Source of the DNA: Bryobacteraceae bacterium
GTDB taxonomy: Bacteria > Acidobacteriota > Terriglobia > Bryobacterales > Bryobacteraceae
Direction: 5' to 3'
DNA: 64,000 nucleotides
Assembly: GCA_026129905.1 (NCBI GenBank)
Contig: JAHCHE010000013.1
Span: 101,475-165,474, forward strand
Each line of letters begins with the position of its first letter. Within the stretch, counting starts at the first letter, position 1. This document shows, piece after piece, positions 1-64,000 of this stretch. A program made the translations under genes and the position numbers. The notes beneath the pieces were generated by a model. It was not told where the DNA came from and searched no databases. It saw only the letters and a list, made by a program, of their open reading frames with translations.

Positions 1-221
1 CGATGCCAGGTATATATCGATGAATTCGATGGAATTTTCCAGGTATACGGCGATCCGGTCTCCGGACTCAAAACCCTCCGCCGCCAGCAGGTTCGCCAGG
101 CGATTCGAGCGCAGGTCCAGCTCGCCGAACGAGCACTGGAGGCCACCGAACTCCAGCCCGACGTCGCCGGGCCGCTCTTCGAGCGACGGCCGGAACAACG
201 CGCGAAGGTTCATGTCCAGGC

Positions 222-2918
222 TCACTCGGCGGTCGCCCGCACGCGAGGCTGGCTGCGAAAGACGGCGTTCAGGAAGAGGGCGTTCAGCCCGTCCATGTAA
301 GCCCGGAAGTTGGGATCCGCCGTGAACCCGATGACGACGCCGCGCCCGGAGCGCTGCACGATGACAAAGGGCTTGTAGGCCAGTTGGCGGCGGTTCTCCT
401 CCCAGAGGTAGCCACCGGCCAGAAGCTCGGACGGTCCGAGGAACGTCGCGGCGTTGACGCCTTTGTCGAGCTTGATGGGGGTGAAGATGGAGCGGCCTCG
501 GACGGTGACGTTCACCGTCCCCGCAAGACCCGCGGTTATCCAGTGATCTTCGTCGACGCGCGCCCGCGCCAGCACGCCGGGAATCTGGTCGGGCCGCTCG
601 TGTTCCGGCTCGATCGCCTTCCGGTAGTCGTCTTCTTTTTCGAGAAATTGCCCGGGCGCGGAGCCCGGTGGGGGCGGCGTTTCCGTTTTTTCCGGCTTTT
701 CTTTGGCGGCGCCGGCCCGGGGCTGATTCTCGCGAGCGATGGCGAGCAGGCCGACCTTCGGATCGGCCAGGTACGTCAGAGCGCCCTCGACGCCGATGAG
801 GGCGCCGCCGGACTCTACCCAGGCATTCAGGCGTTTCAGGCCTTCCTCGCCGAGCACGGACGCATAGTTGCCGCCGTCGGGGAGGATCAGCACGTCCAGG
901 CGGCTCAAATCCGCCGTGGCGGCCAGCAAGTGCGTGCGGATCGGCGTGACGGGATATCCGAACTGGCGTTCGAGGACGAAGCGGGTATGCCCGGCGGCGT
1001 TTCCCGCGACGGGCCGGTCCCAGGCAATAGCGACGGCTGGGCGGGACAGCGCCACCACGCGGTTGCTGCCGAAGCTGACGCCTCGATCGACCCAGCCGCT
1101 GTCAGTGGCCACGGCATCCGCGCCAGCCGCCGCGGCAAGTTTCGGCATCAGGTCGTGAATGCGGGGTTCGTTCTCGCTCACCCGCAGGATGAGCGTCCCT
1201 CGCGGAAATGTGCGTCCGTTCTGTTCGAATTCCTTATCCGTGGTCCAGACTTTCAGACCTTCGCGCAGCGCCGCGGCGAGAAACCGCCCTGCCGGCGCCG
1301 TACCCCACGGAACGAGGTAGGCGAGCTTCGCCCGCCCGATGGGCGCCGGGGCGGGCGGGGCGGCTCCTGGCGCGACGATTTCCGAGGCTGCGGCAGGAAG
1401 CTGGTCCGCGGGAATCAGCTCGACGTTGTAGAGCAGCGGGAGGGACCATGCGACGATGTCGTAGATTTCGTCGGGCAGGTTCTTCGAGCGGAGGCGTTCC
1501 TGCTCCTTGACGAACTCCTCCTCCATCTTCACGTCCGGGTCGAGCAGCGTGCGGACGAGGCGGGCGGCCGGCTGAGCCATGTCGATGATGTAGCTGCCGG
1601 CCGGCGCCGGTTTACCGCCCGCGTCGAAGGGCGCCGCCGTCCGTTTCACCTCGATCCCCTGGCCGGCGAGCAGATGCGCGAGCTTGTCGACGGCGGGGAC
1701 GTCGCCCCGGCGGGGGAGGATGTAGGCGCGCACCGGTCCCTTTCCTCCCTCGTCGATCGCGGACTGCCGGTATTTATAGAAATTGGAAAGCAACTCCCGG
1801 TGGCGAAGGGCCGCCGTCTCGCAGGTCGCGATGGACGCCAGAAAGTGCTGGCGCACGGTTTCGCGGAAGTGAAACACGCGGCTGTCGGTGCGGCGCATGA
1901 TGGCCAGGCCCCGCGAGGATGCCTGTTCGTAGGTCATCGCCACGCTGCCGTAGTAGGACGGCCAACTGGCGCCGTAGCCGGGATAGAAGGCGTCGAAGAT
2001 CTCGCGGGTGAAATAGCTGAAGCCGAACTGGTCGAACCACCGCGCGTTATTGCGCCCGAACCACTCCAGGGCGTCGCGCTGATCGCGGGCGATGTGCGGA
2101 TTGTAGGGAACGGCCTCCGGCGCGAAGTAATAGGTGGCTTCGGAGCCCATTTCGTGCAGGTCGACGAACACCAGCGGAAGCCACTCGAGCAGCGCCTTCA
2201 CACGGCCGCGGGTTTCCGGCTGGGTCAGCGCGAACCAATCGCGGTTCATGTCGAAGTGGTAATGGTTGGTGCGGCCGCCGGGCCAGGGCTCGGTGTGCTC
2301 GAGGGAATCCGGGTTGGGATCGGGCTCCGGGCCGAGGCTTTCGATGAAGTGGTGGAGAAAACGGGTGCGCCCGTCCGGGTTTTGAAGCGGATCGATGAAG
2401 ACCAGGACGTCGGCCAAGACGCTCGCCGCCAGCTTGTCGTTGCGCGCGGCCAGCAGATGGTAGGCGGTGAGCAACGCGGCATCGGGCGAAGAAATCTCGT
2501 TGCCATGCACTCCGTAGGCGAGCCAGACGGTCGCGGGCAGGGAGGCGATCAGCTTTTCGGCTTCGGCTCGGGGCGTGCGGCGCGGGTCGGCCAGTTTCTT
2601 GATGCCGGTCCGGATTTCTTCGAGCCGGCGGAGGTTCGCCTCCGAGCCGATGACGGCGTAAACCAGCCGGCGATCCTCCCACGTCCGGCCGTACTCGAAC
2701 ACCCTCATGCGGCCCGGGGCCGCGGCGGCCAGGGCGTCCAGGTACTGCAGGATGCCTTCATGGCTGGTGATGCGCTCGCCGGCGTCGTAGCCGAGCGTCC
2801 GGCGGTGCGTGGGTATCGAGGGATCGTAGGTAACCGAGGGCCAGAATTCGAATTTTGTCTGCGGCACCGCGGGAACGAGCGTGAGGAGCGAAACCAGGCC
2901 GGCGCGTGCGATTCGCAT
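222..2918 (-). CDS. Secreted M14-family zinc carboxypeptidase
   Basis: 898-aa ORF with signal-like N-terminus (MRIARAGLVSLLTLVPAVP). HxxE zinc motif in 'AYGVHGNEISSPDA', typical of peptidase M14. The overlapping 1223-aa plus-strand ORF (384..4055) is an antisense GC artefact over this region. Confidence 0.8.
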   Translation of the reverse strand: MRIARAGLVSLLTLVPAVPQTKFEFWPSVTYDPSIPTHRRTLGYDAGERITSHEGILQYLDALAAAAPGRMRVFEYGRTWEDRRLVYAVIGSEANLRRLEEIRTGIKKLADPRRTPRAEAEKLIASLPATVWLAYGVHGNEISSPDAALLTAYHLLAARNDKLAASVLADVLVFIDPLQNPDGRTRFLHHFIESLGPEPDPNPDSLEHTEPWPGGRTNHYHFDMNRDWFALTQPETRGRVKALLEWLPLVFVDLHEMGSEATYYFAPEAVPYNPHIARDQRDALEWFGRNNARWFDQFGFSYFTREIFDAFYPGYGASWPSYYGSVAMTYEQASSRGLAIMRRTDSRVFHFRETVRQHFLASIATCETAALRHRELLSNFYKYRQSAIDEGGKGPVRAYILPRRGDVPAVDKLAHLLAGQGIEVKRTAAPFDAGGKPAPAGSYIIDMAQPAARLVRTLLDPDVKMEEEFVKEQERLRSKNLPDEIYDIVAWSLPLLYNVELIPADQLPAAASEIVAPGAAPPAPAPIGRAKLAYLVPWGTAPAGRFLAAALREGLKVWTTDKEFEQNGRTFPRGTLILRVSENEPRIHDLMPKLAAAAGADAVATDSGWVDRGVSFGSNRVVALSRPAVAIAWDRPVAGNAAGHTRFVLERQFGYPVTPIRTHLLAATADLSRLDVLILPDGGNYASVLGEEGLKRLNAWVESGGALIGVEGALTYLADPKVGLLAIARENQPRAGAAKEKPEKTETPPPPGSAPGQFLEKEDDYRKAIEPEHERPDQIPGVLARARVDEDHWITAGLAGTVNVTVRGRSIFTPIKLDKGVNAATFLGPSELLAGGYLWEENRRQLAYKPFVIVQRSGRGVVIGFTADPNFRAYMDGLNALFLNAVFRSQPRVRATAE

Positions 2919-3080
2919 AACGATAAGGATACGCCCAGCGACTGCGCCCGTCAGCCGCGTCCGGCGGTTCGCCGAGTCGAGTCGAGATCCGTTACGATAG
3001 AAAACACAACGGCGGCGCGCGGGGCTCCGCTGCCTGGAAGAGCAATCGACAGCCCCGTCAAGGCGAGGTTCGGGATCGCG

Positions 3081-4055
3081 TTGGATCAGAAAACCCTTAG
3101 AGCACTATTGGAGCCGGCGCTTGCCGACTTTATTGAAGAGTGCCGAACCATCTGTTGCCTTGCCGCGAACGAGCACGGGGTTATCGCGTTCGCCAACACC
3201 GCGGCGGCGGCGCTGTTTGGCGTAGTGGAGTCCGAACTCCTGGGGCGAACGTTGTGGGAGTTTCTCCCGCATGCCGATGCCGCGGCCTTGCGATCGGGTT
3301 CGCGCGAACGACAGGGAAGCCGGCGGCTACGGCTTAACGTAGTCGGCGCGGATCACCGCCCGATCACGCTCGACTGCGTCGTCCGGACACACGGCGATAC
3401 GGTTGTGCTCGTCGGAGAGCCGTCAAGCCTCGATCCCGCGCAGGCGACGCAACTCCTGCAACTGCACCACGAGATGGAAGCGTTAGCCCGGCAGCAGGCT
3501 CGTCCGGGCGCCCATTTCCGTCCAGGACGAAGCGAGTGGCACGATCCCGCGCAATGGGATCCGCTGACCGGCGCGGCGAACCGAAGCCGCCTGGACAGCG
3601 TGCTGCATCGCGAAACGGAGTACCAGCGGGCGCACGGCACGCCGCTTACCGTTGTGCTGCTCGACGTCGATCACCTGAAAGCGGTGAACGATACCTATGG
3701 AGAAGCCGCCGGCGACGCCGTTCTGGTGGAACTCGGCCGGCTTCTGCACCACGATACGCGTTCGCACGAACTGGTAGCGCGTTACGGCGGAGAGGAGTTT
3801 GTCGTCGTGCTGCCCGGCGCCGGGTTGCGGCAAGGAGCGGGACTCGCCGAGCGCCTGCGGATCAAGGTGGCCGACATGGAGGTCGAAGCTTGCCCCGTCT
3901 CTGTCACAGCCAGTTTCGGAGTCGCTTCGATGCAGCAGGGCGAATCCCCCGAATCCTTGCTAGGAAGGGCCGACGTGGCGATGCAGACGGCAAAACGAAA
4001 GGGCCGCAATCGCGTCGAGTGCGCCCTGGACGGCGATTGCCAGCCGATTCCGTAG
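3081..4055 (+). CDS. PAS-GGDEF diguanylate cyclase (start uncertain, possibly TTG ~3081)
   Basis: C-terminal GGDEF domain with RYGGEEF active-site motif ('DPLTGAANRSRLDSVLHRETEYQ...ARYGGEEFVVVL'). A PAS-like segment (IAFANTAAAALFGVVESELLGRTLWEFLPH) precedes it. It lies at the 3' end of the long artefactual ORF 384..4055, so the true start cannot be fixed; a purine-rich AGGCGAGG sits upstream of TTG 3081. Confidence 0.75.
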   Translation: MDQKTLRALLEPALADFIEECRTICCLAANEHGVIAFANTAAAALFGVVESELLGRTLWEFLPHADAAALRSGSRERQGSRRLRLNVVGADHRPITLDCVVRTHGDTVVLVGEPSSLDPAQATQLLQLHHEMEALARQQARPGAHFRPGRSEWHDPAQWDPLTGAANRSRLDSVLHRETEYQRAHGTPLTVVLLDVDHLKAVNDTYGEAAGDAVLVELGRLLHHDTRSHELVARYGGEEFVVVLPGAGLRQGAGLAERLRIKVADMEVEACPVSVTASFGVASMQQGESPESLLGRADVAMQTAKRKGRNRVECALDGDCQPIP

Positions 4056-4074
4056 CAGGACGACTTGCACAAAC

Positions 4075-4113
4075 GGATAACGGTGGCTGTTGATTCTTAT
4101 CCAAAAGGATAAG
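4075..4113. promoter_or_regulatory. Operator-like palindrome: GGATAA-N16-CTTATCC-aaaa-GGATAAG
   Basis: Perfect 7-bp inverted repeat with 4-bp spacer (cttatccaaaaggataag, 4096..4113) plus an extra upstream GGATAA half-site at 4075..4080. It sits in an AT-rich spacer just downstream of the GGDEF gene. Confidence 0.35.
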
Positions 4114-4467
4114 TTTCCGTTCGCCGCCGCCATTGCTCAGATCAAATAAGTCATTATGTCGCAATAGCATACAGCCGAACTGCGCGTTAACCGTACTATG
4201 GCGCCCAGATTGCTCCTTACAAGAGCACGGCTGGCGGAGAACCCCGGAGCACAAACTCCGGGCCGGCCGGAGGTTATCGACGTGCAACGCTCGGGAGAGC
4301 CTGAGGGAGGGGCAATCGAGTTGCCTCAATCCAACCGTCCGTTGCCACGGGTTTTTGACGGGGACGCAGATCTCAGCGTCTCGTCCCGGAGGCGAATTCC
4401 TCTCTCCCAAGAGGAACCGGCTGAGCGCCTCCCGGCAGATTCCGGGATGCCTTAGCCAGTTTTATTT

Positions 4468-4516
4468 GCCCGCCCCCCCGTCTGGTCAGGCTCAGCGGAC
4501 GGGGGGGCTTTTTTTT
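4468..4516 (+). terminator. Rho-independent terminator (10-bp GC stem, 15-nt loop, T8 tract)
   Basis: 5' arm cccccccgtc (4473..4482) pairs perfectly with gacggggggg (4498..4507), followed by c + tttttttt (4509..4516). It lies 410 bp downstream of the GGDEF stop and 90 bp upstream of the GH3 start, implying an unannotated plus-strand transcript ending here. Confidence 0.6.
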
Positions 4517-4605
4517 CCTTCGCCTGGATTTGATCGCCATCTCCGTATTCTCCCGCTTCGGAGTTCGGATCGTGGCCGGCGCGTGGTGTATACTGGCGGC
4601 TTCCC

Positions 4606-6486
<1,881 letters not shown>

Positions 6487-6501
6487 CGGCCCCTGACAAC
6501 G

Positions 6502-7224
6502 ATGTCTTCCATCACCCATCAACACCGCTTTCGCTACCTCGACTACCTGATCCAGGTGTTCGTCGTGGTTCTGCTGGTCTCGAACCTGGTCGGCCCGAAG
6601 ATTGTGGCCATCGGGCCGTTCCGAATCAGCGGCGCCCAATTGCTGTTCCCCATCACGTACATCTTTGGCGACATCTTTACAGAGGTGTACGGCTATGGAG
6701 CGTCGCGCCGCGCCATCTGGACGGGCTTCTTCGCCTCCGCCTTGCTGTCGATCATGGGACTCATCACCGTGGCGCTTCCGCCCGCCCCCGACTGGCCGAA
6801 CCAGGAAGCGTTCGCCATCGTGTTCCAGTTCGTGCCGCGCATGGTGGTCGCCAGCCTGCTGGCGTACTGGGCCGGAGAGTTCGCCAACGCCTTCGTGATG
6901 GCGAAGGTCAAGCTCAGGACGAAAGGGCGGTTCCTGTGGGTGCGCACGATCGGCTCCACCGCCGTGGGCCAGGCCGTGGATACGACCATCGTGATGATCG
7001 TGGCGTTCGCCGGCAGCCTCAGTCCGTCGCTGATCGGGAAACTGATCGTCTCCGGTTACCTGGGCAAGGTCCTCTACGAGGCCGCCGCCACGCCGCTTAC
7101 CTATGCGATCGTGAACTTCCTGAAGCGCAAAGAAGGCGTCGACGTGTTCGACTACGCGACGGACTTCAATCCGTTCGCCGGATCGCCGGCGGCCGAAGTC
7201 CGGCGGTCGGCCGGGTCGGCTTGA
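6502..7224 (+). CDS. Queuosine-precursor transporter, YhhQ/DUF165 family
   Basis: 240-aa polytopic membrane protein; 'LVSNLVGPKIVAIGPF...LLFPITYIFGDIFTEVYGYGASRRAIWTGF' matches the YhhQ (vitamin-uptake transporter) family signature. Confidence 0.75.
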   Translation: MSSITHQHRFRYLDYLIQVFVVVLLVSNLVGPKIVAIGPFRISGAQLLFPITYIFGDIFTEVYGYGASRRAIWTGFFASALLSIMGLITVALPPAPDWPNQEAFAIVFQFVPRMVVASLLAYWAGEFANAFVMAKVKLRTKGRFLWVRTIGSTAVGQAVDTTIVMIVAFAGSLSPSLIGKLIVSGYLGKVLYEAAATPLTYAIVNFLKRKEGVDVFDYATDFNPFAGSPAAEVRRSAGSA

Positions 7225-7243
7225 GGGTCTTGGCGGCTATCGC

Positions 7244-7807
7244 GTGAAAATGCGGTTGATATACTTGGAGGAAAGCACACCGCGCTATCTGGAGACGTCA
7301 ATGAGCACTGCCAAACTGCAACCGGTCGAGAGTCAGGAACATGGTCTGGAGCCACCCGAGCTTTCGGGTCCGCCCGCTTACCGCGTCGCCAACAGGATCC
7401 TGGATTGGATTACCAGCGAGAGAACGCAGTTGCTGAACATTACCGAACGGATCAACGAGGTGGTGCGCAAAAGCGGCATCCGCAACGGTCTCGTTCACTT
7501 GCAGTCGCTGCACACCACAACCGCGGTATTTCTCAATGAATGGCAGGAGGCGCTGCTCGACGACGTCAAGGCTTTCCTCGAGGAGACCGTCTCGCCGCGC
7601 AAGTATTACCGCCACAACGACCCGCAATTGTCCGACTGCGAACGGCAGAACGCCGACTCACACCTCCGAGGCATGCTGATGGGACAGAGTCTCCTGCTTC
7701 AGGTCCGCAACGCGAAAGTGCTGCTGGGGACGTGGCAGACGATCGTGCTGGCGGAGTTCGATGGGCCGCGGAGCCGGTCGCTGGCCGTTCAGGTATCGGG
7801 CGTCTGA
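7244..7807 (+). CDS. YjbQ/UPF0047 family protein (secondary thiamine-phosphate synthase-like); true start may be the internal ATG at 7301
   Basis: Core 'LQSLHTTTAVFLNEWQ...HLRGMLMGQSLLLQV...LGTWQTIVLAEFDGPRSRSL' matches YjbQ. A paralog lies at 22431..22850. Confidence 0.7.
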   Translation: MKMRLIYLEESTPRYLETSMSTAKLQPVESQEHGLEPPELSGPPAYRVANRILDWITSERTQLLNITERINEVVRKSGIRNGLVHLQSLHTTTAVFLNEWQEALLDDVKAFLEETVSPRKYYRHNDPQLSDCERQNADSHLRGMLMGQSLLLQVRNAKVLLGTWQTIVLAEFDGPRSRSLAVQVSGV

Positions 7808-7810
7808 CGG

Positions 7811-8251
7811 ATGCCGAGATACTTCACGCTGAGCCAGGCTCAGAGTCTGTTGCCGCTGCTGGAAAAGGAATTCCGGCAGGTGGTTCACATCCGGCGGGAG
7901 TTGGAAGGCGCCGCATCCGATCTGGACGCCTACTCGCAGCACATCGCCATGGCTGGCGGCGCCCTGGTGGACCAGCGGCGGCTGCTGAGTCTGCGCGGCC
8001 GGCGCGACGCGCTCGCCACGCGGCTGAAGGAAGGCATTGAAGCCATTCAAGAGCATGGCTGCCAGGTGAAGGACCTGGACATGGGCCTGCTCGACTTCCC
8101 GACGTTGTTGCGAGGGCAGGAAGTGTTGCTGTGCTGGAAGCTCGGCGAGTCCGAGATCGCCTATTGGCACGGAACCGAGGAGGGCTTCCGAGGCCGCAAG
8201 CCGATCGACGACGACTTTCTCGCCAACCACGCCGGCGACCCGCAGCACTGA
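7811..8251 (+). CDS. DUF2203-like hypothetical protein, 4-nt downstream of yjbQ (operon)
   Basis: 146-aa ORF starting 'MPRYFTLSQAQSLLPLLEKEFRQ...', resembling the DUF2203 N-terminus. It is tightly coupled to the upstream gene. Confidence 0.45.
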   Translation: MPRYFTLSQAQSLLPLLEKEFRQVVHIRRELEGAASDLDAYSQHIAMAGGALVDQRRLLSLRGRRDALATRLKEGIEAIQEHGCQVKDLDMGLLDFPTLLRGQEVLLCWKLGESEIAYWHGTEEGFRGRKPIDDDFLANHAGDPQH

Positions 8252-8264
8252 GCCCGGTTTCTCT

Positions 8265-8311
8265 CGAACCCTCACGCCTCCTCGCCGTCGAATAGCCGCC
8301 GCGGCGTGCGC
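8265..8311. repeat. Direct repeat copy 1 (degenerate duplicate of the amidohydrolase 3' end)
   Basis: 'cgaaccctcacgcctcCTCgccgtcgaataGccgccgcggcgtgCgc' matches 9132..9175 at 44/47 (3-nt indel plus 2 substitutions). It still encodes a degenerate '...TPRRLFDGEEA*' on the minus strand. Confidence 0.7.
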
Positions 8312-8327
8312 GCGCGATTGGGGAGGG

Positions 8328-8899
8328 ATGTCGAAGCGCGAAAGTTCTTCAAATCTAGTACAGAGTACTATAGAATTTAAGTGGAGCTTGAATTCCCTGC
8401 GCGGCAAGGCGACAGTTTTCAAGACAAAATGGTTTCAGCGGTTTGCCCGGAGGGAGAAGCTCTCGGACGCAGCTCTCTCGGAAGCCGTCGTGCGCGCCAG
8501 AATGGGCGGATCGATGCAGACCTCGGCGGTGGCGTCATAAAGCAGTGGATCGCGCGGGTGGGGGAGGGAAAGTCGGGTGGATACCGGACCATCATTCTCT
8601 TCCGGCGGGGGGAGCGTGCGATCTTTATGTACGGCTTCGCAAAGAGTGAGCGGGAGAACCTCCGCCCCGATGAACAAAAACAATTCAAAGAAGCCGCGAA
8701 GCACGTGTTCGCCCTGACGGAAGCGGAGCTTGCGGCGTTGGTTCGGGAAGGCGAATTCGTAGAGATGACAAGGACATGCGTAAGAGCAAGAAGTACCGAA
8801 GCGATGCGATGGCCTCCATTCACGAGACAATGGAGGCCCTACACAAGGTGGGCGCGATCGGCAAACGGACGATGCGGCGCTTCGACGAAGCTTGCCTGA
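8328..8899 (+). pseudogene. RelE/HigB-like toxin (PF06296-type, 'KTKWFQ...GKSGGYR' family), frameshifted
   Basis: The N-terminal part is in the frame of ORF 8328..8540 (TVFKTKWFQRFARREKLSDAALSEAVVRA). The rest is in the frame of ORF 8381..8899 (NGRIDADLGGGVIKQWIARVGEGKSGGYRTIILFRRGERAIFMYGFAKSERENL...ELAALVREGEFVEM). Joining them at about 8490..8510 reconstitutes the canonical family layout. This is consistent with a 1-nt deletion in an A-run (...gccagaa[a]tggg...). Confidence 0.6.
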
Positions 8900-9099
8900 C
8901 TCGGGTCCAGCCGCTCAGGCCGGGCGAGATCAGAGCGCTGCGGGAGCGGGAGCAGGTGAGCCAAGCGGTCTTTGCGAATTACCTGAACGTGACACCGAAC
9001 CTGGTGAGCAAGTGGGAGCGAGGCGAGAAGACGCCTTCCGGCCCGGCGCTAAAGCTGCTGTCGCTGGTCGAGAAGCACGGCATTGCGGCGGTTGCCTGA
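8776..9099 (+). CDS. HTH (XRE/COG2944-type) antitoxin partnering the RelE/HigB-like toxin (start 8776 or 8809)
   Basis: '...MASIHETMEALHKVGAIGKRTMRRFDEACLTRVQPLRPGEIRALREREQVSQAVFANYLNVTPNLVSKWERGEKTPSGPALKLLSLVEKHG' is the typical antitoxin paired with PF06296 toxins. The reading frame is intact. Confidence 0.75.
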   Translation: MRKSKKYRSDAMASIHETMEALHKVGAIGKRTMRRFDEACLTRVQPLRPGEIRALREREQVSQAVFANYLNVTPNLVSKWERGEKTPSGPALKLLSLVEKHGIAAVA

Positions 9100-9131
9100 C
9101 GATAATAACGCCCGCTGTTTCGATGAGATCC

Positions 9132-9175
9132 CGAACCCTCACGCCTCGCCGTCGAATACCCGCCGCGGCGTGTGC
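9132..9175. repeat. Direct repeat copy 2 (the authentic 3' end of the amidohydrolase gene)
   Basis: The minus-strand reading gives '...LWHTPRRVFDGEA*', the C-terminus of CDS 9139..9891. Confidence 0.7.
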
Positions 9176-9891
9176 CAGAGAATATCGGTCTTCGCTTCGG
9201 CGGGGATATCCATCCCGGTGATCTTGCCGAACTCCGTCTCGATGCTCTCGGGGAGGTCGGCGCCGGCCATGAGGCGGCTCGACGGGATGTGCGCGAGGAC
9301 CTCCGTGATGTGGTGCGGCATCAGCGAGGATACCTCGATATAGATATTCGGGCACACCGACGCCGCGACGATGGCTTCCGCGACATAGACGCTGCCGCCG
9401 GCGTGGCCGAGGACGATCGACAGTCCGGGGAACTTGCGCGCCGGCATGATGAACAGCGACGGCAGCGCGAAGGGCGCGCCGGTCCCCGTATGGCAGATCA
9501 AGACGAACGAATGTTCCAGCGCCGTCTCGAAGTAGAAGTCGCTGCGCGGGGAGATGGGGTTCAACGGCTGATACTGCGGCTGGAGCTTCAGCGCCCGAAA
9601 TCCGAGTTCCTCGGCGCAGCGGCGCGCCTCCGTGCGGAAAGCCGCGAGCGGCTGGAATGGATAGAGACAGGCAACGCCGGTGAAGCGGTCCGGGTGAGCC
9701 CGGACGGCGCGGCCGATCTCGTCGTGCGCCGCTCGTTCATCTTCGACGACTGGGAAGGGAATCAGCGCCGCGCGATCGACGCCGCCGCGGTCCATCGCCC
9801 GCAGCATTTCGTCCGCGCTGCATGTGCGGCCGCTGTGCCGCGCCGCGCCGAGGTGGGCGTGCGTGTCGTAGATGCGGAAGCCGTTTCTCAT
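9139..9891 (-). CDS. Amidohydrolase-2 family (TIM-barrel metal-dependent hydrolase)
   Basis: 'MRNGFRIYDTHAHLG...' carries the HxH metal-binding start of amidohydro_2 proteins. Its ATG overlaps the tag stop (ATGA at 9888..9891). Confidence 0.7.
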   Translation of the reverse strand: MRNGFRIYDTHAHLGAARHSGRTCSADEMLRAMDRGGVDRAALIPFPVVEDERAAHDEIGRAVRAHPDRFTGVACLYPFQPLAAFRTEARRCAEELGFRALKLQPQYQPLNPISPRSDFYFETALEHSFVLICHTGTGAPFALPSLFIMPARKFPGLSIVLGHAGGSVYVAEAIVAASVCPNIYIEVSSLMPHHITEVLAHIPSSRLMAGADLPESIETEFGKITGMDIPAEAKTDILWHTPRRVFDGEA

Positions 9892-10490
9892 CCGCGCCGC
9901 GTCGCCCGGCCCGCCTGGCGGTAACGGAAGCAGCTCACCAGGTGGTCGTTCACCATGCCCGCCGCCTGCATGAAGGCGTAGCAAATTGTGGATCCGACGA
10001 AGCGGAACCCGCGCTCCTGGAGATCCTTGCTCATCCGGTCCGATTCCGCCGTGCGGGCCGGAACCTCGCGCAGCTCCGCCCACGCGTTTTGAACCGGTTT
10101 TCCGTTCACAAAGCGCCAGATATATGCGTCGAACGAACCAAATTCCTTGCGGGTTTCGACAAAAGCCGCGGCATTGCGGATCGCCGCCCGGATCTTCAGG
10201 CGATTTTTGACGATGCCGGAATCGGCGAGCAGCGCCGCGACTTTCGCCTCGCCGTACGCCGCCACCGCGTCGGGGTCGAAGCTGTCGAAAGCCGCGCGGT
10301 AGTTGTCCCGCTTCCGCAAGATGGTGGACCAGCTCAGCCCCGCCTGCGCTCCTTCGAGAATGAGAAGCTCGAACAGCGCCCGGTCGTCATGGAGCGGAAC
10401 GCCCCACTCCCGATCGTGGTAGGCGATGTCGAGCTGTCCCCGGGCCCAAGGGCAGCGCGTCTTTGTACTTGCCGCCATCGCCTCCCTCAT
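9888..10490 (-). CDS. tag: DNA-3-methyladenine glycosylase I
   Basis: 'CPWARGQLDIAYHDREWGVPLHDDRALFELLILEGAQAGLSWSTILRKR...' is the Tag signature. Its ATG overlaps the stop of the upstream hydrolase gene (ATGA at 10487..10490). The long N-terminal extension in the ORF track is artefactual. Confidence 0.85.
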   Translation of the reverse strand: MREAMAASTKTRCPWARGQLDIAYHDREWGVPLHDDRALFELLILEGAQAGLSWSTILRKRDNYRAAFDSFDPDAVAAYGEAKVAALLADSGIVKNRLKIRAAIRNAAAFVETRKEFGSFDAYIWRFVNGKPVQNAWAELREVPARTAESDRMSKDLQERGFRFVGSTICYAFMQAAGMVNDHLVSCFRYRQAGRATRRG

Positions 10491-12742
10491 CGTTCGGGCC
10501 ACCGCAGATGCTTGTGCAGGAACCGGAAGGTCCCTTCGCCGTTGATCGAGTGGCCTCCATTGAAGTACTCGATCTCCGTGCGGTCCGCCAGGCCGAGCTG
10601 CGCGTACAGCCAGCGCACTTTCGCGTATTCGTGGGCCACCCACTCGTCGCGGCTCACCAGGTCGTGGTGTCCCCGCTCCGCCATGAACGGCCGCGGGATC
10701 ATCAGGTACGCCAGTTCGGCGTAATCGAACGTGTTGCCCATGTCGAAGTACGGCATCTCCCATTCGATGGTGAACATGAAGCCGAACGGCAGATCGGTAG
10801 AGGCCACCTTGCGCGTCCAGTTGTTGAAGTCGCCCGAGCAGATGGATAGCGCGTAGCCCTCCAGGACGGTCGGGACGCGCACGGCCGTCTCTCCGCCGTA
10901 GCTCAGGCCGTAGAAGCCGATCCGGTCGCCGTCGACGAACGGCAGCGTCTTGAGCCAGCGCAGGATCTGGTCGTGCTGGCTCACGATCACGGAGAACATC
11001 GACGCTTTCACCGAATTCGCCTTCCGGTCCAGCCACCGGTAGCGGTCCTCGCCGCGGTAGAGGTTGTGGGGCGCGAACACCACGAAGCCCCGGTCGGCCA
11101 GGCGCGCGCCGAAGTTGTTGTACGCCGTCTTGTCGCCTTCGATGACGTCCGCGGGGACGCCCTGCCGTCCGTGCTGGCAGACCACCACCGGGCGGCGCTC
11201 CCCCGGCGCAACGTTCTTGGGAACCAGCAGGACGCCCCAGGCGATCGTCTCCGGCCACACGTCCAGTACCACGTCGTAGCCGGCCCATTTCGGATTGTCG
11301 TAGATCTTGCGCGTGCGGGCGTTGGGCGGAAGCAGCGGCTCGTCGAACTGGCCGAGCACCTCCTCGCGCAGGTAGTCCCGATACCAGCGCGCGCTTTCGA
11401 CAAACGGCTGCGCCTGAACCGTTTCGTGCCGGCGCAGCGTGCTCCATTTTTGGTCGGTGAAGCGCGGCAGCGCCTTGTCAAGGAAAAAGCGCCGGCGAAC
11501 GTGCTCGGAGACGCGCACAAGGTTCTGGACGTGCGCCTCCAGTTCCTTCACCTGGCGCCGCTGCCGCGCCGCCGGATCGAACGTCTTCCTACGGTCCTCG
11601 AAGACGCCGGCGTCGCGCGGCGCCAGCTCCCGCACACCGGCCATTCGCAGCAAAGCCCGTAAAGCAGTGTCGGACCACGGCGCTGGCGACGCCACGAATT
11701 CCCTCCTCTGGAACCCGGGCTTCAGCAAACCTTCGATGCGGGCGTACTCCGCCCGGGCAGCGTCAACGGCGGGAGTCGTGATGTCCCCTTTGTGCCCCTG
11801 AACTTCGGGCGCCTGCGTATGCTCCACTACAAGTCCCCGCGGCGCGATAAGGGTCGCCAGTTCGGCGTCGCCGAACTCCCGCAGCAGCCCCCAGACATTG
11901 CGGTAGATCGGCTCCGACCAGACCCGGTCGCGAGGACCGAAATAGCCGCTCACCAGCGCCGCGTCAATGCGCGTGTCCGCCGCCGCGGCGTAAAAGGCGA
12001 CCAGCCCGCCCTCCCCGTATCCAGCGACCAGGACTTTCGCCTCCGGATCCCGTGACTTGAACCAGTCGACCGCAGCCAACGCCTTCTGCGCTTCATAACC
12101 GATAACGTGGCGGCCCATGTGAAACGCCTGCCGGTAGATCCACTCGCGATGCGGCTGGTCCGTCATGCGGATGTCCGGGTTGCCGGACCATCGCGCGGTC
12201 CGGTCCACCAAGGCCGGGACGAGCACCTCGCAGCCGCTCGCCGCCAGCCGGCCCGCCACCGTTCCCGCGATCTCCTCCGGGGTCTGGTCCGCGTCCGGAA
12301 GCAGGATTACGTAGGCGGCCGGCGGGGTCTTCGGGCGAAAGAGCAGGCCCTCGCCGTTGACGGCTTCCAGAACCGGCCACCGCGACTGGTAGGCGCGGTA
12401 CGCCGCCGTTTCCGCCGCCAACGCCGGATTGTCGTCGTCGCCGAAGAACTCCATCGCCGGGGCACGACGCGAATCCACCGCGCCGATGACTTTGCGGAAG
12501 CGATCGCGGTTGGCCGCCACCGACGCTTCGTAAGCGGCGCGTGAGGACAGATCGCGACGCCACCAGCGGGAGCGCCCGCCTGCCGACTCGGCGATCTTCC
12601 GTTCGACGAACCGGTGGGCCCCGTCCATCAGCATCACGTCCAGGGCGCCCTCTTCCCCCAGCGGCCGCGTACCCGGCAGTGGCTCCACCGCCGCCCCAGG
12701 GACGCTCACCAGCGCAAGCCACAAAGGTATCGTGAATCGCAT
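10487..12742 (-). CDS. Secreted tandem alpha/beta-hydrolase-fold protein (esterase/peptidase-like, two GxSxG nucleophile elbows)
   Basis: 751 aa with signal peptide (MRFTIPLWLALVSVPGAAV). Contains 'VAGYGEGG' and 'GLSYGG' nucleophile-elbow motifs in two hydrolase-fold halves. Confidence 0.65.
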   Translation of the reverse strand: MRFTIPLWLALVSVPGAAVEPLPGTRPLGEEGALDVMLMDGAHRFVERKIAESAGGRSRWWRRDLSSRAAYEASVAANRDRFRKVIGAVDSRRAPAMEFFGDDDNPALAAETAAYRAYQSRWPVLEAVNGEGLLFRPKTPPAAYVILLPDADQTPEEIAGTVAGRLAASGCEVLVPALVDRTARWSGNPDIRMTDQPHREWIYRQAFHMGRHVIGYEAQKALAAVDWFKSRDPEAKVLVAGYGEGGLVAFYAAAADTRIDAALVSGYFGPRDRVWSEPIYRNVWGLLREFGDAELATLIAPRGLVVEHTQAPEVQGHKGDITTPAVDAARAEYARIEGLLKPGFQRREFVASPAPWSDTALRALLRMAGVRELAPRDAGVFEDRRKTFDPAARQRRQVKELEAHVQNLVRVSEHVRRRFFLDKALPRFTDQKWSTLRRHETVQAQPFVESARWYRDYLREEVLGQFDEPLLPPNARTRKIYDNPKWAGYDVVLDVWPETIAWGVLLVPKNVAPGERRPVVVCQHGRQGVPADVIEGDKTAYNNFGARLADRGFVVFAPHNLYRGEDRYRWLDRKANSVKASMFSVIVSQHDQILRWLKTLPFVDGDRIGFYGLSYGGETAVRVPTVLEGYALSICSGDFNNWTRKVASTDLPFGFMFTIEWEMPYFDMGNTFDYAELAYLMIPRPFMAERGHHDLVSRDEWVAHEYAKVRWLYAQLGLADRTEIEYFNGGHSINGEGTFRFLHKHLRWPER

Positions 12743-12808
12743 TTTTTGGGCTCGATTGCACCCGATTATAGTTGACTTCCGCGCGCGGCGGGACTACAGA
12801 GAAGATAG

Positions 12809-13273
12809 GTGACGATTATGGTCTCATCAAAATTCGTTAACCTCATCGAGTCGCACGCCGACCGGATCGCCGACGGCGTGCTGCGGCGCCTGTCGGAGGA
12901 TCGCCGCGCCTCGCACATCGCCCGCTTGCCGCAATCCGAACTGCGCGAATCCTGCCAAAGGGTTTTGAAGAACCTCGGGCACTGGCTTACCGCGAGTTCC
13001 GAGAACGAGATCGCCCGGCACTACGAGGAGCGCGGCCGGGTGCGCGCCGTCGAAGGCGTGCCGCTCCACGAAGCGGTGCTATTCCTCTTCATTCTCAAGG
13101 AGAAGATGCTTGACTACACCCGCGACCAGGGCTTCACGCAATCCACCGTCGATCTCTACGCGGAAGAAGAACTGGAACACCAGGTGGGCCGCTTTTTCGA
13201 TTCCGCCACGTATCACCTGATCCGCGGCTACGAAAGCGCGCGAACCGGGGCCGCCGCTCAGGCCATCGCCTGA
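12809..13273 (+). CDS. Hypothetical protein (small all-helical, RsbR-N/globin-like sensor domain possible)
   Basis: 154-aa ORF with high GC3, located immediately upstream of the ECF sigma/anti-sigma pair. Confidence 0.45.
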   Translation: MTIMVSSKFVNLIESHADRIADGVLRRLSEDRRASHIARLPQSELRESCQRVLKNLGHWLTASSENEIARHYEERGRVRAVEGVPLHEAVLFLFILKEKMLDYTRDQGFTQSTVDLYAEEELEHQVGRFFDSATYHLIRGYESARTGAAAQAIA

Positions 13274-13430
13274 GGACAAGGAACATTTCGTTTCCGCCGC
13301 TCGTTCTTGATTCCAGGATGGCAACAGCTACGAGTGAGAACACGCCGCTAGCCCGCCGGACTTCACGCCTGGCGCCGCCAACCCGCATTCTCGCCGCCGT
13401 TGTTAATAACCGGATGGGAGAGACGTCTCT

Positions 13431-14012
13431 ATGACGGACGACAAGACAAGGAGCGAGACGTTGCAGGCCGCAGTCGAAATGGAGCCGATGCCCGGCGAGG
13501 TCGAATCCCTGGAAGAGATCTTCCAGCGGCATCACGGCCTGGTCTTCCGCGCGGCTTACCGCGTCACGGGAAATGCGGTAGATGCCGAAGATGTGCTTCA
13601 GACCGTCTTCCTGCGCCTGGCTCGGCGACCGCCGGAGGCCGGGAAGGTGGACGGAATGGAAAGCTATCTCTATCGCGCCGCCGTGAACTCCGCTTTGGAT
13701 GTGGTGCGGCGTCGGAGGACAACGTTGACGATGCCGCTGGAGTCGGCGGCGGCCACTGCCGAATCCAGCCTGGCCGGCAACCCGGCTCGGGCGTTTTCCG
13801 ATCGCGAAACCCGGCAATGGCTTCGCGCTGCCATCGCTCGCTTGAGTCCAACCGCCGCGGAGATGTTTGTTCTGCGGTTTTTTGAAGACAAGGAGAACCC
13901 GGAAATCGCGCGGCTCCTGGGGACGACGGTCGCCACCGTGGCCGTTACCCTGCACCGTACGCGGGAGCGCTTGCTGCGCGAGTTTCAGGCCCGTTCTGGA
14001 GGTGGACGATGA
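13431..14012 (+). CDS. ECF-family RNA polymerase sigma-70 factor
   Basis: 193 aa. Region 2 ('FQRHHGLVFRAAYRVTGNAVDAEDVLQTVFLRL') and region 4 ('EMFVLRFFEDKENPEIARLLGTTVATVAVTLHRTRERL') motifs are present. Confidence 0.85.
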   Translation: MTDDKTRSETLQAAVEMEPMPGEVESLEEIFQRHHGLVFRAAYRVTGNAVDAEDVLQTVFLRLARRPPEAGKVDGMESYLYRAAVNSALDVVRRRRTTLTMPLESAAATAESSLAGNPARAFSDRETRQWLRAAIARLSPTAAEMFVLRFFEDKENPEIARLLGTTVATVAVTLHRTRERLLREFQARSGGGR

Positions 14013-16561
14013 AGGCGAATGAGCCATCTGAAGAGATGTTCGATCGGGCGATCGAAGATATCCGAAACGAATCCGTCGACGCCGGGGCAGTAAAGGCCGC
14101 GGCCCAGCGAGCGTGGGCACGCGTCTCGCAGGCCGGCGCGTCGCTCAACAGTTGCGACGATTTCCAGGCCCTGATCCCGGACTACCGCGTGGGACGGCTG
14201 AACCAGGCCCGCATGCTGCTGGTGAAGGACCATCTGGGCGAGTGCATCGCTTGCCGCAAGGTCTACATGGGACGCGCCGAAGGTCCCCGTTCCCACGCCG
14301 CGCCCAGCCTTTCCTGGCCGCTGCGCTGGGCCATCGCCGCCGCACTGGCCATCACAGCCGGCGCTGCCGGCTGGTACATGTTCCAACAGTTCGGCGGCGG
14401 CGGGCGCGAACCGGCCGCGACGGTCGCTTATGTGAACGGGCCGTTGTACCGCCTGGCCGCCGATGAAGCCCAGCCGATCGGCGCCGGCGCCGCGATCCGC
14501 GCGGGAGAACCGATACGCGTCGGCAACGCCTCCGGCGCAACGATCCGCCTTCGCGACGGCTCGACAGTGGAAGCGCGGCAACGCTCGGACTTCTCCGTCA
14601 TTCAGACGCGCAGCGACGTGACGATCCGCCTGACCCGGGGAAGTGTTATCGTTGAGGCGGCGAAGCGCCGGAACGGCCATCTCTACGTCTCCACGCCCGA
14701 TTGCCGTGTCGCCGTCACCGGAACCGTCTTCAGCGTCAACAGCGGCGTCAAGGGCTCCCGCGTTTCGGTGATCGAAGGCGAGGTCCATGTGAACCACGGC
14801 GGACGGGAACGGATCCTCCATGCCGGCGATCAATACGCCAGCACGGCGACCTTGGCGCAAGTTCCGGTGGAGCAGGAAATCGCCTGGAGCCGCAAGGCCG
14901 ACGAGCACATCGCGCTGCTCGGCGAATTCAAGAGACTTGGCGAGGCGATGGAGCGCGCCGTCAGCCTGCCCGATGCCCGCTACGCGAGCGCGCTGCTGAA
15001 TTACCTGCCGCGCGACACCGCCATCTACGCCGCCATACCCAATCTCGCCGAATCGCTGGCCCAGGCTGAGCAGGTGTTCGAACAACGGCTCAGCGAGAGC
15101 GCCGCGCTCCGCCAGTGGTGGGAGGAAAAGAACGGCGCGGATTCCGCCAACAAGCTCCGCGAGACGATCGACGAAATCCGCCGGCTCGGCGCCTACCTGG
15201 GCGACGAAATCGTGATCGCGGCCGCCCTCGACGCCGAGGGCAAGCTCGGCGACCCCGTCATTCTGGCGGAACTGAAGCAGAGCGGCTTTGCCGAGTTTCT
15301 GCAAGCGGAAGCAGGCAAGCACGGCGGCTCGCTGCGTCTCTATGACAGCGCCGCCGACATCGCGCCCGCGGCGGGCGACCTGCTGGTGTACGCCCGGCCG
15401 AATATCGCCGCGGCTTCAACCAGCGTTGCGCTGCTGCGGACCGTAGCGGCCGCTATCGAAGGCCAGGCCGCCGGCAGCCTCGCCGGGACCCCGTTCCACG
15501 CACAGGTCGCCGAAGCCTACCGCGACGGCGTCGGCCTGCTGTTCTGCGCCGATCTTCAGCGCATCATTCCCAAAGGCGACGAAAGAGAGATGCTCGGCAA
15601 CGTCGGCGGCCTGGTGGTCAGCCAGAAGATGGTTTCCGGCAAGCCCGACACCCACGCCGTGCTGACCTTCCGCGGCAACCGCGAAGGCATAGCCTCCTGG
15701 CTGGCCGATCCGGCCCCGGTCGGCGCGCTGGACTTCGTTTCGCCCGACGCGACGGTCGCGTTCTCCTTCGTGGCGAAGGACCTGACCAAAGTGGTTGACG
15801 AACTGGCAAGCAAGGTTCCGGGCTTCACCGACGGCTTGGCCGGGGCGGAGCGGGAACTCGGCGTCAACATCCGCAACGACCTTGCGGCGTCGCTGGGCGG
15901 AGAGTTCGTCTTCGCCTGGGACGGCCCCGCGATCCCCACGCCTTCCTGGAAAGCCGTCGCCGAAGTGAACAACCCCGGCGCGCTACAGGGCGCGCTGCTG
16001 GCGATGGTGAACTCCCTCAACCAGAAGGCCGCGCAGGAAGGTAAACCGCTGCTCGAAACCTCGCAGGAAATGGTGGGCGGCCGGGCGTATTACTCGATCA
16101 CGAGCCCCGCGTTCAAGCCGTTCACCGAGATGCACTACGTCTTCATCGACGGCTACCTGGTGGCCGCCCCATCCCGGGCGCTGCTCGATAAGGCGATCCA
16201 GAACCGGGCCGCGGGCAACGTGCTGGCCTCCTCGCCGAAGTTCACGTCGCTTCTGCCCCGCGACGCGCAGCCGAACTTCTCGGCCATGGCCTATCACAAT
16301 ATGACCGCGGCGGCCGGCGCGGTGAGCGGCGCGCTCACCCCCGAGCAGCAGAAAGCCCTGGCGGAATTCGCCCAACCTACGCTCGTGATGGCCTACGCTT
16401 CCAACGACCGTATCGCGATGGCCACCGCCGGCGAAGCCTTCGCCCTCACTCCCGGTAATCTCTTCGGCCTGAAGACGCCGCTCGGCCTGTCCGGGATGCT
16501 CGAGTCGGGCAAAGGGCGCCGGGACGCAAAAGAAGCGACAAAGAAGCCGCACCGGCATTGA
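14009..16561 (+). CDS. Anti-sigma factor: zf-HC2 N-terminus, one TM helix, FecR domain and a large (~550 aa) periplasmic C-terminal domain
   Basis: Overlaps the sigma gene by 4 nt. The HxxxCxxC-like 'HLGECIACR' is followed by a TM helix 'WAIAAALAITAGAAGWYMF'. FecR-like beta segments ('TIRLTRGSVIVE...VAVTGTVFSV') follow. Confidence 0.75.
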   Translation: MKANEPSEEMFDRAIEDIRNESVDAGAVKAAAQRAWARVSQAGASLNSCDDFQALIPDYRVGRLNQARMLLVKDHLGECIACRKVYMGRAEGPRSHAAPSLSWPLRWAIAAALAITAGAAGWYMFQQFGGGGREPAATVAYVNGPLYRLAADEAQPIGAGAAIRAGEPIRVGNASGATIRLRDGSTVEARQRSDFSVIQTRSDVTIRLTRGSVIVEAAKRRNGHLYVSTPDCRVAVTGTVFSVNSGVKGSRVSVIEGEVHVNHGGRERILHAGDQYASTATLAQVPVEQEIAWSRKADEHIALLGEFKRLGEAMERAVSLPDARYASALLNYLPRDTAIYAAIPNLAESLAQAEQVFEQRLSESAALRQWWEEKNGADSANKLRETIDEIRRLGAYLGDEIVIAAALDAEGKLGDPVILAELKQSGFAEFLQAEAGKHGGSLRLYDSAADIAPAAGDLLVYARPNIAAASTSVALLRTVAAAIEGQAAGSLAGTPFHAQVAEAYRDGVGLLFCADLQRIIPKGDEREMLGNVGGLVVSQKMVSGKPDTHAVLTFRGNREGIASWLADPAPVGALDFVSPDATVAFSFVAKDLTKVVDELASKVPGFTDGLAGAERELGVNIRNDLAASLGGEFVFAWDGPAIPTPSWKAVAEVNNPGALQGALLAMVNSLNQKAAQEGKPLLETSQEMVGGRAYYSITSPAFKPFTEMHYVFIDGYLVAAPSRALLDKAIQNRAAGNVLASSPKFTSLLPRDAQPNFSAMAYHNMTAAAGAVSGALTPEQQKALAEFAQPTLVMAYASNDRIAMATAGEAFALTPGNLFGLKTPLGLSGMLESGKGRRDAKEATKKPHRH

Positions 16562-17324
16562 GCGCCAAGCCGTTGAGTACTTGACCACGGCTCCGCCGCC
16601 GCCACGTTGTACAGCCACGTTGGCGGCGCGGAGCCTTTTTGTGTTCGGCCGCGCGGTGAGAGGGTCGCCGGAGAGATGTTTTCCCGAGACTTCCGTGATC
16701 TGCGGTTCCCGTCAAGACGTCCCGGAGCTCTTTGAGAGAGGCGGACTCGCCGTTGAACTCGGCGATCAAGTGTCAACTGGCGAATACCGAGCAGCAGATT
16801 CCGAGCGATGGCGTCAGGTTTTTCATCGGGCGAAAACTCGGGCGAAAACATGGGTCCGACCGTGAGCACTTGCTTGGCTAGCTTTTCTCCAACGGCTGGA
16901 AGCTTGCACGTGCTTGACCCCAGCAACACCGTGTTACAACGCGGGTAGCGCCGCAGCAGTGTTCACGGGAACGGTCGTTGACGCTGTTGAACATCCGGCG
17001 CGGCCCGTTTCGGTGGAAACCAGTGGGCGAGGGTTTCAAAATCGATTTTGACGAAAAGAAGAACGAGAAGACGGCATGTTCATAGAGTGCCGGGCAATTT
17101 CCCCGACGCGCGACATCCCGAAAGCGCTGGCATGGATCATTGAGCCAATCATTCTAAATCCCGTCGCCCCGAAAGACCTCGTACGCGCCTCTGCCCTCTC
17201 CACACTTGCAGCATGGCCTGCGCAACGCTTGGCGAGAGCCGTAGCTCGGCGGCACGAGCCGTCCGCGGATGGGCAAGCATCACGCGCCCCGGCGCCCCCT
17301 GCTAAAATCAAGACGTAACCCCGC

Positions 17325-18431
17325 TTGCCTTTGGTGAAAACGACCTTGTGTGAACTTGCGACTGTTGCGGCGCTTGAGCTGAAATTCGGCCTCAAGTTTG
17401 ACGATCTCTACCGGCGCGAAGGCCTCCAGGTCCTCGATTCACGGTTCCTGAAGTACTTGGAGGGACTTGATCCCGCTCTGCTCCAGCGGCTCGCTGCGGC
17501 GAGGGCTCGCCCCGAGGCGCTCGCGGCCAAGGAACGCTCCGAGCTGATCCTCGCGCTCGCGCCGGTTGTCGAGAGCTTCATTGCCGAACTGTTCGGCATC
17601 GCGGACGAGCTCGAGGAACTCCGCTCCCGCCACCTCGAGCCCGAGCGGCTCTTCTTTGTCAAGCGCCAGTTCGTCCAGCGCAGCCAGTACGTGAAAACCG
17701 CCGCGCCGGAAGCCGCGCGTATCGACGGCGAAGCGCTCGCCGCCGAACTCGAGGCTCTGTTCGGCGAGCCGTTTTCCGAGGAAGCCTACGCCGCGCACGT
17801 CGCGCGCTGGCTGGAAACGGAAGCCGCCAACCGAGACAACCTGGTTCTGGCCGGCCGCTACGCCGCCTGGGCCCTCAATACGGAAGAGGGCCGTCGCATG
17901 CACATCTTCGGCGCGCTGTTCCGCTTCCCTCAGAAGATCGACATGTACAACCTGGTCCCCGCCGAAGCCATCGTTCGCAACGGCGTGGAACAGAAAGGGC
18001 TCGGCGGCGAACACTGGCGCAGCCGCGACGGCTTCCAGTTGACCGATGCCGGCATGAACCTTGTCGAAGCCCTCGACCAGGCGCGCTATTGCATCAAGTG
18101 CCACAACCAGGGCAAGGATAGCTGCTCCACCGGCCTGATCGAGAAAACCGGCGCCTTCAGACAGACGGTGTTCGGCGTCACCCTCAACGGCTGCCCGCTC
18201 GAGGAGAAAATCTCCGAGTTCCAGACGCTCAAGGAGCAGGGTCACGCCCTCGGCGCCCTCGCCGTCATCGCCATCGACAACCCCATGGCCGCCGCTACCG
18301 GGCACCGCATCTGCAACGACTGCATGAAGTCCTGCATTTACCAGAAGCAGGAGCCGGTCAACATCCCCCAGGTGGAAACCCGCACGCTGAAGGACGCGCT
18401 GGCGCTGCCCTGGGGCTTCGAGATCTACTAG
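17325..18431 (+). CDS. N-terminal part of a large GltD/NfnB-like oxidoreductase (unknown ~260-aa domain + [Fe-S] Cys cluster region), ended by in-frame TAG
   Basis: 'CIKCHNQGKDSC...NGCPLEEKI...ICNDCMKSCIYQ' resembles the Fe-S region of glutamate-synthase small-subunit-like proteins. The ORF ends at TAG 18429..18431, yet homology continues in the same frame downstream. Confidence 0.6.
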   Translation: MPLVKTTLCELATVAALELKFGLKFDDLYRREGLQVLDSRFLKYLEGLDPALLQRLAAARARPEALAAKERSELILALAPVVESFIAELFGIADELEELRSRHLEPERLFFVKRQFVQRSQYVKTAAPEAARIDGEALAAELEALFGEPFSEEAYAAHVARWLETEAANRDNLVLAGRYAAWALNTEEGRRMHIFGALFRFPQKIDMYNLVPAEAIVRNGVEQKGLGGEHWRSRDGFQLTDAGMNLVEALDQARYCIKCHNQGKDSCSTGLIEKTGAFRQTVFGVTLNGCPLEEKISEFQTLKEQGHALGALAVIAIDNPMAAATGHRICNDCMKSCIYQKQEPVNIPQVETRTLKDALALPWGFEIY

Positions 18432-20852
18432 CTGCTCACCCGCTGGAACCCGCTCAATTTCGAGCAGCCGCTGCCGCTGCCGCCCAGTGGATACAAGGTG
18501 CTGGTGGTGGGCCTCGGCCCCGCCGGCTTCACGCTGTCGCACTACCTGGTCAACCAGGGACACGCGGTCGTCGCCGTGGACGGGTTGAAGATCGAACCGC
18601 TGCCCGAAGCCGTTTCCGGATTCGACGCTTCCGGCGCCCGCGTGCCGTTTCGCCCTATCCGCGATCTCGACGAGCTGTACGAGCCGCTCGAGAACCGCTC
18701 GATGGCCGGCTTCGGCGGCGTCGCCGAGTACGGCATCACCGTCCGTTGGGACAAGAACTTCCTCAAGGTCATCCGCCTGCTGGTGGAGCGCCGCGAGCAG
18801 TTCGCCATGTACGGCGGCGTTCGGTTCGGAGGCACGCTGACGCCCGAGGGCGCGATGGCGCTCGGCTTCGATCACATCGCGCTGTGCATGGGCGCCGGCC
18901 GTCCGACCGTCGTCGACATGAAGAACGGGCTCGCCCGCGGCGTGCGCCAGGCGTCCGATTTTCTCATGGCGCTGCAACTCACCGGCGCGGCCAAGCGGGA
19001 TTCGCTCGCCAACCTCCAGATCCGCATGCCGGTGGTGGTGATCGGCGGCGGCCTGACGGCGATCGACACCGCGACGGAGTCGTTGGCCTACTACGTCGTC
19101 CAGGTGGAGAAGTTCATGCGCCGCTACGAAGCCCTCGCGGCCGAACGGGGCGAGCAGGCCGTGCGCGCCGGATGGACCAAAGAGGAGAACGCCATCGCCG
19201 ACGAGTTCCTGGCGCACGCGCGCGCTATCTGCATCGAGCGCCAGCGCGCCGCCGCCGAATCCAGAGCGCCCCGCTTCATCGACCTGCTGAATTCCTGGGG
19301 CGGCGCCACGATCGCTTACCGCCGCCGCCTGGTGGATTCGCCCAGCTACACCCTCAACCACGAAGAGGTGCAGAAATCGATGGAGGAGGGCGTCCGGTTC
19401 GCCGAAGGTCTTTCGCCGGAGGAGGTGCTGCTCGACGCCTTCGGCCACGCCCAGGCCGTCCGCTTCCGTAAGAGCCGCTACGACGAAGCCACCGGCAAGA
19501 TGGTGGATACCGGCGAAACCGCGGTGATGCCGGCGCGGTCGGTCCTCGTCGCCGCGGGCACCCAGCCCAATACCGTCCTGGCGCGCGAGGCGCCCGGCAT
19601 CGTTCTCGACGGCAAGTATTTTCAGGCGGTGGGCGAGGACGGCAGCCCCGTCGCGCCGGAGCGCATCGCCAAGCCGAAGACGCCGCAGGTGCTGATGTCG
19701 CTAAGGCCCGACGGCCGCGCGATGAGTTTCTTCGGCGATCTCCATCCGTCGTTCTCCGGCAATGTCGTCAAGGCCCTGGCCAGCGCCCGGCTCGGCTACC
19801 GGGTGGTGGACAACGTCCTGAGCCAGCGCAAGCCTGAGACGCCCGCGCCCGCGGATCTTCTGGAGACGTTGCGCGAGGAACTCCGGCCGGTGGTCTACGA
19901 GGTGGAACGGCTGACGCCGACGATCGTCGAGGTCGTCGTGAAGGCGCCGCAGGCCGCTCGCATGTTCAACCCCGGGCAGTTCTACCGCCTCCAGAACTAC
20001 GAGTCCCACGCATTGCGCGCCAACGGCACGACGCTGACCATGGAAGGCCTCGCGCTCACCGGCGCCTCCGTCGATCGCGAGCGCGGCCTCGTGTCGCTGA
20101 TCGCCTTGGAAATGGGCGGCTCGTCGGACTTGTGTGCGCACCTGAAGCCGGGCGAGCCTGTGGTTCTGATGGGTCCCACCGGGTCGCCGACGGAAACGCC
20201 CTCGGGCGAGACCGTGCTGCTGGCCGGCGGCGGCTTGGGCAATGCCGTTCTGTTCTCCATCGGACAGGCTCTGCGCGCCAACGGCTCGAGCGTCATCTAT
20301 TTCGCCGGCTACAAGAAGATCATCGACCGTTACAAGGTCGAGGAGATCGAGCGCGCTGCCGACGTCGTCGTCTGGTGCTGCGACGAGGCGCCCGGGTTCC
20401 AGCCGGACCGGCCGCAGGACCGCTCCGTCGCCGTGAACATTGTCGAGGCGATGGTCCGCTATGGACGCGGCGATCTCGGCCCCCCGGAGATCCCGCTCAG
20501 CGACGTCGATCGCATCATCGCCATCGGCTCCGACGGCATGATGTCCGCCGTGGCGCGCGCCCGCGCCGAACGTCTCGCGCCTTACCTCCGCCCCGGCCAT
20601 TGCGCTATCGGGAGCATCAACTCGCCGATGCAGTGCATGATGAAGGAGATCTGCGCGCAGTGCATTCAAAAGCACCGTGATCCCGTCAGCGGACGCGAGA
20701 TCGTGGTGTTCAGTTGCTTCAACCAGGATCAGCCGCTCGACCGCGTCGATTTCCCGTCCCTGCGCGACCGCCTTTCGCAGAACACACTGCAGGAGAAGCT
20801 GACGCGCCTTTGGATCGATCGCAGCCTTCGCCAGCTCGGACTACGGTCGTGA
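18432..20852 (+). CDS. Continuation: GltD/NfnB-like FAD/NAD(P) Rossmann domains + PyrK/FNR-like C-terminal domain (annotated ORF start GTG 18498)
   Basis: Same frame as 17325..18431. 'KVLVVGLGPAGF' and 'VVVIGGGLTAIDTA' dinucleotide-binding motifs are followed by FNR-like 'VLLAGGGLGNAVLFSIG' and a Cys cluster (CMMKEICAQC). The linker 'WGFEIY*LLTRWNPLNFEQPLPLPPSGYK' spans the stop codon. Confidence 0.6.
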   Translation: MLTRWNPLNFEQPLPLPPSGYKVLVVGLGPAGFTLSHYLVNQGHAVVAVDGLKIEPLPEAVSGFDASGARVPFRPIRDLDELYEPLENRSMAGFGGVAEYGITVRWDKNFLKVIRLLVERREQFAMYGGVRFGGTLTPEGAMALGFDHIALCMGAGRPTVVDMKNGLARGVRQASDFLMALQLTGAAKRDSLANLQIRMPVVVIGGGLTAIDTATESLAYYVVQVEKFMRRYEALAAERGEQAVRAGWTKEENAIADEFLAHARAICIERQRAAAESRAPRFIDLLNSWGGATIAYRRRLVDSPSYTLNHEEVQKSMEEGVRFAEGLSPEEVLLDAFGHAQAVRFRKSRYDEATGKMVDTGETAVMPARSVLVAAGTQPNTVLAREAPGIVLDGKYFQAVGEDGSPVAPERIAKPKTPQVLMSLRPDGRAMSFFGDLHPSFSGNVVKALASARLGYRVVDNVLSQRKPETPAPADLLETLREELRPVVYEVERLTPTIVEVVVKAPQAARMFNPGQFYRLQNYESHALRANGTTLTMEGLALTGASVDRERGLVSLIALEMGGSSDLCAHLKPGEPVVLMGPTGSPTETPSGETVLLAGGGLGNAVLFSIGQALRANGSSVIYFAGYKKIIDRYKVEEIERAADVVVWCCDEAPGFQPDRPQDRSVAVNIVEAMVRYGRGDLGPPEIPLSDVDRIIAIGSDGMMSAVARARAERLAPYLRPGHCAIGSINSPMQCMMKEICAQCIQKHRDPVSGREIVVFSCFNQDQPLDRVDFPSLRDRLSQNTLQEKLTRLWIDRSLRQLGLRS

Positions 20853-22456
20853 ACCCGGTTTCACTTCCGGGTCTGGTTGCCGGCGCCCGTTTTTTCGCCC
20901 GCCTTCCCGTTTATCTGCACCGGCGGCTCGACCTGCCGGAGGCCCGCGCCTTGCTGGCGCGAAGGCTGGAGCAGAGGGAGGCCCGCTTCCTCGACCGGCT
21001 GCGCACCGATGTCTACAGCCGGCCCAGCGGCGTCTACGCACGCTTACTCCGTCACGCGGGCTGCGAGTACGGCGACATTGAGCGCCTGGTGAAGACCGGC
21101 GGCGTCGAGGGGGCGCTCGAACGCCTCTTCGCCGCCGGCGTCTACCTCAGCGTCGACGAGTATAAGGGCCGGAAGCCTGTCGTTCGCGGGACTCTTCACA
21201 TCGAGGCCGGACCCGAACGGCTGCGCTCCCCCCGCGCCGCCTATCATCTTCCCGGCGCCAGCGGCGGCAGCCGCAGCGGCGGAACGCCGGTATTGATGGA
21301 CCTGCGTTTTGTCAGGGATTGCGCCGGCAACTGCGCGCTTTGCCTGGACGCCTGGGGCGGCGCGAACTGGCGGAAGGGAGATTATGAAACACCCGGCGCG
21401 GGCGCGCGTTTCCGCCTGGTGAAGTTCGCCGCCTTCGGGAGACTGCCGGAAGCCTGGTTTTCGCAGGTCCATCCCGCCGACCCGGCGCTGGCGCCCATCG
21501 CCCGATGGAACACGCGCGCCATGCGGCTGGCGAGCACGCTGGCCGGAAGGCCGCTCCCGGCGCCGGTCCACGCGCCTCTATACGACCCGGCGCCGGTGGC
21601 CGAGTGGCTCTCTTCGGTGTTGCGCGCCGGCGACACCCCTCACCTGTTCACCTTCCCGGGCTCCGCCGTGCGCGTCTGCCTGGCGGCCGAACAGAAAGGG
21701 ATCGAAATCGCGGGCGCTCGTTTCATGCTGGCCGGCGAGCCCATCACGGAGGCGCGGGTGGCCACCGTCCGCCGCAGCGGCTGCGTCGCCATCCCGAGGT
21801 ACGGCACGGTGGAGACCGGCGCCATCGCCTACGGCTGCCCCAACGGCGAGCATTCCGACGACGTCCACGTCCTGCGCGATATGCACGCCCTGATTCAGGC
21901 TGGCGACGACAACCCGGCCGGCCTGCCGCCCACCGGCATTCTGCTCACGCTCCTGCATCCGCGCTCGCCCTTCCTGATGATCAACGTCTCGATGGGCGAC
22001 CAGGCGCAGGTCGGCGAGCGGGACTGCGGGTGCCCTCTCTACAATGCCGGCTGGACGACGCGCCTCTACGAGATTCGCAGCTTCGAAAAGCTCACCGGCG
22101 GCGGCGTGACCTTCCTGGGGACGGACGTTATCCGTATCCTCGAGGAACTGCTGCCCGCGAAATTCGGCGGCGCGGCTACCGACTACCAGTTGGTGGAGGA
22201 AGAAGCCCCCGATGGCAGGCCGCTTCTGCTTCTCGTGGCGCATCCTGCGCTCGGGCCGATCGAGGAGTCGCGCCTCACCGAGACCTTTTACGCGGCGCTT
22301 GGCGAACTCTCGGATTACTCGGCGGCCATGACCCGGCGCTGGCGGGATGCCAATACGCTCCAGGTCGCCCGCCGCCCTCCCTCGATCTCGCGCGCCGGAA
22401 AGATCCTCCACCTGCACGCGTCCGGAAAGGTTAGTCCCCCACCACCGTCACCGTGA
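20849..22456 (+). CDS. PaaK-like adenylate-forming enzyme (phenylacetate-CoA ligase / F390-synthetase-related); GTG start overlapping the upstream stop (GTGA)
   Basis: 'FTFPGSAVRVCLAAEQKGIEIAGARFMLAGEPITEARVATVRRSGCVAIPRYGTVETG' matches PaaK/CapK-like ligases. The ORF track's upstream start at 20714 would overlap the preceding gene. Confidence 0.55.
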   Translation: MNPVSLPGLVAGARFFARLPVYLHRRLDLPEARALLARRLEQREARFLDRLRTDVYSRPSGVYARLLRHAGCEYGDIERLVKTGGVEGALERLFAAGVYLSVDEYKGRKPVVRGTLHIEAGPERLRSPRAAYHLPGASGGSRSGGTPVLMDLRFVRDCAGNCALCLDAWGGANWRKGDYETPGAGARFRLVKFAAFGRLPEAWFSQVHPADPALAPIARWNTRAMRLASTLAGRPLPAPVHAPLYDPAPVAEWLSSVLRAGDTPHLFTFPGSAVRVCLAAEQKGIEIAGARFMLAGEPITEARVATVRRSGCVAIPRYGTVETGAIAYGCPNGEHSDDVHVLRDMHALIQAGDDNPAGLPPTGILLTLLHPRSPFLMINVSMGDQAQVGERDCGCPLYNAGWTTRLYEIRSFEKLTGGGVTFLGTDVIRILEELLPAKFGGAATDYQLVEEEAPDGRPLLLLVAHPALGPIEESRLTETFYAALGELSDYSAAMTRRWRDANTLQVARRPPSISRAGKILHLHASGKVSPPPPSP

Positions 22457-22850
22457 TCTCGCGATCCCTCGGCCGGTCGTCGAAGTCGCACAACACGATC
22501 TGCTGCCACATTCCCGAACCCAACTGCCCGTCGATGATCGGGAAGCTCCTTGCCGTCCCTACCAGCGCGCTCCGCAAGTGCGAATACCCGTTATTGTCGC
22601 CCCACCGCGCGTTGTGGGCGTAATCTGAGGTCGGCGGCGCGATCTTGTCGAGGGCGCGTTGAAGATCGGACACGCAGCCCGGTTCGTACTCGATCGTGGT
22701 GATGCCGAGCGTCGAGCCGCGCCCGGAGACGTTCACTATCCCCGTGCGAATCCCGCTGTCCCGCACCATCTGCTCCACCTGCCGGTGGATGTCCACCACG
22801 TGACCGTGTCCCTGCGTGGATATCGGGAAGGACTTCTGAAAACTCGCCAT
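22431..22850 (-). CDS. yjbQ: YjbQ/UPF0047 family protein
   Basis: 139 aa, canonical YjbQ length. 'GIVNVSGRGSTLGITTIEYEPG...SHLRSALVGTARSFPIIDGQLGSGMWQQIVLCDFDDRPRDREI' matches the family signature. Confidence 0.8.
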   Translation of the reverse strand: MASFQKSFPISTQGHGHVVDIHRQVEQMVRDSGIRTGIVNVSGRGSTLGITTIEYEPGCVSDLQRALDKIAPPTSDYAHNARWGDNNGYSHLRSALVGTARSFPIIDGQLGSGMWQQIVLCDFDDRPRDREITVTVVGD

Positions 22851-22854
22851 GCCC

Positions 22855-24156
22855 TTATCGTCGCCCCGAAAAGTGGTGCGCCGCTTCCAGCATGGCTACG
22901 ATGTTTTTCACCGGCGTGTTCGCCTGGATATTGTGAATGGTATTGAAGACAAAACCGCCGTCCCTCGAAAATACCTCGCACCGGCGCAACGCCTCTTCCC
23001 GTACCTGGTCAGGCTGGCCGAACGGCAGCGTCTTCTGCGTGTCCGCGCCGCCGCCCCAGAATACCAGCTTGTCGCCGTAGCTCGATTTCAGGTGTTCGGC
23101 GCCCATGTTCGCGGCCGAGCATTGCACCGGGTTCAAAATGTCGAACCCTCCTTCGATGAACGACGGGATGAAGCGATCCACCGAGCCGCAGGAATGTTTG
23201 AAACACTTCCAGTTCGTATTGGCGTGAATCCAGGCATTGATCTTCGTGTAATAGGGAAGCCACAGTTCGTTGAACGTGCCGGCCGAACAGAACGAGGAGT
23301 CCTGCGTGCCGAAATCCGTCCCGCACAGAAACACCGCGTCGACGTTCCCGTTCACCGCCTCGCGGATCTTCACCAGGTTCTCCAGCGCGTACTCGCATTG
23401 CCGCGCGAAGATCGCATGAACGTAATCGCGGCGCAGGCGCGTGGACATGTACCACTCCGCGATGTCCCGGATTCCCTTCGGGCGCTTCAGAAATGGCGCG
23501 GGGACCAGCGCGATGTCGCCGAACGCCATCCCGCCGAAACAGGCCACCACCGCCCGCCCGCTCGCCCTCGCGCGCTGGGCGGAGGTCCGGAGATGTTCGA
23601 GATCGGCCTCCGTGACGGGTCCGAACTCCTCGAGGTTGTCCTCCACGTTCAGGTTATCCTCGTCGATCGGCGGCTGCCGGACGATGGCGTCGAAAAAGAA
23701 TCCGCCCTTGGGCATCCTGCCGCTTGCCGGCGCCGCCGTATCGCCTTCCGGATAGATCAGCACGTCCCCGTTTTCGTCGATCGTGGTCTTGAAGTCCTCC
23801 GGAACCAGCGCCTCGAGCCCGTCCTGGCAGCGCCACTCCTTCCAGCCGCGGTTCTCGAACCCGAACATGGTCTTGCGCGGGAACACGCCTTCGGTGTCGA
23901 TGCCCATGGCGTCCTTCAGGTCGTCGTCCACGTAGCCGAGCATCTGGTACGGCTCGTGCACCTTCACCGGCTTCTTCTCCAGGCCGTAGTAGTCGCGCAG
24001 CGCCGCCACGCAACTGACGTGAATGCCCGTCACCGCCGTGCTGCCGAAATCCACCGGAATCCGGTCGGGCTCGCGATGATCGAGCGCGGCAAGAACTCTC
24101 TCTCTGCTGGTCATGGAGGGCGTCACCAATTCGTAGAATAGGACATTTTCGTCCAT
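22855..24156 (-). CDS. Uroporphyrinogen-decarboxylase (URO-D)-like family enzyme (methyltransferase/decarboxylase fold)
   Basis: 433 aa from the internal ATG at 24156 (MDENVLFYELV...). URO-D-like TIM-barrel features are present. The longer 512-aa ORF adds a low-complexity, non-conserved N-terminus. Confidence 0.6.
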   Translation of the reverse strand: MDENVLFYELVTPSMTSRERVLAALDHREPDRIPVDFGSTAVTGIHVSCVAALRDYYGLEKKPVKVHEPYQMLGYVDDDLKDAMGIDTEGVFPRKTMFGFENRGWKEWRCQDGLEALVPEDFKTTIDENGDVLIYPEGDTAAPASGRMPKGGFFFDAIVRQPPIDEDNLNVEDNLEEFGPVTEADLEHLRTSAQRARASGRAVVACFGGMAFGDIALVPAPFLKRPKGIRDIAEWYMSTRLRRDYVHAIFARQCEYALENLVKIREAVNGNVDAVFLCGTDFGTQDSSFCSAGTFNELWLPYYTKINAWIHANTNWKCFKHSCGSVDRFIPSFIEGGFDILNPVQCSAANMGAEHLKSSYGDKLVFWGGGADTQKTLPFGQPDQVREEALRRCEVFSRDGGFVFNTIHNIQANTPVKNIVAMLEAAHHFSGRR

Positions 24157-24238
24157 GATGGCCGGCCGTCTCGAACCGGCGGCGCCGCGCGGGTTACAAT
24201 CCCTGGTAGACCATCTCTCTCTGGGGAGGGCAATCAGG

Positions 24239-25186
24239 ATGCAGCGAAGAAGCTTTTTCGGCGCGGCGTTCGCGGGCCTGGCGGCGTCCAAGGCGCCGGC
24301 GGCCAAGGCGGGCGGCATTCCCACCCGCGCGTTCGGCAAAACGGGCGAGAAGCTCACTATCGTCGGCCAGGCGGGCGGCCGCTTTCCGCTCATCGACTTC
24401 GACGAAGCGAAGGCCGTCGTCCGGCGCGCCTACGATCTCGGCGTCAACTATTTCGACAACGCGCGCGGGTACGGCGACGGGCAGGCCGAGGAAGTCTACG
24501 GCGCGGTGCTGCCGGAGTTCCGCAAAGAGGTGTTCATCACCACCAAGTCCACCAAGCGGAGCCGCAAGGAAGCCGAAGAGGAACTCCACCTTTCTCTGGA
24601 GGCGCTGAAGACCGACTACATCGACCTGTGGCAGATCCACAGCGTCAGCGAGATGAGCGAGGTGGACGCCATCTTCGCACCCGGGGGCGCCATCGAAGCG
24701 TTCGAGGCCGCCAAGAAGGCGGGCAAGTGCCGCTTCATCGGCTTCACCGGCCACACCGACCCGCACGTCCACGCCGAGATGCTGAAGCGCTACGACCGCT
24801 ACGACTCGATCCTGATGCCGCTGAACATCGCCGACCCCGGCTACCTCAGCTTCGAGAAGATCGTGCTGCCGGAAGCGGTAAAGCGCGGCATCGGCATCCA
24901 GGCCATGAAGACGACGGCGAACGCGAAGCTGCTGCAATCGTTCAGCGTCCGCGAGTGCCTCGACTACGCCCTCAGCCTGCCGGTCCACTGCGCGACGCTC
25001 GGCTGCACGACGCTGGGCCAGATCGAGGACGACGTCCGCATCGCCCAACAATTCCGCCCGCTGGCATCCGACGACTTGACCAAGCTGCGCGCCCGCGCCG
25101 ACAAGCTGGCCGGCCCCTCGCTCGAAGACTGGAAACGCAACATCCACACCGCCGGCGCCCGCGTCCCCCGGTACACGGGAAGCTGA
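24239..25186 (+). CDS. Aldo/keto reductase with twin-arginine (Tat) signal
   Basis: Starts 'MQRRSFFGAAFAGLAASKAPAA' (RRxFF Tat motif), preceded by a ggggaggg SD. The AKR core is 'GVNYFDNARGYGDGQAEEVYG...IDLWQIHS...GKCRFIGFTGH'. Confidence 0.8.
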   Translation: MQRRSFFGAAFAGLAASKAPAAKAGGIPTRAFGKTGEKLTIVGQAGGRFPLIDFDEAKAVVRRAYDLGVNYFDNARGYGDGQAEEVYGAVLPEFRKEVFITTKSTKRSRKEAEEELHLSLEALKTDYIDLWQIHSVSEMSEVDAIFAPGGAIEAFEAAKKAGKCRFIGFTGHTDPHVHAEMLKRYDRYDSILMPLNIADPGYLSFEKIVLPEAVKRGIGIQAMKTTANAKLLQSFSVRECLDYALSLPVHCATLGCTTLGQIEDDVRIAQQFRPLASDDLTKLRARADKLAGPSLEDWKRNIHTAGARVPRYTGS

Positions 25187-25225
25187 GTCGGCCGGGCACG
25201 CGCTACCAGACGCAACGACCGGCGA

Positions 25226-26158
25226 TTATCTCCCGACCGAGATCCGGACCGTGACCGGATAGTGATCGGACGCTCGTACTTCACTTTTAACGCTCCCGTC
25301 GGAAAAACCGAGATCGCCTCGCACAAAGATCCAATCCAGAGGAGCGCCGCGCGCGGTCGTCGCCTGGCCGCCAACCGCCGTGCGGAACCCGGCTTCGAGT
25401 ATCGCCTGAATCACCGGCGATGACGCGCTCGCGACATTCAGATCCCCCGCGATGACGATCGGCATCGCCCCGGAATGCTTGAGGGCGTGGGCCAGCACCT
25501 CTTGCATCTGCCGCAGCCGGACGGCCTCCGGACCGCGGCTTTCCAGGTGTACGTTGTACACGACAATGGCGCGCCGGCCCGCCTGGATTTCCGCCGCCAG
25601 GGCCAGCCGTCCGCCAACCCGCCTCTGAAACACCGCCCAGTTGGGAATGAACCACCTCGGGCGCCAGTAGTCGGACTGATGCGTGAATCGCACGATGGAC
25701 GCGGACCGGATCGGCAGCGAAGCCAGCACGGCTTGGCCTTGATAAGCGGGCGAGGCGGATGTCTTCTGGCCCAGTTCCAGGAACTCGGCGGCGAAAACGT
25801 AGTTCATCTTGAAGCGCCGCGCGAGGTCTTCCGCAATGTCGACGGATCCGCTGCGCCGGGCGTTCCGGTCCACTTCCTGCAACAGCAGGATGTCGGCGGT
25901 TTCGCGGCCCAGCGCCGCGGCGACCCCCTCCAATTGTTGTCCCCGCTCGATGTTCCAACTCACCAGCCTGAAGTCGTTCCGTTCCTCTTGCGCTTCGGCG
26001 GCGGAACCGCCACGCCAGATGCGGTCCCGAAAATCCTCGGCGCCGGCAGGAAACGCGGCAAGAGCGAGACAGGCCGCCAATAGCACTGGCGGCGTCAGGC
26101 CGCTCGGGGATCCTGTTCTACAAATCGGAACGGGCGTTTCTCTCGTGAACCTCGGCAT
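25226..26158 (-). CDS. Endonuclease/exonuclease/phosphatase (EEP) family protein, secreted
   Basis: 'FRLVSWNIERG...ADILLLQEVD...IVVYNVHLES...IVIAGDLN...ASDHYPV' are EEP catalytic motifs. A signal-like N-terminal region is present. Confidence 0.75.
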   Translation of the reverse strand: MPRFTRETPVPICRTGSPSGLTPPVLLAACLALAAFPAGAEDFRDRIWRGGSAAEAQEERNDFRLVSWNIERGQQLEGVAAALGRETADILLLQEVDRNARRSGSVDIAEDLARRFKMNYVFAAEFLELGQKTSASPAYQGQAVLASLPIRSASIVRFTHQSDYWRPRWFIPNWAVFQRRVGGRLALAAEIQAGRRAIVVYNVHLESRGPEAVRLRQMQEVLAHALKHSGAMPIVIAGDLNVASASSPVIQAILEAGFRTAVGGQATTARGAPLDWIFVRGDLGFSDGSVKSEVRASDHYPVTVRISVGR

Positions 26159-26290
26159 AGGCTGCGTCTATCATCATTACGATAGCGATTGGCCGGGGAG
26201 GCGCGTCGCCCGGCACATAGGAATCTTGACCGCTCGGCCGTAACGCTCCGCCGGGATGTGTTAAGTTGAGGAAGGACCTGCCCTTGCCGC

Positions 26291-26384
<94 letters not shown>

Positions 26385-26460
26385 GCCCTAATCATTCAAA
26401 GACTTAGACGGATTCGTGATATCGTTCGCAGGAGTACTGCCACTTGATGCCCGGGCAAGA

Positions 26461-26628
26461 TCAGGAAGCGGCCGCGCGCAGCGGCGGGAGCGCGACGGTG
26501 CGGGTTCGCTTGCCCTTGGGCTTCTTGATGAACACATGCCACCTACGACGAGCATCCGCCCTGGTGCAATGTGGAAACGAATCCGGCGGATTGGAGAACC
26601 TACCTGCGGTTGCGGACCACGGCAGCAT
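26461..26628 (-). pseudogene. Fragment of a tyrosine recombinase/integrase (~56 codons) abutting tRNA-Ser
   Basis: The minus-strand reading gives '...RRRWHVFIKKPKGKRTRTVALPPLRAAAS*'. 'GKGxKxRTVPL' is the conserved motif just upstream of the catalytic domain of tyrosine integrases. It is bounded by stops, so only a remnant remains. Confidence 0.45.
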
Positions 26629-26703
26629 TCAGGCGAAGCGAAGGCCGTTCATTGGACGCGCCAAATCCACAATCGGGCCGGTGGCAACAGCTCTAGAGCG
26701 ACT

Positions 26704-27054
26704 TCAACTCGCCCTCCGCAGCACGTCCTCCACTGCCTCGGGATGCTTGGCGATTACTGCCAGCAGCACGCGCGTAGGCGCGTCCGGCCGCGACCTGCCC
26801 TGCTCCCAGTTGCGCAGTGTGGCTGGCGGAAGGCCGAACTTTGTCGCGAACTCCGACTGGCTGAGTCCCATCTTGGTCCGGACCTTGCGCACATCAATCT
26901 CAGGGATGTGAACCAGCGTTACGCGGGCGTTGGTGCTCTCTCCGCGCGTCCACGCGATCGCGTCGTTCAGGCCCTGAATGATGCTCTCGCCCACCGTCTG
27001 GCGCTTTCGAGCGACCGCCTTCTTCGCCGGTTTCGCCGTCTTCCTCGCAGCCAT
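26704..27054 (-). CDS. HTH (XRE/COG2944-type) antitoxin, partner of second RelE/HigB-like toxin
   Basis: '...VTLVHIPEIDVRKVRTKMGLSQSEFATKFGLPPATLRNWEQGRSRPDAPTRVLLAVIAKHPEAV' has the same architecture as the 8776..9099 antitoxin. Confidence 0.75.
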   Translation of the reverse strand: MAARKTAKPAKKAVARKRQTVGESIIQGLNDAIAWTRGESTNARVTLVHIPEIDVRKVRTKMGLSQSEFATKFGLPPATLRNWEQGRSRPDAPTRVLLAVIAKHPEAVEDVLRRAS

Positions 27055-27064
27055 ATTGCACCTC

Positions 27065-27414
27065 CTATGCCTTCCTCGGATAGCCGGCGATCAGGGCCGG
27101 CACCAACCGTTTCATGGCGTTCTGCTCGGCCTTGCTCAGGTTCTCCTTCCGGCCCTTCGCATATGCGGAAAGCAGAAACACCGGCAGACGCTCGCTGTGG
27201 TAGTAGTAGATCACTCGCGCGCCGCCGCGCTTGCCCATGCCCGGCAAGGCCCACCGGATCTTCTAACGCCGCCGGTCTCCGGAATGATCTCTCCGGCTTC
27301 TGGATTCGCCGCGATGAACGCCACCAACCCCGCGCGCTCTGATCCGGAAAACAACGGCTTCGCCTTGCGCAGGGACTCCGCGGTCTCGACCACCGTCATC
27401 GGAGCATTCGCCAT
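27065..27414 (-). pseudogene. Second RelE/HigB-like toxin (paralog of 8328..8899), frameshifted
   Basis: The N-terminal part (ORF 27211..27414) reads '...GEIIPETGGVRR'. The C-terminal part (ORF 27065..27247) is in another frame: 'KIRWALPGMGKRGGARVIYYYHSERLPVFLLSAYAKGRKENL'. Restoring one 'a' in 'gttagaa[a]gatccgg' joins them into the family layout (TGGVRKIRW.PGxGKRGGAR). Confidence 0.6.
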
Positions 27415-27799
27415 GCTCCTTCACTATACGCAATTTGCGCAGCCTGAGTGCAGTTCCTTATCGGCGGCCTGCCGGGCGGGGTTGGTCACGAAACGGCCCG
27501 GATCGTCTGGCTCCACCTGATAGTCGAAAAATCGATCAGAAACTCCTGCCGCATGTATCACGGCCAACGTAACAGCCAGGCGCCCCAGTTTGCGGCGCAG
27601 CGTTTTGACCTCGGGCACGCGATCCAAGCCCACGATGCGCCCCAGATCGCCGGGCGCATGACGTTTCAAGGTCTCGAGGCGCGGGATGCGCCCTTCTCCA
27701 GTCCCTGGCGAAACCAACCCGTGACGGCGCCATGTATTGCGGCGTCCCGAGGATGGTTCCCTGGCCGAATGGTATTGTCCCCCGCCATATGACGCTGGG

Positions 27800-28560
27800 C
27801 GCTCGGCAAGGCGTTCGTGGCGGCCCTGGACATCGGCCGGTCCGGCCAAGTGCAGTTGATCTTCGACCGCCGCGTCAGCCGGCGTACGCCCGGCAAGTTC
27901 CGCACACGGGTGATTGCCGAGGGCGTGGTCCCGTCGCGGCACGTCGATTACAAGAACCACCCGGATCAAGCAGTATCACAAGGAAGGGCGCGCACTGCGC
28001 ACCGAAACCACGATCAACAACACCCGCGACTTCGGCATCGGCAAGTTGCTCAAGAACCTGCCCACCCTGCGGCAGGTCGGCTTCCAACCGGCGTCTCCTG
28101 GACGTCCAAAGAGTTTCGCACGATTGCGCGATTGGCGAGGACGCGTTTGATCGGGTGGTTCGCCCCACCGAAGTGGACGGACAAAGGGCATCGGCCCTTC
28201 GTTTCGGCGACCAGCGCGAGCAGGCTCTGTTCGCTGCGCTGGTGGTATTCCGTCTCCAACGGCGAGGGTTCACCAATCAGGAAATGCGCGCCCTGCTGGC
28301 GCAACTGCTGGGCCTCGATCCAGCCAACTACCCCATCGGAAGGATGACCTACGACCTCCGCCGGCTTCGCCTCCACGGAATCATCGAACGCATTCCGCAC
28401 AGCCATCGATATCAACTCACCCCGGATGGTCTACGCATTGCGCTCTTCTTCTCCCGGACCTACGCCCGCCTGCTGCGCCCTAAACTTGCCGAGATTATGC
28501 CGGCCGCGGCCACTCACATCCACGTTGCGCACGGCATTCGGCCGCCTCAACGGTCACATT
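27800..28560 (+). mobile_element. Transposase-like remnant: fragments of one protein spread over three reading frames (IS family not identified)
   Basis: Consecutive pieces sit in different frames: 'GRSGQVQLIFDRRVSRRTPGKFRTRVIAEGVVPSRHVDYKNHPDQ', then 'KQYHKEGRALRTETTINNTRDFGIGKLLKNLPTLRQVGFQ', then 'FTNQEMRALLAQLLGLDPANYPIGRMTYDLRRLRLHGIIERIPHSHRYQLTPDGLRIALFFSRTYARLLRP'. The region is dense with overlapping ORFs on both strands, as expected for a decayed gene. It lies in the island downstream of tRNA-Ser. Confidence 0.3.
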
Positions 28561-28697
28561 GATGCCTGCTGTGAAGACCAGCGCTTGGTCGCCTAAACTT
28601 GACTCATTCGAATTACATTTCTATAGGCAAGGACTCTAGCGTCCGATATCCATATTCCGGTAACGCCGTTTCTAAAGCGAAGTGATAATATCGGATT

Positions 28698-29168
28698 GTG
28701 GCATCGGCAATCCTCGCCTTTATCGCCTTCACGGGCGCGTTCACGCCGGTCGACCCGCCAAATTTGGCGTATTCTACGTACCTGCCGGGACCTGCCGCGG
28801 TCTACAGCGTCGCGGACAAGACGGGCGCTCTGTATTTCACCTTCGATTCGACATCCGCCTGCTATGCGGGACCCTCGTACGATCCTCGGCAGCCAGTGGT
28901 GGCCGCGTTCATCGGCAGGCTGGAACGCGAAGGACAAACCGTAACGTGGGTGGCTTGCGTCCCCGGGGCCTCCGGGGGAATTGCGATTGACGATGCCGCG
29001 GCGCTTTACCTTGCGACGAAATCGAGCGGATCATCGACCATCACCAGACTTGCGGCGGATACATTGCGGCCCGTTTACGCGACGGCGCTGGGAGCTGCAT
29101 CCGTTACGGCGTTGGCATTGGATCGCGCGGGTAGCGTGTACGCCGCTGGTGCGGCTGGGCCGGAATGA
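28698..29168 (+). CDS. SBBP beta-propeller repeat protein, N-terminal piece (likely part of a split gene with 29165..30691)
   Basis: SBBP-type repeats ('YSTYLPG...', '...VYAAGAAGPE'). No convincing signal peptide. Preceded by an AT-rich spacer. Ends in ATGA overlap with the next ORF. Confidence 0.5.
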   Translation: MASAILAFIAFTGAFTPVDPPNLAYSTYLPGPAAVYSVADKTGALYFTFDSTSACYAGPSYDPRQPVVAAFIGRLEREGQTVTWVACVPGASGGIAIDDAAALYLATKSSGSSTITRLAADTLRPVYATALGAASVTALALDRAGSVYAAGAAGPE

Positions 29169-30691
29169 ATACAACGCCGGGCGCATATCTCGACAATTGC
29201 GAGAGCTCCCCGTGCGGATTTGTGACGAAACTCGGCCAGTCGGGCGCTGTTAGCTTCGCGACCTATACACCGGGGAGAGTGAACGCCATTGCGGTGGACA
29301 GCCGCGGACAGGCGTGGATCACGGGGACGCACACGATTAAGGTCATATCGCCCGGCGGCAATGCTTCGTACTCGCTTGCTTTCGTCACCAAACTAGACGC
29401 TGAAGGGAAGACGAGATTGTTCAACCAGGACTTCGGCGGCGGCGTTTTTTTTCGAACGCCAGTGGACGGGGCCGGTCTGGGCCTCGCCATCGACGGCGAG
29501 GACGCTGCGTACGCGGTGGGCCTGGGGAGCGTGACGCTCGCCACGCCTGGCGCGATCCAACCGTCGAATCCGTCGCTGTTCACGCATTACCCGTACCTCG
29601 TGAAGTTCGACTCCGGGGGGAACGTCGCTTTCGGCGCAATTCTGGACCCGGAATACCAGCGCATTTACGCGGTATCCGTCGACGCCTCGGGTAACGCATA
29701 CGTTGGGGTGGCCGGTCAGTACAGGCCGGCGAGCGCGAAGGGACTCTGTGGTTGGGGTATGACCTCGAACCTGATAGCGATTAGCCGGGACGGTTCCAAA
29801 GTGCTGGCTTCCCGGTTCGTCGGCGGTTGGATCCTATCGCTAACGCGGCACGAATCCGGAGCCGTATACGTTTCCGGCGCCACCACCAGTACCGCTTTCC
29901 TGGCGACTCCCGGGGCCTATCAGTCGGAATACCCCAGGTTATCGCAGTCGGCCTTTGCGGCGAAAATCGATTTCTCCGAACAAGCCTCCCCGATCCTGAC
30001 GTGCGTGGCAAATGCGGCCAGCGGGTGGGCAGGCAGGAACGCGTCGGGCTTCAACGGGGCTGTCGCGCCGGGGGAACTTGTGACCATCTACGGCGAACCA
30101 TTTGAAGCAGGCGAGGACGTGAACGTGACGTTTGACGGCGTGCCGGCCCCTGTCGTTTATTCCGCCGTTAATGAGATCAACGCCGTAGTCCCATTCAGAA
30201 TGGACACCGAGGGTGGCTTCACGCAGCTCTCAATCAGGCTCGGATCGCAGGTCATCGGGCCCTACCGTTTACCGCTCTCGCAAGCCGTTCCAGGCATATT
30301 CCTGAGTGACGGGTCTTCTACGGTTGCCGCGCTGAATCAGGACGGCTCCGTCAACTCGATTGCGAACCCAGCCCCGCCCGGCTCGGTGGTCGCGGTTTAC
30401 GTGACCGGGGCCGGCCTCTATGACCGCGAAATAGAAGATGGAGCGTCGGGTCCGATGGAACCGCCCTTTCCGGCGCCGGTCCTGGGAGTCCGCGCGGCCA
30501 TGTGGTCGACCTCGTGGCCGACCATTGAAGCGCCGGTCCTGTTTGCCGGCCAGGCGCCTGGACTGATCGCCGGCGTCGTGCAAGTCAATCTGAGGATCCC
30601 CGAGGGACTTGCGCCCGGCCCGGCGCATCTGGTGATGTACTTCGGGAATTTTCCGACCCCCGATCCGGTGATTTTTGTCGGCAGCAAATAG
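29165..30691 (+). CDS. SBBP repeat + TIGR03437 ('Solibacter C-terminal domain') protein, C-terminal piece
   Basis: Starts mid-repeat ('NTTPGAYLDN...GFVTKL...SFATY') with no signal peptide. The C-terminal domain ('...GFNGAVAPGELVTIYGEPF...PAPVVYSAVNEINAVVPF...GVVQVNLRIPEGLAPGPAHLVMYFGNFPTPDPVIFV') matches the uncharacterized Solibacter-type C-terminal domain. Confidence 0.6.
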   Translation: MNTTPGAYLDNCESSPCGFVTKLGQSGAVSFATYTPGRVNAIAVDSRGQAWITGTHTIKVISPGGNASYSLAFVTKLDAEGKTRLFNQDFGGGVFFRTPVDGAGLGLAIDGEDAAYAVGLGSVTLATPGAIQPSNPSLFTHYPYLVKFDSGGNVAFGAILDPEYQRIYAVSVDASGNAYVGVAGQYRPASAKGLCGWGMTSNLIAISRDGSKVLASRFVGGWILSLTRHESGAVYVSGATTSTAFLATPGAYQSEYPRLSQSAFAAKIDFSEQASPILTCVANAASGWAGRNASGFNGAVAPGELVTIYGEPFEAGEDVNVTFDGVPAPVVYSAVNEINAVVPFRMDTEGGFTQLSIRLGSQVIGPYRLPLSQAVPGIFLSDGSSTVAALNQDGSVNSIANPAPPGSVVAVYVTGAGLYDREIEDGASGPMEPPFPAPVLGVRAAMWSTSWPTIEAPVLFAGQAPGLIAGVVQVNLRIPEGLAPGPAHLVMYFGNFPTPDPVIFVGSK

Positions 30692-30785
30692 CGTTCTTCG
30701 TCCTCGACGCGGTCTTTGGATCGGCCGTCAGCCAACGATCTCGTCGTACTGGGCATGTGTGCCGATCCAGAACCAGAGAAAGCCG

Positions 30786-30986
30786 TTAGTTAGACACCTT
30801 GACCGCAAGCGCACGGTGGCGTAGACCAACCCGCGCAGCCCAGAGATCATCGAGTCTCTTGAAGTGGAGGGATGGATACTGAGGATCGGCCTTGAGTAGT
30901 TCGAACGCTCTATCTGCGACTCGCTGCACGTTCACTGGCAGGCGGCGGTAGCAGGCCCAGAAGTCAGGCGCCGCGTGGTGCGTCAC
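30786..30986 (-). CDS. ParE/RelE-superfamily toxin (short, 66 aa)
   Basis: '...DPQYPSLHFKRLDDLWAARVGLRHRALAVKV' follows the ParE/RelE-like pattern. ATGA-type overlap with the upstream antitoxin gene. Confidence 0.6.
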   Translation of the reverse strand: MTHHAAPDFWACYRRLPVNVQRVADRAFELLKADPQYPSLHFKRLDDLWAARVGLRHRALAVKVSN

Positions 30987-31183
30987 AATTTGGTCGAGCG
31001 CCCGGCTTCGTGATCTCGGACAGCGCGTTCGACAAGACTGGCCAATTCGCCGCTCTTCGCGTCGGCTTCGATCTGGCGGTCCCGGAGGTCGGCATCAAGG
31101 CGGTCAAACCACTCGCGAAGGGCTCTAAGCTCAGAGGGACTCAACTCGGCAATCTGTTCTTTGAGTTGCTCCACGTGGCTCAT
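30983..31183 (-). CDS. Addiction-module antitoxin (TIGR02574-like small helical component)
   Basis: 66 aa, 'MSHVEQLKEQIAELSPSELRALREWFDRLDADLRDRQIEADA'. Antitoxin-first gene order, overlapping the toxin. Confidence 0.6.
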   Translation of the reverse strand: MSHVEQLKEQIAELSPSELRALREWFDRLDADLRDRQIEADAKSGELASLVERAVRDHEAGRSTKL

Positions 31184-31210
31184 CCTCGCCTCGCTGTTCA
31201 GAATAACGCG

Positions 31211-32791
31211 CTACAGCTTCGGCTCTTCCACCGAGACGGTCACCGATGGTTTCACCTTCAGCCCTTCGCCATCGTGATGGATGCCGAGAGACTGCAGCAA
31301 GGTCGGCACGTCCAGACCGAGCGCCTGAAGTTGCTGGAGAAGGCTGAACACCACGGCCGGCGCGGCCTGAGCCATCCGCCCGATACCGGAGGCGCCCGCG
31401 CCGCCGTTGCCGCCCTGGTCGATCACCACGAGCTTGTCGATGTTGCCGAGCGGCGCCGCTACCGCGCCAAAGACGCCGGTGGACGACTGAATGATCGCCG
31501 GGAGTTTCTCGAGGATGGTCTGGAGTTTCGCCGCTTCATTGAACTCCTTCCACGCTTCGGCCTTGCGGAGGATGGCGGCGGCCTCGGCAACGCCCTGCGC
31601 CTCGATGGCTTTGGCCTGCGCCAGGCCGACAGCTTCGATCTTGGCCGCCTCGGCCCTGCCTTCAGCTTCGATGGCGGCGGCGCGGCCGACGCCCTCCTTG
31701 CGTCGCTTTTCCTGTTCGGCTTCGGCGAGAGCAATGAGAGCCGCGCGCCGGCCCTCAGCTTCGAGGATGGCCGCCTGCTTGGCGGCCTCGGCGCGGACGA
31801 CGGCGGCCTGGCGGTCGGCGTCGGCGGGCTTGATTACGGTGGCCTCAAGTTCCCGCTGCTTGCGAAGGACCTCCTGCTCCTGGACGGCAATCATCTCCTG
31901 GGTGCGGGTCTTCTCGATCTTCACCTGCTCGGCCACCACCGCCTGCCTCGCGCGGGCTTCGGAAAGCGGACCGGCCTGCGCCGCCTTGGCCTTCTCGTTC
32001 TCGACCTCGGCCTGGTACTGCGCCTGCTTGATCTGGAAGCCGCGCTGGGCCTCGGCGATGGTGGTATCGGCAGCGAACTTCTCCTTCTCGCCCTCTTGCA
32101 AGGCCACGGCCGACTTGATTTTGGCGTCGCGCTGCGCCTCGGCTTCGCCGATAACGGCGTCCCGCTTCACCTCGGCGGTGCGGCGGCGGCCTAGCGCGTT
32201 CAGATAGTCCTCCTCGTCGCTGATTTCCTGGATGGTGAGAACATCGACGCCGATGCCCATCTTCTCCAGGTCCACCGCCGCCTCGCTGGTCAGCTTCTGG
32301 GCGAAACTCTGGCGGTCGTTGTTGATCTCTTCCACCGACAGCGTGCCGAGAATGGAGCGCAGGTGGCCTTCGAGCGTCTGGAAAATCACCTGCTGGATCT
32401 GGCCGACCGACATGCCAAGGAAGCGTTCCGCGGCGGCGTGGAGGGACGCCTCGTCCCCCCGGATCTTGACGTTCGCGATCGCCTTGACGAACACCGGGAC
32501 GCCGTGCAGAGTGTAGGCGCGCTTGATCTCTAGCGGAATCGTGAAGACGTTCAGCGACAGGTGATCCACTTTTTCAAGCAGGGGGATGCGCAGGGCCGCG
32601 CCGCCGCGCACCATCCGGTAGCCGACGAACCGCCCGTCGGCCAGCTTCCGCTTCCGGCCGCTCAGCACCGCCACCATGTTCGGGGACACCTTGATGTAGT
32701 TGCGGCTGAACAGGGCCGCCGCAATGAAAAAGCCGAGCAGAACCAGCAATACCACCAGGGGCATCAACAACTGCGAGGCCTCGGAAAACAT
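31211..32791 (-). CDS. Flotillin (SPFH/band-7 domain, YqiK/FloA-like)
   Basis: N-terminal TM followed by an SPFH domain, then a long Ala/Glu/Lys-rich coiled-coil ('EAEAQRDAKIKSAVALQEGEKEKFAADTTIAEAQRG...'). Likely start is the internal ATG (MFSEASQLLMPLVVLL). Confidence 0.8.
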   Translation of the reverse strand: MFSEASQLLMPLVVLLVLLGFFIAAALFSRNYIKVSPNMVAVLSGRKRKLADGRFVGYRMVRGGAALRIPLLEKVDHLSLNVFTIPLEIKRAYTLHGVPVFVKAIANVKIRGDEASLHAAAERFLGMSVGQIQQVIFQTLEGHLRSILGTLSVEEINNDRQSFAQKLTSEAAVDLEKMGIGVDVLTIQEISDEEDYLNALGRRRTAEVKRDAVIGEAEAQRDAKIKSAVALQEGEKEKFAADTTIAEAQRGFQIKQAQYQAEVENEKAKAAQAGPLSEARARQAVVAEQVKIEKTRTQEMIAVQEQEVLRKQRELEATVIKPADADRQAAVVRAEAAKQAAILEAEGRRAALIALAEAEQEKRRKEGVGRAAAIEAEGRAEAAKIEAVGLAQAKAIEAQGVAEAAAILRKAEAWKEFNEAAKLQTILEKLPAIIQSSTGVFGAVAAPLGNIDKLVVIDQGGNGGAGASGIGRMAQAAPAVVFSLLQQLQALGLDVPTLLQSLGIHHDGEGLKVKPSVTVSVEEPKL

Positions 32792-32810
32792 AGAAGACTC
32801 CTTTTCGACT

Positions 32811-33350
32811 CTAATACGGGCGAACGACGACAATCTCGCCGAGAATCTGGTCGACAACGACGATCGTATTCTCGGGGAGGGCGGCGCCGTCCTTGGAGCG
32901 CGCGATCTTATCGATGACTTCCTCGCCGAGCTGGCAGCGCACCTGGCCGATTCCGCCCGCGGGGATAGAGACGACCACCCGGGCGGTCTTGCCCATCATG
33001 TCTTCCGTCTGAAGGTGCGTGCTGGCCTGCTGGCCATAGAGGAAACGCGCGAACAGGTAGATGAGGCTGCCGAAGCCGATGCCGCTGGCGAAGCCCACCC
33101 CTGACGCGGCTAGGGTGGACAGGCCATAATGGATGCCCACAGCGCCGAAGCCGCCGAACGCGGTGATGAAAACGCTGAGCACGCGTGGACTTAGAAAACT
33201 CGGCCCGCCGTGATCGAAGTCATGATCAAAGCCGCCGATATGCTCGAAGATCTCTCCGAACATCAGGGAAACAACAAGAAATATGAAGCCGATCGCGGCG
33301 ATGCCAAGAAAAACGCTGAAAGCGGAGATTTGCGAGAGCCAGCCCGGCAA
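32811..33350 (-). CDS. NfeD-family membrane protein (YqiJ-like), flotillin partner
   Basis: Polytopic N-terminal half plus a C-terminal OB-fold-like beta domain ('GKTARVVVSIPAGGIGQVRCQLGEEVI...TIVVVDQILGEIVVVRP'). Sits immediately upstream of flotillin, the classic nfeD-flotillin operon. Confidence 0.75.
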   Translation of the reverse strand: MPGWLSQISAFSVFLGIAAIGFIFLVVSLMFGEIFEHIGGFDHDFDHGGPSFLSPRVLSVFITAFGGFGAVGIHYGLSTLAASGVGFASGIGFGSLIYLFARFLYGQQASTHLQTEDMMGKTARVVVSIPAGGIGQVRCQLGEEVIDKIARSKDGAALPENTIVVVDQILGEIVVVRPY

Positions 33351-33495
33351 AGGACCTCCTTGCCAGGATAAGTCTACATAACCGGGTTGGCGAGGTCAAT
33401 CCACTGGACACCGGCTCCAAGATGATGAATGCTATCAGCGCAACGCCCAGGTAGCGGAAGTGCTCGGGGGAATTCAGCCGGGCATCGCGCGCGCT

Positions 33496-34401
33496 CTACA
33501 GAGCGAAACGCTTATAGCGCGCAGCGACAAACTGGAAGACGCCATACAAAAGAAGGCCGGCGGCAACCAGCGCGAGCAGGAGAACTCCGTACGGCTGCCG
33601 GGCGATCTTCTCGAGAGCGCCGTCCAAACCGATCGCCTCGTACGGGTCGGATTGCCACGCGGCGACGATCAGAAACAGGCCAACGATGGCGAACACAACG
33701 CCGCGCGCGGCCAGCCCCGCTTTGCCCAGACGCCGGATCCAGGGGCGCGCCGTTGTCGTCATGCGCTCCCGGAGAGTCATCATGAACTCGCCGCAATAGC
33801 TCCGGCGGAATTGCGCGACGGCGGTGGCGATGACGATCGCCCCGGCAAGAGCGACCAGCCAGCGGCCAAATGGGCGCGACATGAGTTCGGCGGTCAGACT
33901 CGCCGGTTCCTTGGGAGCGGCGCCGAGTCCCACGGCGAGATTGAAAGCGTAGATCGCCAGCCCGCCGTGAAACACGCCGCTAGCGATCCGGCCGGCTCGC
34001 CGAGTTATCGCTCGCGCGCTGGCGCCGAGTCTGTCCGGATCCGTGACGCCTTCCACGATGCGCCAGACGGCATAACAAACCAGGCCGGCCGCCAGGATCC
34101 ATAGCATGAGCTGGCCGAACGGCTGCCTTCCGATCTCGTCCAGCGCGCCATGCGTGTCCTGAGCCTCTCCGCCGCCTGCGGCCGCCATCCGCAGCGCCAG
34201 CGCGCCGACCGTCACATACACAACGCCTTTGGCCAAAAAGCCGAATCGGGCCAGGGCGGTGAGCCGGTCGACGTGACGCGCGGCCAGCCGCTTCGTCGAG
34301 CGGATGTTCGGAAGAGTCTTCGTGCGCAAGGTCCCCTGCTCCTTAGATCCCACCGGCGCCGCAGCGTTACCTTGGTTTCGAAAGTGGGTTACGGCGGGCA
34401 C
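33496..34401 (-). CDS. DUF1206-type membrane protein (internal repeats)
   Basis: Repeated units 'ARxGxxAKGVVYxxVGxxALxxAxxGG...GALxxIxRQPxGxxLLxxxAAGLxxYxxxxxV' occur at least twice. Confidence 0.6.
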   Translation of the reverse strand: MPAVTHFRNQGNAAAPVGSKEQGTLRTKTLPNIRSTKRLAARHVDRLTALARFGFLAKGVVYVTVGALALRMAAAGGGEAQDTHGALDEIGRQPFGQLMLWILAAGLVCYAVWRIVEGVTDPDRLGASARAITRRAGRIASGVFHGGLAIYAFNLAVGLGAAPKEPASLTAELMSRPFGRWLVALAGAIVIATAVAQFRRSYCGEFMMTLRERMTTTARPWIRRLGKAGLAARGVVFAIVGLFLIVAAWQSDPYEAIGLDGALEKIARQPYGVLLLALVAAGLLLYGVFQFVAARYKRFAL

Positions 34402-34469
34402 GACAAAATGGTTGGGATGCGTCCGCTACGCAGCGGCTCTTGCCTGCGCGGGCCTTGCCGCGGGCGGCT

Positions 34470-36305
34470 TCAGTTGCCTGTGACAACTATCTTGTAGCTG
34501 ACTTCGTTCCGATCAGGCTGCGCGGCGTAAACGTCGAGTCTCGCCGGCCCGTCGCTGCTCCAGGCCCTGAGAGTGCCGGTACGGCGCAGGCCCTCGACCG
34601 AGACCGAAGCCGCGCTCTCTGTCGCGCTTCTGACGCACAATTCGATGCGCTTTCCTGTCAGCGGCCCGCCAAGGGTATCTTCGATCTCAAAGGAGTCCTC
34701 GAACACTTCCACGCGGCGAAGCAGTTTGAAGCGCTTGTCGTGCGGAAAAGGATCGGAATCGGGTAGGCGCCGCTTATCGTGCGCCGCCCCTGGCCGGAAC
34801 AACTGCAGTAAGGCCGCCACGACCCCACGCAATCGAACGCGCTGCATTCCGTGTTCCGTCTTGACCCAGGTGTCGGACATGAAACAATCGCTCGGCCATG
34901 TCGGGGTCAACACGTAGGCGCCGTCAATCACCACGGGTATGAACCCCGTATATCGCGGGTCCAGTTCATCATTGCCAAGCGCATACCGGCGACTGATCTT
35001 CTGCGCGACGCGGAACAGACGGTTCCAACTCGTAGGTCTCACCACGGCGTCGCGAGAACATCGCCGGGGGATGGCGCCGACGGCCAACTTTTCGCCAACT
35101 TGGAAGCGGAGCACGGTCGGTCCGAAGTATCTACGGTCCCCTATCTCCTGCTGCGAACCCGTTCGGATAAACAGCTCCGCTTCGGAATGACTAAGCTTCG
35201 CGATGCCCAAGTCGCGGGAGAGGGCGCTGCGGGAACCGATGCTGGACTTCACGGGCGCGTCCGAGTTCATATCCGCATCCTGATACAGAACCTCGGCCAA
35301 AAGCACATACGCGGCGGAGGCGACCGAATACGTCGATGGGAGCGCGTAGACGTCTCTGGACCAGGCTTGCTCTTGTTTGTTGGATCCGCCGAACCGATTC
35401 GTCTGCAGGTAACCTTCCGGCGTCCGAGGAGTCGAGCGATAAACGGCCGTCAGCCTCCGGGCGTATTCCACGCAGTCCGCGCGCAGTTCTCCGTCCTGCG
35501 CCGCAGCCGCGCGCAAGCAGAACAAAGTCAGACCCGAGGCGAAAGTCGTGTTGTCCGATCGTCCGAAGTACGAGAAATTCCCATCTCGGGACATCAGTGG
35601 AAGGGCCGCTCGCATGCCATCGGCAAACCTGCATTTGAATCGCTCGTCTTCGGTCAGAGCGTGACATACCGCGAGCAGGAACAGGAACTTCATGCAATAC
35701 GCCAGAGGAAAGCGTCGGATGGCGCCGGTCGCCGCGAAGCGTGGCTCGTCATAGTAGAAACCGTCTGCGGATCGATACCGGTCGAGTTCGGCGAACAGGA
35801 AAGCGAGCCGGGACTCGCTCATCCCGCCGCCCGTGGCAACGGGGAGAAGCACGAAGTCATTAACCAGTTGCATGAAGTACATGTTGTTGCCGCTGGGATG
35901 GTCGAGCGCTTCCGCGTGGAAAGGTCTTGACGCTGCGCACAGCCGGCCTAATGTCTCCTGCAACCCAGTGCGTTCGATCCCGCTCCGCCGCGACAGGATC
36001 TGAGCGAGATAGATGGCCAGGGCGTTGAAGAAGCGTGCCGGATAGCCGCGCCGTTCCCACTGGCGCAACCGTAGATCAGCAAGCTCTAGCCGCTCCGAAG
36101 CTCGGCCATCGAGCAGGAAAATGAGCAACTGCGCAAGGGTATAGTGCGACGCAACGTACAGGTCCGTCGTCTCGTGGATGAGACCGCGGCCCGGTTCCAC
36201 GGCGCCGGCCTCGGTAAAACAGGGCGTGATCGCATCGATCACCTCACCGACGAAAACAGCGAGTTCCGAGGGCCCGGAGCCGTGCGATCGAAACGGAGGC
36301 GCCAT
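34470..36305 (-). CDS. Hypothetical cytoplasmic protein (611 aa), function unknown
   Basis: Long ORF with genome-typical codon bias and no signal peptide. Member of the minus-strand operon 33496..43489. Confidence 0.5.
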   Translation of the reverse strand: MAPPFRSHGSGPSELAVFVGEVIDAITPCFTEAGAVEPGRGLIHETTDLYVASHYTLAQLLIFLLDGRASERLELADLRLRQWERRGYPARFFNALAIYLAQILSRRSGIERTGLQETLGRLCAASRPFHAEALDHPSGNNMYFMQLVNDFVLLPVATGGGMSESRLAFLFAELDRYRSADGFYYDEPRFAATGAIRRFPLAYCMKFLFLLAVCHALTEDERFKCRFADGMRAALPLMSRDGNFSYFGRSDNTTFASGLTLFCLRAAAAQDGELRADCVEYARRLTAVYRSTPRTPEGYLQTNRFGGSNKQEQAWSRDVYALPSTYSVASAAYVLLAEVLYQDADMNSDAPVKSSIGSRSALSRDLGIAKLSHSEAELFIRTGSQQEIGDRRYFGPTVLRFQVGEKLAVGAIPRRCSRDAVVRPTSWNRLFRVAQKISRRYALGNDELDPRYTGFIPVVIDGAYVLTPTWPSDCFMSDTWVKTEHGMQRVRLRGVVAALLQLFRPGAAHDKRRLPDSDPFPHDKRFKLLRRVEVFEDSFEIEDTLGGPLTGKRIELCVRSATESAASVSVEGLRRTGTLRAWSSDGPARLDVYAAQPDRNEVSYKIVVTGN

Positions 36306-36365
36306 CTCCGGTTCACCGATGGCCGATTGGCTGCCAGGCCACCGCGACGGACTCCTGCCTCGGCG

Positions 36366-37112
36366 TCAAGCTGACGTTCTCTCCGGCGCGGGAAAACGCG
36401 GCTCGATGATAGTCTTCTCGAACGCAAAGCACCCTAACTGATGCGGCGCGTCTTCCGATTCCGCCTGCTCCCAATCGACGCGCCGGCCTGTCGCCCAGAC
36501 CGGACCACTGAAAAGCCGCCACATCTCCCGCCGCTTCAGACGGGCGCCAAGACGTTGCCACTGCTCAATCTCCCTAGCGGAATGCGAGCGGCAGATATAC
36601 GGCAAGTCCTGGCCGTAGAGCGCGTCGGTTCGTTTGTAGACGTTTGGGCAGTGCTCGCGATGATTGTAAGGCGTGGTGATGATCAGCAGCCCTCCGGGCG
36701 CAAGCAGGGCCAGCATGTTGCGCACCGCGTTCTCATGCTCGACGATATGCTCGATCACGCTGATGCATGTCACTGCGTCGAATGGGCCCCCGAACTCGCT
36801 GGGTTCGGTGATGTCTACGTCCAGGACGGTCCAGTGACGGTTCACGATCTGGTTGCGCCAGTAGTCACGCACATTGTCAATCGCGGTCACGATAAAGCCA
36901 CAGTTGCGCAAGAGGTGCGGCCACGCCGTAGTGCCGGTTCCGACGTCCAGCACGGTTTTCGGACGTTCCGCTGCGAGACAGTCGAGCGCAAAGCCGTATT
37001 CTATCGGTCGCTCGTTATGATGGGTGAAAGTCTGCCTGCGGTATTCCATCGAACAGAGTCGACGGATGTACCAGTTACCGGTCTGCCTCGCCAGCGCTTT
37101 CAGTGGGTTCAT
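36366..37112 (-). CDS. Class I SAM-dependent methyltransferase
   Basis: Motif I 'VLDVGTGTTAW' and motif II/III 'FDAVTCISVIEHI...LLAPGGLLIITTP'. Confidence 0.7.
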   Translation of the reverse strand: MNPLKALARQTGNWYIRRLCSMEYRRQTFTHHNERPIEYGFALDCLAAERPKTVLDVGTGTTAWPHLLRNCGFIVTAIDNVRDYWRNQIVNRHWTVLDVDITEPSEFGGPFDAVTCISVIEHIVEHENAVRNMLALLAPGGLLIITTPYNHREHCPNVYKRTDALYGQDLPYICRSHSAREIEQWQRLGARLKRREMWRLFSGPVWATGRRVDWEQAESEDAPHQLGCFAFEKTIIEPRFPAPERTSA

Positions 37113-37481
37113 ATATCGTAGCGGGCTGCAAGGAAGAGTGCACAGCCTTTTCCCTCCGCCTCTGGCGAACCGGGAACAACCGCGCTTTCCAGGCGTCCGC
37201 CCGGGTCGACAGCCGACGGCGAACCGTTCGCCGTGCGCCGCAGTTCATCATACCGCACGGCGCGCCCGAGCCGCTGGCGTGCGCACGCTTCGTGAACGCC
37301 TCTCCGGCTGGACCGATCTCGGCTCACTCTATCGCGTCGCCTCCGCGGGGAGACGAGCGCTGCTCCAAATCGGCCCTTCGTTCGGATGTCGTGCGCGTGT
37401 TCGCCGCGGCCAAGTTCCATTCCGACGCATCGCAGGCTCGGACAGAAAAAGGAACTTCGCCGCTTCTGCTTCGGTGTGATG

Positions 37482-40169
37482 TCAGATGGGTCGAACCTGC
37501 ACCGGCTTCTTGTTGCCGGATAGGGATTCCACCCGGTAATACGCGATTCCGGGCGGAATCGTCGCGGAGACCTGGCACGACTGGTTAACGGCGCACGATA
37601 CCCAGCCTCCGAACGACGGAGACTGGATGCTGTCGCTCGTGCGGGAGTACGAAGCGCCGTAGGCGATGCGGAACTGACTCGTCTCCCGCGCCGTGAAGCC
37701 AACGCTTACGCTCTTGGAAGAACTCGCCGCCGAAGCCGTTGTGAAACTCCCTTCGTAGATAGGCCCGCAGTGCAGCCGGTACCAGTACGTCGTGCCGGCC
37801 GAGAGCCCGGTAATCACGATGTTCCGCCGGTTGCCGGGGCGCGGATATCCGTCGAAGATATCTGTCAGCCTGTTCGGATCTGACATCGATATGAGATTGT
37901 CGATGTCGCGCGTCGTCGAAACCTCCAACGAGCACGCAAGGTCGTACGCCACCAGCGGGGAATGCGCCCAGTACGAGAATAACGCCGAGTTGTTCGTCGC
38001 CGAGATCACCGGGCCTTCTCCGCCGGTCGGTTTTCGGATCAGCGGCAGCATCTGATAGTCCACGCCGATAGCCTCGCCTTCCGGTCCCCCCCGAAACGCG
38101 AAGTGATCGGTCCTCGGTTTCAATATCCCAAGTGACTTGTTCTGGAAGAGCTTTCCATGGGTCGGATCGTTGAAATCGAAATCGACATTGCAGGCGGCGG
38201 AAGTCGAGCACAGGTTGTAAACCGGACCCCCTTGCGTATAATTGCCCTTGTTCACGCCCGCGATGACGTTGAATCCCCATTCGTTGGACGTGCAGGATTG
38301 CCCATAACACAAGTGCGTGGTCAGAGTGTTATTGCCCTCGCTGGTAGTCGGATCGATGCCGGAGAGCCCGACCCCGCTCGATTTGGGCCAAATATTACCC
38401 CTTATCCGGCGGAGGCCCCGCCCGGTGACGTTGTTCGGGTTGCTCAGCAGCAGGCCGGTTGTAGGAGCGTTCTGCGAGTCCACGATCGTGTTATTCTCGA
38501 ACATCACTCCTGGAACGGCGTAAGCGAACCAGTTGAAGCCCCGGACCCCCAGGCCCCCGCAGCCTCCCCACACTTGGCAGTCGATCTCGCGAAAAAGATT
38601 GTTCTTAACGAGTAGATTCCCGATTCTCCATTGCATTCCGTTGTCGAACTGCACGACTTCCACTCCCATCGAGCTCTGCTCGACGATGTTATACATGAAT
38701 TTGTTGTCGCGGTCCGACGAAGCGAAACAATTCGACCACCCATACGAGTACGTCACGTTGCTTTGGACGCCAGCCGACGTGGTTAGTTGAAGCGTGTAGT
38801 CGTTGTCCCACACGAAGTCTCCTATCGTATAGCTCGTGCTTCCGATCGTGATCTTCCGCGGGTCCACGTTGTTCATGGTGAGCGGCAAGTGGTTATTGGG
38901 AATTGGATTTCCGTCCGCCGACGTCACCGTGACTCCATTGGTGTTGACCTTGCCTGTCATGAACGGAACGCACCGCTGATTCGACGACGTGTTCGGCGGA
39001 CTGTTGGATAGCTTGTAGACGATCGCCTGCACCTGGGCCTGGTTTGTGTATCCCCGGTATTGGTTCCAGGCATTGGTAACATTTCGCGAGTTTTTGGTTT
39101 CGTACAGGTTCTTCAAGATGATCTGAGACGATGCGCTGCTGGCTGCCACGCGGGTCCATGTGACCCCGTTATCATTGACGCTGCCGCTGGTCGGAAAGTC
39201 GGGCTGCGAACTTCCCGTCGTGCCGCTAGTCGTCGCCTTGAACCACCCGTTCGAATGTTTGACGTAGCGTCCTTTGAATACCGCGGTATTTGACTGCCAC
39301 ACCGGGTTGAGCGAATTCAGGCCAAGCATGCGCTCCGGGTGGTTGTAGAAGGCGTTCAAAATCATGGAGCCGGACGGCGACACGTCCCAGTTCGGCCCTA
39401 CGCCGCCGTGCATGATGGTCTCGCCGCCGGTGTCTCCAAGATAGTTGTTGAGTACGTCCACCGGCCCCGGTCCATTCATGATCAGGATGGCCTGCACCTC
39501 CACGCCCGGCCACCTGCCGCCAGCGATCCAGTTGTTGCGGACAAGCGCGCCTCGAGTGAACGCGCCGATGTACGCCGCCTGCTGGTTTACGTTCCAGTCC
39601 GGGTTCCGAAATATGCAGTGTTCCACGATGATGTCGTCGGGCTGGTCGCCGTCCGCGCTAGCGGTTCGCCCAAAAAGGGACGCGCCCACGCAGCCCAGCG
39701 TGAGGACTTGCGCGCCGGAGGTGCTCGAATCGAAGATCAGGCCGCGGATGCGAACGTGCTCCGCCGGCGGGCCGCACTGGACAAACAGCGCTCGCGTCCC
39801 GGCGTCGGCTCGCAGAACCGGCATTTTGCTCGCCCAGTGCTGCGTGATTCGTGTCATCTCGCGTGGCGGAAGCGAAGCGTCTTCCGTCGTCGTGAGCGTA
39901 AGATACCCGGACGTCCCGGGACGGCTTGGAATCTGCAAGGGCGTGGAGCCGACCGGGAATATCCGGCCGGCTTCCAGTTTGATCGTGTCGCCCCTGTATG
40001 CGTCGTTCAGCGCCGTCTGGATCTCCTGGACTTCGGCCCCGGTACATCTCGCGGCGGCGCACGTGATCGTGTACGTGCACGGGCGCGAGGAACAGTTCGA
40101 AGGCGATTTCTGCGTCGCCGCGTAAGCTCCAAAACTCGCGAGGAGGATCGGCAGGAAGATATGCTTCAT
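37482..40169 (-). CDS. Secreted right-handed parallel beta-helix (pectate-lyase-fold) protein, 895 aa
   Basis: Signal peptide MKHIFLPILLASFGAYAA. Many Asn/Gly/Thr-rich beta-helix rungs ('NNWIAGGRWPG', 'NNYLGDTGGETIMHGG', 'NNTIVDSQNAPTTG') and many Cys. Confidence 0.7.
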   Translation of the reverse strand: MKHIFLPILLASFGAYAATQKSPSNCSSRPCTYTITCAAARCTGAEVQEIQTALNDAYRGDTIKLEAGRIFPVGSTPLQIPSRPGTSGYLTLTTTEDASLPPREMTRITQHWASKMPVLRADAGTRALFVQCGPPAEHVRIRGLIFDSSTSGAQVLTLGCVGASLFGRTASADGDQPDDIIVEHCIFRNPDWNVNQQAAYIGAFTRGALVRNNWIAGGRWPGVEVQAILIMNGPGPVDVLNNYLGDTGGETIMHGGVGPNWDVSPSGSMILNAFYNHPERMLGLNSLNPVWQSNTAVFKGRYVKHSNGWFKATTSGTTGSSQPDFPTSGSVNDNGVTWTRVAASSASSQIILKNLYETKNSRNVTNAWNQYRGYTNQAQVQAIVYKLSNSPPNTSSNQRCVPFMTGKVNTNGVTVTSADGNPIPNNHLPLTMNNVDPRKITIGSTSYTIGDFVWDNDYTLQLTTSAGVQSNVTYSYGWSNCFASSDRDNKFMYNIVEQSSMGVEVVQFDNGMQWRIGNLLVKNNLFREIDCQVWGGCGGLGVRGFNWFAYAVPGVMFENNTIVDSQNAPTTGLLLSNPNNVTGRGLRRIRGNIWPKSSGVGLSGIDPTTSEGNNTLTTHLCYGQSCTSNEWGFNVIAGVNKGNYTQGGPVYNLCSTSAACNVDFDFNDPTHGKLFQNKSLGILKPRTDHFAFRGGPEGEAIGVDYQMLPLIRKPTGGEGPVISATNNSALFSYWAHSPLVAYDLACSLEVSTTRDIDNLISMSDPNRLTDIFDGYPRPGNRRNIVITGLSAGTTYWYRLHCGPIYEGSFTTASAASSSKSVSVGFTARETSQFRIAYGASYSRTSDSIQSPSFGGWVSCAVNQSCQVSATIPPGIAYYRVESLSGNKKPVQVRPI

Positions 40170-40179
40170 AACTGCTCCC

Positions 40180-41430
40180 TTACTGGAATTGAGGCTTCAC
40201 GTAGAAGCGCAGCATCAACTGGTACACACTCACCGTACCTGTGAAGTCGTCGATCGGCTTCGTAGGATCGCGGCTGATCCGGACGAACATCGTCCGTCGT
40301 TCGGCGCAGCCCGTCATGTTGAGGCTCGCAATACTGCTCGTCCGCTGCCTGTCGGCGGTCGGCAGTCCCGGCGTCAAACTCTGAGCCGAGTTGTACGCTG
40401 GATTCACGATATCTCCGTTATCCAGGACGCACGCGGTGTTGATATCGAACGCGACTGCGCTGCCTGTGCCCGCGCCTCGCGTCCACCGGAAAAGGAGTTC
40501 GACGCCGGTACCGTCCCACCCTTGGGGCACGGCAGTCTGCCACGTGGCCGACATCGACGCTATCCCGTCGGGGAACGTCAAGAAGCCGATTGTGTGCGGA
40601 TGCGTGCCGGCGGCGGCCTTGCTCGCTGCCTGCGTCGCAGGCAGGGATACTCCCATCAGGTCTTGCGTGCCGGCCGTTCGATCCACCGATACCGGAATCG
40701 CTTCCTTCTCAACCAACGTCCGGATCGTCGTCCATTTCAACCCCGTTGCTTCTTGTTCGTTGCTGACGAGGAATTGCTCGTTTGAGCCGACGGGCAGCGG
40801 GAAGTCGGTCGTCCCATCGTGCGTGTGAATGTCGCCCCGGTTGGACAGCGGCGTGCCTCCCGCTCCACAATCCCCCCATGTCCCATCCCCCTTGAGACAC
40901 TTGTACCCATCGCCCGGCTCCGGCCGCGGCACGGCGCCTTTCGACCCGCCGCCGCCGGAATCCCCAACCATCGTCGGCAACCAGTCGCGGTCCAGCGTCC
41001 CGACGCTCGTTGCCTTCGGTATCCCGTACGCCGTCGCTGTTGACGTCGCCACTTCATCTGCGCCTCCATGTTGATGCCTCGAGCGGTGGCTATCGCTGGC
41101 AAATCCCGTGTGACCCGAGGTCGCATAATCGAGGTTGCTGAGTTGCGAGTGATTCAGCGTCCCACCGCCGCTGTCCACCGGCTCCCACTCCGTTCCCGAT
41201 GCCTTGCACCGCAGCAGTCTTTGCCCTGCCGGCGCGTCCGTGTCGTTGAAAAACTCCTTCAGCGGCGTGCACGTCGCCGGAGGAGTAGGCCCGCTCTTGA
41301 TCGGCGACGTGGCGCCGGCATCGGAGTAATCCTGTATCGAACCTGTCTCGGCGACCGTGCCGTGGTCCTTCTTCTGACCCGAAAGTGAAATCGCTATCAG
41401 CACAGTCGTTATGTAAAGTCTCAATTTCAT
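40180..41430 (-). CDS. Secreted repeat protein with His-x-His motifs (paralog of 41483..43489)
   Basis: Signal peptide MKLRLYITTVLIAISLSG. Shared modules are 'NLDYATSGHTGFASDSHRSRHQHGGADEVAT...IPKA...LDRDWLP...GAVPRP..GDGYKCLKGDGTWGDCG'. Additional HTH/HPH triads are present. Confidence 0.7.
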   Translation of the reverse strand: MKLRLYITTVLIAISLSGQKKDHGTVAETGSIQDYSDAGATSPIKSGPTPPATCTPLKEFFNDTDAPAGQRLLRCKASGTEWEPVDSGGGTLNHSQLSNLDYATSGHTGFASDSHRSRHQHGGADEVATSTATAYGIPKATSVGTLDRDWLPTMVGDSGGGGSKGAVPRPEPGDGYKCLKGDGTWGDCGAGGTPLSNRGDIHTHDGTTDFPLPVGSNEQFLVSNEQEATGLKWTTIRTLVEKEAIPVSVDRTAGTQDLMGVSLPATQAASKAAAGTHPHTIGFLTFPDGIASMSATWQTAVPQGWDGTGVELLFRWTRGAGTGSAVAFDINTACVLDNGDIVNPAYNSAQSLTPGLPTADRQRTSSIASLNMTGCAERRTMFVRISRDPTKPIDDFTGTVSVYQLMLRFYVKPQFQ

Positions 41431-41482
41431 GACACCCTCTTTCTTACCCGCAACATGCAGCCGAATCGGACCGAGCCGGCGG

Positions 41483-43489
41483 CTAGAACATCAGGACCAC
41501 TTCGTACGCCCCGCCTTGCGAAACCGCCGAGTACACCACTCCCACGAGCCCGCTCGAAGGCTTAGTCGCGCCGGCGTCCCGGCAGTTCCCCGGCGTCGAA
41601 TTGCTGACCGCGACATAGCGCCCTGGCGTTGGCGGACTGTCGAACACGCACAGCGCCCGGCCGCGTATCGCGATGCGCGGCGATCCGGATGTCCCGCATG
41701 CCCCGGCGCATATCCCGAGCAGGTCGCCGCTGGAAGCGGGCGCTCGCACCGCTTTTACCGGGTCGCCGTTTGTCCACGACACCAGTTTGTTCAGCGTCGT
41801 CCCCGTCGCCGTGTCGTTTGCCACCGAGAAATCGAGATACTTGGTCCCCAGTCCCAGTTGATTGTTGCCGCTGAAGTTGTTGTCGTCGCCCTGGCATCCT
41901 ACGTACGAGCAGTCGACTTCCCATCGCATGTTCGGACTCGTCTTCGTGATCACGATCCCCGCTCCTGCCTGCGCGACGTACTCGTTCGTCAGCGTCGAAT
42001 TCGCGCTCGCGACCACGTACTCCGCATCGATCGGCCCGCCGCCACCGCCGCCGCTGCCTCCGTCGTTTCCGTCGCCCTGCAAAATCCACGTCCCCCCTTC
42101 ACAGGCGTACAGCCGCCGCCCCGAGAGAGCATTCGTGTTCAGGAACACTTCGCCCGTCACGCACGAGCCCGGCAGTCCCGCTCCACTCGGTATGCCGAGT
42201 TTGCCGCCGCCCAGATCGATCTTCCCGGTGTGGGCAATCGTGCTCCCGCTGACAGACGTCCCCGTTACTCCGCCCAGCACCCCGGAACTGTTGTACTGAA
42301 GTTGCCCGCTCGCGCCGCCCGGCGCCCCGCCGGTGCCGGTTCCGCAGGCGCCCCACGTCGCATCGCCCTTCAGACACTTGGATGCGTCGCCCGCCGCCGG
42401 CACCGGTACCGCGCCCGTTTGCCCTCCGCTGCCCTGGTCACCCGTCATCGCAGGCAGTTGAGCGCGGCTGATCTTCACAGCGGCGTCCAGCCCGGCGTAC
42501 CCCGAAGCCTGGTTTTTGCGCGATAGCGCCTCGTAGACGCCGCTGAGGTCCGGCATCCAACCGGCGGCGAGTTTACCGCTGGCATCCGCTTTGGGTATCG
42601 CGTTAGCCCCGGGCGTTCCTGTCGCCACCTCGTCTCCGCCTCCGTGTCGATGCCTCGATCCGTGATTCTCCGCCGCGAAACCCACATGGCCGGAATTGGC
42701 GTAATCCAGATTGGTCAGTTGCGAATGGTCCATCGTTCCGCCGCCCGCGCCTCCGCTCCCCTGAAGCCGCGAGATCATGATCCGCCCCGCAGTGGCCTTC
42801 GACCAGGTAACCGTAACGTCCCCGGTCGATTTCCCTATCTCAACCGAAGCCGGCGAGATCCGGTTCCACTTCGCCCCGCCATCCGATTGCGCAAATACCT
42901 CTACGTTCGCTCCCAATCCATGCGTGGTCCCCGCGATCGTCCAGGGGTTCGACGCCCCCAGGAATTGTTGGATGTAGGGCGCCGGAGAAGCTCCGCCGCA
43001 GTCGCCCCACGCGCCGTTCCCTTTGAGACACCTTTCGGCGTCGCCCGCTCCGGGGGCCGGCACCGCTCCGCTCTGTCCTCCCGCGCCGTCGTCGCCGGTC
43101 ATCTCCGGAAGCCAGTTCCGGTCCAGTTTGCCGTCGCTCTTTGCCTTCGGAATCACGTTGGCGCCCGCCGTGGCGCTCGCCACCTCGTCGACGCCGCCGT
43201 GCTTATGCGCCGCTGCGTGCAACTCCGCGCTGTTAACCCGTGTCCACGAGTTCACCGCCGTGCAAAGGTAGAGGTTTTGTCCTGCGCTGGCGTCGCTCTT
43301 GAAGAATGCTTGCCCGATCGAGCAAGTCCCCGGAAGCGTCGTTCCGACGGTAAACGGTTTCGTCGCCGCCGCGCTGCCAAAATCAACGTTCCGGCCCTGG
43401 GCCTTGAGGTCCACCCGTGTTTCGCTGAAACTGGGCGCCGCCATGGCCAGAACCAGCAGCGCGCCGCGCATAGGTCCGTGAACAATCAT
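41483..43489 (-). CDS. Secreted repeat protein with duplicated HxHGG-DEVA / CLKGxGxWGxCG modules
   Basis: Signal peptide. Two copies of '...H.HGG.DEVA..T.GAN.IPKA...GKL...W.P...GD.G.GGQ.GAVP.P.AGDA..CLKG...WG.CG'. Two copies of 'G(T/S)C..G..F....A.(A/S)G..LY.C'. Confidence 0.7.
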   Translation of the reverse strand: MIVHGPMRGALLVLAMAAPSFSETRVDLKAQGRNVDFGSAAATKPFTVGTTLPGTCSIGQAFFKSDASAGQNLYLCTAVNSWTRVNSAELHAAAHKHGGVDEVASATAGANVIPKAKSDGKLDRNWLPEMTGDDGAGGQSGAVPAPGAGDAERCLKGNGAWGDCGGASPAPYIQQFLGASNPWTIAGTTHGLGANVEVFAQSDGGAKWNRISPASVEIGKSTGDVTVTWSKATAGRIMISRLQGSGGAGGGTMDHSQLTNLDYANSGHVGFAAENHGSRHRHGGGDEVATGTPGANAIPKADASGKLAAGWMPDLSGVYEALSRKNQASGYAGLDAAVKISRAQLPAMTGDQGSGGQTGAVPVPAAGDASKCLKGDATWGACGTGTGGAPGGASGQLQYNSSGVLGGVTGTSVSGSTIAHTGKIDLGGGKLGIPSGAGLPGSCVTGEVFLNTNALSGRRLYACEGGTWILQGDGNDGGSGGGGGGPIDAEYVVASANSTLTNEYVAQAGAGIVITKTSPNMRWEVDCSYVGCQGDDNNFSGNNQLGLGTKYLDFSVANDTATGTTLNKLVSWTNGDPVKAVRAPASSGDLLGICAGACGTSGSPRIAIRGRALCVFDSPPTPGRYVAVSNSTPGNCRDAGATKPSSGLVGVVYSAVSQGGAYEVVLMF

Positions 43490-43829
43490 GTCGTTTTTCT
43501 TCCTTAAGCAAACAAATCGGGACGAAATATGGCCCCATTTATCTCCATTTTAACATGGCCGCGCGAAATGTTCGGCTGTATCTGGTTGATTCTAAAGGAA
43601 TATATTGGTGGAACCGATAGGCCGACCGCCGTCCCCTTCCGCCCAGCGACGGCTGGCTTCGCCTTTGCGGCGGTTTGACGCGGCGGGCGAACTTATCTTA
43701 CGCTCAAAAGAGAATGTGAGTTGCGCCCCAGTCCCGGTGCTTCCCCTTGTTTTGCGCGGGAGGCGACCCCGGCGCAGGTTTCCCGTCGCGCGGGGCGGCG
43801 ACGCTCGGACATGAAGGGGAGGAGGACTC

Positions 43830-45284
43830 TTGCCCGGCCCTGCTGCGACAACCCCAATCTGGCAGCGGTTCACCCGGCCGGCTGGCCGTGGGGAGGCGCC
43901 CGTCCCTGCGGCGGTTCCGCCGGCGCCTGCGTCTGCTCCGGTCGAGGCCGTACCCTTCAGCCTCTTTCACAAAGCCGGCTTCTTCTCTCTGCTCATCTTC
44001 GTACCCATCGTCTTCAGCCGAATCAACGAGTTCCTCCGCATCCCCAATCTCGTTTTCTCCACCGTCTCCGTCTGCCTCGCCACCAGCATTCTCACCGGCG
44101 CCGCCTATCGCGCCGCCACTTCGCGGCCCGGCAAGCTCCTGCTGTTGTTCACCGTTTGCATCGTCGCTTCCGTTCCGTTCAGCGTTTGGCGAGGCGGCAG
44201 CTATGAGGTCTTAGCCAAAGACTGGGTAATATCCCTCCTGGTCTTCTTCGCCATAGCGGGATCGGTCCACACCTTCGAGCAATGCCGCAAAGCGATGTAT
44301 GCGATGGCGCTCGGCGGGATGCTCATCCTGCTCCTTAGCGTCCGCTTCGGCTCCAGCGCGGCCGGACGCTTCGCCTTCATGTGGGGCACTCTCGGCAATC
44401 CCAACGATTTCGCCACCTATCTCATCATGGGCCTGCCGTTCTGCCTTTTCGTCTTTCTCAACGATACCCGCCTGCCGTTGCGCGCGGTCGCCGCTCTGTC
44501 CGGCCTCGGCATTCTCGTCTACGGCCTTAGGTCCGGTTCGCGCGGCGGCATGGTCGCTCTTGTCGGACTTGTCTTTGTTCTCTTTCTGAAACTCTCCCTG
44601 GCGGACAAATTCAAGCTCCTCGCCGCCGGCGCCCTCGTGTTCCCCGTCGTCCTCGCCCTCGTCCCGCGCGACACCCTCCAGCGGCTCGTCACGTTTGGAA
44701 TCTCCAGCGAGGAGGATCGTGAAGACAACCGTCAGGTCGGTCTTGCCACCTCCTCCTACAATGCCCGCCGCCGCCTCATGCAGGACGCCATCAAGGTCAC
44801 CCTCCAGAATCCCGTGGTCGGCGTCGGCGCCGGCCAGTTTCAGGTCGCCGCCACCCGGTTGGCGGAAGATCGCGGCATCGTCGCCATGTGGCGCGAAACC
44901 CATAACGGTTATCTGCAGGTTTCCAGCGAGTGCGGCATTCCTGCCCTGCTGATCTACCTCGGCTTATTCGCCTATTGCTTTCGTACCCTTACCGAGCTTC
45001 GCAAAGCCGCCGCTCCGCATCCGGCCCTCGCCACCATATCCAAGATGGCAATGTGCCTGTTCATGGCTACGGCGATTTTCGCCGTCGTCAGTCTCTTCGG
45101 CAGCTACGGCTATACCATGCTCCTGCCCGTTCTGTGCGCGTTCACGTATGTCCTTCAAACTACTGCGGAGCCCGTCATTCGCGCTGCGTTGGCGTCGTCT
45201 CCCCCCGCACCGAATGTCCCTTCAGGTCCACTGCCGCCGCGAGCCCGTCCATTGATGCCTCGATTGCCCCTAATGAGGTTCTGA
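43830..45284 (+). CDS. O-antigen ligase / Wzy-like polymerase family membrane protein (TTG start with GGAGG SD)
   Basis: Polytopic; O-antigen-ligase-like region 'AALSGLGILVYGLRSGSRGGMVALVGLVFVLFL...NPVVGVGAGQFQV...HNGYLQV'. Confidence 0.7.
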   Translation: MPGPAATTPIWQRFTRPAGRGEAPVPAAVPPAPASAPVEAVPFSLFHKAGFFSLLIFVPIVFSRINEFLRIPNLVFSTVSVCLATSILTGAAYRAATSRPGKLLLLFTVCIVASVPFSVWRGGSYEVLAKDWVISLLVFFAIAGSVHTFEQCRKAMYAMALGGMLILLLSVRFGSSAAGRFAFMWGTLGNPNDFATYLIMGLPFCLFVFLNDTRLPLRAVAALSGLGILVYGLRSGSRGGMVALVGLVFVLFLKLSLADKFKLLAAGALVFPVVLALVPRDTLQRLVTFGISSEEDREDNRQVGLATSSYNARRRLMQDAIKVTLQNPVVGVGAGQFQVAATRLAEDRGIVAMWRETHNGYLQVSSECGIPALLIYLGLFAYCFRTLTELRKAAAPHPALATISKMAMCLFMATAIFAVVSLFGSYGYTMLLPVLCAFTYVLQTTAEPVIRAALASSPPAPNVPSGPLPPRARPLMPRLPLMRF

Positions 45285-45285
45285 T

Positions 45286-47223
45286 ATGTGTGGAATTGCT
45301 GGCTTCGTCAAGGGTGAAGGCGACTCCGGCGCCGCCCGCGTCATTGCTCGCATGACGGATGTGATCCGCCACCGCGGGCCGGACGATAGCGGAACCTATG
45401 AGGACGCGTGGGTTGCGCTAGGCCATCGCCGCCTGAGTATCATCGACCTTGCCGCCGGCCACCAGCCGATGGAAAACGAGGATGGTTCCGCCTGGATCGT
45501 TTTCAACGGCGAGATCTTCAACCATGCCGACCTTCGCGCTGAACTGGAGCGCCTCGGCCATCGCTTTCGCACCCGCTGCGATACCGAAACCATCCTGCAT
45601 GCCTACGAAGAGTACGGCCCCGCATGCCTCGATCGCTTGCGCGGCATGTTCGCCTTCGCCGTCTGGGACCGCGACGCCCGCACGCTGTTCTGCGCCCGCG
45701 ACCGGCTCGGAAAGAAGCCCCTCTATTACGTCTGGGACGGACGCCGCTTCGCGTTCGCCTCGGAGATCAAGGCCCTCCTGCAGCACCCCGACCTCGCCGC
45801 TTCACTTGACGCCTCCGTCCTCCCCGAGTACCTGAGCCTCGGCTACTCTTGCGACGATCGGACTCTGTTTCGCGGCATCCGTAAGTTGATGCCGGGACAT
45901 TACCTCATCCTCCGCTGCTCCGCGGAAGGCCCTTCCCTCGAAACCAGCGCTTACTGGGACCTCCCGTTTCCGGATCCGCCCGAGCTCCGCTCGGACGAGT
46001 CCTGGATCGAAGAGTGCCGCCTGCGCCTCGAAGACGCCGTCAGCACCCGCCTGATGAGCGATGTTCCCCTCGGCGTTTTCCTGAGCGGCGGCGTGGATTC
46101 CAGCGCTATCACCGCCGTCATGAAGCGCATCGTTGCGGGTCCTGTCAAGTCCTTCTCCGTGGGCTACGCCGAAACGGCTTACAGCGAGTTGTCCTACGCC
46201 CGCCGCGTGGCGCAACATCTCGGCGTCGACTATCACGAAGTCCTCATCTCCCGGGACGATTTCTTCCGCGCCCTCCCCAGCCTCATCTGGCACGAGGATG
46301 AGCCGATCGTCTGGCCCTCCAGCGTCTCTCTCTACTACGTGTCCAGGCTCGCCGCCGAACAAGTGAAGGTCGTCCTTACCGGCGAAGGCGGAGACGAGTT
46401 GTTCGCAGGCTATGCTCGTTACCGTCGCCACGCCTTGAATGAACGGTTGCGGCCCGCCTTTCGCCTCCTTCCGTCCGCGCTCAGGAACCGGATCCGAAAC
46501 TGGATCGTTGCCTCGAACCTCCTTTCGGCCGGCCTCCGCCGAAAACTCGGCCACACCCTGCTCGGTCGCGAAGATAACCTCGAATCCCTCTACCTCGACA
46601 ACTTCTACTCGGCTTTCCCCCGCAACGGCCGCGAGCGTCTCCTCCAAAACGGCGCCGCCCCCCCTTACAACAACTTCCTCGCCTACTGGAGCCGCGAACC
46701 CCGGCGCTCCCTTCTCGAGCGAATGTTGTACGCCGACCAGAAAACCTATCTGGTCGAACTCCTGATGAAGCAGGACCAGATGAGCATGGCGACCTCCATT
46801 GAGTCCCGCGTCCCGCTCCTTGATCATCTGTTCGTTGAGTTCGCCGCTCGGGTCCCCCAGAGCCTCAAACTCCGTAACGGCGGCGGCAAGCGCATTCTCA
46901 AGAAGGCCGTCGAAGATCTCCTTCCTCAAGACATCCTCTACCGAAAGAAGATGGGATTCCCCACCCCCTTGCGCGCGTGGCTCCAGCATCCCGACGCGGG
47001 CTGGGTCGCGTCCACCCTCCTCCGTCCCGACAGCCTCCTCGGCGATTATCTCGACTTGAACGCCGTACGTTCGCTCCTCGAACGCCACCAGAGCGGCGCC
47101 GAGGACGCCACCGACTCCATCTGGCGCCTCCTCAACCTGCAGCTTTGGGGCGACGTCTTCCTCAGCGACGGCGTGGCGCCGCAGTTCGAACAGCGTTTCG
47201 CCCCTCTGCCGGTTTTCTTGTAG
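45286..47223 (+). CDS. asnB: Asparagine synthase (glutamine-hydrolysing), exosortase-locus-associated amidotransferase
   Basis: Starts 'MCGIAGF' (Cys2 nucleophile); 'LSGGVDSSAI' PP-loop; 645 aa. Confidence 0.9.
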   Translation: MCGIAGFVKGEGDSGAARVIARMTDVIRHRGPDDSGTYEDAWVALGHRRLSIIDLAAGHQPMENEDGSAWIVFNGEIFNHADLRAELERLGHRFRTRCDTETILHAYEEYGPACLDRLRGMFAFAVWDRDARTLFCARDRLGKKPLYYVWDGRRFAFASEIKALLQHPDLAASLDASVLPEYLSLGYSCDDRTLFRGIRKLMPGHYLILRCSAEGPSLETSAYWDLPFPDPPELRSDESWIEECRLRLEDAVSTRLMSDVPLGVFLSGGVDSSAITAVMKRIVAGPVKSFSVGYAETAYSELSYARRVAQHLGVDYHEVLISRDDFFRALPSLIWHEDEPIVWPSSVSLYYVSRLAAEQVKVVLTGEGGDELFAGYARYRRHALNERLRPAFRLLPSALRNRIRNWIVASNLLSAGLRRKLGHTLLGREDNLESLYLDNFYSAFPRNGRERLLQNGAAPPYNNFLAYWSREPRRSLLERMLYADQKTYLVELLMKQDQMSMATSIESRVPLLDHLFVEFAARVPQSLKLRNGGGKRILKKAVEDLLPQDILYRKKMGFPTPLRAWLQHPDAGWVASTLLRPDSLLGDYLDLNAVRSLLERHQSGAEDATDSIWRLLNLQLWGDVFLSDGVAPQFEQRFAPLPVFL

Positions 47224-47225
47224 GG

Positions 47226-48341
47226 ATGGCTGCCATCGTCTTCTGGTCGTCGCTCGCCGTCGTTCTCTACGTCTATCTCGCCTACCCAGCCCTCCTCAGG
47301 ATTCTGGCCGTCTTCTTTCGTCGCCCGGTCGCCAAAGCCCCCATCCTTCCATCCGTCTCCCTTGTCATTCCCGCCTATAACGAACAGCGCGTCATCGAAG
47401 CCAAGCTCCGCAACGTTCTTTCGGTCGACTACCCAGCGGAAAAGCTCGAAATAGTTGTCGTCTCGGACGGCTCCACCGACGCGACCAATGCCATCGTCGA
47501 AAAATACGCCTCCGCCGGCCGCGTCCGCCTGTTCGCCTTCGCTCAAAACCGCGGCAAAATCGCGGCGCTCAACGACGCGTTTCCCCATCTGCGCGGAGAA
47601 ATCGCCGCCCTTTCCGACGCCTCCAGCATGCTCGCTCCCGATGCCTTGCGCGTTCTCGTCTCCAGCTTCGCCGACCCCTCCGTCGGGGCGGTCAGCGGCC
47701 TCTACCGCGTTCGCCGCCAGCGCGAGGCCGAACTCGGCGAGCAGGAAGGCTTCTACTGGAGTTACGAAAGCTGGCTCAAAACATTGGAGGCGGAACTCGA
47801 CTCCATCCTCGGCGCCCATGGCTCGCTCTACGCCATCCGCACGAAACTCTATCCGTTTCCCGAGCCCGGCGCGATCAACGACGACTACATCATCCCCGTC
47901 CGGATCATCCAAAAGGGATACCGCGCCGTGTATGACACCCGCGCCCTCGCCTACGAAGAAGCGCTCGAGATGACCGGTTTCAAACGTCGCATCCGGATCA
48001 TGACCGGCAATTTCGAGCAGCTCAGCGAGCTTCGTCCTCTAATCTGGCACCCGCGCTGGCTGCCTCTATTCTTCTTTCTGTCTCATAAGGCCGGCCGGCT
48101 GGCTGTCCCCCTGGCCATGCTGGCCCTGTTCGCTTCCAACATCTTCCTCCTGGCCCAGCCGTTCTACCTCGCCGCGTGGATCGCGCAATTGCTTTTCTAC
48201 GGCGTCGTCGTCGTAGGAGCTCTATGGCCCGTGAACTCCCGGCTGCTGCGGCTGCCCTACTACTTCTGCATGATCAACGCGGCGGCCTTCTTCGGGCTTT
48301 ACTACGCTTTGATCGCCCGCCGTAAAATGGCCTGGAAGTAA
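47226..48341 (+). CDS. Family 2 glycosyltransferase (membrane-anchored)
   Basis: 'SLVIPAYNEQRVIEAKL...EIVVVSDGSTD' DxD-type GT2 motifs with C-terminal TM segments. ATG 47226 lies 2 nt after the asnB stop. Confidence 0.85.
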   Translation: MAAIVFWSSLAVVLYVYLAYPALLRILAVFFRRPVAKAPILPSVSLVIPAYNEQRVIEAKLRNVLSVDYPAEKLEIVVVSDGSTDATNAIVEKYASAGRVRLFAFAQNRGKIAALNDAFPHLRGEIAALSDASSMLAPDALRVLVSSFADPSVGAVSGLYRVRRQREAELGEQEGFYWSYESWLKTLEAELDSILGAHGSLYAIRTKLYPFPEPGAINDDYIIPVRIIQKGYRAVYDTRALAYEEALEMTGFKRRIRIMTGNFEQLSELRPLIWHPRWLPLFFFLSHKAGRLAVPLAMLALFASNIFLLAQPFYLAAWIAQLLFYGVVVVGALWPVNSRLLRLPYYFCMINAAAFFGLYYALIARRKMAWK

Positions 48342-48407
48342 GCCGTTATTCGGTTTTTTTCCGAACTGGTTTGCTGTCTTCGCCGTCGTGTGGTCTACTT
48401 GAATTGA

Positions 48408-49307
48408 GTGTCCATTGTCGTCGGCCGTCCCGTTCGGGACGATGCTCCACCTCGTACCGGGGCCCCGTTTGACTGGCCCGTCGTCGCGTGGTTCGCCATC
48501 CTGTTGATCGCCGCCTACGCTCAGGTCCTTTACCGTCTGCTTCAGCAGTGGTGGGCGGACCCCGATATGGGTCACGGCTTCTTTGTCCCCATCATTGCCG
48601 CCGTCATCGCCTGGGGCAGGCGCGATCGACTCCGATCCCTTGCACTGTCCACGAACTGGTGGGGACTGGCGCTCGTCGTGTGGGCGTCCGTCCAGCTCCT
48701 CATAGGCCTTTTGGGCGCCGAACTCTTTCTGACCCGTACCGCATTCCTGATCGCCCTCATCGGCGCCGTGCTCTTTTTGGGTGGCGCTGGACTCGTGCGC
48801 TCGTTGGCTTTCCCGCTGTTCCTGCTGTTCTTCATGGTTCCCATTCCCAAGGTGATCTTCAATCAGGTCGCCCTGCCCCTCCAGTTGCTTGCCAGCAACC
48901 TTGCTGAGGCCTTTCTAGGGGCCATCGGCGTGCCCGTCTTGCGCGAGGGCAATATCCTCGAACTCGCCAGCCAGCGCCTGAACGTCGTCGAAGCGTGCAG
49001 CGGCATTCGCTCGCTGCTGTCGCTTTCGTTTCTCGCCCTCGTCTACGCTTACTTCTTCGATTCCAAACCCTGGATGCGCGCCGTCCTCCTCCTCGCCAGC
49101 GCTCCCATCGCCATCCTCGCCAACGCAGGCCGCGTTGCCATCACCGGCATCCTCAGCGAACGCAATGCCGAACTCGCCGACGGCTTCTTCCACGCCGCCG
49201 AAGGCTGGGTCATTTTCGTTATCTCGCTCGCCGCCCTGTTCCTGGCGCACCGGCTGATTGACGTTTCCATCAACGGAGTCTCGCGTCTTGTTCGCCGTCC
49301 CCGATAG
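48408..49307 (+). CDS. Exosortase (EpsH/XrtA-like)
   Basis: 'WWADPDMGHGFFVPIIAAVIAWGRRDRL...' followed by 8 TM helices. Conserved Cys/Arg region 'ASQRLNVVEACSGIRSLLS...ANAGRVAITGIL'. Confidence 0.85.
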   Translation: MSIVVGRPVRDDAPPRTGAPFDWPVVAWFAILLIAAYAQVLYRLLQQWWADPDMGHGFFVPIIAAVIAWGRRDRLRSLALSTNWWGLALVVWASVQLLIGLLGAELFLTRTAFLIALIGAVLFLGGAGLVRSLAFPLFLLFFMVPIPKVIFNQVALPLQLLASNLAEAFLGAIGVPVLREGNILELASQRLNVVEACSGIRSLLSLSFLALVYAYFFDSKPWMRAVLLLASAPIAILANAGRVAITGILSERNAELADGFFHAAEGWVIFVISLAALFLAHRLIDVSINGVSRLVRRPR

Positions 49308-49959
49308 ATTTCGCTTTCTGAACTGGCGTCCCGCCCGCGTGTTGACCCTCGCGTTGGTCGCCCACATCGTCCTTGTGAACGCCTTTTCCCGAAAGGAGAC
49401 TCCGCCCCCGCCTCCTCCTCTTCGCGAGTTCCCCGCCAGTCTGGATGACTGGCGAATGGTGCACGAGGGAACCGTCGTTCGCGAAGTCCAGGATGTCCTT
49501 CGGGCCGATGAAACCCTTACGCGGACGTACTTCGGACGCGACGGCCGGGCGGCCTCCCTCTTTGTCGCCTTCTTCCGATCTCAGCGCGCCGGCGTCAACC
49601 CGCACTCTCCCAAGAACTGCCTGCCGGGCTCGGGCTGGCTTCCGCTGGAATCCGGGATCGTCTCCATTCCCTTGCCCGGCCGCTCCGTTCCGCTCCAGGC
49701 GAATCGTTACCTCATCGCCAAGGGAGACAGCAAGAGCGCCGTCCTCTATTGGTACCAGACGCGCGATCGAACGATTGCCAGCGAGTACGTCGCCCGCTTC
49801 TACCTCGTGCTGGACGCCATCCGCTCCAACCGCACCGACACCTCCCTGATCCGGATCTCCGTCCCTGTCGTCGGCGAAAACGTCGACGGCGCGTTCGACG
49901 CCGCGGTCGCCTTTGCGCAGATCGCCTTCGAGCCCCTCTGCCTGATCCTCCCGTCCTGA
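49258..49959 (+). CDS. EpsI-family exosortase-associated protein (start uncertain; overlaps the exosortase 3' end)
   Basis: N-terminal TM (ARVLTLALVAHIVLV) then a periplasmic domain. The exosortase-EpsI adjacency is characteristic. Confidence 0.7.
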   Translation: MTFPSTESRVLFAVPDRFRFLNWRPARVLTLALVAHIVLVNAFSRKETPPPPPPLREFPASLDDWRMVHEGTVVREVQDVLRADETLTRTYFGRDGRAASLFVAFFRSQRAGVNPHSPKNCLPGSGWLPLESGIVSIPLPGRSVPLQANRYLIAKGDSKSAVLYWYQTRDRTIASEYVARFYLVLDAIRSNRTDTSLIRISVPVVGENVDGAFDAAVAFAQIAFEPLCLILPS

Positions 49960-50034
49960 GGACATCCCCTCGGCGTCTCCAGTTCCTATGGGAGAGAAAT
50001 GCCGCCATCCTCCAACTACTCCCGTGGGGAGTCC

Positions 50035-50499
50035 ATGAGCGCCTGCCAGACCCAACACTTCGGCGTGATCGAGTACCTCCCCGATCAGGTGGTTACGTTC
50101 CCCGTCGGGCTGCCGGCCTTTGAAGACGAGCGTCAGTTCGTGCTGATCGAGCAGTCGGCCACCATCCCCGTGATCTTTCTTCAGAGCCTCGCCCGGCCAG
50201 ACCTGGCCTTTATCACCCTTCCTATGGCCGTCGTCGAACCTTCTTATCGGTTGAGCGTGTCGCCCGAAGACCTCGAGCTCCTTCAGCTTCCGCCCGACAT
50301 CCCGGCGACCTCCCCAGAGAACGTTCTCTGCCTCGCCATCGTCACCGTGCCCGAGGCCGGGCCGCCCACCGCGAACCTCATGGCGCCTGTCGTCATCTGT
50401 CGCGAGAGCCGTTGCGCCGTGCAGGCGATCCAGTCCGATTCGGCGTACTCTCACCAGCACGTCCTGCCGGCGACCTCCCCGGAGGAACGATGCTCGTAA
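50035..50499 (+). CDS. fliW: Flagellar assembly factor FliW
   Basis: 'MSACQTQHFGVIEYLPDQVVTFPVGLPAFEDERQFVLIEQ...PVIFLQSLARPDLAFITLP...TANLMAPVVI' is the FliW signature. It overlaps the csrA start. Confidence 0.8.
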   Translation: MSACQTQHFGVIEYLPDQVVTFPVGLPAFEDERQFVLIEQSATIPVIFLQSLARPDLAFITLPMAVVEPSYRLSVSPEDLELLQLPPDIPATSPENVLCLAIVTVPEAGPPTANLMAPVVICRESRCAVQAIQSDSAYSHQHVLPATSPEERCS

Positions 50500-50720
50500 T
50501 TCGCAGAAAGCCCGGCGAATCCATCCTCATCGGCGAGGACATCGAGATCCAGGTCATCGATATCTCTCCTTCCCGCGTCCGCATCGGCATCTCCGCGCCC
50601 TCCAGCGTGCTCATCCTCCGCAAAGAGATCCAGTTGGCACAGCGCCAAAACCTCGCCGCGGCCCTCCGCTTCTCCCCTGACGCCGTCCGCTCCGTCCTCT
50701 CCCGTTTCCCCGCCCGCTGA
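50490..50720 (+). CDS. csrA: Carbon storage regulator CsrA (with C-terminal extension, FliW-partner type)
   Basis: 'MLVIRRKPGESILIGEDIEIQVIDISPSRVRIGISAPSSVLILRKEI' with a GGAGG SD at -9. Confidence 0.85.
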   Translation: MLVIRRKPGESILIGEDIEIQVIDISPSRVRIGISAPSSVLILRKEIQLAQRQNLAAALRFSPDAVRSVLSRFPAR

Positions 50721-50846
50721 CCGCCCGGCGCCCCAAAACAATCCGTTCATACTTCATCCCTAGTCACCGATAAGCCCACTGTGAGCAGTTAGCGGCTTAC
50801 GCCGCAGGCCGGGAAGGATCCCAGGCCCCACATTTCAGGAGAGAAC

Positions 50847-53800
50847 ATGGCTTACAGTATCAACACCAATGTCACATCCTTGCAGGCACAGGATTACCTG
50901 CGGATCAGCTCCGAGTTTCAGAGCAAGACCATCAACCGAGTCACTTCGGGCTTACGCATCATCAGCTCCGGTGACGACGCGGCCGGTCTCGCGATCGCCA
51001 ACAGCCTTCGCTCAGACCGCGCCGTGATTACCCAGGGCGTTCGCAACGCCAACGACGGCTTGTCCACCTTGCAGACCATCGACGGCGGCATCAACAACAT
51101 CTCTCAGTTGCTCGATCGCGCCCGGACCCTCGCCGCCCAGTCGGCCTCGGGTACGTTCTCCGGCAACCGGAACGTGCTGAACAGCGAGTTCGAGAGCGTG
51201 ATCCTGGAAATCGATCGCCAGGCCCAGGCGATCGGCCTCGATCAGGGCGGCAGCTTCGCCAAGAACCTGACCGTATTCATCGGCGGCGGCCGCAGCAATT
51301 CCGGCGTCTCCGAGATTGCCAACGGCTCCCTCTCCGTCGATCTGTCGCAATCCACGGTCGATTCCAAGAGCCTTGGACTCAAAGGCGTGCAGGCGCTCGG
51401 AGCCCCGGGCACCGATATCGGCACGGGCTCCGTTTCCACCAGCGTCGGGCAGATTCTCGCCGATCTGTCCAATCTCAATGACCTCACCACGGCCAACTAC
51501 ACGGTCTTCAAGTTCTACGGACCCGGCTTTGGCGATGGCGACGGCGTCGCGATCTCCGTCAATACGCAGGGCGTCACCGACACCGACACCCTCGTGACCG
51601 CCATCAACGCCGCCATTGAATCGGCTGGAAACGGTGGCTCCACCGCGGCTACGGCCTTTAAGAACGCCAATATTGTGGCCTCCGTCAACACCGACAGCGC
51701 CGGCCGCAAGCAGCTTGCCTTCTCTTCCAGCAGCACCGCCTTCCAGGTCAAAGCCGGCGACAAGATGGCGAACGCCCTCATGGGCAACTTCGGAGTCGGC
51801 GCCACGGGCGCGGATATGTCCACCACGGTGACCGCTGACGTAGCCTCTGCCGCAGGCTCTGCCGCCTTTGGCGCCGCCGGCGCCGGCGACATCGTCTTCC
51901 GTTTCCAGGGCGCCGGCATGACCAGTCCACTGGAATTGACCGTCAGCGTCGCGGCTGCGACCACGGTGGCCGAGGCGATCGCCGACCTGAGCACCCAGGT
52001 GGTAAACAACGCCACCCTGAAGGCCGCCGGGATCAGTCTCACCAGCGCTTCCGCCGGATCCGCTCTCGAATTCACCAGCACTCGTAGCGAACAATTCGAC
52101 GTGCAGGTCAGTAACGACAAACTGAACCATCTTGGATTCGGCTCGTTCCTGGCCGGCGTGAACGCCGCCTTCGACTACGCAAGCATCACCGCTTCCGCCA
52201 ACTACTCCACGGCCTCGGTCGGCTCGGCTACGTTCGAAGTCTCCATCAACGGCGGGGCTTCAAACACAAACGCGATGGTCGTTAACCTCGCGGGAGGCGA
52301 CGCCACCGCCGCCACCGTCAGCGGCACGGATACCGCCTTGACGGTCGATACCACCGGCGGCGCCAACCTGTTCCGACTCGCCGTCGACGGCTCGGTATAT
52401 GCCATCGCGCTGACGGCCAATGCCACCGCCAGCAAGATTACGTTGGCCAACGACATCAACACCGCGGTCGGCGCAACCATCGCCAGCGTCGGCGCCGACG
52501 GCAAACTCGTCCTCGCTTCCACGACCAAGGGCGCCGCCTCCACCATCCAGATCCTCGCTGGCACCGCCAATGCTGTGCTTGGCTTCACGGAAGGGGACGT
52601 CGTCACGGGCGCTTCCCGGTCCGGAGCCAGCGTGGCCGATGCCCTCAATGCGGCCATCGCCGCCGACGCCGAATTGAGCGCCGCGGGCCTGGTGGCGGAC
52701 TTCGGCGTCACCGCCGCCGGCAAAATCAGCATCAACTCCAGCAACGGGACCTACTTCCGCCTGAATACGTTCGGCGACGTGGCGGCCGCCACCGCCATGG
52801 GCACAAAGGCTGCCACCTATGACACCACCGGCGGCAACAACGTGCTGACCATCGCTGTGGACGGCGGCTTGGCCCAAACCGTGACCCTCACCGCCGGCGC
52901 CGCCCGCACGGCCGCCCAGATCGTGCAGGATATCAACGACGCCGACATCGGCGTCACCGCCTCGGTCGTGACGCACGGCGGCGTGAATTTCGTCCAGGTC
53001 GTCTCCGACACCACTGGCGCCGCTTCCTCCCTCGAGTTCGGTGGCACGGCGCGCACCATAATTGGCTTCGCCGCAACCGCCTATGACGGCACGGAAGCCA
53101 ATGCCGGCTATGGCGTGGCAGGCCAGACGTTCGCGGGCAATGTTGCCAGCGCGGCGCCGGCCACCGCCGCTCAGTTCAATGCGGGCGGCTCTCAGGCCAC
53201 CGCGGCGCTTGCTTTCCAGCCCCTGGCCTACGGCAACGACGATCAGACCATCACCATCTCCGCCAACGACAACGCCGGCGTGCAGCAGTCCAAGACGATC
53301 GTCTTGAAAAACGACGGCGCCAGCGATCGCTATGGCCGGAACATCGATCAGGTGCTCGACAAAATCAACGCCGACCTCCAACAGACCAACAACCAGACCT
53401 TGCAGAAGATCGTGGCCGTCAAGGTCAACGACGGCGGCGTGGAGAAGATCCAGTTCCTGAGCTCGCTCGGCGCCTTCCAGGTCTCCATCGGGCAGACCCC
53501 GGACGGCAACGGCATCGGCGCTCAGGGCAGCACGCAGTCGTCGCAGGCCTTGGACGGCGGCAGCGTCGCGGCCATCGATACCCAGGCCGGCGGTGAAGCC
53601 GCCGTCGCCGCGCTCGCCAACGCCGTGGCCGCCCTCGGCGAGGCTCAGGCCGTCGTCGGTAAGGGCCAGAACCGCTTTAACTTCGCCGTCAACCTCGCCC
53701 AGACCCAGCTCAACAACCTGGCGGCGTCGGAATCCCGCATCCGCGACGCCGACCTGGCGCTGGAAGCGGCGAACCTGACCAAAGCCCAGATCATGCAACA

Positions 53801-53870
53801 GGCCGGCATCGCCGCCTTGGCCCAGGCCAATTCGGCGCCGCAGACCGTCCTCAGCCTGCTCCGCGGGTAA
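50847..53870 (+). CDS. Flagellin, giant (1007 aa) with very long Ala/Gly/Thr/Ser-rich variable region
   Basis: Conserved D0/D1 N-terminus (MAYSINTNVTSLQAQDYLRISSEFQSKTINRVTSGLRIISSGDDAAGLAIANSL...) and C-terminus (...QNRFNFAVNLAQTQLNNLAASESRIRDADLALEAANLTKAQIMQQAGIAALAQANSAPQTVLSLLRG). About 700 aa of insert lie between them. Confidence 0.9.
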   Translation: MAYSINTNVTSLQAQDYLRISSEFQSKTINRVTSGLRIISSGDDAAGLAIANSLRSDRAVITQGVRNANDGLSTLQTIDGGINNISQLLDRARTLAAQSASGTFSGNRNVLNSEFESVILEIDRQAQAIGLDQGGSFAKNLTVFIGGGRSNSGVSEIANGSLSVDLSQSTVDSKSLGLKGVQALGAPGTDIGTGSVSTSVGQILADLSNLNDLTTANYTVFKFYGPGFGDGDGVAISVNTQGVTDTDTLVTAINAAIESAGNGGSTAATAFKNANIVASVNTDSAGRKQLAFSSSSTAFQVKAGDKMANALMGNFGVGATGADMSTTVTADVASAAGSAAFGAAGAGDIVFRFQGAGMTSPLELTVSVAAATTVAEAIADLSTQVVNNATLKAAGISLTSASAGSALEFTSTRSEQFDVQVSNDKLNHLGFGSFLAGVNAAFDYASITASANYSTASVGSATFEVSINGGASNTNAMVVNLAGGDATAATVSGTDTALTVDTTGGANLFRLAVDGSVYAIALTANATASKITLANDINTAVGATIASVGADGKLVLASTTKGAASTIQILAGTANAVLGFTEGDVVTGASRSGASVADALNAAIAADAELSAAGLVADFGVTAAGKISINSSNGTYFRLNTFGDVAAATAMGTKAATYDTTGGNNVLTIAVDGGLAQTVTLTAGAARTAAQIVQDINDADIGVTASVVTHGGVNFVQVVSDTTGAASSLEFGGTARTIIGFAATAYDGTEANAGYGVAGQTFAGNVASAAPATAAQFNAGGSQATAALAFQPLAYGNDDQTITISANDNAGVQQSKTIVLKNDGASDRYGRNIDQVLDKINADLQQTNNQTLQKIVAVKVNDGGVEKIQFLSSLGAFQVSIGQTPDGNGIGAQGSTQSSQALDGGSVAAIDTQAGGEAAVAALANAVAALGEAQAVVGKGQNRFNFAVNLAQTQLNNLAASESRIRDADLALEAANLTKAQIMQQAGIAALAQANSAPQTVLSLLRG

Positions 53871-53906
53871 CCTCGGTTCCCCGGAGTAACAGTCGGCAGC
53901 AGTAGC

Positions 53907-53957
53907 GAGCCGCGGCCATCGTAGACGACGATCCGCGATGGCTGCGGCTCTCTTGTT
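53907..53957 (+). terminator. Putative intrinsic terminator after flagellin
   Basis: 15-bp inverted repeat gagccgcggccatcg / cgatggctgcggctc (one G-U) followed by tcttgtt. Confidence 0.45.
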
Positions 53958-54034
53958 CCAACCAGCCGGCCGCGCCCTCGGGGCGCGCCCCTGGCAGCAG
54001 CGTCCATCCAAGCGGAGGTACTGAAAGTCTCATC

Positions 54035-55990
54035 ATGTCCGTCATACCGGAGCTGTTGGATTGTGCGGTCGCGCACCACAAGGCCGGCCGTTTCGCCGAA
54101 GCCGAGGGCCTCTACCGCAGAGTTCTGACCATCGAGCCGCGCCACGCCGATTCACACCACCTCCTGGGCCTGCTCGCCGGAGAAGCCGGCAACTACCCCC
54201 TCGCCGTCGCCTGCATCGGCCGCGCGATTCAATTCAAGCCCTGGGAGCCGCTCTACTATCGCAATCTGGGCCTGGCGCTGCATCGGGACCAAAGGTATGA
54301 GCAGGCGATTATCTGCTATTCCAAGGCGATCGAGCTGGAGCCCAACCACGCCGAAACCCTCCTCCGCATGGGCCGCTCCCTCGCCGCCCGCGGCTTGCTC
54401 GACGACGCCATCCAGTTGTTCCTCCATGCCCGGCGCCTTGCGCCTAACGAGCCAAATGCCCACCTCGATCTCGGCCTCGCCTTCGCCCGGACGGGGAAGC
54501 TTGACGAAGCGGCCGCCAGTTTCGGCGAGGCGCTCTGGTTGCGGCCCAACGACCCCCAGGCCGCTTTCGAACTCGGCAACTCCCTCCATATGTTGGATCG
54601 CCTTGTCGAAGCCGAACAGGCATACCGCCGGGTGGTGGCTCTGGAACCCCGGCATCCGGACGCCTGGTTCAACCTCGGCGTGACTCTCTCTCGTCGGAGT
54701 TCCTTCCTCGAAGCCATCGCCGCCTATGAGGCTGCCTTGGAAATCAGGCCATCCCACGCGGCCGCCCATAACAACCTGGCGAACCTCCGCCAGGCCCAGG
54801 GCAAACTCGACGAGGCGATCGCCGGCTACCAGGCGGCGCTCCGGCTGGAGCCGGCCAACCTCGATACCCGTTACAATCTCGGCCTCGCCTTCCAGGAGCG
54901 GTTCCGCTTTGATGAAGCGCTCGACGCCTACGACGATGTCCTCTCGCATCAGCCGGACCACGTCGAGGCCCAGAACAATCGCGCCAATACGCTGCTGGCC
55001 CTGGGACGCCCGCGCGAGGCCGTCGAAGGCTATACCCTCGCCATCCGCCGGCAACCAGATCATCTCGAGGCCAACTTCAACCGGGGCATCGCGCGACTCC
55101 TCCTCGGCAATTTCGCCGAGGGCTGGCAAGGCTACGAGTGGCGCTCCCGCCAAACGAATGCCCCTCGTCGCGACTTTGAGCAGCCACTCTGGGATGGCGA
55201 GCCCCTTACGACCCAGACTCTGCTCGTCCACGCGGAACAGGGCCTCGGCGACGCCATCCAGTTTGTTCGATACCTCCCGCTCGTCAGGGAAAGGTGCGCG
55301 CGCGTCTTTTTCGAATGCCAGCCCCGCCTTGTCCCGCTCTTCGCCGGCCTCTCCTCTATCGATGGCCTGATCGCCCGGGGTTCGCCGCTGCCGGATTTCG
55401 ATTTCCATATCCCCTTGATGAGCTTGCCGCGCGTCTTCGAAACAACGCTGGAGACAATTCCCTCCGATACCCCTTACCTCGCCATCAATCCGGACCTCGT
55501 CGGCTATTGGCGCCGGCGGATTGGTTTCCCGGGGCGCCGCAAGATCGGCCTCGTGTGGGGCGGCAACGCCGGCTTCAAGAATGAGCTGCGCCGCGGCCTG
55601 CCCCTCGAGACGTTCCGGCCCCTGGCCGCCCTCCGCGACGTCGCCCTGTTCAGCCTTCAGCGCGGACCGCAGGCACGTCAGCTCGAAGCTCTCCCCCCCG
55701 GCATGAAGGTCCATCATCTCGAGCCCGAGGAGAATCAGATCACCGATACGGCCGCCATCCTCCACGTTCTCGACCGAGTGATCACCGTCGATACGATGGT
55801 CGCTCACCTCGCCGGCGCCCTGGCCCGGCCGGTCTGGACCTTGCTGTCCTTCGCGCCCGACTGGCGATGGCTTCTCGATCGTCCCGACAGCCCCTGGTAC
55901 CCCACCATGCGCCTGTTCCGCCAGCCGCGCGAGGGGGACTGGGAGACCGTTGTGCATCGGGTTGCCGCGGAACTCAAAACCGGCTGTTGA
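54035..55990 (+). CDS. TPR-repeat protein with C-terminal GT9 (heptosyltransferase-fold) glycosyltransferase domain; FlmG-like candidate flagellin glycosyltransferase
   Basis: About 10 TPR units (AYRRVLTIEPRHADSHHLLG..., AIICYSKAIELEPNHAET...). Then 'LLVHAEQGLGDAIQFVRYLP...IGLVWGGN...TVDTMVAHLAGALARPVWTLL', typical of GT9 ADP-heptose transferase-like domains. Confidence 0.65.
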   Translation: MSVIPELLDCAVAHHKAGRFAEAEGLYRRVLTIEPRHADSHHLLGLLAGEAGNYPLAVACIGRAIQFKPWEPLYYRNLGLALHRDQRYEQAIICYSKAIELEPNHAETLLRMGRSLAARGLLDDAIQLFLHARRLAPNEPNAHLDLGLAFARTGKLDEAAASFGEALWLRPNDPQAAFELGNSLHMLDRLVEAEQAYRRVVALEPRHPDAWFNLGVTLSRRSSFLEAIAAYEAALEIRPSHAAAHNNLANLRQAQGKLDEAIAGYQAALRLEPANLDTRYNLGLAFQERFRFDEALDAYDDVLSHQPDHVEAQNNRANTLLALGRPREAVEGYTLAIRRQPDHLEANFNRGIARLLLGNFAEGWQGYEWRSRQTNAPRRDFEQPLWDGEPLTTQTLLVHAEQGLGDAIQFVRYLPLVRERCARVFFECQPRLVPLFAGLSSIDGLIARGSPLPDFDFHIPLMSLPRVFETTLETIPSDTPYLAINPDLVGYWRRRIGFPGRRKIGLVWGGNAGFKNELRRGLPLETFRPLAALRDVALFSLQRGPQARQLEALPPGMKVHHLEPEENQITDTAAILHVLDRVITVDTMVAHLAGALARPVWTLLSFAPDWRWLLDRPDSPWYPTMRLFRQPREGDWETVVHRVAAELKTGC

Positions 55991-56030
55991 CGCCGCTGCG
56001 CGTCCCTGCGGTATGCTCGTCAGGCAAGCT

Positions 56031-56921
56031 ATGCCTTACCGCTTGGTCTCCATCGTCGCCCTGCTCGCCCTCGCCGCTCACGCCGCCCCGATCGGCCCCA
56101 TCCCGCTCTGGAAAGGTCCGGCCCCCGGAGATACGGCTGGCATCGGTCCCGAGCACGATACCACCACCGACAAGGACGCCCTTGTCGCCGGCAAACGCGT
56201 CAGCCGCATCACCAACATCGCCAATCCCACCATCACCGTTTACCCTACCGCGAAAGCCGCGCCGAAAGGCCCCGCCGTGCTTGTGTTTCCCGGCGGAGGC
56301 TACCGCATCCTCGCCTGGGATCTCGAGGGGACCGAAATTTGCGAGTGGCTCAACTCCGTCGGCGTCACCTGCGTTCTCGTGAAATACCGTGTGCCGGCCC
56401 GCGAAGGCTTACCCCGCTGGGCCCCGCCCTTGCAGGACGCTCAGCGCGCTCTTGGAACCGTTCGCGCCCGCGCCTCGGAGTGGGGCATCGATCCCGTCCG
56501 CGTCGGCGTACTTGGCTTCTCCGCCGGAGCCCACCTGTCGGCCATGCTCAGCAACAGCTTCGACCAGCGCCGCTACCCCCGCGTCGACGCCGCCGACGAC
56601 CTATCCTGCCGCCCCGACTTCGCGGTGCTCGTCTATCCCGGCGGAATCGTCCCCCGCGACTCCGACGCCATGTCGCCCGACTTGCATGTCATTCCCAAAG
56701 CCCCACCCACCTTCATCGTCCAAACGCAGGACGATAACGTGCGCGTCGAGAACAGCCTCGCCTACTACGCCGCCCTCAAGGCGGCCAAGGTCCCGATCGA
56801 GATGCACCTCTACCCGTCCGGAGGACACGGCTACGGATTGCGCCCTTCCCCGCACTCCGTCTCCGCCTGGCCCGCCCGCGTGGAAGACTGGATGCGCTCG
56901 CTCGGCATCGTCGGAAAATAG
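56031..56921 (+). CDS. Secreted alpha/beta-hydrolase esterase (acetyl-esterase/lipase-like)
   Basis: Signal peptide (MPYRLVSIVALLALAAHA). 'LVFPGGGY' oxyanion-type motif, 'GFSAGAHL' nucleophile elbow, and C-terminal 'GGHGYG'. Confidence 0.75.
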   Translation: MPYRLVSIVALLALAAHAAPIGPIPLWKGPAPGDTAGIGPEHDTTTDKDALVAGKRVSRITNIANPTITVYPTAKAAPKGPAVLVFPGGGYRILAWDLEGTEICEWLNSVGVTCVLVKYRVPAREGLPRWAPPLQDAQRALGTVRARASEWGIDPVRVGVLGFSAGAHLSAMLSNSFDQRRYPRVDAADDLSCRPDFAVLVYPGGIVPRDSDAMSPDLHVIPKAPPTFIVQTQDDNVRVENSLAYYAALKAAKVPIEMHLYPSGGHGYGLRPSPHSVSAWPARVEDWMRSLGIVGK

Positions 56922-56999
56922 GTCCCACCCGCTCTCCGTCGCGATTCGCTGTTCCGTAACCGGGAATTTATCCCGCCGTGACCGGATCTACCGGATAAG

Positions 57000-58835
57000 G
57001 TGAATATGGAACTCGCGTCTCACGATGCCGCGCTGAACCGGCGCGGTAACCTCGGCGGTTTTCCCCTGCCGTCCCTCGTCTCCAGGGTCCAGCCGCTGCT
57101 TAAGAAAGTCCTTCTTGTCGACCGGCTAAACGCTGCTTATGCCGAGGCCAAGGCCGGGACCGAAGGCGGTGAAGTCTTCCGTAGGATGCTCGACGCCGCC
57201 CGCGTTTCCTATGACGTCGATCCGCGCGATCTCGCCAAGATCCCGCCGGCCGGTCCCGTCGTCGCCGTCGCCAATCACCCCTTCGGGATCGTCGAAGGCG
57301 CGATACTCGCCTCTCTGCTTTCGCGCGTTCGTTCCGACGTCCGGATCATGACCAACTTCCTGGTCTCCTCCATCGCCGCCGTCGAACCCGTCGACCTCTT
57401 CCTCTGGGTCGATCCCTTCGGCGGCCCCAATTCGGTGCTCGCCAACCGCCGCCCCCTCCGCGCGGCCGTCGACTGGGTCCGCCAAGGCGGCATGCTCGTC
57501 GCCTTCCCTGCCGGCGAAGTCGCCCACTTCGATCTCCGCTCGCGCCGCGTTGTCGACCGCGCTTGGAACCGCTCCATCTCCGGCCTGATCCGCCTCTCCC
57601 AAGCCTCGGCGCTGCCTGTCTTTTTCCATGGCGCCAATAGCGTCCCGTTTCACCTCGCCGGCCTCCTGCATCCCTCCCTCCGCACGCTTTGTCTTGCGCG
57701 CGAGTTCTTCAACAAACGCGGCCGTCGGATCCCCGTCCGCGTCGGCGACGAAATCCCGTTCCAGCGGCTCGCCAAATTCTCCGACGACTGTGAGATGACA
57801 GACTACCTCTACCGGCGCACCTTCCTCCTGGCCAACCGCGCCGAGGCCTCCCCGTCCCGCTCGTTGCCTCGCCGCCTTCCGCCCATTGCGGCGCCGGAGG
57901 ACTCCGCCACCCTCGCCGCCGAAGTTGCCCGCCTGTCCCCGGACGAGGAACTCGCCGCACTCAGCGGCTATGCCGTCTATTGCGCTCGCGCCTCGCGAGT
58001 CCCGGCTCTCCTCCGCGAAATCGGAAGGCTTCGCGAGATCTCCTTCCGCGCCGTCGGCGAAGGCGTCGGCCGTCCCGCCGATCTGGACTCGTTCGACACG
58101 GATTACGAGCACCTCTTCCTCTGGAATCGCGAGCGCAACGAGGTTGTTGGCGCCTACCGCATCGCGCCCGTCGATCGGATCGTCGCGGACCGCGGCTTGT
58201 CGGGGCTCTATACCAGCACCCTCTTCGAGTTCCGCCCGGACTTCTTTCGGAAACTCGGTCCCGCCGTCGAATTGGGCCGATCGTTCGTCAGGCCCGAGTA
58301 TCAGCGCAGTTTCGCTCCCCTCATGATGCTTTGGAAAGGCGTCTGCGCTTGGCTGGTTCGCCACCCCGCATACCACGTGCTTTTCGGAGCCGTCAGCATC
58401 AGCGACAACTATTGCGCCGCTTCCCGGCAGTACATGGTTCAGTTTCTCAGGACCAGGTGCCTTTCTTCGGAACTGGCCGGCCTCGTCAGGGCTAGGAGTG
58501 GCTTCAAGTTAACTCCGCCCCGCGATTGGGAGGTTCACCTTAACAGCAACTTCGTCAACGATATCGAGGACCTTTCCTCCCTGATCACCGATCTCGAGCA
58601 CGATCGCAAAGGCGTGCCCATACTCGTCAGGCAGTACTTGAAACTCGGTGGCCGGCTGATCGACTTCAACCTCGACCCAGACTTTTCTCGCGCCCTCGAC
58701 GGCCTGATTGTCGTGGATCTTCTGAAGACGGATCGCTGCATCCTGGAACGCTACATGGGAAAGGATAACGCCACCCGCTTCTTCCTCCATCACCTATCCC
58801 CCGCCGGCGGCCACACACAGACTCAACCCGGCTAG
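57000..58835 (+). CDS. Bifunctional acyltransferase: N-terminal PlsC/LPLAT-like O-acyltransferase + C-terminal GNAT/OlsB-like N-acyltransferase (OlsF-like ornithine-lipid synthase candidate)
   Basis: N-domain 'VVAVANHPFGIVEGAILASL...VAFPAGEV' (HX4-5[D/E] plus a PEG-like motif). C-domain has the OlsB/hemolysin-like GNAT fold ('YEHLFLWNRERNEVVGAYRI...'). GTG start at 57000. Confidence 0.55.
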   Translation: MNMELASHDAALNRRGNLGGFPLPSLVSRVQPLLKKVLLVDRLNAAYAEAKAGTEGGEVFRRMLDAARVSYDVDPRDLAKIPPAGPVVAVANHPFGIVEGAILASLLSRVRSDVRIMTNFLVSSIAAVEPVDLFLWVDPFGGPNSVLANRRPLRAAVDWVRQGGMLVAFPAGEVAHFDLRSRRVVDRAWNRSISGLIRLSQASALPVFFHGANSVPFHLAGLLHPSLRTLCLAREFFNKRGRRIPVRVGDEIPFQRLAKFSDDCEMTDYLYRRTFLLANRAEASPSRSLPRRLPPIAAPEDSATLAAEVARLSPDEELAALSGYAVYCARASRVPALLREIGRLREISFRAVGEGVGRPADLDSFDTDYEHLFLWNRERNEVVGAYRIAPVDRIVADRGLSGLYTSTLFEFRPDFFRKLGPAVELGRSFVRPEYQRSFAPLMMLWKGVCAWLVRHPAYHVLFGAVSISDNYCAASRQYMVQFLRTRCLSSELAGLVRARSGFKLTPPRDWEVHLNSNFVNDIEDLSSLITDLEHDRKGVPILVRQYLKLGGRLIDFNLDPDFSRALDGLIVVDLLKTDRCILERYMGKDNATRFFLHHLSPAGGHTQTQPG

Positions 58836-60295
58836 AAGCTCCAGTCGTAGAGAGCGGGATCCTTGAGCGATGCACCCTGCCGCATGTGTAGCCGCAGCAA
58901 GCCCGCCAGCAGATCGCCCGCCCCCACTTTCGCTTCGTAGTACCGATCGTACGGCTGTCGTACGAAAAGTCCCCCGGTCGGAGTCGGCTTCCAAAACTTT
59001 CTGACGGCGGAGTCGACGTAGGAACGCGCTTCATCGAGGTACGCCTTCTCGCCGGTTACATCGTAGAGGTCGAGACTCAGGTTCAGCGCGAACCCCACGC
59101 CCTCGATCGAAACGTTATCTGGCGCCGGCGTCCTCTTGGCGATGCGTGCGATCCGGCGCGCCATCTCCAGAAAAACCGGATCTTTCTCGGTCCTGGCGAA
59201 ATACGCCGCGATCCGTCCGACAGACAGGAGGCTGGTCCCGCCGTAGCTGATCTCCCACGGCCTCGCCAGTTCCTCCCCGCGCGGCGAGCCATCGACGGAA
59301 ACGCTGACCAGATATCCGTCCCTGCGGGCGTCGTAAAAGAACCTCTGATACGCCTTCAACAGCGCAACCGCCCGCGTCCAAATCGCCGTTTCCCGCGGGT
59401 AGAGCTGGTACGTCTTCACGAGCCAATAACCCAGTTGCGTCATGCCCGCCGAGGCGGCCTGTGCTTCCTCGCGCGCATCCCCGATGCAGCTCGGCGTCAG
59501 GTCTGTGGAAACGTTCCGGTGTTTCCAGTAGAGTTCGCCCGCGGCGCGGCTCCACGCCAGCCAGCGCCGGTCCCCGGTCTGTTTGTGCAGGAACATGAAC
59601 GAGTAGGCGAACAGTCCCGAGTGCTTGATCCAGGGCTGGCCGCCGCTCGCCTGGTGCTCGGCGCGGCCCCACGCGGCATGCCGGTTATACAGCGCCGCGC
59701 CGTCGTCGCTTTCGTAGTGATATCGCAGCGCCTGGATGGCGCGGCTCGTCGCCGCGGCGTTCACTTCCCAAAGCTCGGCCCACGGAGGCGTCCACTCCAG
59801 CAGTTCGTGCCAGCGGCGCTCGGCCGCCACTTCGTCTCGGTAGAAGTCGTAATAGAGGTGTTCGCCCCATCCCAGGAAGCCCGTCGCCTCATCCACGGCG
59901 TGCGACAGGTAGAAGTCGATGTACTGGCGGGCGGCGCCCGCGTATTCCGGCTTGCCGCTCACGGCGCTCAGCACGCGGAACACGCGCAAAGTGACGGCGT
60001 CGTGGTAGAGATTGCAGCCCCCTACCGCCCGGTCGCTTTCCCGCACTCCCGGAGGCGGCGGCACGCCCTCTTGGGGCGCCGACAGCGTCTCCGCGTCGAT
60101 GACGCCTGCCCAAAGCGGTGTCTTCTTCGGCCCGACCACATCGAGGCCGGCCGCCAGGAGCGTGTCGGCGAACCTCAGGACATAGTCCAGATAGGTGACG
60201 GATGGCGCCCCTCGCCGCCGCTGCGCCGCCGCGGCTAGGCGCGAGACCGCTGGGCCGATCGACAAAGAGAACAACCGCCTCCGGCTAACGCGCAA
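58832..60295 (-). CDS. Tat-signal secreted hypothetical protein (possible alpha/alpha-barrel glycoside-hydrolase-like)
   Basis: 'MRVSRRRLFSLSIGPAVSRLAAAA' twin-arginine leader. 487 aa, Trp/Tyr-rich. Confidence 0.55.
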   Translation of the reverse strand: MRVSRRRLFSLSIGPAVSRLAAAAQRRRGAPSVTYLDYVLRFADTLLAAGLDVVGPKKTPLWAGVIDAETLSAPQEGVPPPPGVRESDRAVGGCNLYHDAVTLRVFRVLSAVSGKPEYAGAARQYIDFYLSHAVDEATGFLGWGEHLYYDFYRDEVAAERRWHELLEWTPPWAELWEVNAAATSRAIQALRYHYESDDGAALYNRHAAWGRAEHQASGGQPWIKHSGLFAYSFMFLHKQTGDRRWLAWSRAAGELYWKHRNVSTDLTPSCIGDAREEAQAASAGMTQLGYWLVKTYQLYPRETAIWTRAVALLKAYQRFFYDARRDGYLVSVSVDGSPRGEELARPWEISYGGTSLLSVGRIAAYFARTEKDPVFLEMARRIARIAKRTPAPDNVSIEGVGFALNLSLDLYDVTGEKAYLDEARSYVDSAVRKFWKPTPTGGLFVRQPYDRYYEAKVGAGDLLAGLLRLHMRQGASLKDPALYDWSF

Positions 60296-60334
60296 ACCGT
60301 TAATCTATCGCACTGCGCACGCGACCCGCCGGGA

Positions 60335-61135
60335 CTACTTCACCGTCTGGTCGGGCGACATGCCGAGCTTCTCATATAGCTTCCTCCTGCCCTCTTTGTC
60401 GCCTTCGAGGATGATGTAGGCCAGTTTCGCGACCTCTTCGGCTACCTCCCGCGGCACAACCACCACGCCGTCGCCGTCGGCCACGATCACGTCGCCCGGC
60501 CGGACCATGACGCCGCCGCACATGATCGGCCGGTTGACGGATTCCACTTCGTTGCGGCCGGGACGAATGCCCCGAGCGGGCCGCTTGTAGTAGAGCGGGA
60601 CTTGCTGCTTGATCACTTCATCCGTATCCCGCGCCCCTCCGCTGGTGACGACGCCAACCGCGCCTCGCGTCTTCCACCCCAGGATATTGTTCGAGCCGAT
60701 CGTACCGGTGTCGCCGTCCTCGCCCCCGTCAATCACCACGACCGACCCTTTGCGGAGGTACTTCGTGAACGGTTCTGGGGAGAGCTTGCCATACCAATCG
60801 CCTTCCCACTTGCGGAATTCGTCCGGCGTCATCTTGCCAACGCGCCGGTTGGTCGGCAAATAGCGGACCGTAACCGCGATGCCGGCGAACTTGTGCCGCA
60901 TCTCGTCGGTATCGCGCCACAGCGGGCGGATCGCGGGATCCATCAGCCCGACGTCCTGTAGGCCCACCATGTCCAAGCCGTCGGAAACGTCGGCGACCCG
61001 CAGCGGTTCGTACAGCTTCAGGATCTTCTCGTCTTCTTCTTGCGTGTATGTCCTGAATTGGATGAACTGGTCCTGGGCCGCCATCAGGCCGGGGAAAACG
61101 CACAGCGCAAGCGCCGCGAACTGTTGACCTCGCAT
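60335..61135 (-). CDS. RraA-family protein (RNase E inhibitor / HMG-CHA aldolase fold) with signal peptide
   Basis: 'GSVVVIDGGEDGDTGTIGSNNILGW...GDVIVADGDGVVVVPRE' matches RraA/MenG-like family motifs. Confidence 0.65.
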   Translation of the reverse strand: MRGQQFAALALCVFPGLMAAQDQFIQFRTYTQEEDEKILKLYEPLRVADVSDGLDMVGLQDVGLMDPAIRPLWRDTDEMRHKFAGIAVTVRYLPTNRRVGKMTPDEFRKWEGDWYGKLSPEPFTKYLRKGSVVVIDGGEDGDTGTIGSNNILGWKTRGAVGVVTSGGARDTDEVIKQQVPLYYKRPARGIRPGRNEVESVNRPIMCGGVMVRPGDVIVADGDGVVVVPREVAEEVAKLAYIILEGDKEGRRKLYEKLGMSPDQTVK

Positions 61136-61265
61136 CGAGCCAATAACCTCCCTAAGTAAGCTATCATCCGCCCGGGAAGTCCGCTATCGCTTGGAGGAAC
61201 CGGCGGCTTCGGCAGCCGAGGACCGTTGCGGGAGGACGGATGCTCAGGTACTCTGACCTGTAGCC

Positions 61266-62564
61266 GTGAGCCGGGAAGTCTTCATCAGCCACTCCTCCGC
61301 CGACCGCGCCCTCGCTGAGCGAGCTTGCCGCGCGCTGGAGGATCGCGGCATTCCATGCTGGATCGCCCCGCGAAACATCGCGCTCAGCAGAGGCTGGCCG
61401 GAGGAAATTACAAAGGCCATCGATCGCTGCGCAGCGATGGTGGTGCTGATATCGTCACGCTCCAACGCCTCCAGGCACGTGGCGAAAGAACTAAACCAAG
61501 CCGACCGGCGGAACATTCCGATCTACCCGCTTCGCGTCGAACCGGTAGAGCCCTCGACAAGTCTGCGCTACGCTCTCGGGGAAAGCCAGTGGCTGGATGC
61601 GTTCGACGAGCCGAGGGAGCCGGTTCTGACCCGGCTCGTCGAGGCCATCGTCGGCGCGCTGCCGGAACCGCCGCCAACGCCCCCAGGCGGTAGCGAGGCT
61701 CTCTCGGAGAGGCTGTCGCGCGCGCGTGGTTCGCGGCGCCGGTATGCATGGATTGCCGCGGCGCTGCTCGCCATCGGTGCCGCCGCAGTATTGGTGGGGC
61801 CGAAACTGTCGTCCAGGATTGCGGGACCGGTCTACGTGAGCATACCTCGGGGCTCATTCATTATGGGCTGCTCTCCAGGCGATTCGGAGTGTCGAGAGGA
61901 CGAGGTTCCCGGCCACACCGTGACGATCAGCCGGCCATTCCAAATCGGCCGGACAGAAGTAACCGTGAACGAGTACCGCCGGTTTTGCCTGCAAGCCGGC
62001 TGCACGCCTCCGCCGCCGGACCTTGCGGGCGACCTCCCGGTGGTGGACGTGACGTGGGAAGACGCCGACGCGTACTGCCGCTGGGCCGGAGGACGGCTGC
62101 CGACCGAAGCCGAATGGGAGTACGCGGCTCGCGGCGGAACCACCACCGCTCGCTATGGCTCGCTGGACGACATCGCCTGGTACGGCCGCAACGCGGGCCG
62201 CAACTACCTCGATACGGGACCGTGGGAACTCAATCCAGCCAACTATGAAACCCGGCTGAAGGAGAACGGCAACCGTCCTCAACCCGTGGGAAAAAAGCAG
62301 GCCAACCGCTTCGGCTTGTACGACATGCTCGGCAACGTATGGGAGTGGTGTTCCGACTGGTACGACCCGGCCTACTACAGCCGCAGTCCTGCCAGCGACC
62401 CCGTCGGACCCGAGAGCGGAGACAGGAAAGTGTTTCGTGGCGGCTCCTGTCAGAATTTCCCCCCGAATGTGCGGGTCTCCAGGCGCTACCCGGGCGTTCT
62501 GCCGAGCGGCGCGCGCCGGGGCGCGGATGTCGGCTTCCGGTGCGTCCTGCCCGCCCAGCCCTAA
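61266..62564 (+). CDS. TIR domain - single TM - FGE-sulfatase (SUMF1/DUF323) domain protein
   Basis: N-terminus 'VFISHSSADRALAERACRALEDRGIPCWIAPRNI...AAMVVLISSRSNASRHVAKELNQA' is a TIR fold. A TM helix 'RRRYAWIAAALLAIGAAAVLVGPK' follows (positive-inside, so TIR is cytoplasmic). FGE-sulfatase motifs follow: 'GHTVTISRPFQIGRTEVTVNEY', 'RLPTEAEWEYAARGG', 'YDMLGNVWEWCSDWY', 'RGGS'. Confidence 0.8.
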   Translation: MSREVFISHSSADRALAERACRALEDRGIPCWIAPRNIALSRGWPEEITKAIDRCAAMVVLISSRSNASRHVAKELNQADRRNIPIYPLRVEPVEPSTSLRYALGESQWLDAFDEPREPVLTRLVEAIVGALPEPPPTPPGGSEALSERLSRARGSRRRYAWIAAALLAIGAAAVLVGPKLSSRIAGPVYVSIPRGSFIMGCSPGDSECREDEVPGHTVTISRPFQIGRTEVTVNEYRRFCLQAGCTPPPPDLAGDLPVVDVTWEDADAYCRWAGGRLPTEAEWEYAARGGTTTARYGSLDDIAWYGRNAGRNYLDTGPWELNPANYETRLKENGNRPQPVGKKQANRFGLYDMLGNVWEWCSDWYDPAYYSRSPASDPVGPESGDRKVFRGGSCQNFPPNVRVSRRYPGVLPSGARRGADVGFRCVLPAQP

Positions 62565-62618
62565 CCCCGCAGGCGTACGTAGGCAGCCTCTCCTCCCGTC
62601 TATACTCTGATCACAGCC

Positions 62619-63737
62619 ATGCGCCGATTTCTTAAGCCTTCGTTCAACTGGTTGCTGATTCTCGTCCCCGCGAGCCTCGCTTGCGAATTTCTGGCGCCCG
62701 GGAACCACGTCCTGCTCTTCGCGCTGGCCGCCCTGGCCATCGTTCCCCTGGCCGGCTGGATGGGCCGCGCCACGGAACACCTGGCGCATCACACCAGCGA
62801 GGGCGTCGGCGGTCTGCTGAACGCCACGTTCGGCAACGCCGCCGAGCTAATCATCGCGCTGATGGCGCTGCGCGGCGGCCTGCACGACGTGGTGAAAGCT
62901 TCACTCACCGGATCGATTATTGGCAACGTACTGCTGGTGATGGGCGCCGCCTTCGCGGCGGGCGGCCTGCGCCACAAGACCCAGACGTTTCATGAGGGAG
63001 GCGCCCGCATTCAATCCACGATGATGACGCTCGCCACTATCGCGCTCATCCTGCCCGCCGCCTTCCACCACCTCGGCGGAGCGGAGGTGCAGGCCCGGGA
63101 AAGCGGCTTGAGCTTGGAGATCGCCGTCGTCATGCTAGTGACCTACGGCCTCGGACTGGTGTTCACGCTCCACACCCACCGGCATTTCTTCTCGGGCCAC
63201 ATGCGAGAAGGGTCGGCGGAGGTTCACGGGACGGGCCAACCATGGCCGCTCGGCCGCAGTTTGGCGACGCTCGGCGTGAGCACCGCCTTCATCGCGTGGA
63301 TGAGCGAAATCCTGGTCGGGTCGGTTGAGCCGGCGGGCAAGGAACTCGGCCTCAGCAGCCTGTTTGTCGGCGTCGTGGTCGTCGCGGTAATCGGCAACGC
63401 CGCCGAGCACAGCACCGCGATCCTCATGGCCATGAAGGACCGCATGGACCTGAGCCTCGGCATCGCGATGGGCAGCAGCATCCAGGTGGCGCTGTTCGTC
63501 GCCCCCGCGCTGGTCCTTGCCAGCTACGGCATCGCGGACCGGCCCATGGACCTCGTCTTCACGCCGATCGAAATTCTGGCCGTTTTCGCTGCCGTCATCA
63601 TCGGCAACGAGATCGCCCGCGACGGCGAGTCCAACTGGCTGGAAGGCGTACAGTTGCTGGCGGTGTATCTGCTGCTGGCCATCGTCTTCTATTTCATGCC
63701 GGAATCCGCCGCGCATGTTTCCCCGCTGGCGGGCTAA
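62619..63737 (+). CDS. Ca2+/H+ antiporter (CAX/ChaA family)
   Basis: Two alpha-repeat signatures 'GNAAELIIALMALRGG' and 'GNAAEHSTAILMA' within 11 TM segments. Confidence 0.85.
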   Translation: MRRFLKPSFNWLLILVPASLACEFLAPGNHVLLFALAALAIVPLAGWMGRATEHLAHHTSEGVGGLLNATFGNAAELIIALMALRGGLHDVVKASLTGSIIGNVLLVMGAAFAAGGLRHKTQTFHEGGARIQSTMMTLATIALILPAAFHHLGGAEVQARESGLSLEIAVVMLVTYGLGLVFTLHTHRHFFSGHMREGSAEVHGTGQPWPLGRSLATLGVSTAFIAWMSEILVGSVEPAGKELGLSSLFVGVVVVAVIGNAAEHSTAILMAMKDRMDLSLGIAMGSSIQVALFVAPALVLASYGIADRPMDLVFTPIEILAVFAAVIIGNEIARDGESNWLEGVQLLAVYLLLAIVFYFMPESAAHVSPLAG

Positions 63738-64000
63738 CCTAATCTCTTGTCCTGCGCAACCCTTGGCAATGCCTGGATCGGGTCGGGGGACGGGGATTGC
63801 GCCCCGGCGTCCCACACCACCGGACGTGCGGTTTTCCGCATCCGGCGTTTGAAGCAAGCGGTTTAACTACTCGCCAGATCCGACGGCAGCAGTAACCCGT
63901 GACGGCGTAGTCGTGCTTTCGACCGCGCGGTTTGCGGCTCCCGGTCCCGGCCAGATGCCAGGCTCCCCGGGAACTCTGGGCTACGTTCAGCAGGCGGCCC

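Follow-up and report, generated by a model that had tools for sequence, protein, structure and literature searches.

Within the window, by which we mean the whole 64-kb stretch of DNA that was analysed, the ORF list places a complete coding sequence at exactly 61266-62564 of the forward strand, with a GTG start and a TGA stop. It encodes a protein of 432 aa that begins with MSREVFISHS, in register with the Met starts of the homologues; no record of the exact 432-aa protein was found in the public collection. Both Pfam domains of the product lie inside this frame and, together with the hydropathy profile, they establish as real the domain order proposed in the initial annotation, namely a TIR domain, one transmembrane (TM) helix and an FGE-sulfatase (FGE/FGS) domain. 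The two adjacent genes had also been correctly named: an RraA-like/aldolase gene on the reverse strand (60335-61135) and a CAX Ca2+/H+ exchanger gene on the forward strand (62619-63737). The latter follows the TIR-TM-FGE gene after 54 bp on the same strand and no terminator-like site was found in the gap, the promoter/terminator scan being uninformative at 65% GC; thus, the monocistronic status once ascribed to the gene is not established. The surroundings further comprise OlsF, a pectate-lyase-like gene, an EPS/exosortase cluster and flagellin.

The N-terminal TIR domain, predicted to be cytoplasmic, spans aa 5-115 (61278..61610, forward strand) and is modelled at a pLDDT of ~90. It matches Pfam TIR_2 (PF13676) with an E value of 1.3e-22 and 80.9 bits against a cut-off of 28, and belongs to a clade recognisable by the pattern 'FISHS...CWIAPRD...NxSxxxxxE'. 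A PDB search with the single-sequence TIR region matched nothing, and a clade profile was therefore needed; the latter matches TIR-STING, Cat1, PdTIR and AbTIR at E values of 1e-12 to 1e-10 (best 1.6e-12, to solved TIR domains). The putative catalytic glutamate, Glu75 (codon at 61488..61490, forward strand), does not vary in either of two alignments, A2 (20 sequences) and A3 (49 sequences), and neither do N67, S69 and the CWxAPR motif among the 49 diverse clade members. Its aligned counterparts are the catalytic Glu of AbTIR ('TEYEL') and PdTIR ('PQKEL') and the Glu of Cat1 ('WDEL') and TIR-STING. The glutamate that the initial annotation proposed to look for is thus present at the catalytic position of helix alpha-C, as in enzymatic TIR domains, with NAD+ cleavage itself being putative. 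In contrast, the Trp of the WxxxE motif, which precedes the Glu by four residues in the aligned enzymes (AbTIR, PdTIR, Cat1 and TIR-STING), is not kept: at position -4 from E75 this protein has His71 and the clade consensus Gln, so that the catalytic competence of this TIR is not assured.

A helical, Pro-rich linker follows (aa 116-159; 61611..61742, forward strand), in which AlphaFold models helices at aa 118-131 and 142-152 (pLDDT <50 at aa 141-157) and which ends in the Arg cluster RARGSRRR. Next to it lies the single TM helix, aa 160-181 (core 160-178; 61743..61808, forward strand), which contains the sole hydrophobic segment of the protein (aa 160-178, YAWIAAALLAIGAAAVLVG, Kyte-Doolittle 2.12, with no other 19-mer above 1.5). 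AlphaFold also forms a helix here, at aa 157-176 between low-confidence linkers, and 12 homologues carry a hydrophobic segment at the equivalent position. The 15 residues before the helix (ALSERLSRARGSRRR) hold six K/R versus two in the 15 after it, and no hydrophobic signal-like stretch was found at the N-terminus (maximum KD 0.04). The same charge bias extends to 58 single-TM proteins with this type of TIR, with a mean K+R of 3.22 on the TIR side versus 1.76 on the other (N>C in 43, N<C in 6; Wilcoxon p=1.7e-7). Additionally, a TM-FGE module 50-56% identical to the present one occurs behind N-terminal Ser/Thr kinase and zinc-ribbon domains (P0088, P0115, P0116 and P0119), and since these must be cytoplasmic, the TIR-in/FGE-out orientation gains further support. 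The predicted topology with a cytoplasmic TIR and a periplasmic FGE domain, as the initial annotation had it, is thus well supported by hydropathy, by the charge bias and by the lack of a signal peptide.

The predicted extracytoplasmic domain (aa 190-427; 61833..62546, forward strand) has the FGE-sulfatase/FGS variant of the C-type-lectin fold, as indicated by Pfam (FGE-sulfatase, E 6e-56, 190 bits against a cut-off of 23.3) and by Foldseek, which matches it to FGE, PvdO and TvpA at E values of 1e-18 to 1e-12. The match to FGE structures reaches an E value of 8.5e-19 and a target TM-score of 0.66, while homology to TvpA is apparent in sequence (E 1.4e-19) as well as in structure (Foldseek E 6.5e-12). 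A comparison with the FGE of S. coelicolor did not find the copper-binding catalytic Cys pair (C-x4-C after RGGS) in the ectodomain: 'GGSYLCHDSYCNRYR' of the enzyme is aligned to 'GGS--CQ-NFPPNVRV' of the query, with the second catalytic Cys replaced by Pro and the first aligned to C395, a position that is itself Trp in the family consensus. The ectodomain is therefore not a formylglycine-generating enzyme, and the 'modifying' role that had been entertained for it loses its basis with the missing Cys pair. Judged by its sequence, it is a non-catalytic FGS module of C-type-lectin fold, a binder rather than an enzyme; in the literature this module is read as a ligand sensor and is often subject to diversification by retroelements. 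Across the family, the FGE domain varies most in the stretch at aa 393-423 (GSCQNFPPNVRVSRRYPGVLPSGARRGADVG; 62442..62534, forward strand), at 1.69 vs 1.07 bits. This stretch is homologous both to the variable region/template repeat (VR/TR) scaffold RGGSFNNDTRNLRAANGNRNAPDNRNNNIGFRC of a diversity-generating retroelement (DGR) at the related locus L010 and to the tails in which the two P0042 repeats diverge, and as the equivalent of a DGR variable region it is the predicted ligand-binding surface. A 27-residue insert (aa 311-337, GRNYLDTGPWELNPANYETRLKENGNR; 62196..62276, forward strand), of low pLDDT (~51-64), is found in part of the family only: P0015-17, the soluble group and the kinase- and zinc-ribbon-linked FGE domains have it, and it is missing in nine TM-bearing TIR relatives.

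Conservation of the fusion extends to many other genomes. For relatives of the TIR, an exhaustive HMMER search was used, since a word-index search with the TIR alone reached just 15 proteins. TIR+FGE fusions form at least 13 TM-bearing and 9 soluble clusters, and a TM segment follows the TIR in 55 of the 88 closest TIR representatives (exactly one in 48), with ectodomains that include FGE, TPR and Sel1 and are mostly unknown. In small paralogue arrays (L003 and L004) an identical TIR type is combined with different sensors. From its sequence, the protein is thus a member of a widespread, uncharacterised and receptor-like bacterial TIR family, and not a one-off. Nine close TIR+FGE relatives lack any TM helix; consequently, it is a subclade, and not the TIR+FGE fusion as such, that has the 'sensor-out' arrangement, a cytoplasmic FGE domain works as well, and the TM helix may be a mere anchor. 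Neither of the two outcomes at odds with the initial annotation was found, that is, both domains on the same side of the membrane, or a missing catalytic residue in a fusion without conservation, since the predicted topology is supported, E75 is present and the fusion recurs in many genomes. A pattern scan of genome contigs returned mostly generic FGE proteins, because its patterns lay inside the FGE domain, and its full-length matches were L009 and L010 only. Carriage on plasmids is rejected, as the 709 matching plasmid records match the FGE domain only (0/709 full-length).

A literature search on bacterial TIR and FGE-sulfatase fusions retrieved no paper, while the general effector-FGS layout is already known and is varied by this protein. 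Kaur, Burroughs, Iyer and Aravind (eLife 2020, PMC7159879; eLife 2021, PMC8195603) described effector-FGS fusions in predicted prokaryotic conflict systems, in which FGS was proposed as an invader-sensing lectin module placed C-terminally to effectors including TIR. TIR, caspase, kinase and STAND proteins built in this order, with the effector or signalling domain N-terminal and the FGS C-terminal, are on record, in some cases with a TM segment and a periplasmic lectin (PMC7159879, PMC8195603, PMC10907252, PMC3501461). Here too FGS is C-terminal, in line with their 'strict architectural syntax', its partner is a TIR, as listed there (PMC7159879), and FGS is taken as a non-enzymatic sensor for invader molecules. 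In contrast, the published systems, for the most part cytoplasmic ('intracellular invader-sensing'), cyanobacterial and linked to a DGR, centre on STAND NTPases or on MoxR-vWA ternary modules, whereas the present gene joins a stand-alone TIR to its FGS via a TM helix, in an Acidobacteriota-like genome and without a DGR, with no NTPase domain in the protein and no vWA or MoxR partner among the scanned neighbours. A bacterial Ser/Thr kinase (STK) family with a TM/FGE-sulfatase architecture has also been catalogued (bioRxiv 10.1101/2025.01.12.632604). Ser/Thr kinase-TM-FGE proteins, of which P0088, P0115 and P0116 carry the similar module mentioned above, and metacaspase-(TM)-FGE proteins (bioRxiv 10.1101/2025.01.12.632604; PMC3501461) share the TM and FGE module and an N-terminal cytoplasmic output domain with our protein, but their output is a kinase or caspase and not a TIR, and they are equally uncharacterised.

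The likeness to Toll receptors that the initial annotation stressed stands in part. Toll-like receptors (TLRs) have type I polarity, their LRR ectodomain being N-terminal and outside and their TIR C-terminal, and the TIR domains of animal TLRs are adaptors and not NADases. In common with TLR and IL-1 receptors, the present protein is predicted, again from hydropathy, charge bias and the lack of a signal peptide, to be single-pass with a cytoplasmic TIR and a binding domain outside, and ligand-induced clustering is the natural activation model for both. However, the polarity is reversed, with an N-terminal TIR inside and a C-terminal ectodomain outside, and the ectodomain is an FGE lectin fold without LRRs, in place of their LRR or Ig domains. 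The resemblance is thus an analogy arising by convergence, with no homology implied beyond the TIR fold. With bacterial TIR enzymes (AbTIR, PdTIR, Thoeris ThsB, Cat1, TIR-SAVED and TIR-APAZ) it has in common the TIR fold and a Glu at the catalytic position. Unlike these, our protein has no partner ThsA, CD-NTase, Argonaute or CRISPR gene, carries His/Gln for the WxxxE Trp, is predicted to be membrane-anchored with an ectodomain, and falls far below the threshold of all system-specific models. The difference from Thoeris extends to the adjacent genes, which are RraA-like, CAX, pectate-lyase-like and OlsF and include no ThsA (SIR2/SLOG or Macro/TM).

The genomic context lends no support to a link with defence. 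PADLOC gave only weak generic TIR matches for the protein itself, the best being to the SAVED_TIR and ThsB models (ThsB at E 4e-6 in PADLOC; the NCBIfam ThcB4 model at 15 bits against a cut-off of 220), and no model matched any of the five flanking genes. Pfam analysis of 25 window ORFs found nothing defence-related, and no MoxR, vWA, STAND, caspase or trypsin domain. A defence-island context is thus rejected, the surrounding genes being envelope and housekeeping genes. The claim that the arrangement is not a catalogued defence layout holds in so far as no PADLOC system model was matched beyond the weak TIR hits, but it overlooked the effector-FGS layout already described. We also reject a conserved neighbourhood or partner gene, as no synteny was found in the contexts of five relatives, nor by tblastn of the four window neighbours against 84 loci. 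With a context that is not conserved in relatives, guilt by association is uninformative.

In characterised TIR enzymes, NAD+-cleaving or cyclase activity is switched on by self-association. In this light, we put forward that the protein is a self-contained, single-pass sensor-effector with a role in biological conflict, a reading to which we assign a probability of roughly 0.45. The FGS domain would face the periplasm and bind its ligand via the variable C-terminal surface at aa ~393-423, presumably the one that DGRs mutate in related proteins, while the TIR would face the cytoplasm, where NAD+ is. Ligand binding may then cluster the receptor in the membrane and bring the TIR domains together, with the signal passing, as we purely infer, through the single TM helix, and the outcome might be NAD+ depletion or an ADP-ribose-derived signal. 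Its likely role would be the detection of a foreign or envelope-derived macromolecule (phage, competitor or glycan). The protein is a plausible candidate for an outside-in sensor, one of a large predicted class with the TIR inside, one TM helix and a variable ectodomain.

To our knowledge, the known bacterial TIR systems detect infection inside the cell. A recent survey of TIR defence in E. coli noted that bacterial TIR systems seem to lack TLR-like membrane features (PMC11350192). The present locus and the census of its relatives point the other way, towards a large and essentially unstudied set of predicted single-pass TIR proteins with varied ectodomains, among which FGE-type lectin domains recur and in some relatives are retroelement-diversified. 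If the TIR does respond to an extracytoplasmic ligand, this would amount to outside-in TIR signalling in bacteria and offer a simple, single-gene model for the activation of a TIR enzyme by clustering. A bolder proposition, possible but in our view doubtful, is that the whole clade represents bacterial transmembrane pattern-recognition receptors. A surface ligand from phage, competitor or envelope damage, detected by the periplasm-facing lectin-fold domain, would switch on the cytoplasmic TIR NADase across the membrane by clustering, before or without invasion, as an independent and polarity-inverted version of the TLR principle, and DGR-diversified relatives such as L010 would be hypervariable surface receptors.

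The same architecture might alternatively serve a non-immune sensor of envelope or environment, which we regard as unlikely. The ectodomain would then bind a self or environmental glycan or periplasmic molecule (EPS, cell-wall fragments or plant polysaccharide), and the TIR would act as an NAD-derived second-messenger synthase or an oligomerising adaptor for physiology, paralleling the TM-FGE Ser/Thr kinases. The closest FGE domains, at 50-56% identity, indeed reside in ordinary signalling architectures (Ser/Thr kinase-TM-FGE and zinc-ribbon-TM-FGE), as does that of the catalogued STK family (bioRxiv 10.1101/2025.01.12.632604). The neighbours are envelope, polysaccharide and ion-homeostasis genes with no defence-island signal, and a binding tail fixed in close relatives is what a constant ligand would predict. 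However, the DGR diversification of related FGS fusions (L010) fits the recognition of variable foreign targets, the paralogue arrays with varied sensors resemble immune repertoires, and no downstream signalling partner is encoded nearby. In addition, all characterised bacterial TIR domains belong, as far as we know, to conflict systems or are NADase toxins or effectors.

The match to TvpA, together with the bAvd neighbour of P0046, raised the idea of a local DGR acting on this gene. In both its fold and its C-terminal RGGS...GFRC scaffold, the ectodomain is homologous to DGR variable proteins (Treponema TvpA, PDB 2Y3C; Thiohalocapsa PB-PSB1; L010), and the tail aligns with the VR/TR of L010. 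Among the multidomain DGR targets of PB-PSB1 are some with TIR or CHAT domains and with TM segments by which the lectin domain comes to lie in the periplasm (PMC10907252). L010, a relative that matches TIR+FGE in full length and belongs to the same phylum, is a true DGR target: the locus encodes bAvd and an RT, its template repeat is AAC-rich and the mismatches are adenine-specific. This target is probably TM-bearing. In P0042, tandem repeats differ only in the tail, and a TR/VR pair was detected in 10 of 84 related FGE loci; no template repeat was found in L001 and L004. Unlike the DGR variable proteins, the present gene has no cognate template repeat, RT or Avd within the 64-kb window: blastn of the gene found no second copy of its 3' end, and probes from L010 detected no RT, Avd or TR homologue (best E 0.09-3). 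We thus reject a local DGR. Ongoing hypervariation of the tail in the TM subclade is rejected as well, since in three clusters of near-identical relatives the tail holds 0/6, 0/2 and 2/49 of the variable columns, the apparent excess in the P0114 cluster being due to one aberrant member, P0163. With no DGR accompanying this copy, its specificity would be fixed and germline-encoded, and it seems to be a fixed-specificity version of the DGR-type variable proteins. That it is instead diversified by a retroelement elsewhere in the genome, with aa ~393-423 as a true VR rewritten from a remote template repeat, we consider improbable. The homology of the tail to true VR scaffolds and the TR/VR pairs of related loci, L010 included, are in its favour, as are the report that template repeats may sit 'elsewhere in the genome' (PMC7159879) and the mere 1.4 kb that the window shows downstream of the gene. 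Nevertheless, both the empty window and the lack of a tail excess among near-identical relatives argue against it, and the residues that Asn-codon mutagenesis should produce show, on a qualitative reading, no enrichment in the tail.

Membership in the true FGE, EgtB, PvdO or GldK families is rejected on catalytic residues and NCBIfam equivalog cut-offs (PvdO 74.8 against 500, E 6e-21; EgtB 87.6 against 360; SenA 86.3 against 420; GldK 104.3 against 350). Pfam found no DinB-like iron-binding domain, a trait of EgtB, OvoA and SenA, in the protein, and the secretory or lipoprotein signal of PvdO, GldK and PorK is absent, the N-terminus being the TIR domain. Least probable of all is a membrane-tethered periplasmic enzyme or maturation factor (PvdO/NirV/FGE-like) with the TIR as a cytoplasmic scaffold or regulatory appendage: PvdO is a periplasmic structural neighbour (Foldseek E 2e-16) that has the FGE-sulfatase fold also without the FGE cysteines, and Cys202, Cys271 and Cys426 are invariant in the family, but besides the low equivalog scores, the lost Cys pair and the missing DinB domain, no substrate-pathway genes lie nearby, the surroundings of the former active site are the most variable part, the opposite of a conserved active site, and the invariant TIR Glu argues for the TIR as the functional output. 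In public records, proteins of this kind are labelled 'formylglycine-generating enzyme' or 'SUMF1/EgtB/PvdO nonheme iron enzyme'; as they lack the catalytic cysteines, this annotation is very probably mistaken.

The initial annotation had placed, at 61266-62564 on the forward strand, a gene for a TIR domain, a single transmembrane (TM) helix and an FGE-sulfatase domain, an order borne out by ORF calling, Pfam and hydropathy. A GTG-start ORF of 432 amino acids coincides exactly with this interval, and TIR_2 (residues 5-115, E 1.3e-22) and FGE-sulfatase (residues 190-427, E 6e-56) both match far over the Pfam gathering thresholds. Between them lies the sole hydrophobic segment of the protein (YAWIAAALLAIGAAAVLVG, residues 160-178, Kyte-Doolittle (KD) 2.12), modelled by AlphaFold as a helix (residues 157-176) flanked by low-confidence linkers, with pLDDT of ~90 for the TIR and mostly 70-94 for the FGE domain. 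Three independent lines of reasoning were used to assess the proposed orientation. First, the N-terminus is taken up by a folded TIR domain (maximum KD 0.04) in which a hydropathy scan found no signal-like hydrophobic stretch, and six Arg (ALSERLSRARGSRRR) fall within the 15 residues before the helix against two K/R in the 15 after it. The charge bias is also family-wide: in 58 single-TM proteins with the same TIR type, the mean K+R count is 3.22 before the helix, on the TIR side, versus 1.76 on the far side; 43 of them have N>C, whereas N<C applies to 6 (Wilcoxon p=1.7e-7). Finally, the closest FGE domains (50-56% identity) follow one TM helix on the Ser/Thr kinases P0088, P0115 and P0116 and, likewise, on the zinc-ribbon protein P0119, whose N-terminal domains must be cytoplasmic. 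Thus, a topology with the TIR domain inside and the FGE domain outside is a well-supported prediction. Toll-like receptors, to which the protein had been likened, carry the ectodomain N-terminally and the TIR domain C-terminally; with the polarity reversed here, the receptor-like layout stands but the likeness is a functional analogy only.

Among solved TIR domains, a profile of the TIR clade (alignment A2, 20 sequences) matched TIR-STING (1.6e-12), Cat1 (1.3e-11), PdTIR (2.4e-10) and AbTIR (2.7e-10). Glu75 falls in the same column as the Glu of 'TEYEL' (AbTIR), 'PQKEL' (PdTIR) and 'WDEL' (Cat1), which we take to be the catalytic glutamate of TIR NADases. The residue whose presence was to be checked is therefore in place, and it is invariant both in 20 relatives and across 49 representatives at most ~50% identical, as are F6, S8, D13, C31-W32, A34, R36, N67, S69, A79, P88 and W109 in the latter. 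However, four positions before the Glu, the solved enzymes have Trp, the window protein His71 and the clade consensus Gln, so that catalysis is plausible rather than assured. The PADLOC check of the layout returned only weak, generic TIR matches (SAVED_TIR 1.8e-9, ThsB 4e-6), and the protein scored far under the cut-offs of the retron-TIR and ThcB4 models (PADLOC/NCBIfam).

The fold of the ectodomain was confirmed by structure search (FGE E 8.5e-19; PvdO 2.3e-16; TvpA, a variable protein of a Treponema diversity-generating retroelement (DGR), 6.5e-12), and it is a C-type-lectin-fold 'FGS' module. Such modules have been described as ligand binders or invader sensors, always C-terminal to effector or signalling domains, with TIR, caspase, kinase and STAND NTPases among their partners and frequent DGR diversification (PMC7159879, PMC8195603, PMC10907252, PMC3501461, PMC13581612, bioRxiv 10.1101/2025.01.12.632604). 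The effector-FGS layout, previously taken as uncatalogued, is thus already known from comparative genomics. We put forward, with a probability of roughly 45%, a sensor-effector mechanism in which the periplasmic lectin-fold domain would bind a macromolecular ligand via its C-terminal variable surface and cluster the receptors; TIR-TIR association would then switch on NAD+ cleavage or cyclisation, resulting in NAD+ depletion or a nucleotide signal. The main rival, a non-immune sensor of the envelope or environment, would be analogous to the kinases bearing the same TM-FGE module and is a serious if rather unlikely explanation. Gene context argues neither for nor against a defence role: the surroundings are without defence context, and none of five flanking genes matched a PADLOC model. 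The contexts of relatives are unrelated (ilvD/ferredoxin/PTPS/DinG; trp operon and F420 genes around tandem paralogues; near a ParE toxin; after a kinase and a TIR-WD40 paralogue), no window neighbours are shared at the fetched loci, and no full-length relative was found on a plasmid. The window protein is therefore a stand-alone unit. The share left by these two readings and by two very improbable ones taken up below goes to an inactive relic or to an explanation not yet considered.

The fusion recurs in other genomes, with at least 22 full-length TIR+FGE proteins (37-48% identity) among the best 120 matches from 5.8 billion clusters searched. Hence neither contrary outcome named by the initial annotation, both domains on one side of the membrane or missing catalytic residues in an unconserved fusion, was found. 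In alignment A1, a hydrophobic segment separates the two domains in 13 proteins (the window's included) and is lacking in 9, so soluble versions exist. The FGE domains of both groups show a uniform 48-59% identity to that of the window protein, whereas the TIR domains share 37-47% with it in the TM-bearing proteins and only 23-29% in the soluble ones. This pattern argues that closely related FGE modules were combined with different TIR subfamilies on more than one occasion, by modular shuffling and not through a single ancient fusion. The soluble P0074/99/104/114 clade has Ala in the E75 column of A1; because a canonical 'CWGIEM' stands four residues before it, the Glu has probably been misaligned locally rather than lost. 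The nearest FGE domains and full-length relatives belong to Acidobacteriota (Terriglobia and Bryobacterales), and the exact window protein has no entry in the public protein collection. At one locus (L003, 549-3123) the TIR-TM-FGE paralogues P0060 and P0072 lie in tandem, 4 bp apart, flanked by a tryptophan operon and F420-biosynthesis genes.

The TIR region alone matches 26,562 representative clusters (exhaustive HMMER, E<=1e-3). Among the 88 nearest proteins that carry a single N-terminal TIR (43-50% identity), the TIR is followed by a hydrophobic segment in 55, and by exactly one in 48, usually at residues ~150-200 with 100-600 more residues following; P0125, P0130, P0132 and P0134 are plain tail-anchored TIRs. 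A Pfam census of 49 such TIR-TM proteins gave FGE-sulfatase four times, TPR three, Sel1 two, and kinase, caspase, thioredoxin, WD40 and trypsin once each; the majority have no recognisable domain. A predicted cytoplasmic TIR, one TM helix and a variable ectodomain thus form a general, uncharacterised design, of which the window gene is one instance. We found no description of this class in the literature; an E. coli survey (PMC11350192) includes one TIR+TM system and comments that bacterial TIR systems seem to lack TLR-like membrane features. The main value of the present analysis lies in recognising that membrane-anchored TIR proteins of bacteria form a large class that is still unstudied, together with the likely mis-annotation discussed below.

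Since a bAvd gene follows that of the relative P0046, and TvpA is homologous to the window FGE domain, we tested for a DGR. Within the window, the 3' end of the gene is not repeated, and homologues of a DGR reverse transcriptase (RT), Avd or template repeat (TR) are absent. A second copy resembling a TR/variable region (VR) pair occurs at 10 of 84 related FGE loci. No tail hypervariability was seen in 90%-identity clusters of the TM subclade (0/6, 0/2 and 2/49 variable columns in the tail), and the tail is almost fixed in the soluble P0074-type clade. Diversification of the window gene by a remote DGR is accordingly very improbable. In the family alignment, variability within the FGE domain is highest at the VR-equivalent residues 393-423 (1.69 versus 1.07 bits). 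In our reading, the ligand-binding surface would be the same one that DGRs mutate, yet with a specificity that is fixed in the window gene.

A complete DGR cassette with three targets is found in Bryobacteraceae MAG JBEKMJ010000094.1 (L010, 1-6410): a 634-aa FGE-domain protein with an N-terminal region judged NACHT-like by eye, bAvd (1907-2371), RT (2029-3444), an AAC-rich TR (~3500-3625) encoding FNNDTRNLRAANGNRNAPDNRNNNIGFR, a TIR-FGE target with a probable TM segment (3813-5162) and a soluble TIR-FGE target (5166-6410). At 17 sites a mismatch coincides with an A of the TR, in keeping with adenine-specific change. One target has a moderately hydrophobic stretch between the domains (RRWAPGGVSLAGLVFAGYLIFGPPMGRK, KD 1.56) and may be a membrane-anchored, hypervariable TIR receptor. 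P0042 (727 aa, an NCBI-sourced metagenome protein) combines a soluble TIR with two FGE repeats that match perfectly for ~180 residues and diverge only in the last ~35, a pattern that reads as the signature of tandem DGR variable regions. At L004 (5851-9522), a TIR-WD40 protein, the TIR-TM-FGE protein P0046 and an orphan bAvd form an array; this Avd is 70% identical to that of L010, the 17-kb locus has no RT or TR, and it is possibly the remnant of a decayed or split DGR. Nine further FGE-domain loci from diverse phyla (L016, L020, L027, L028, L029, L039, L067, L079 and L082) carry a second copy (69-89% identity) of the VR-like 3' stretch, four of them (L016, L039, L067, L082) also RT and Avd homologues, and are likely DGR loci.

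A PvdO-type periplasmic enzyme tethered to the membrane is a very improbable reading, as the protein reaches 75-104 bits with the EgtB, SenA, PvdO and GldK/PorK models, whose cut-offs are 350-500; membership in these families is ruled out, and a Pfam scan found no DinB domain. A formylglycine-generating enzyme is likewise ruled out by the missing catalytic Cys pair: where S. coelicolor FGE has 'GGSYLCHDSYCNRYR', the window protein has 'GGS--CQ-NFPPNVRV', with C395 at the first catalytic Cys (Trp in the family consensus, RGGSWxxxPxxVRVSxR) and Pro at the second. Of the suggested 'ligand-binding or modifying module', the lectin-type binder survives and the modifying enzyme does not. Overall, the initial observation was correct, and part of its interpretation is supported. 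The receptor-like design holds, but the polarity is opposite to that of Toll-like receptors, the modifying enzyme and the uncatalogued layout are not upheld, the surroundings show no defence context, and the fusion also occurs in soluble form. P0001-P0120 uniformly bear the source names 'formylglycine-generating enzyme required for sulfatase activity', 'sulfatase modifying factor 1' or 'SUMF1/EgtB/PvdO family nonheme iron enzyme'. Because the family consensus lacks the FGE cysteine pair, these names are probably systematic over-annotation, and the analysis thus flags a likely mis-annotation of membrane-anchored TIR+FGE proteins as formylglycine-generating enzymes.

The neighbours had been named correctly, an RraA-like/aldolase gene (60335-61135, reverse strand, divergent from the TIR gene) and a CAX Ca2+/H+ exchanger (62619-63737, forward strand). 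A monocistronic arrangement was not confirmed, as 54 bp separate the TIR gene from CAX, which has the same orientation, and no terminator-like site was detected between the two. The RraA-like/aldolase protein begins MRGQQFAALALCVFPGLMAAQDQ, resembling a secretion signal peptide, which is unexpected in a family usually regarded as cytoplasmic. Other neighbours are a hydrolase and a pectate-lyase-like protein, with GGDEF-PAS, GH3 and FecR-like proteins further off; a 1223-aa protein (384-4055, forward strand) has PAS and GGDEF in its last 300 residues only and no Pfam match in the first ~900. An OlsF-like bifunctional acyltransferase (57000-58835, forward strand; Acyltransf_2 and GNAT domains) scores 397 bits, under the NCBIfam OlsF equivalog cut-off of 620, and is thus a divergent ornithine- or amino-lipid synthase. 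A polysaccharide/exosortase cluster (43830-49307, forward strand) encodes a Wzy_C O-antigen-ligase-like protein, asparagine synthase, a GT2 glycosyltransferase and exosortase EpsH. On the same strand, a 1007-aa flagellin (50847-53870; Flagellin_N at residues 5-126, Flagellin_C at 922-1005, ~800 residues between without a Pfam match) looks like a 'giant flagellin'; the 651-aa TPR protein encoded after it (54035-55990, forward strand), with a weak glycosyltransferase-9 match, is possibly its modification enzyme.
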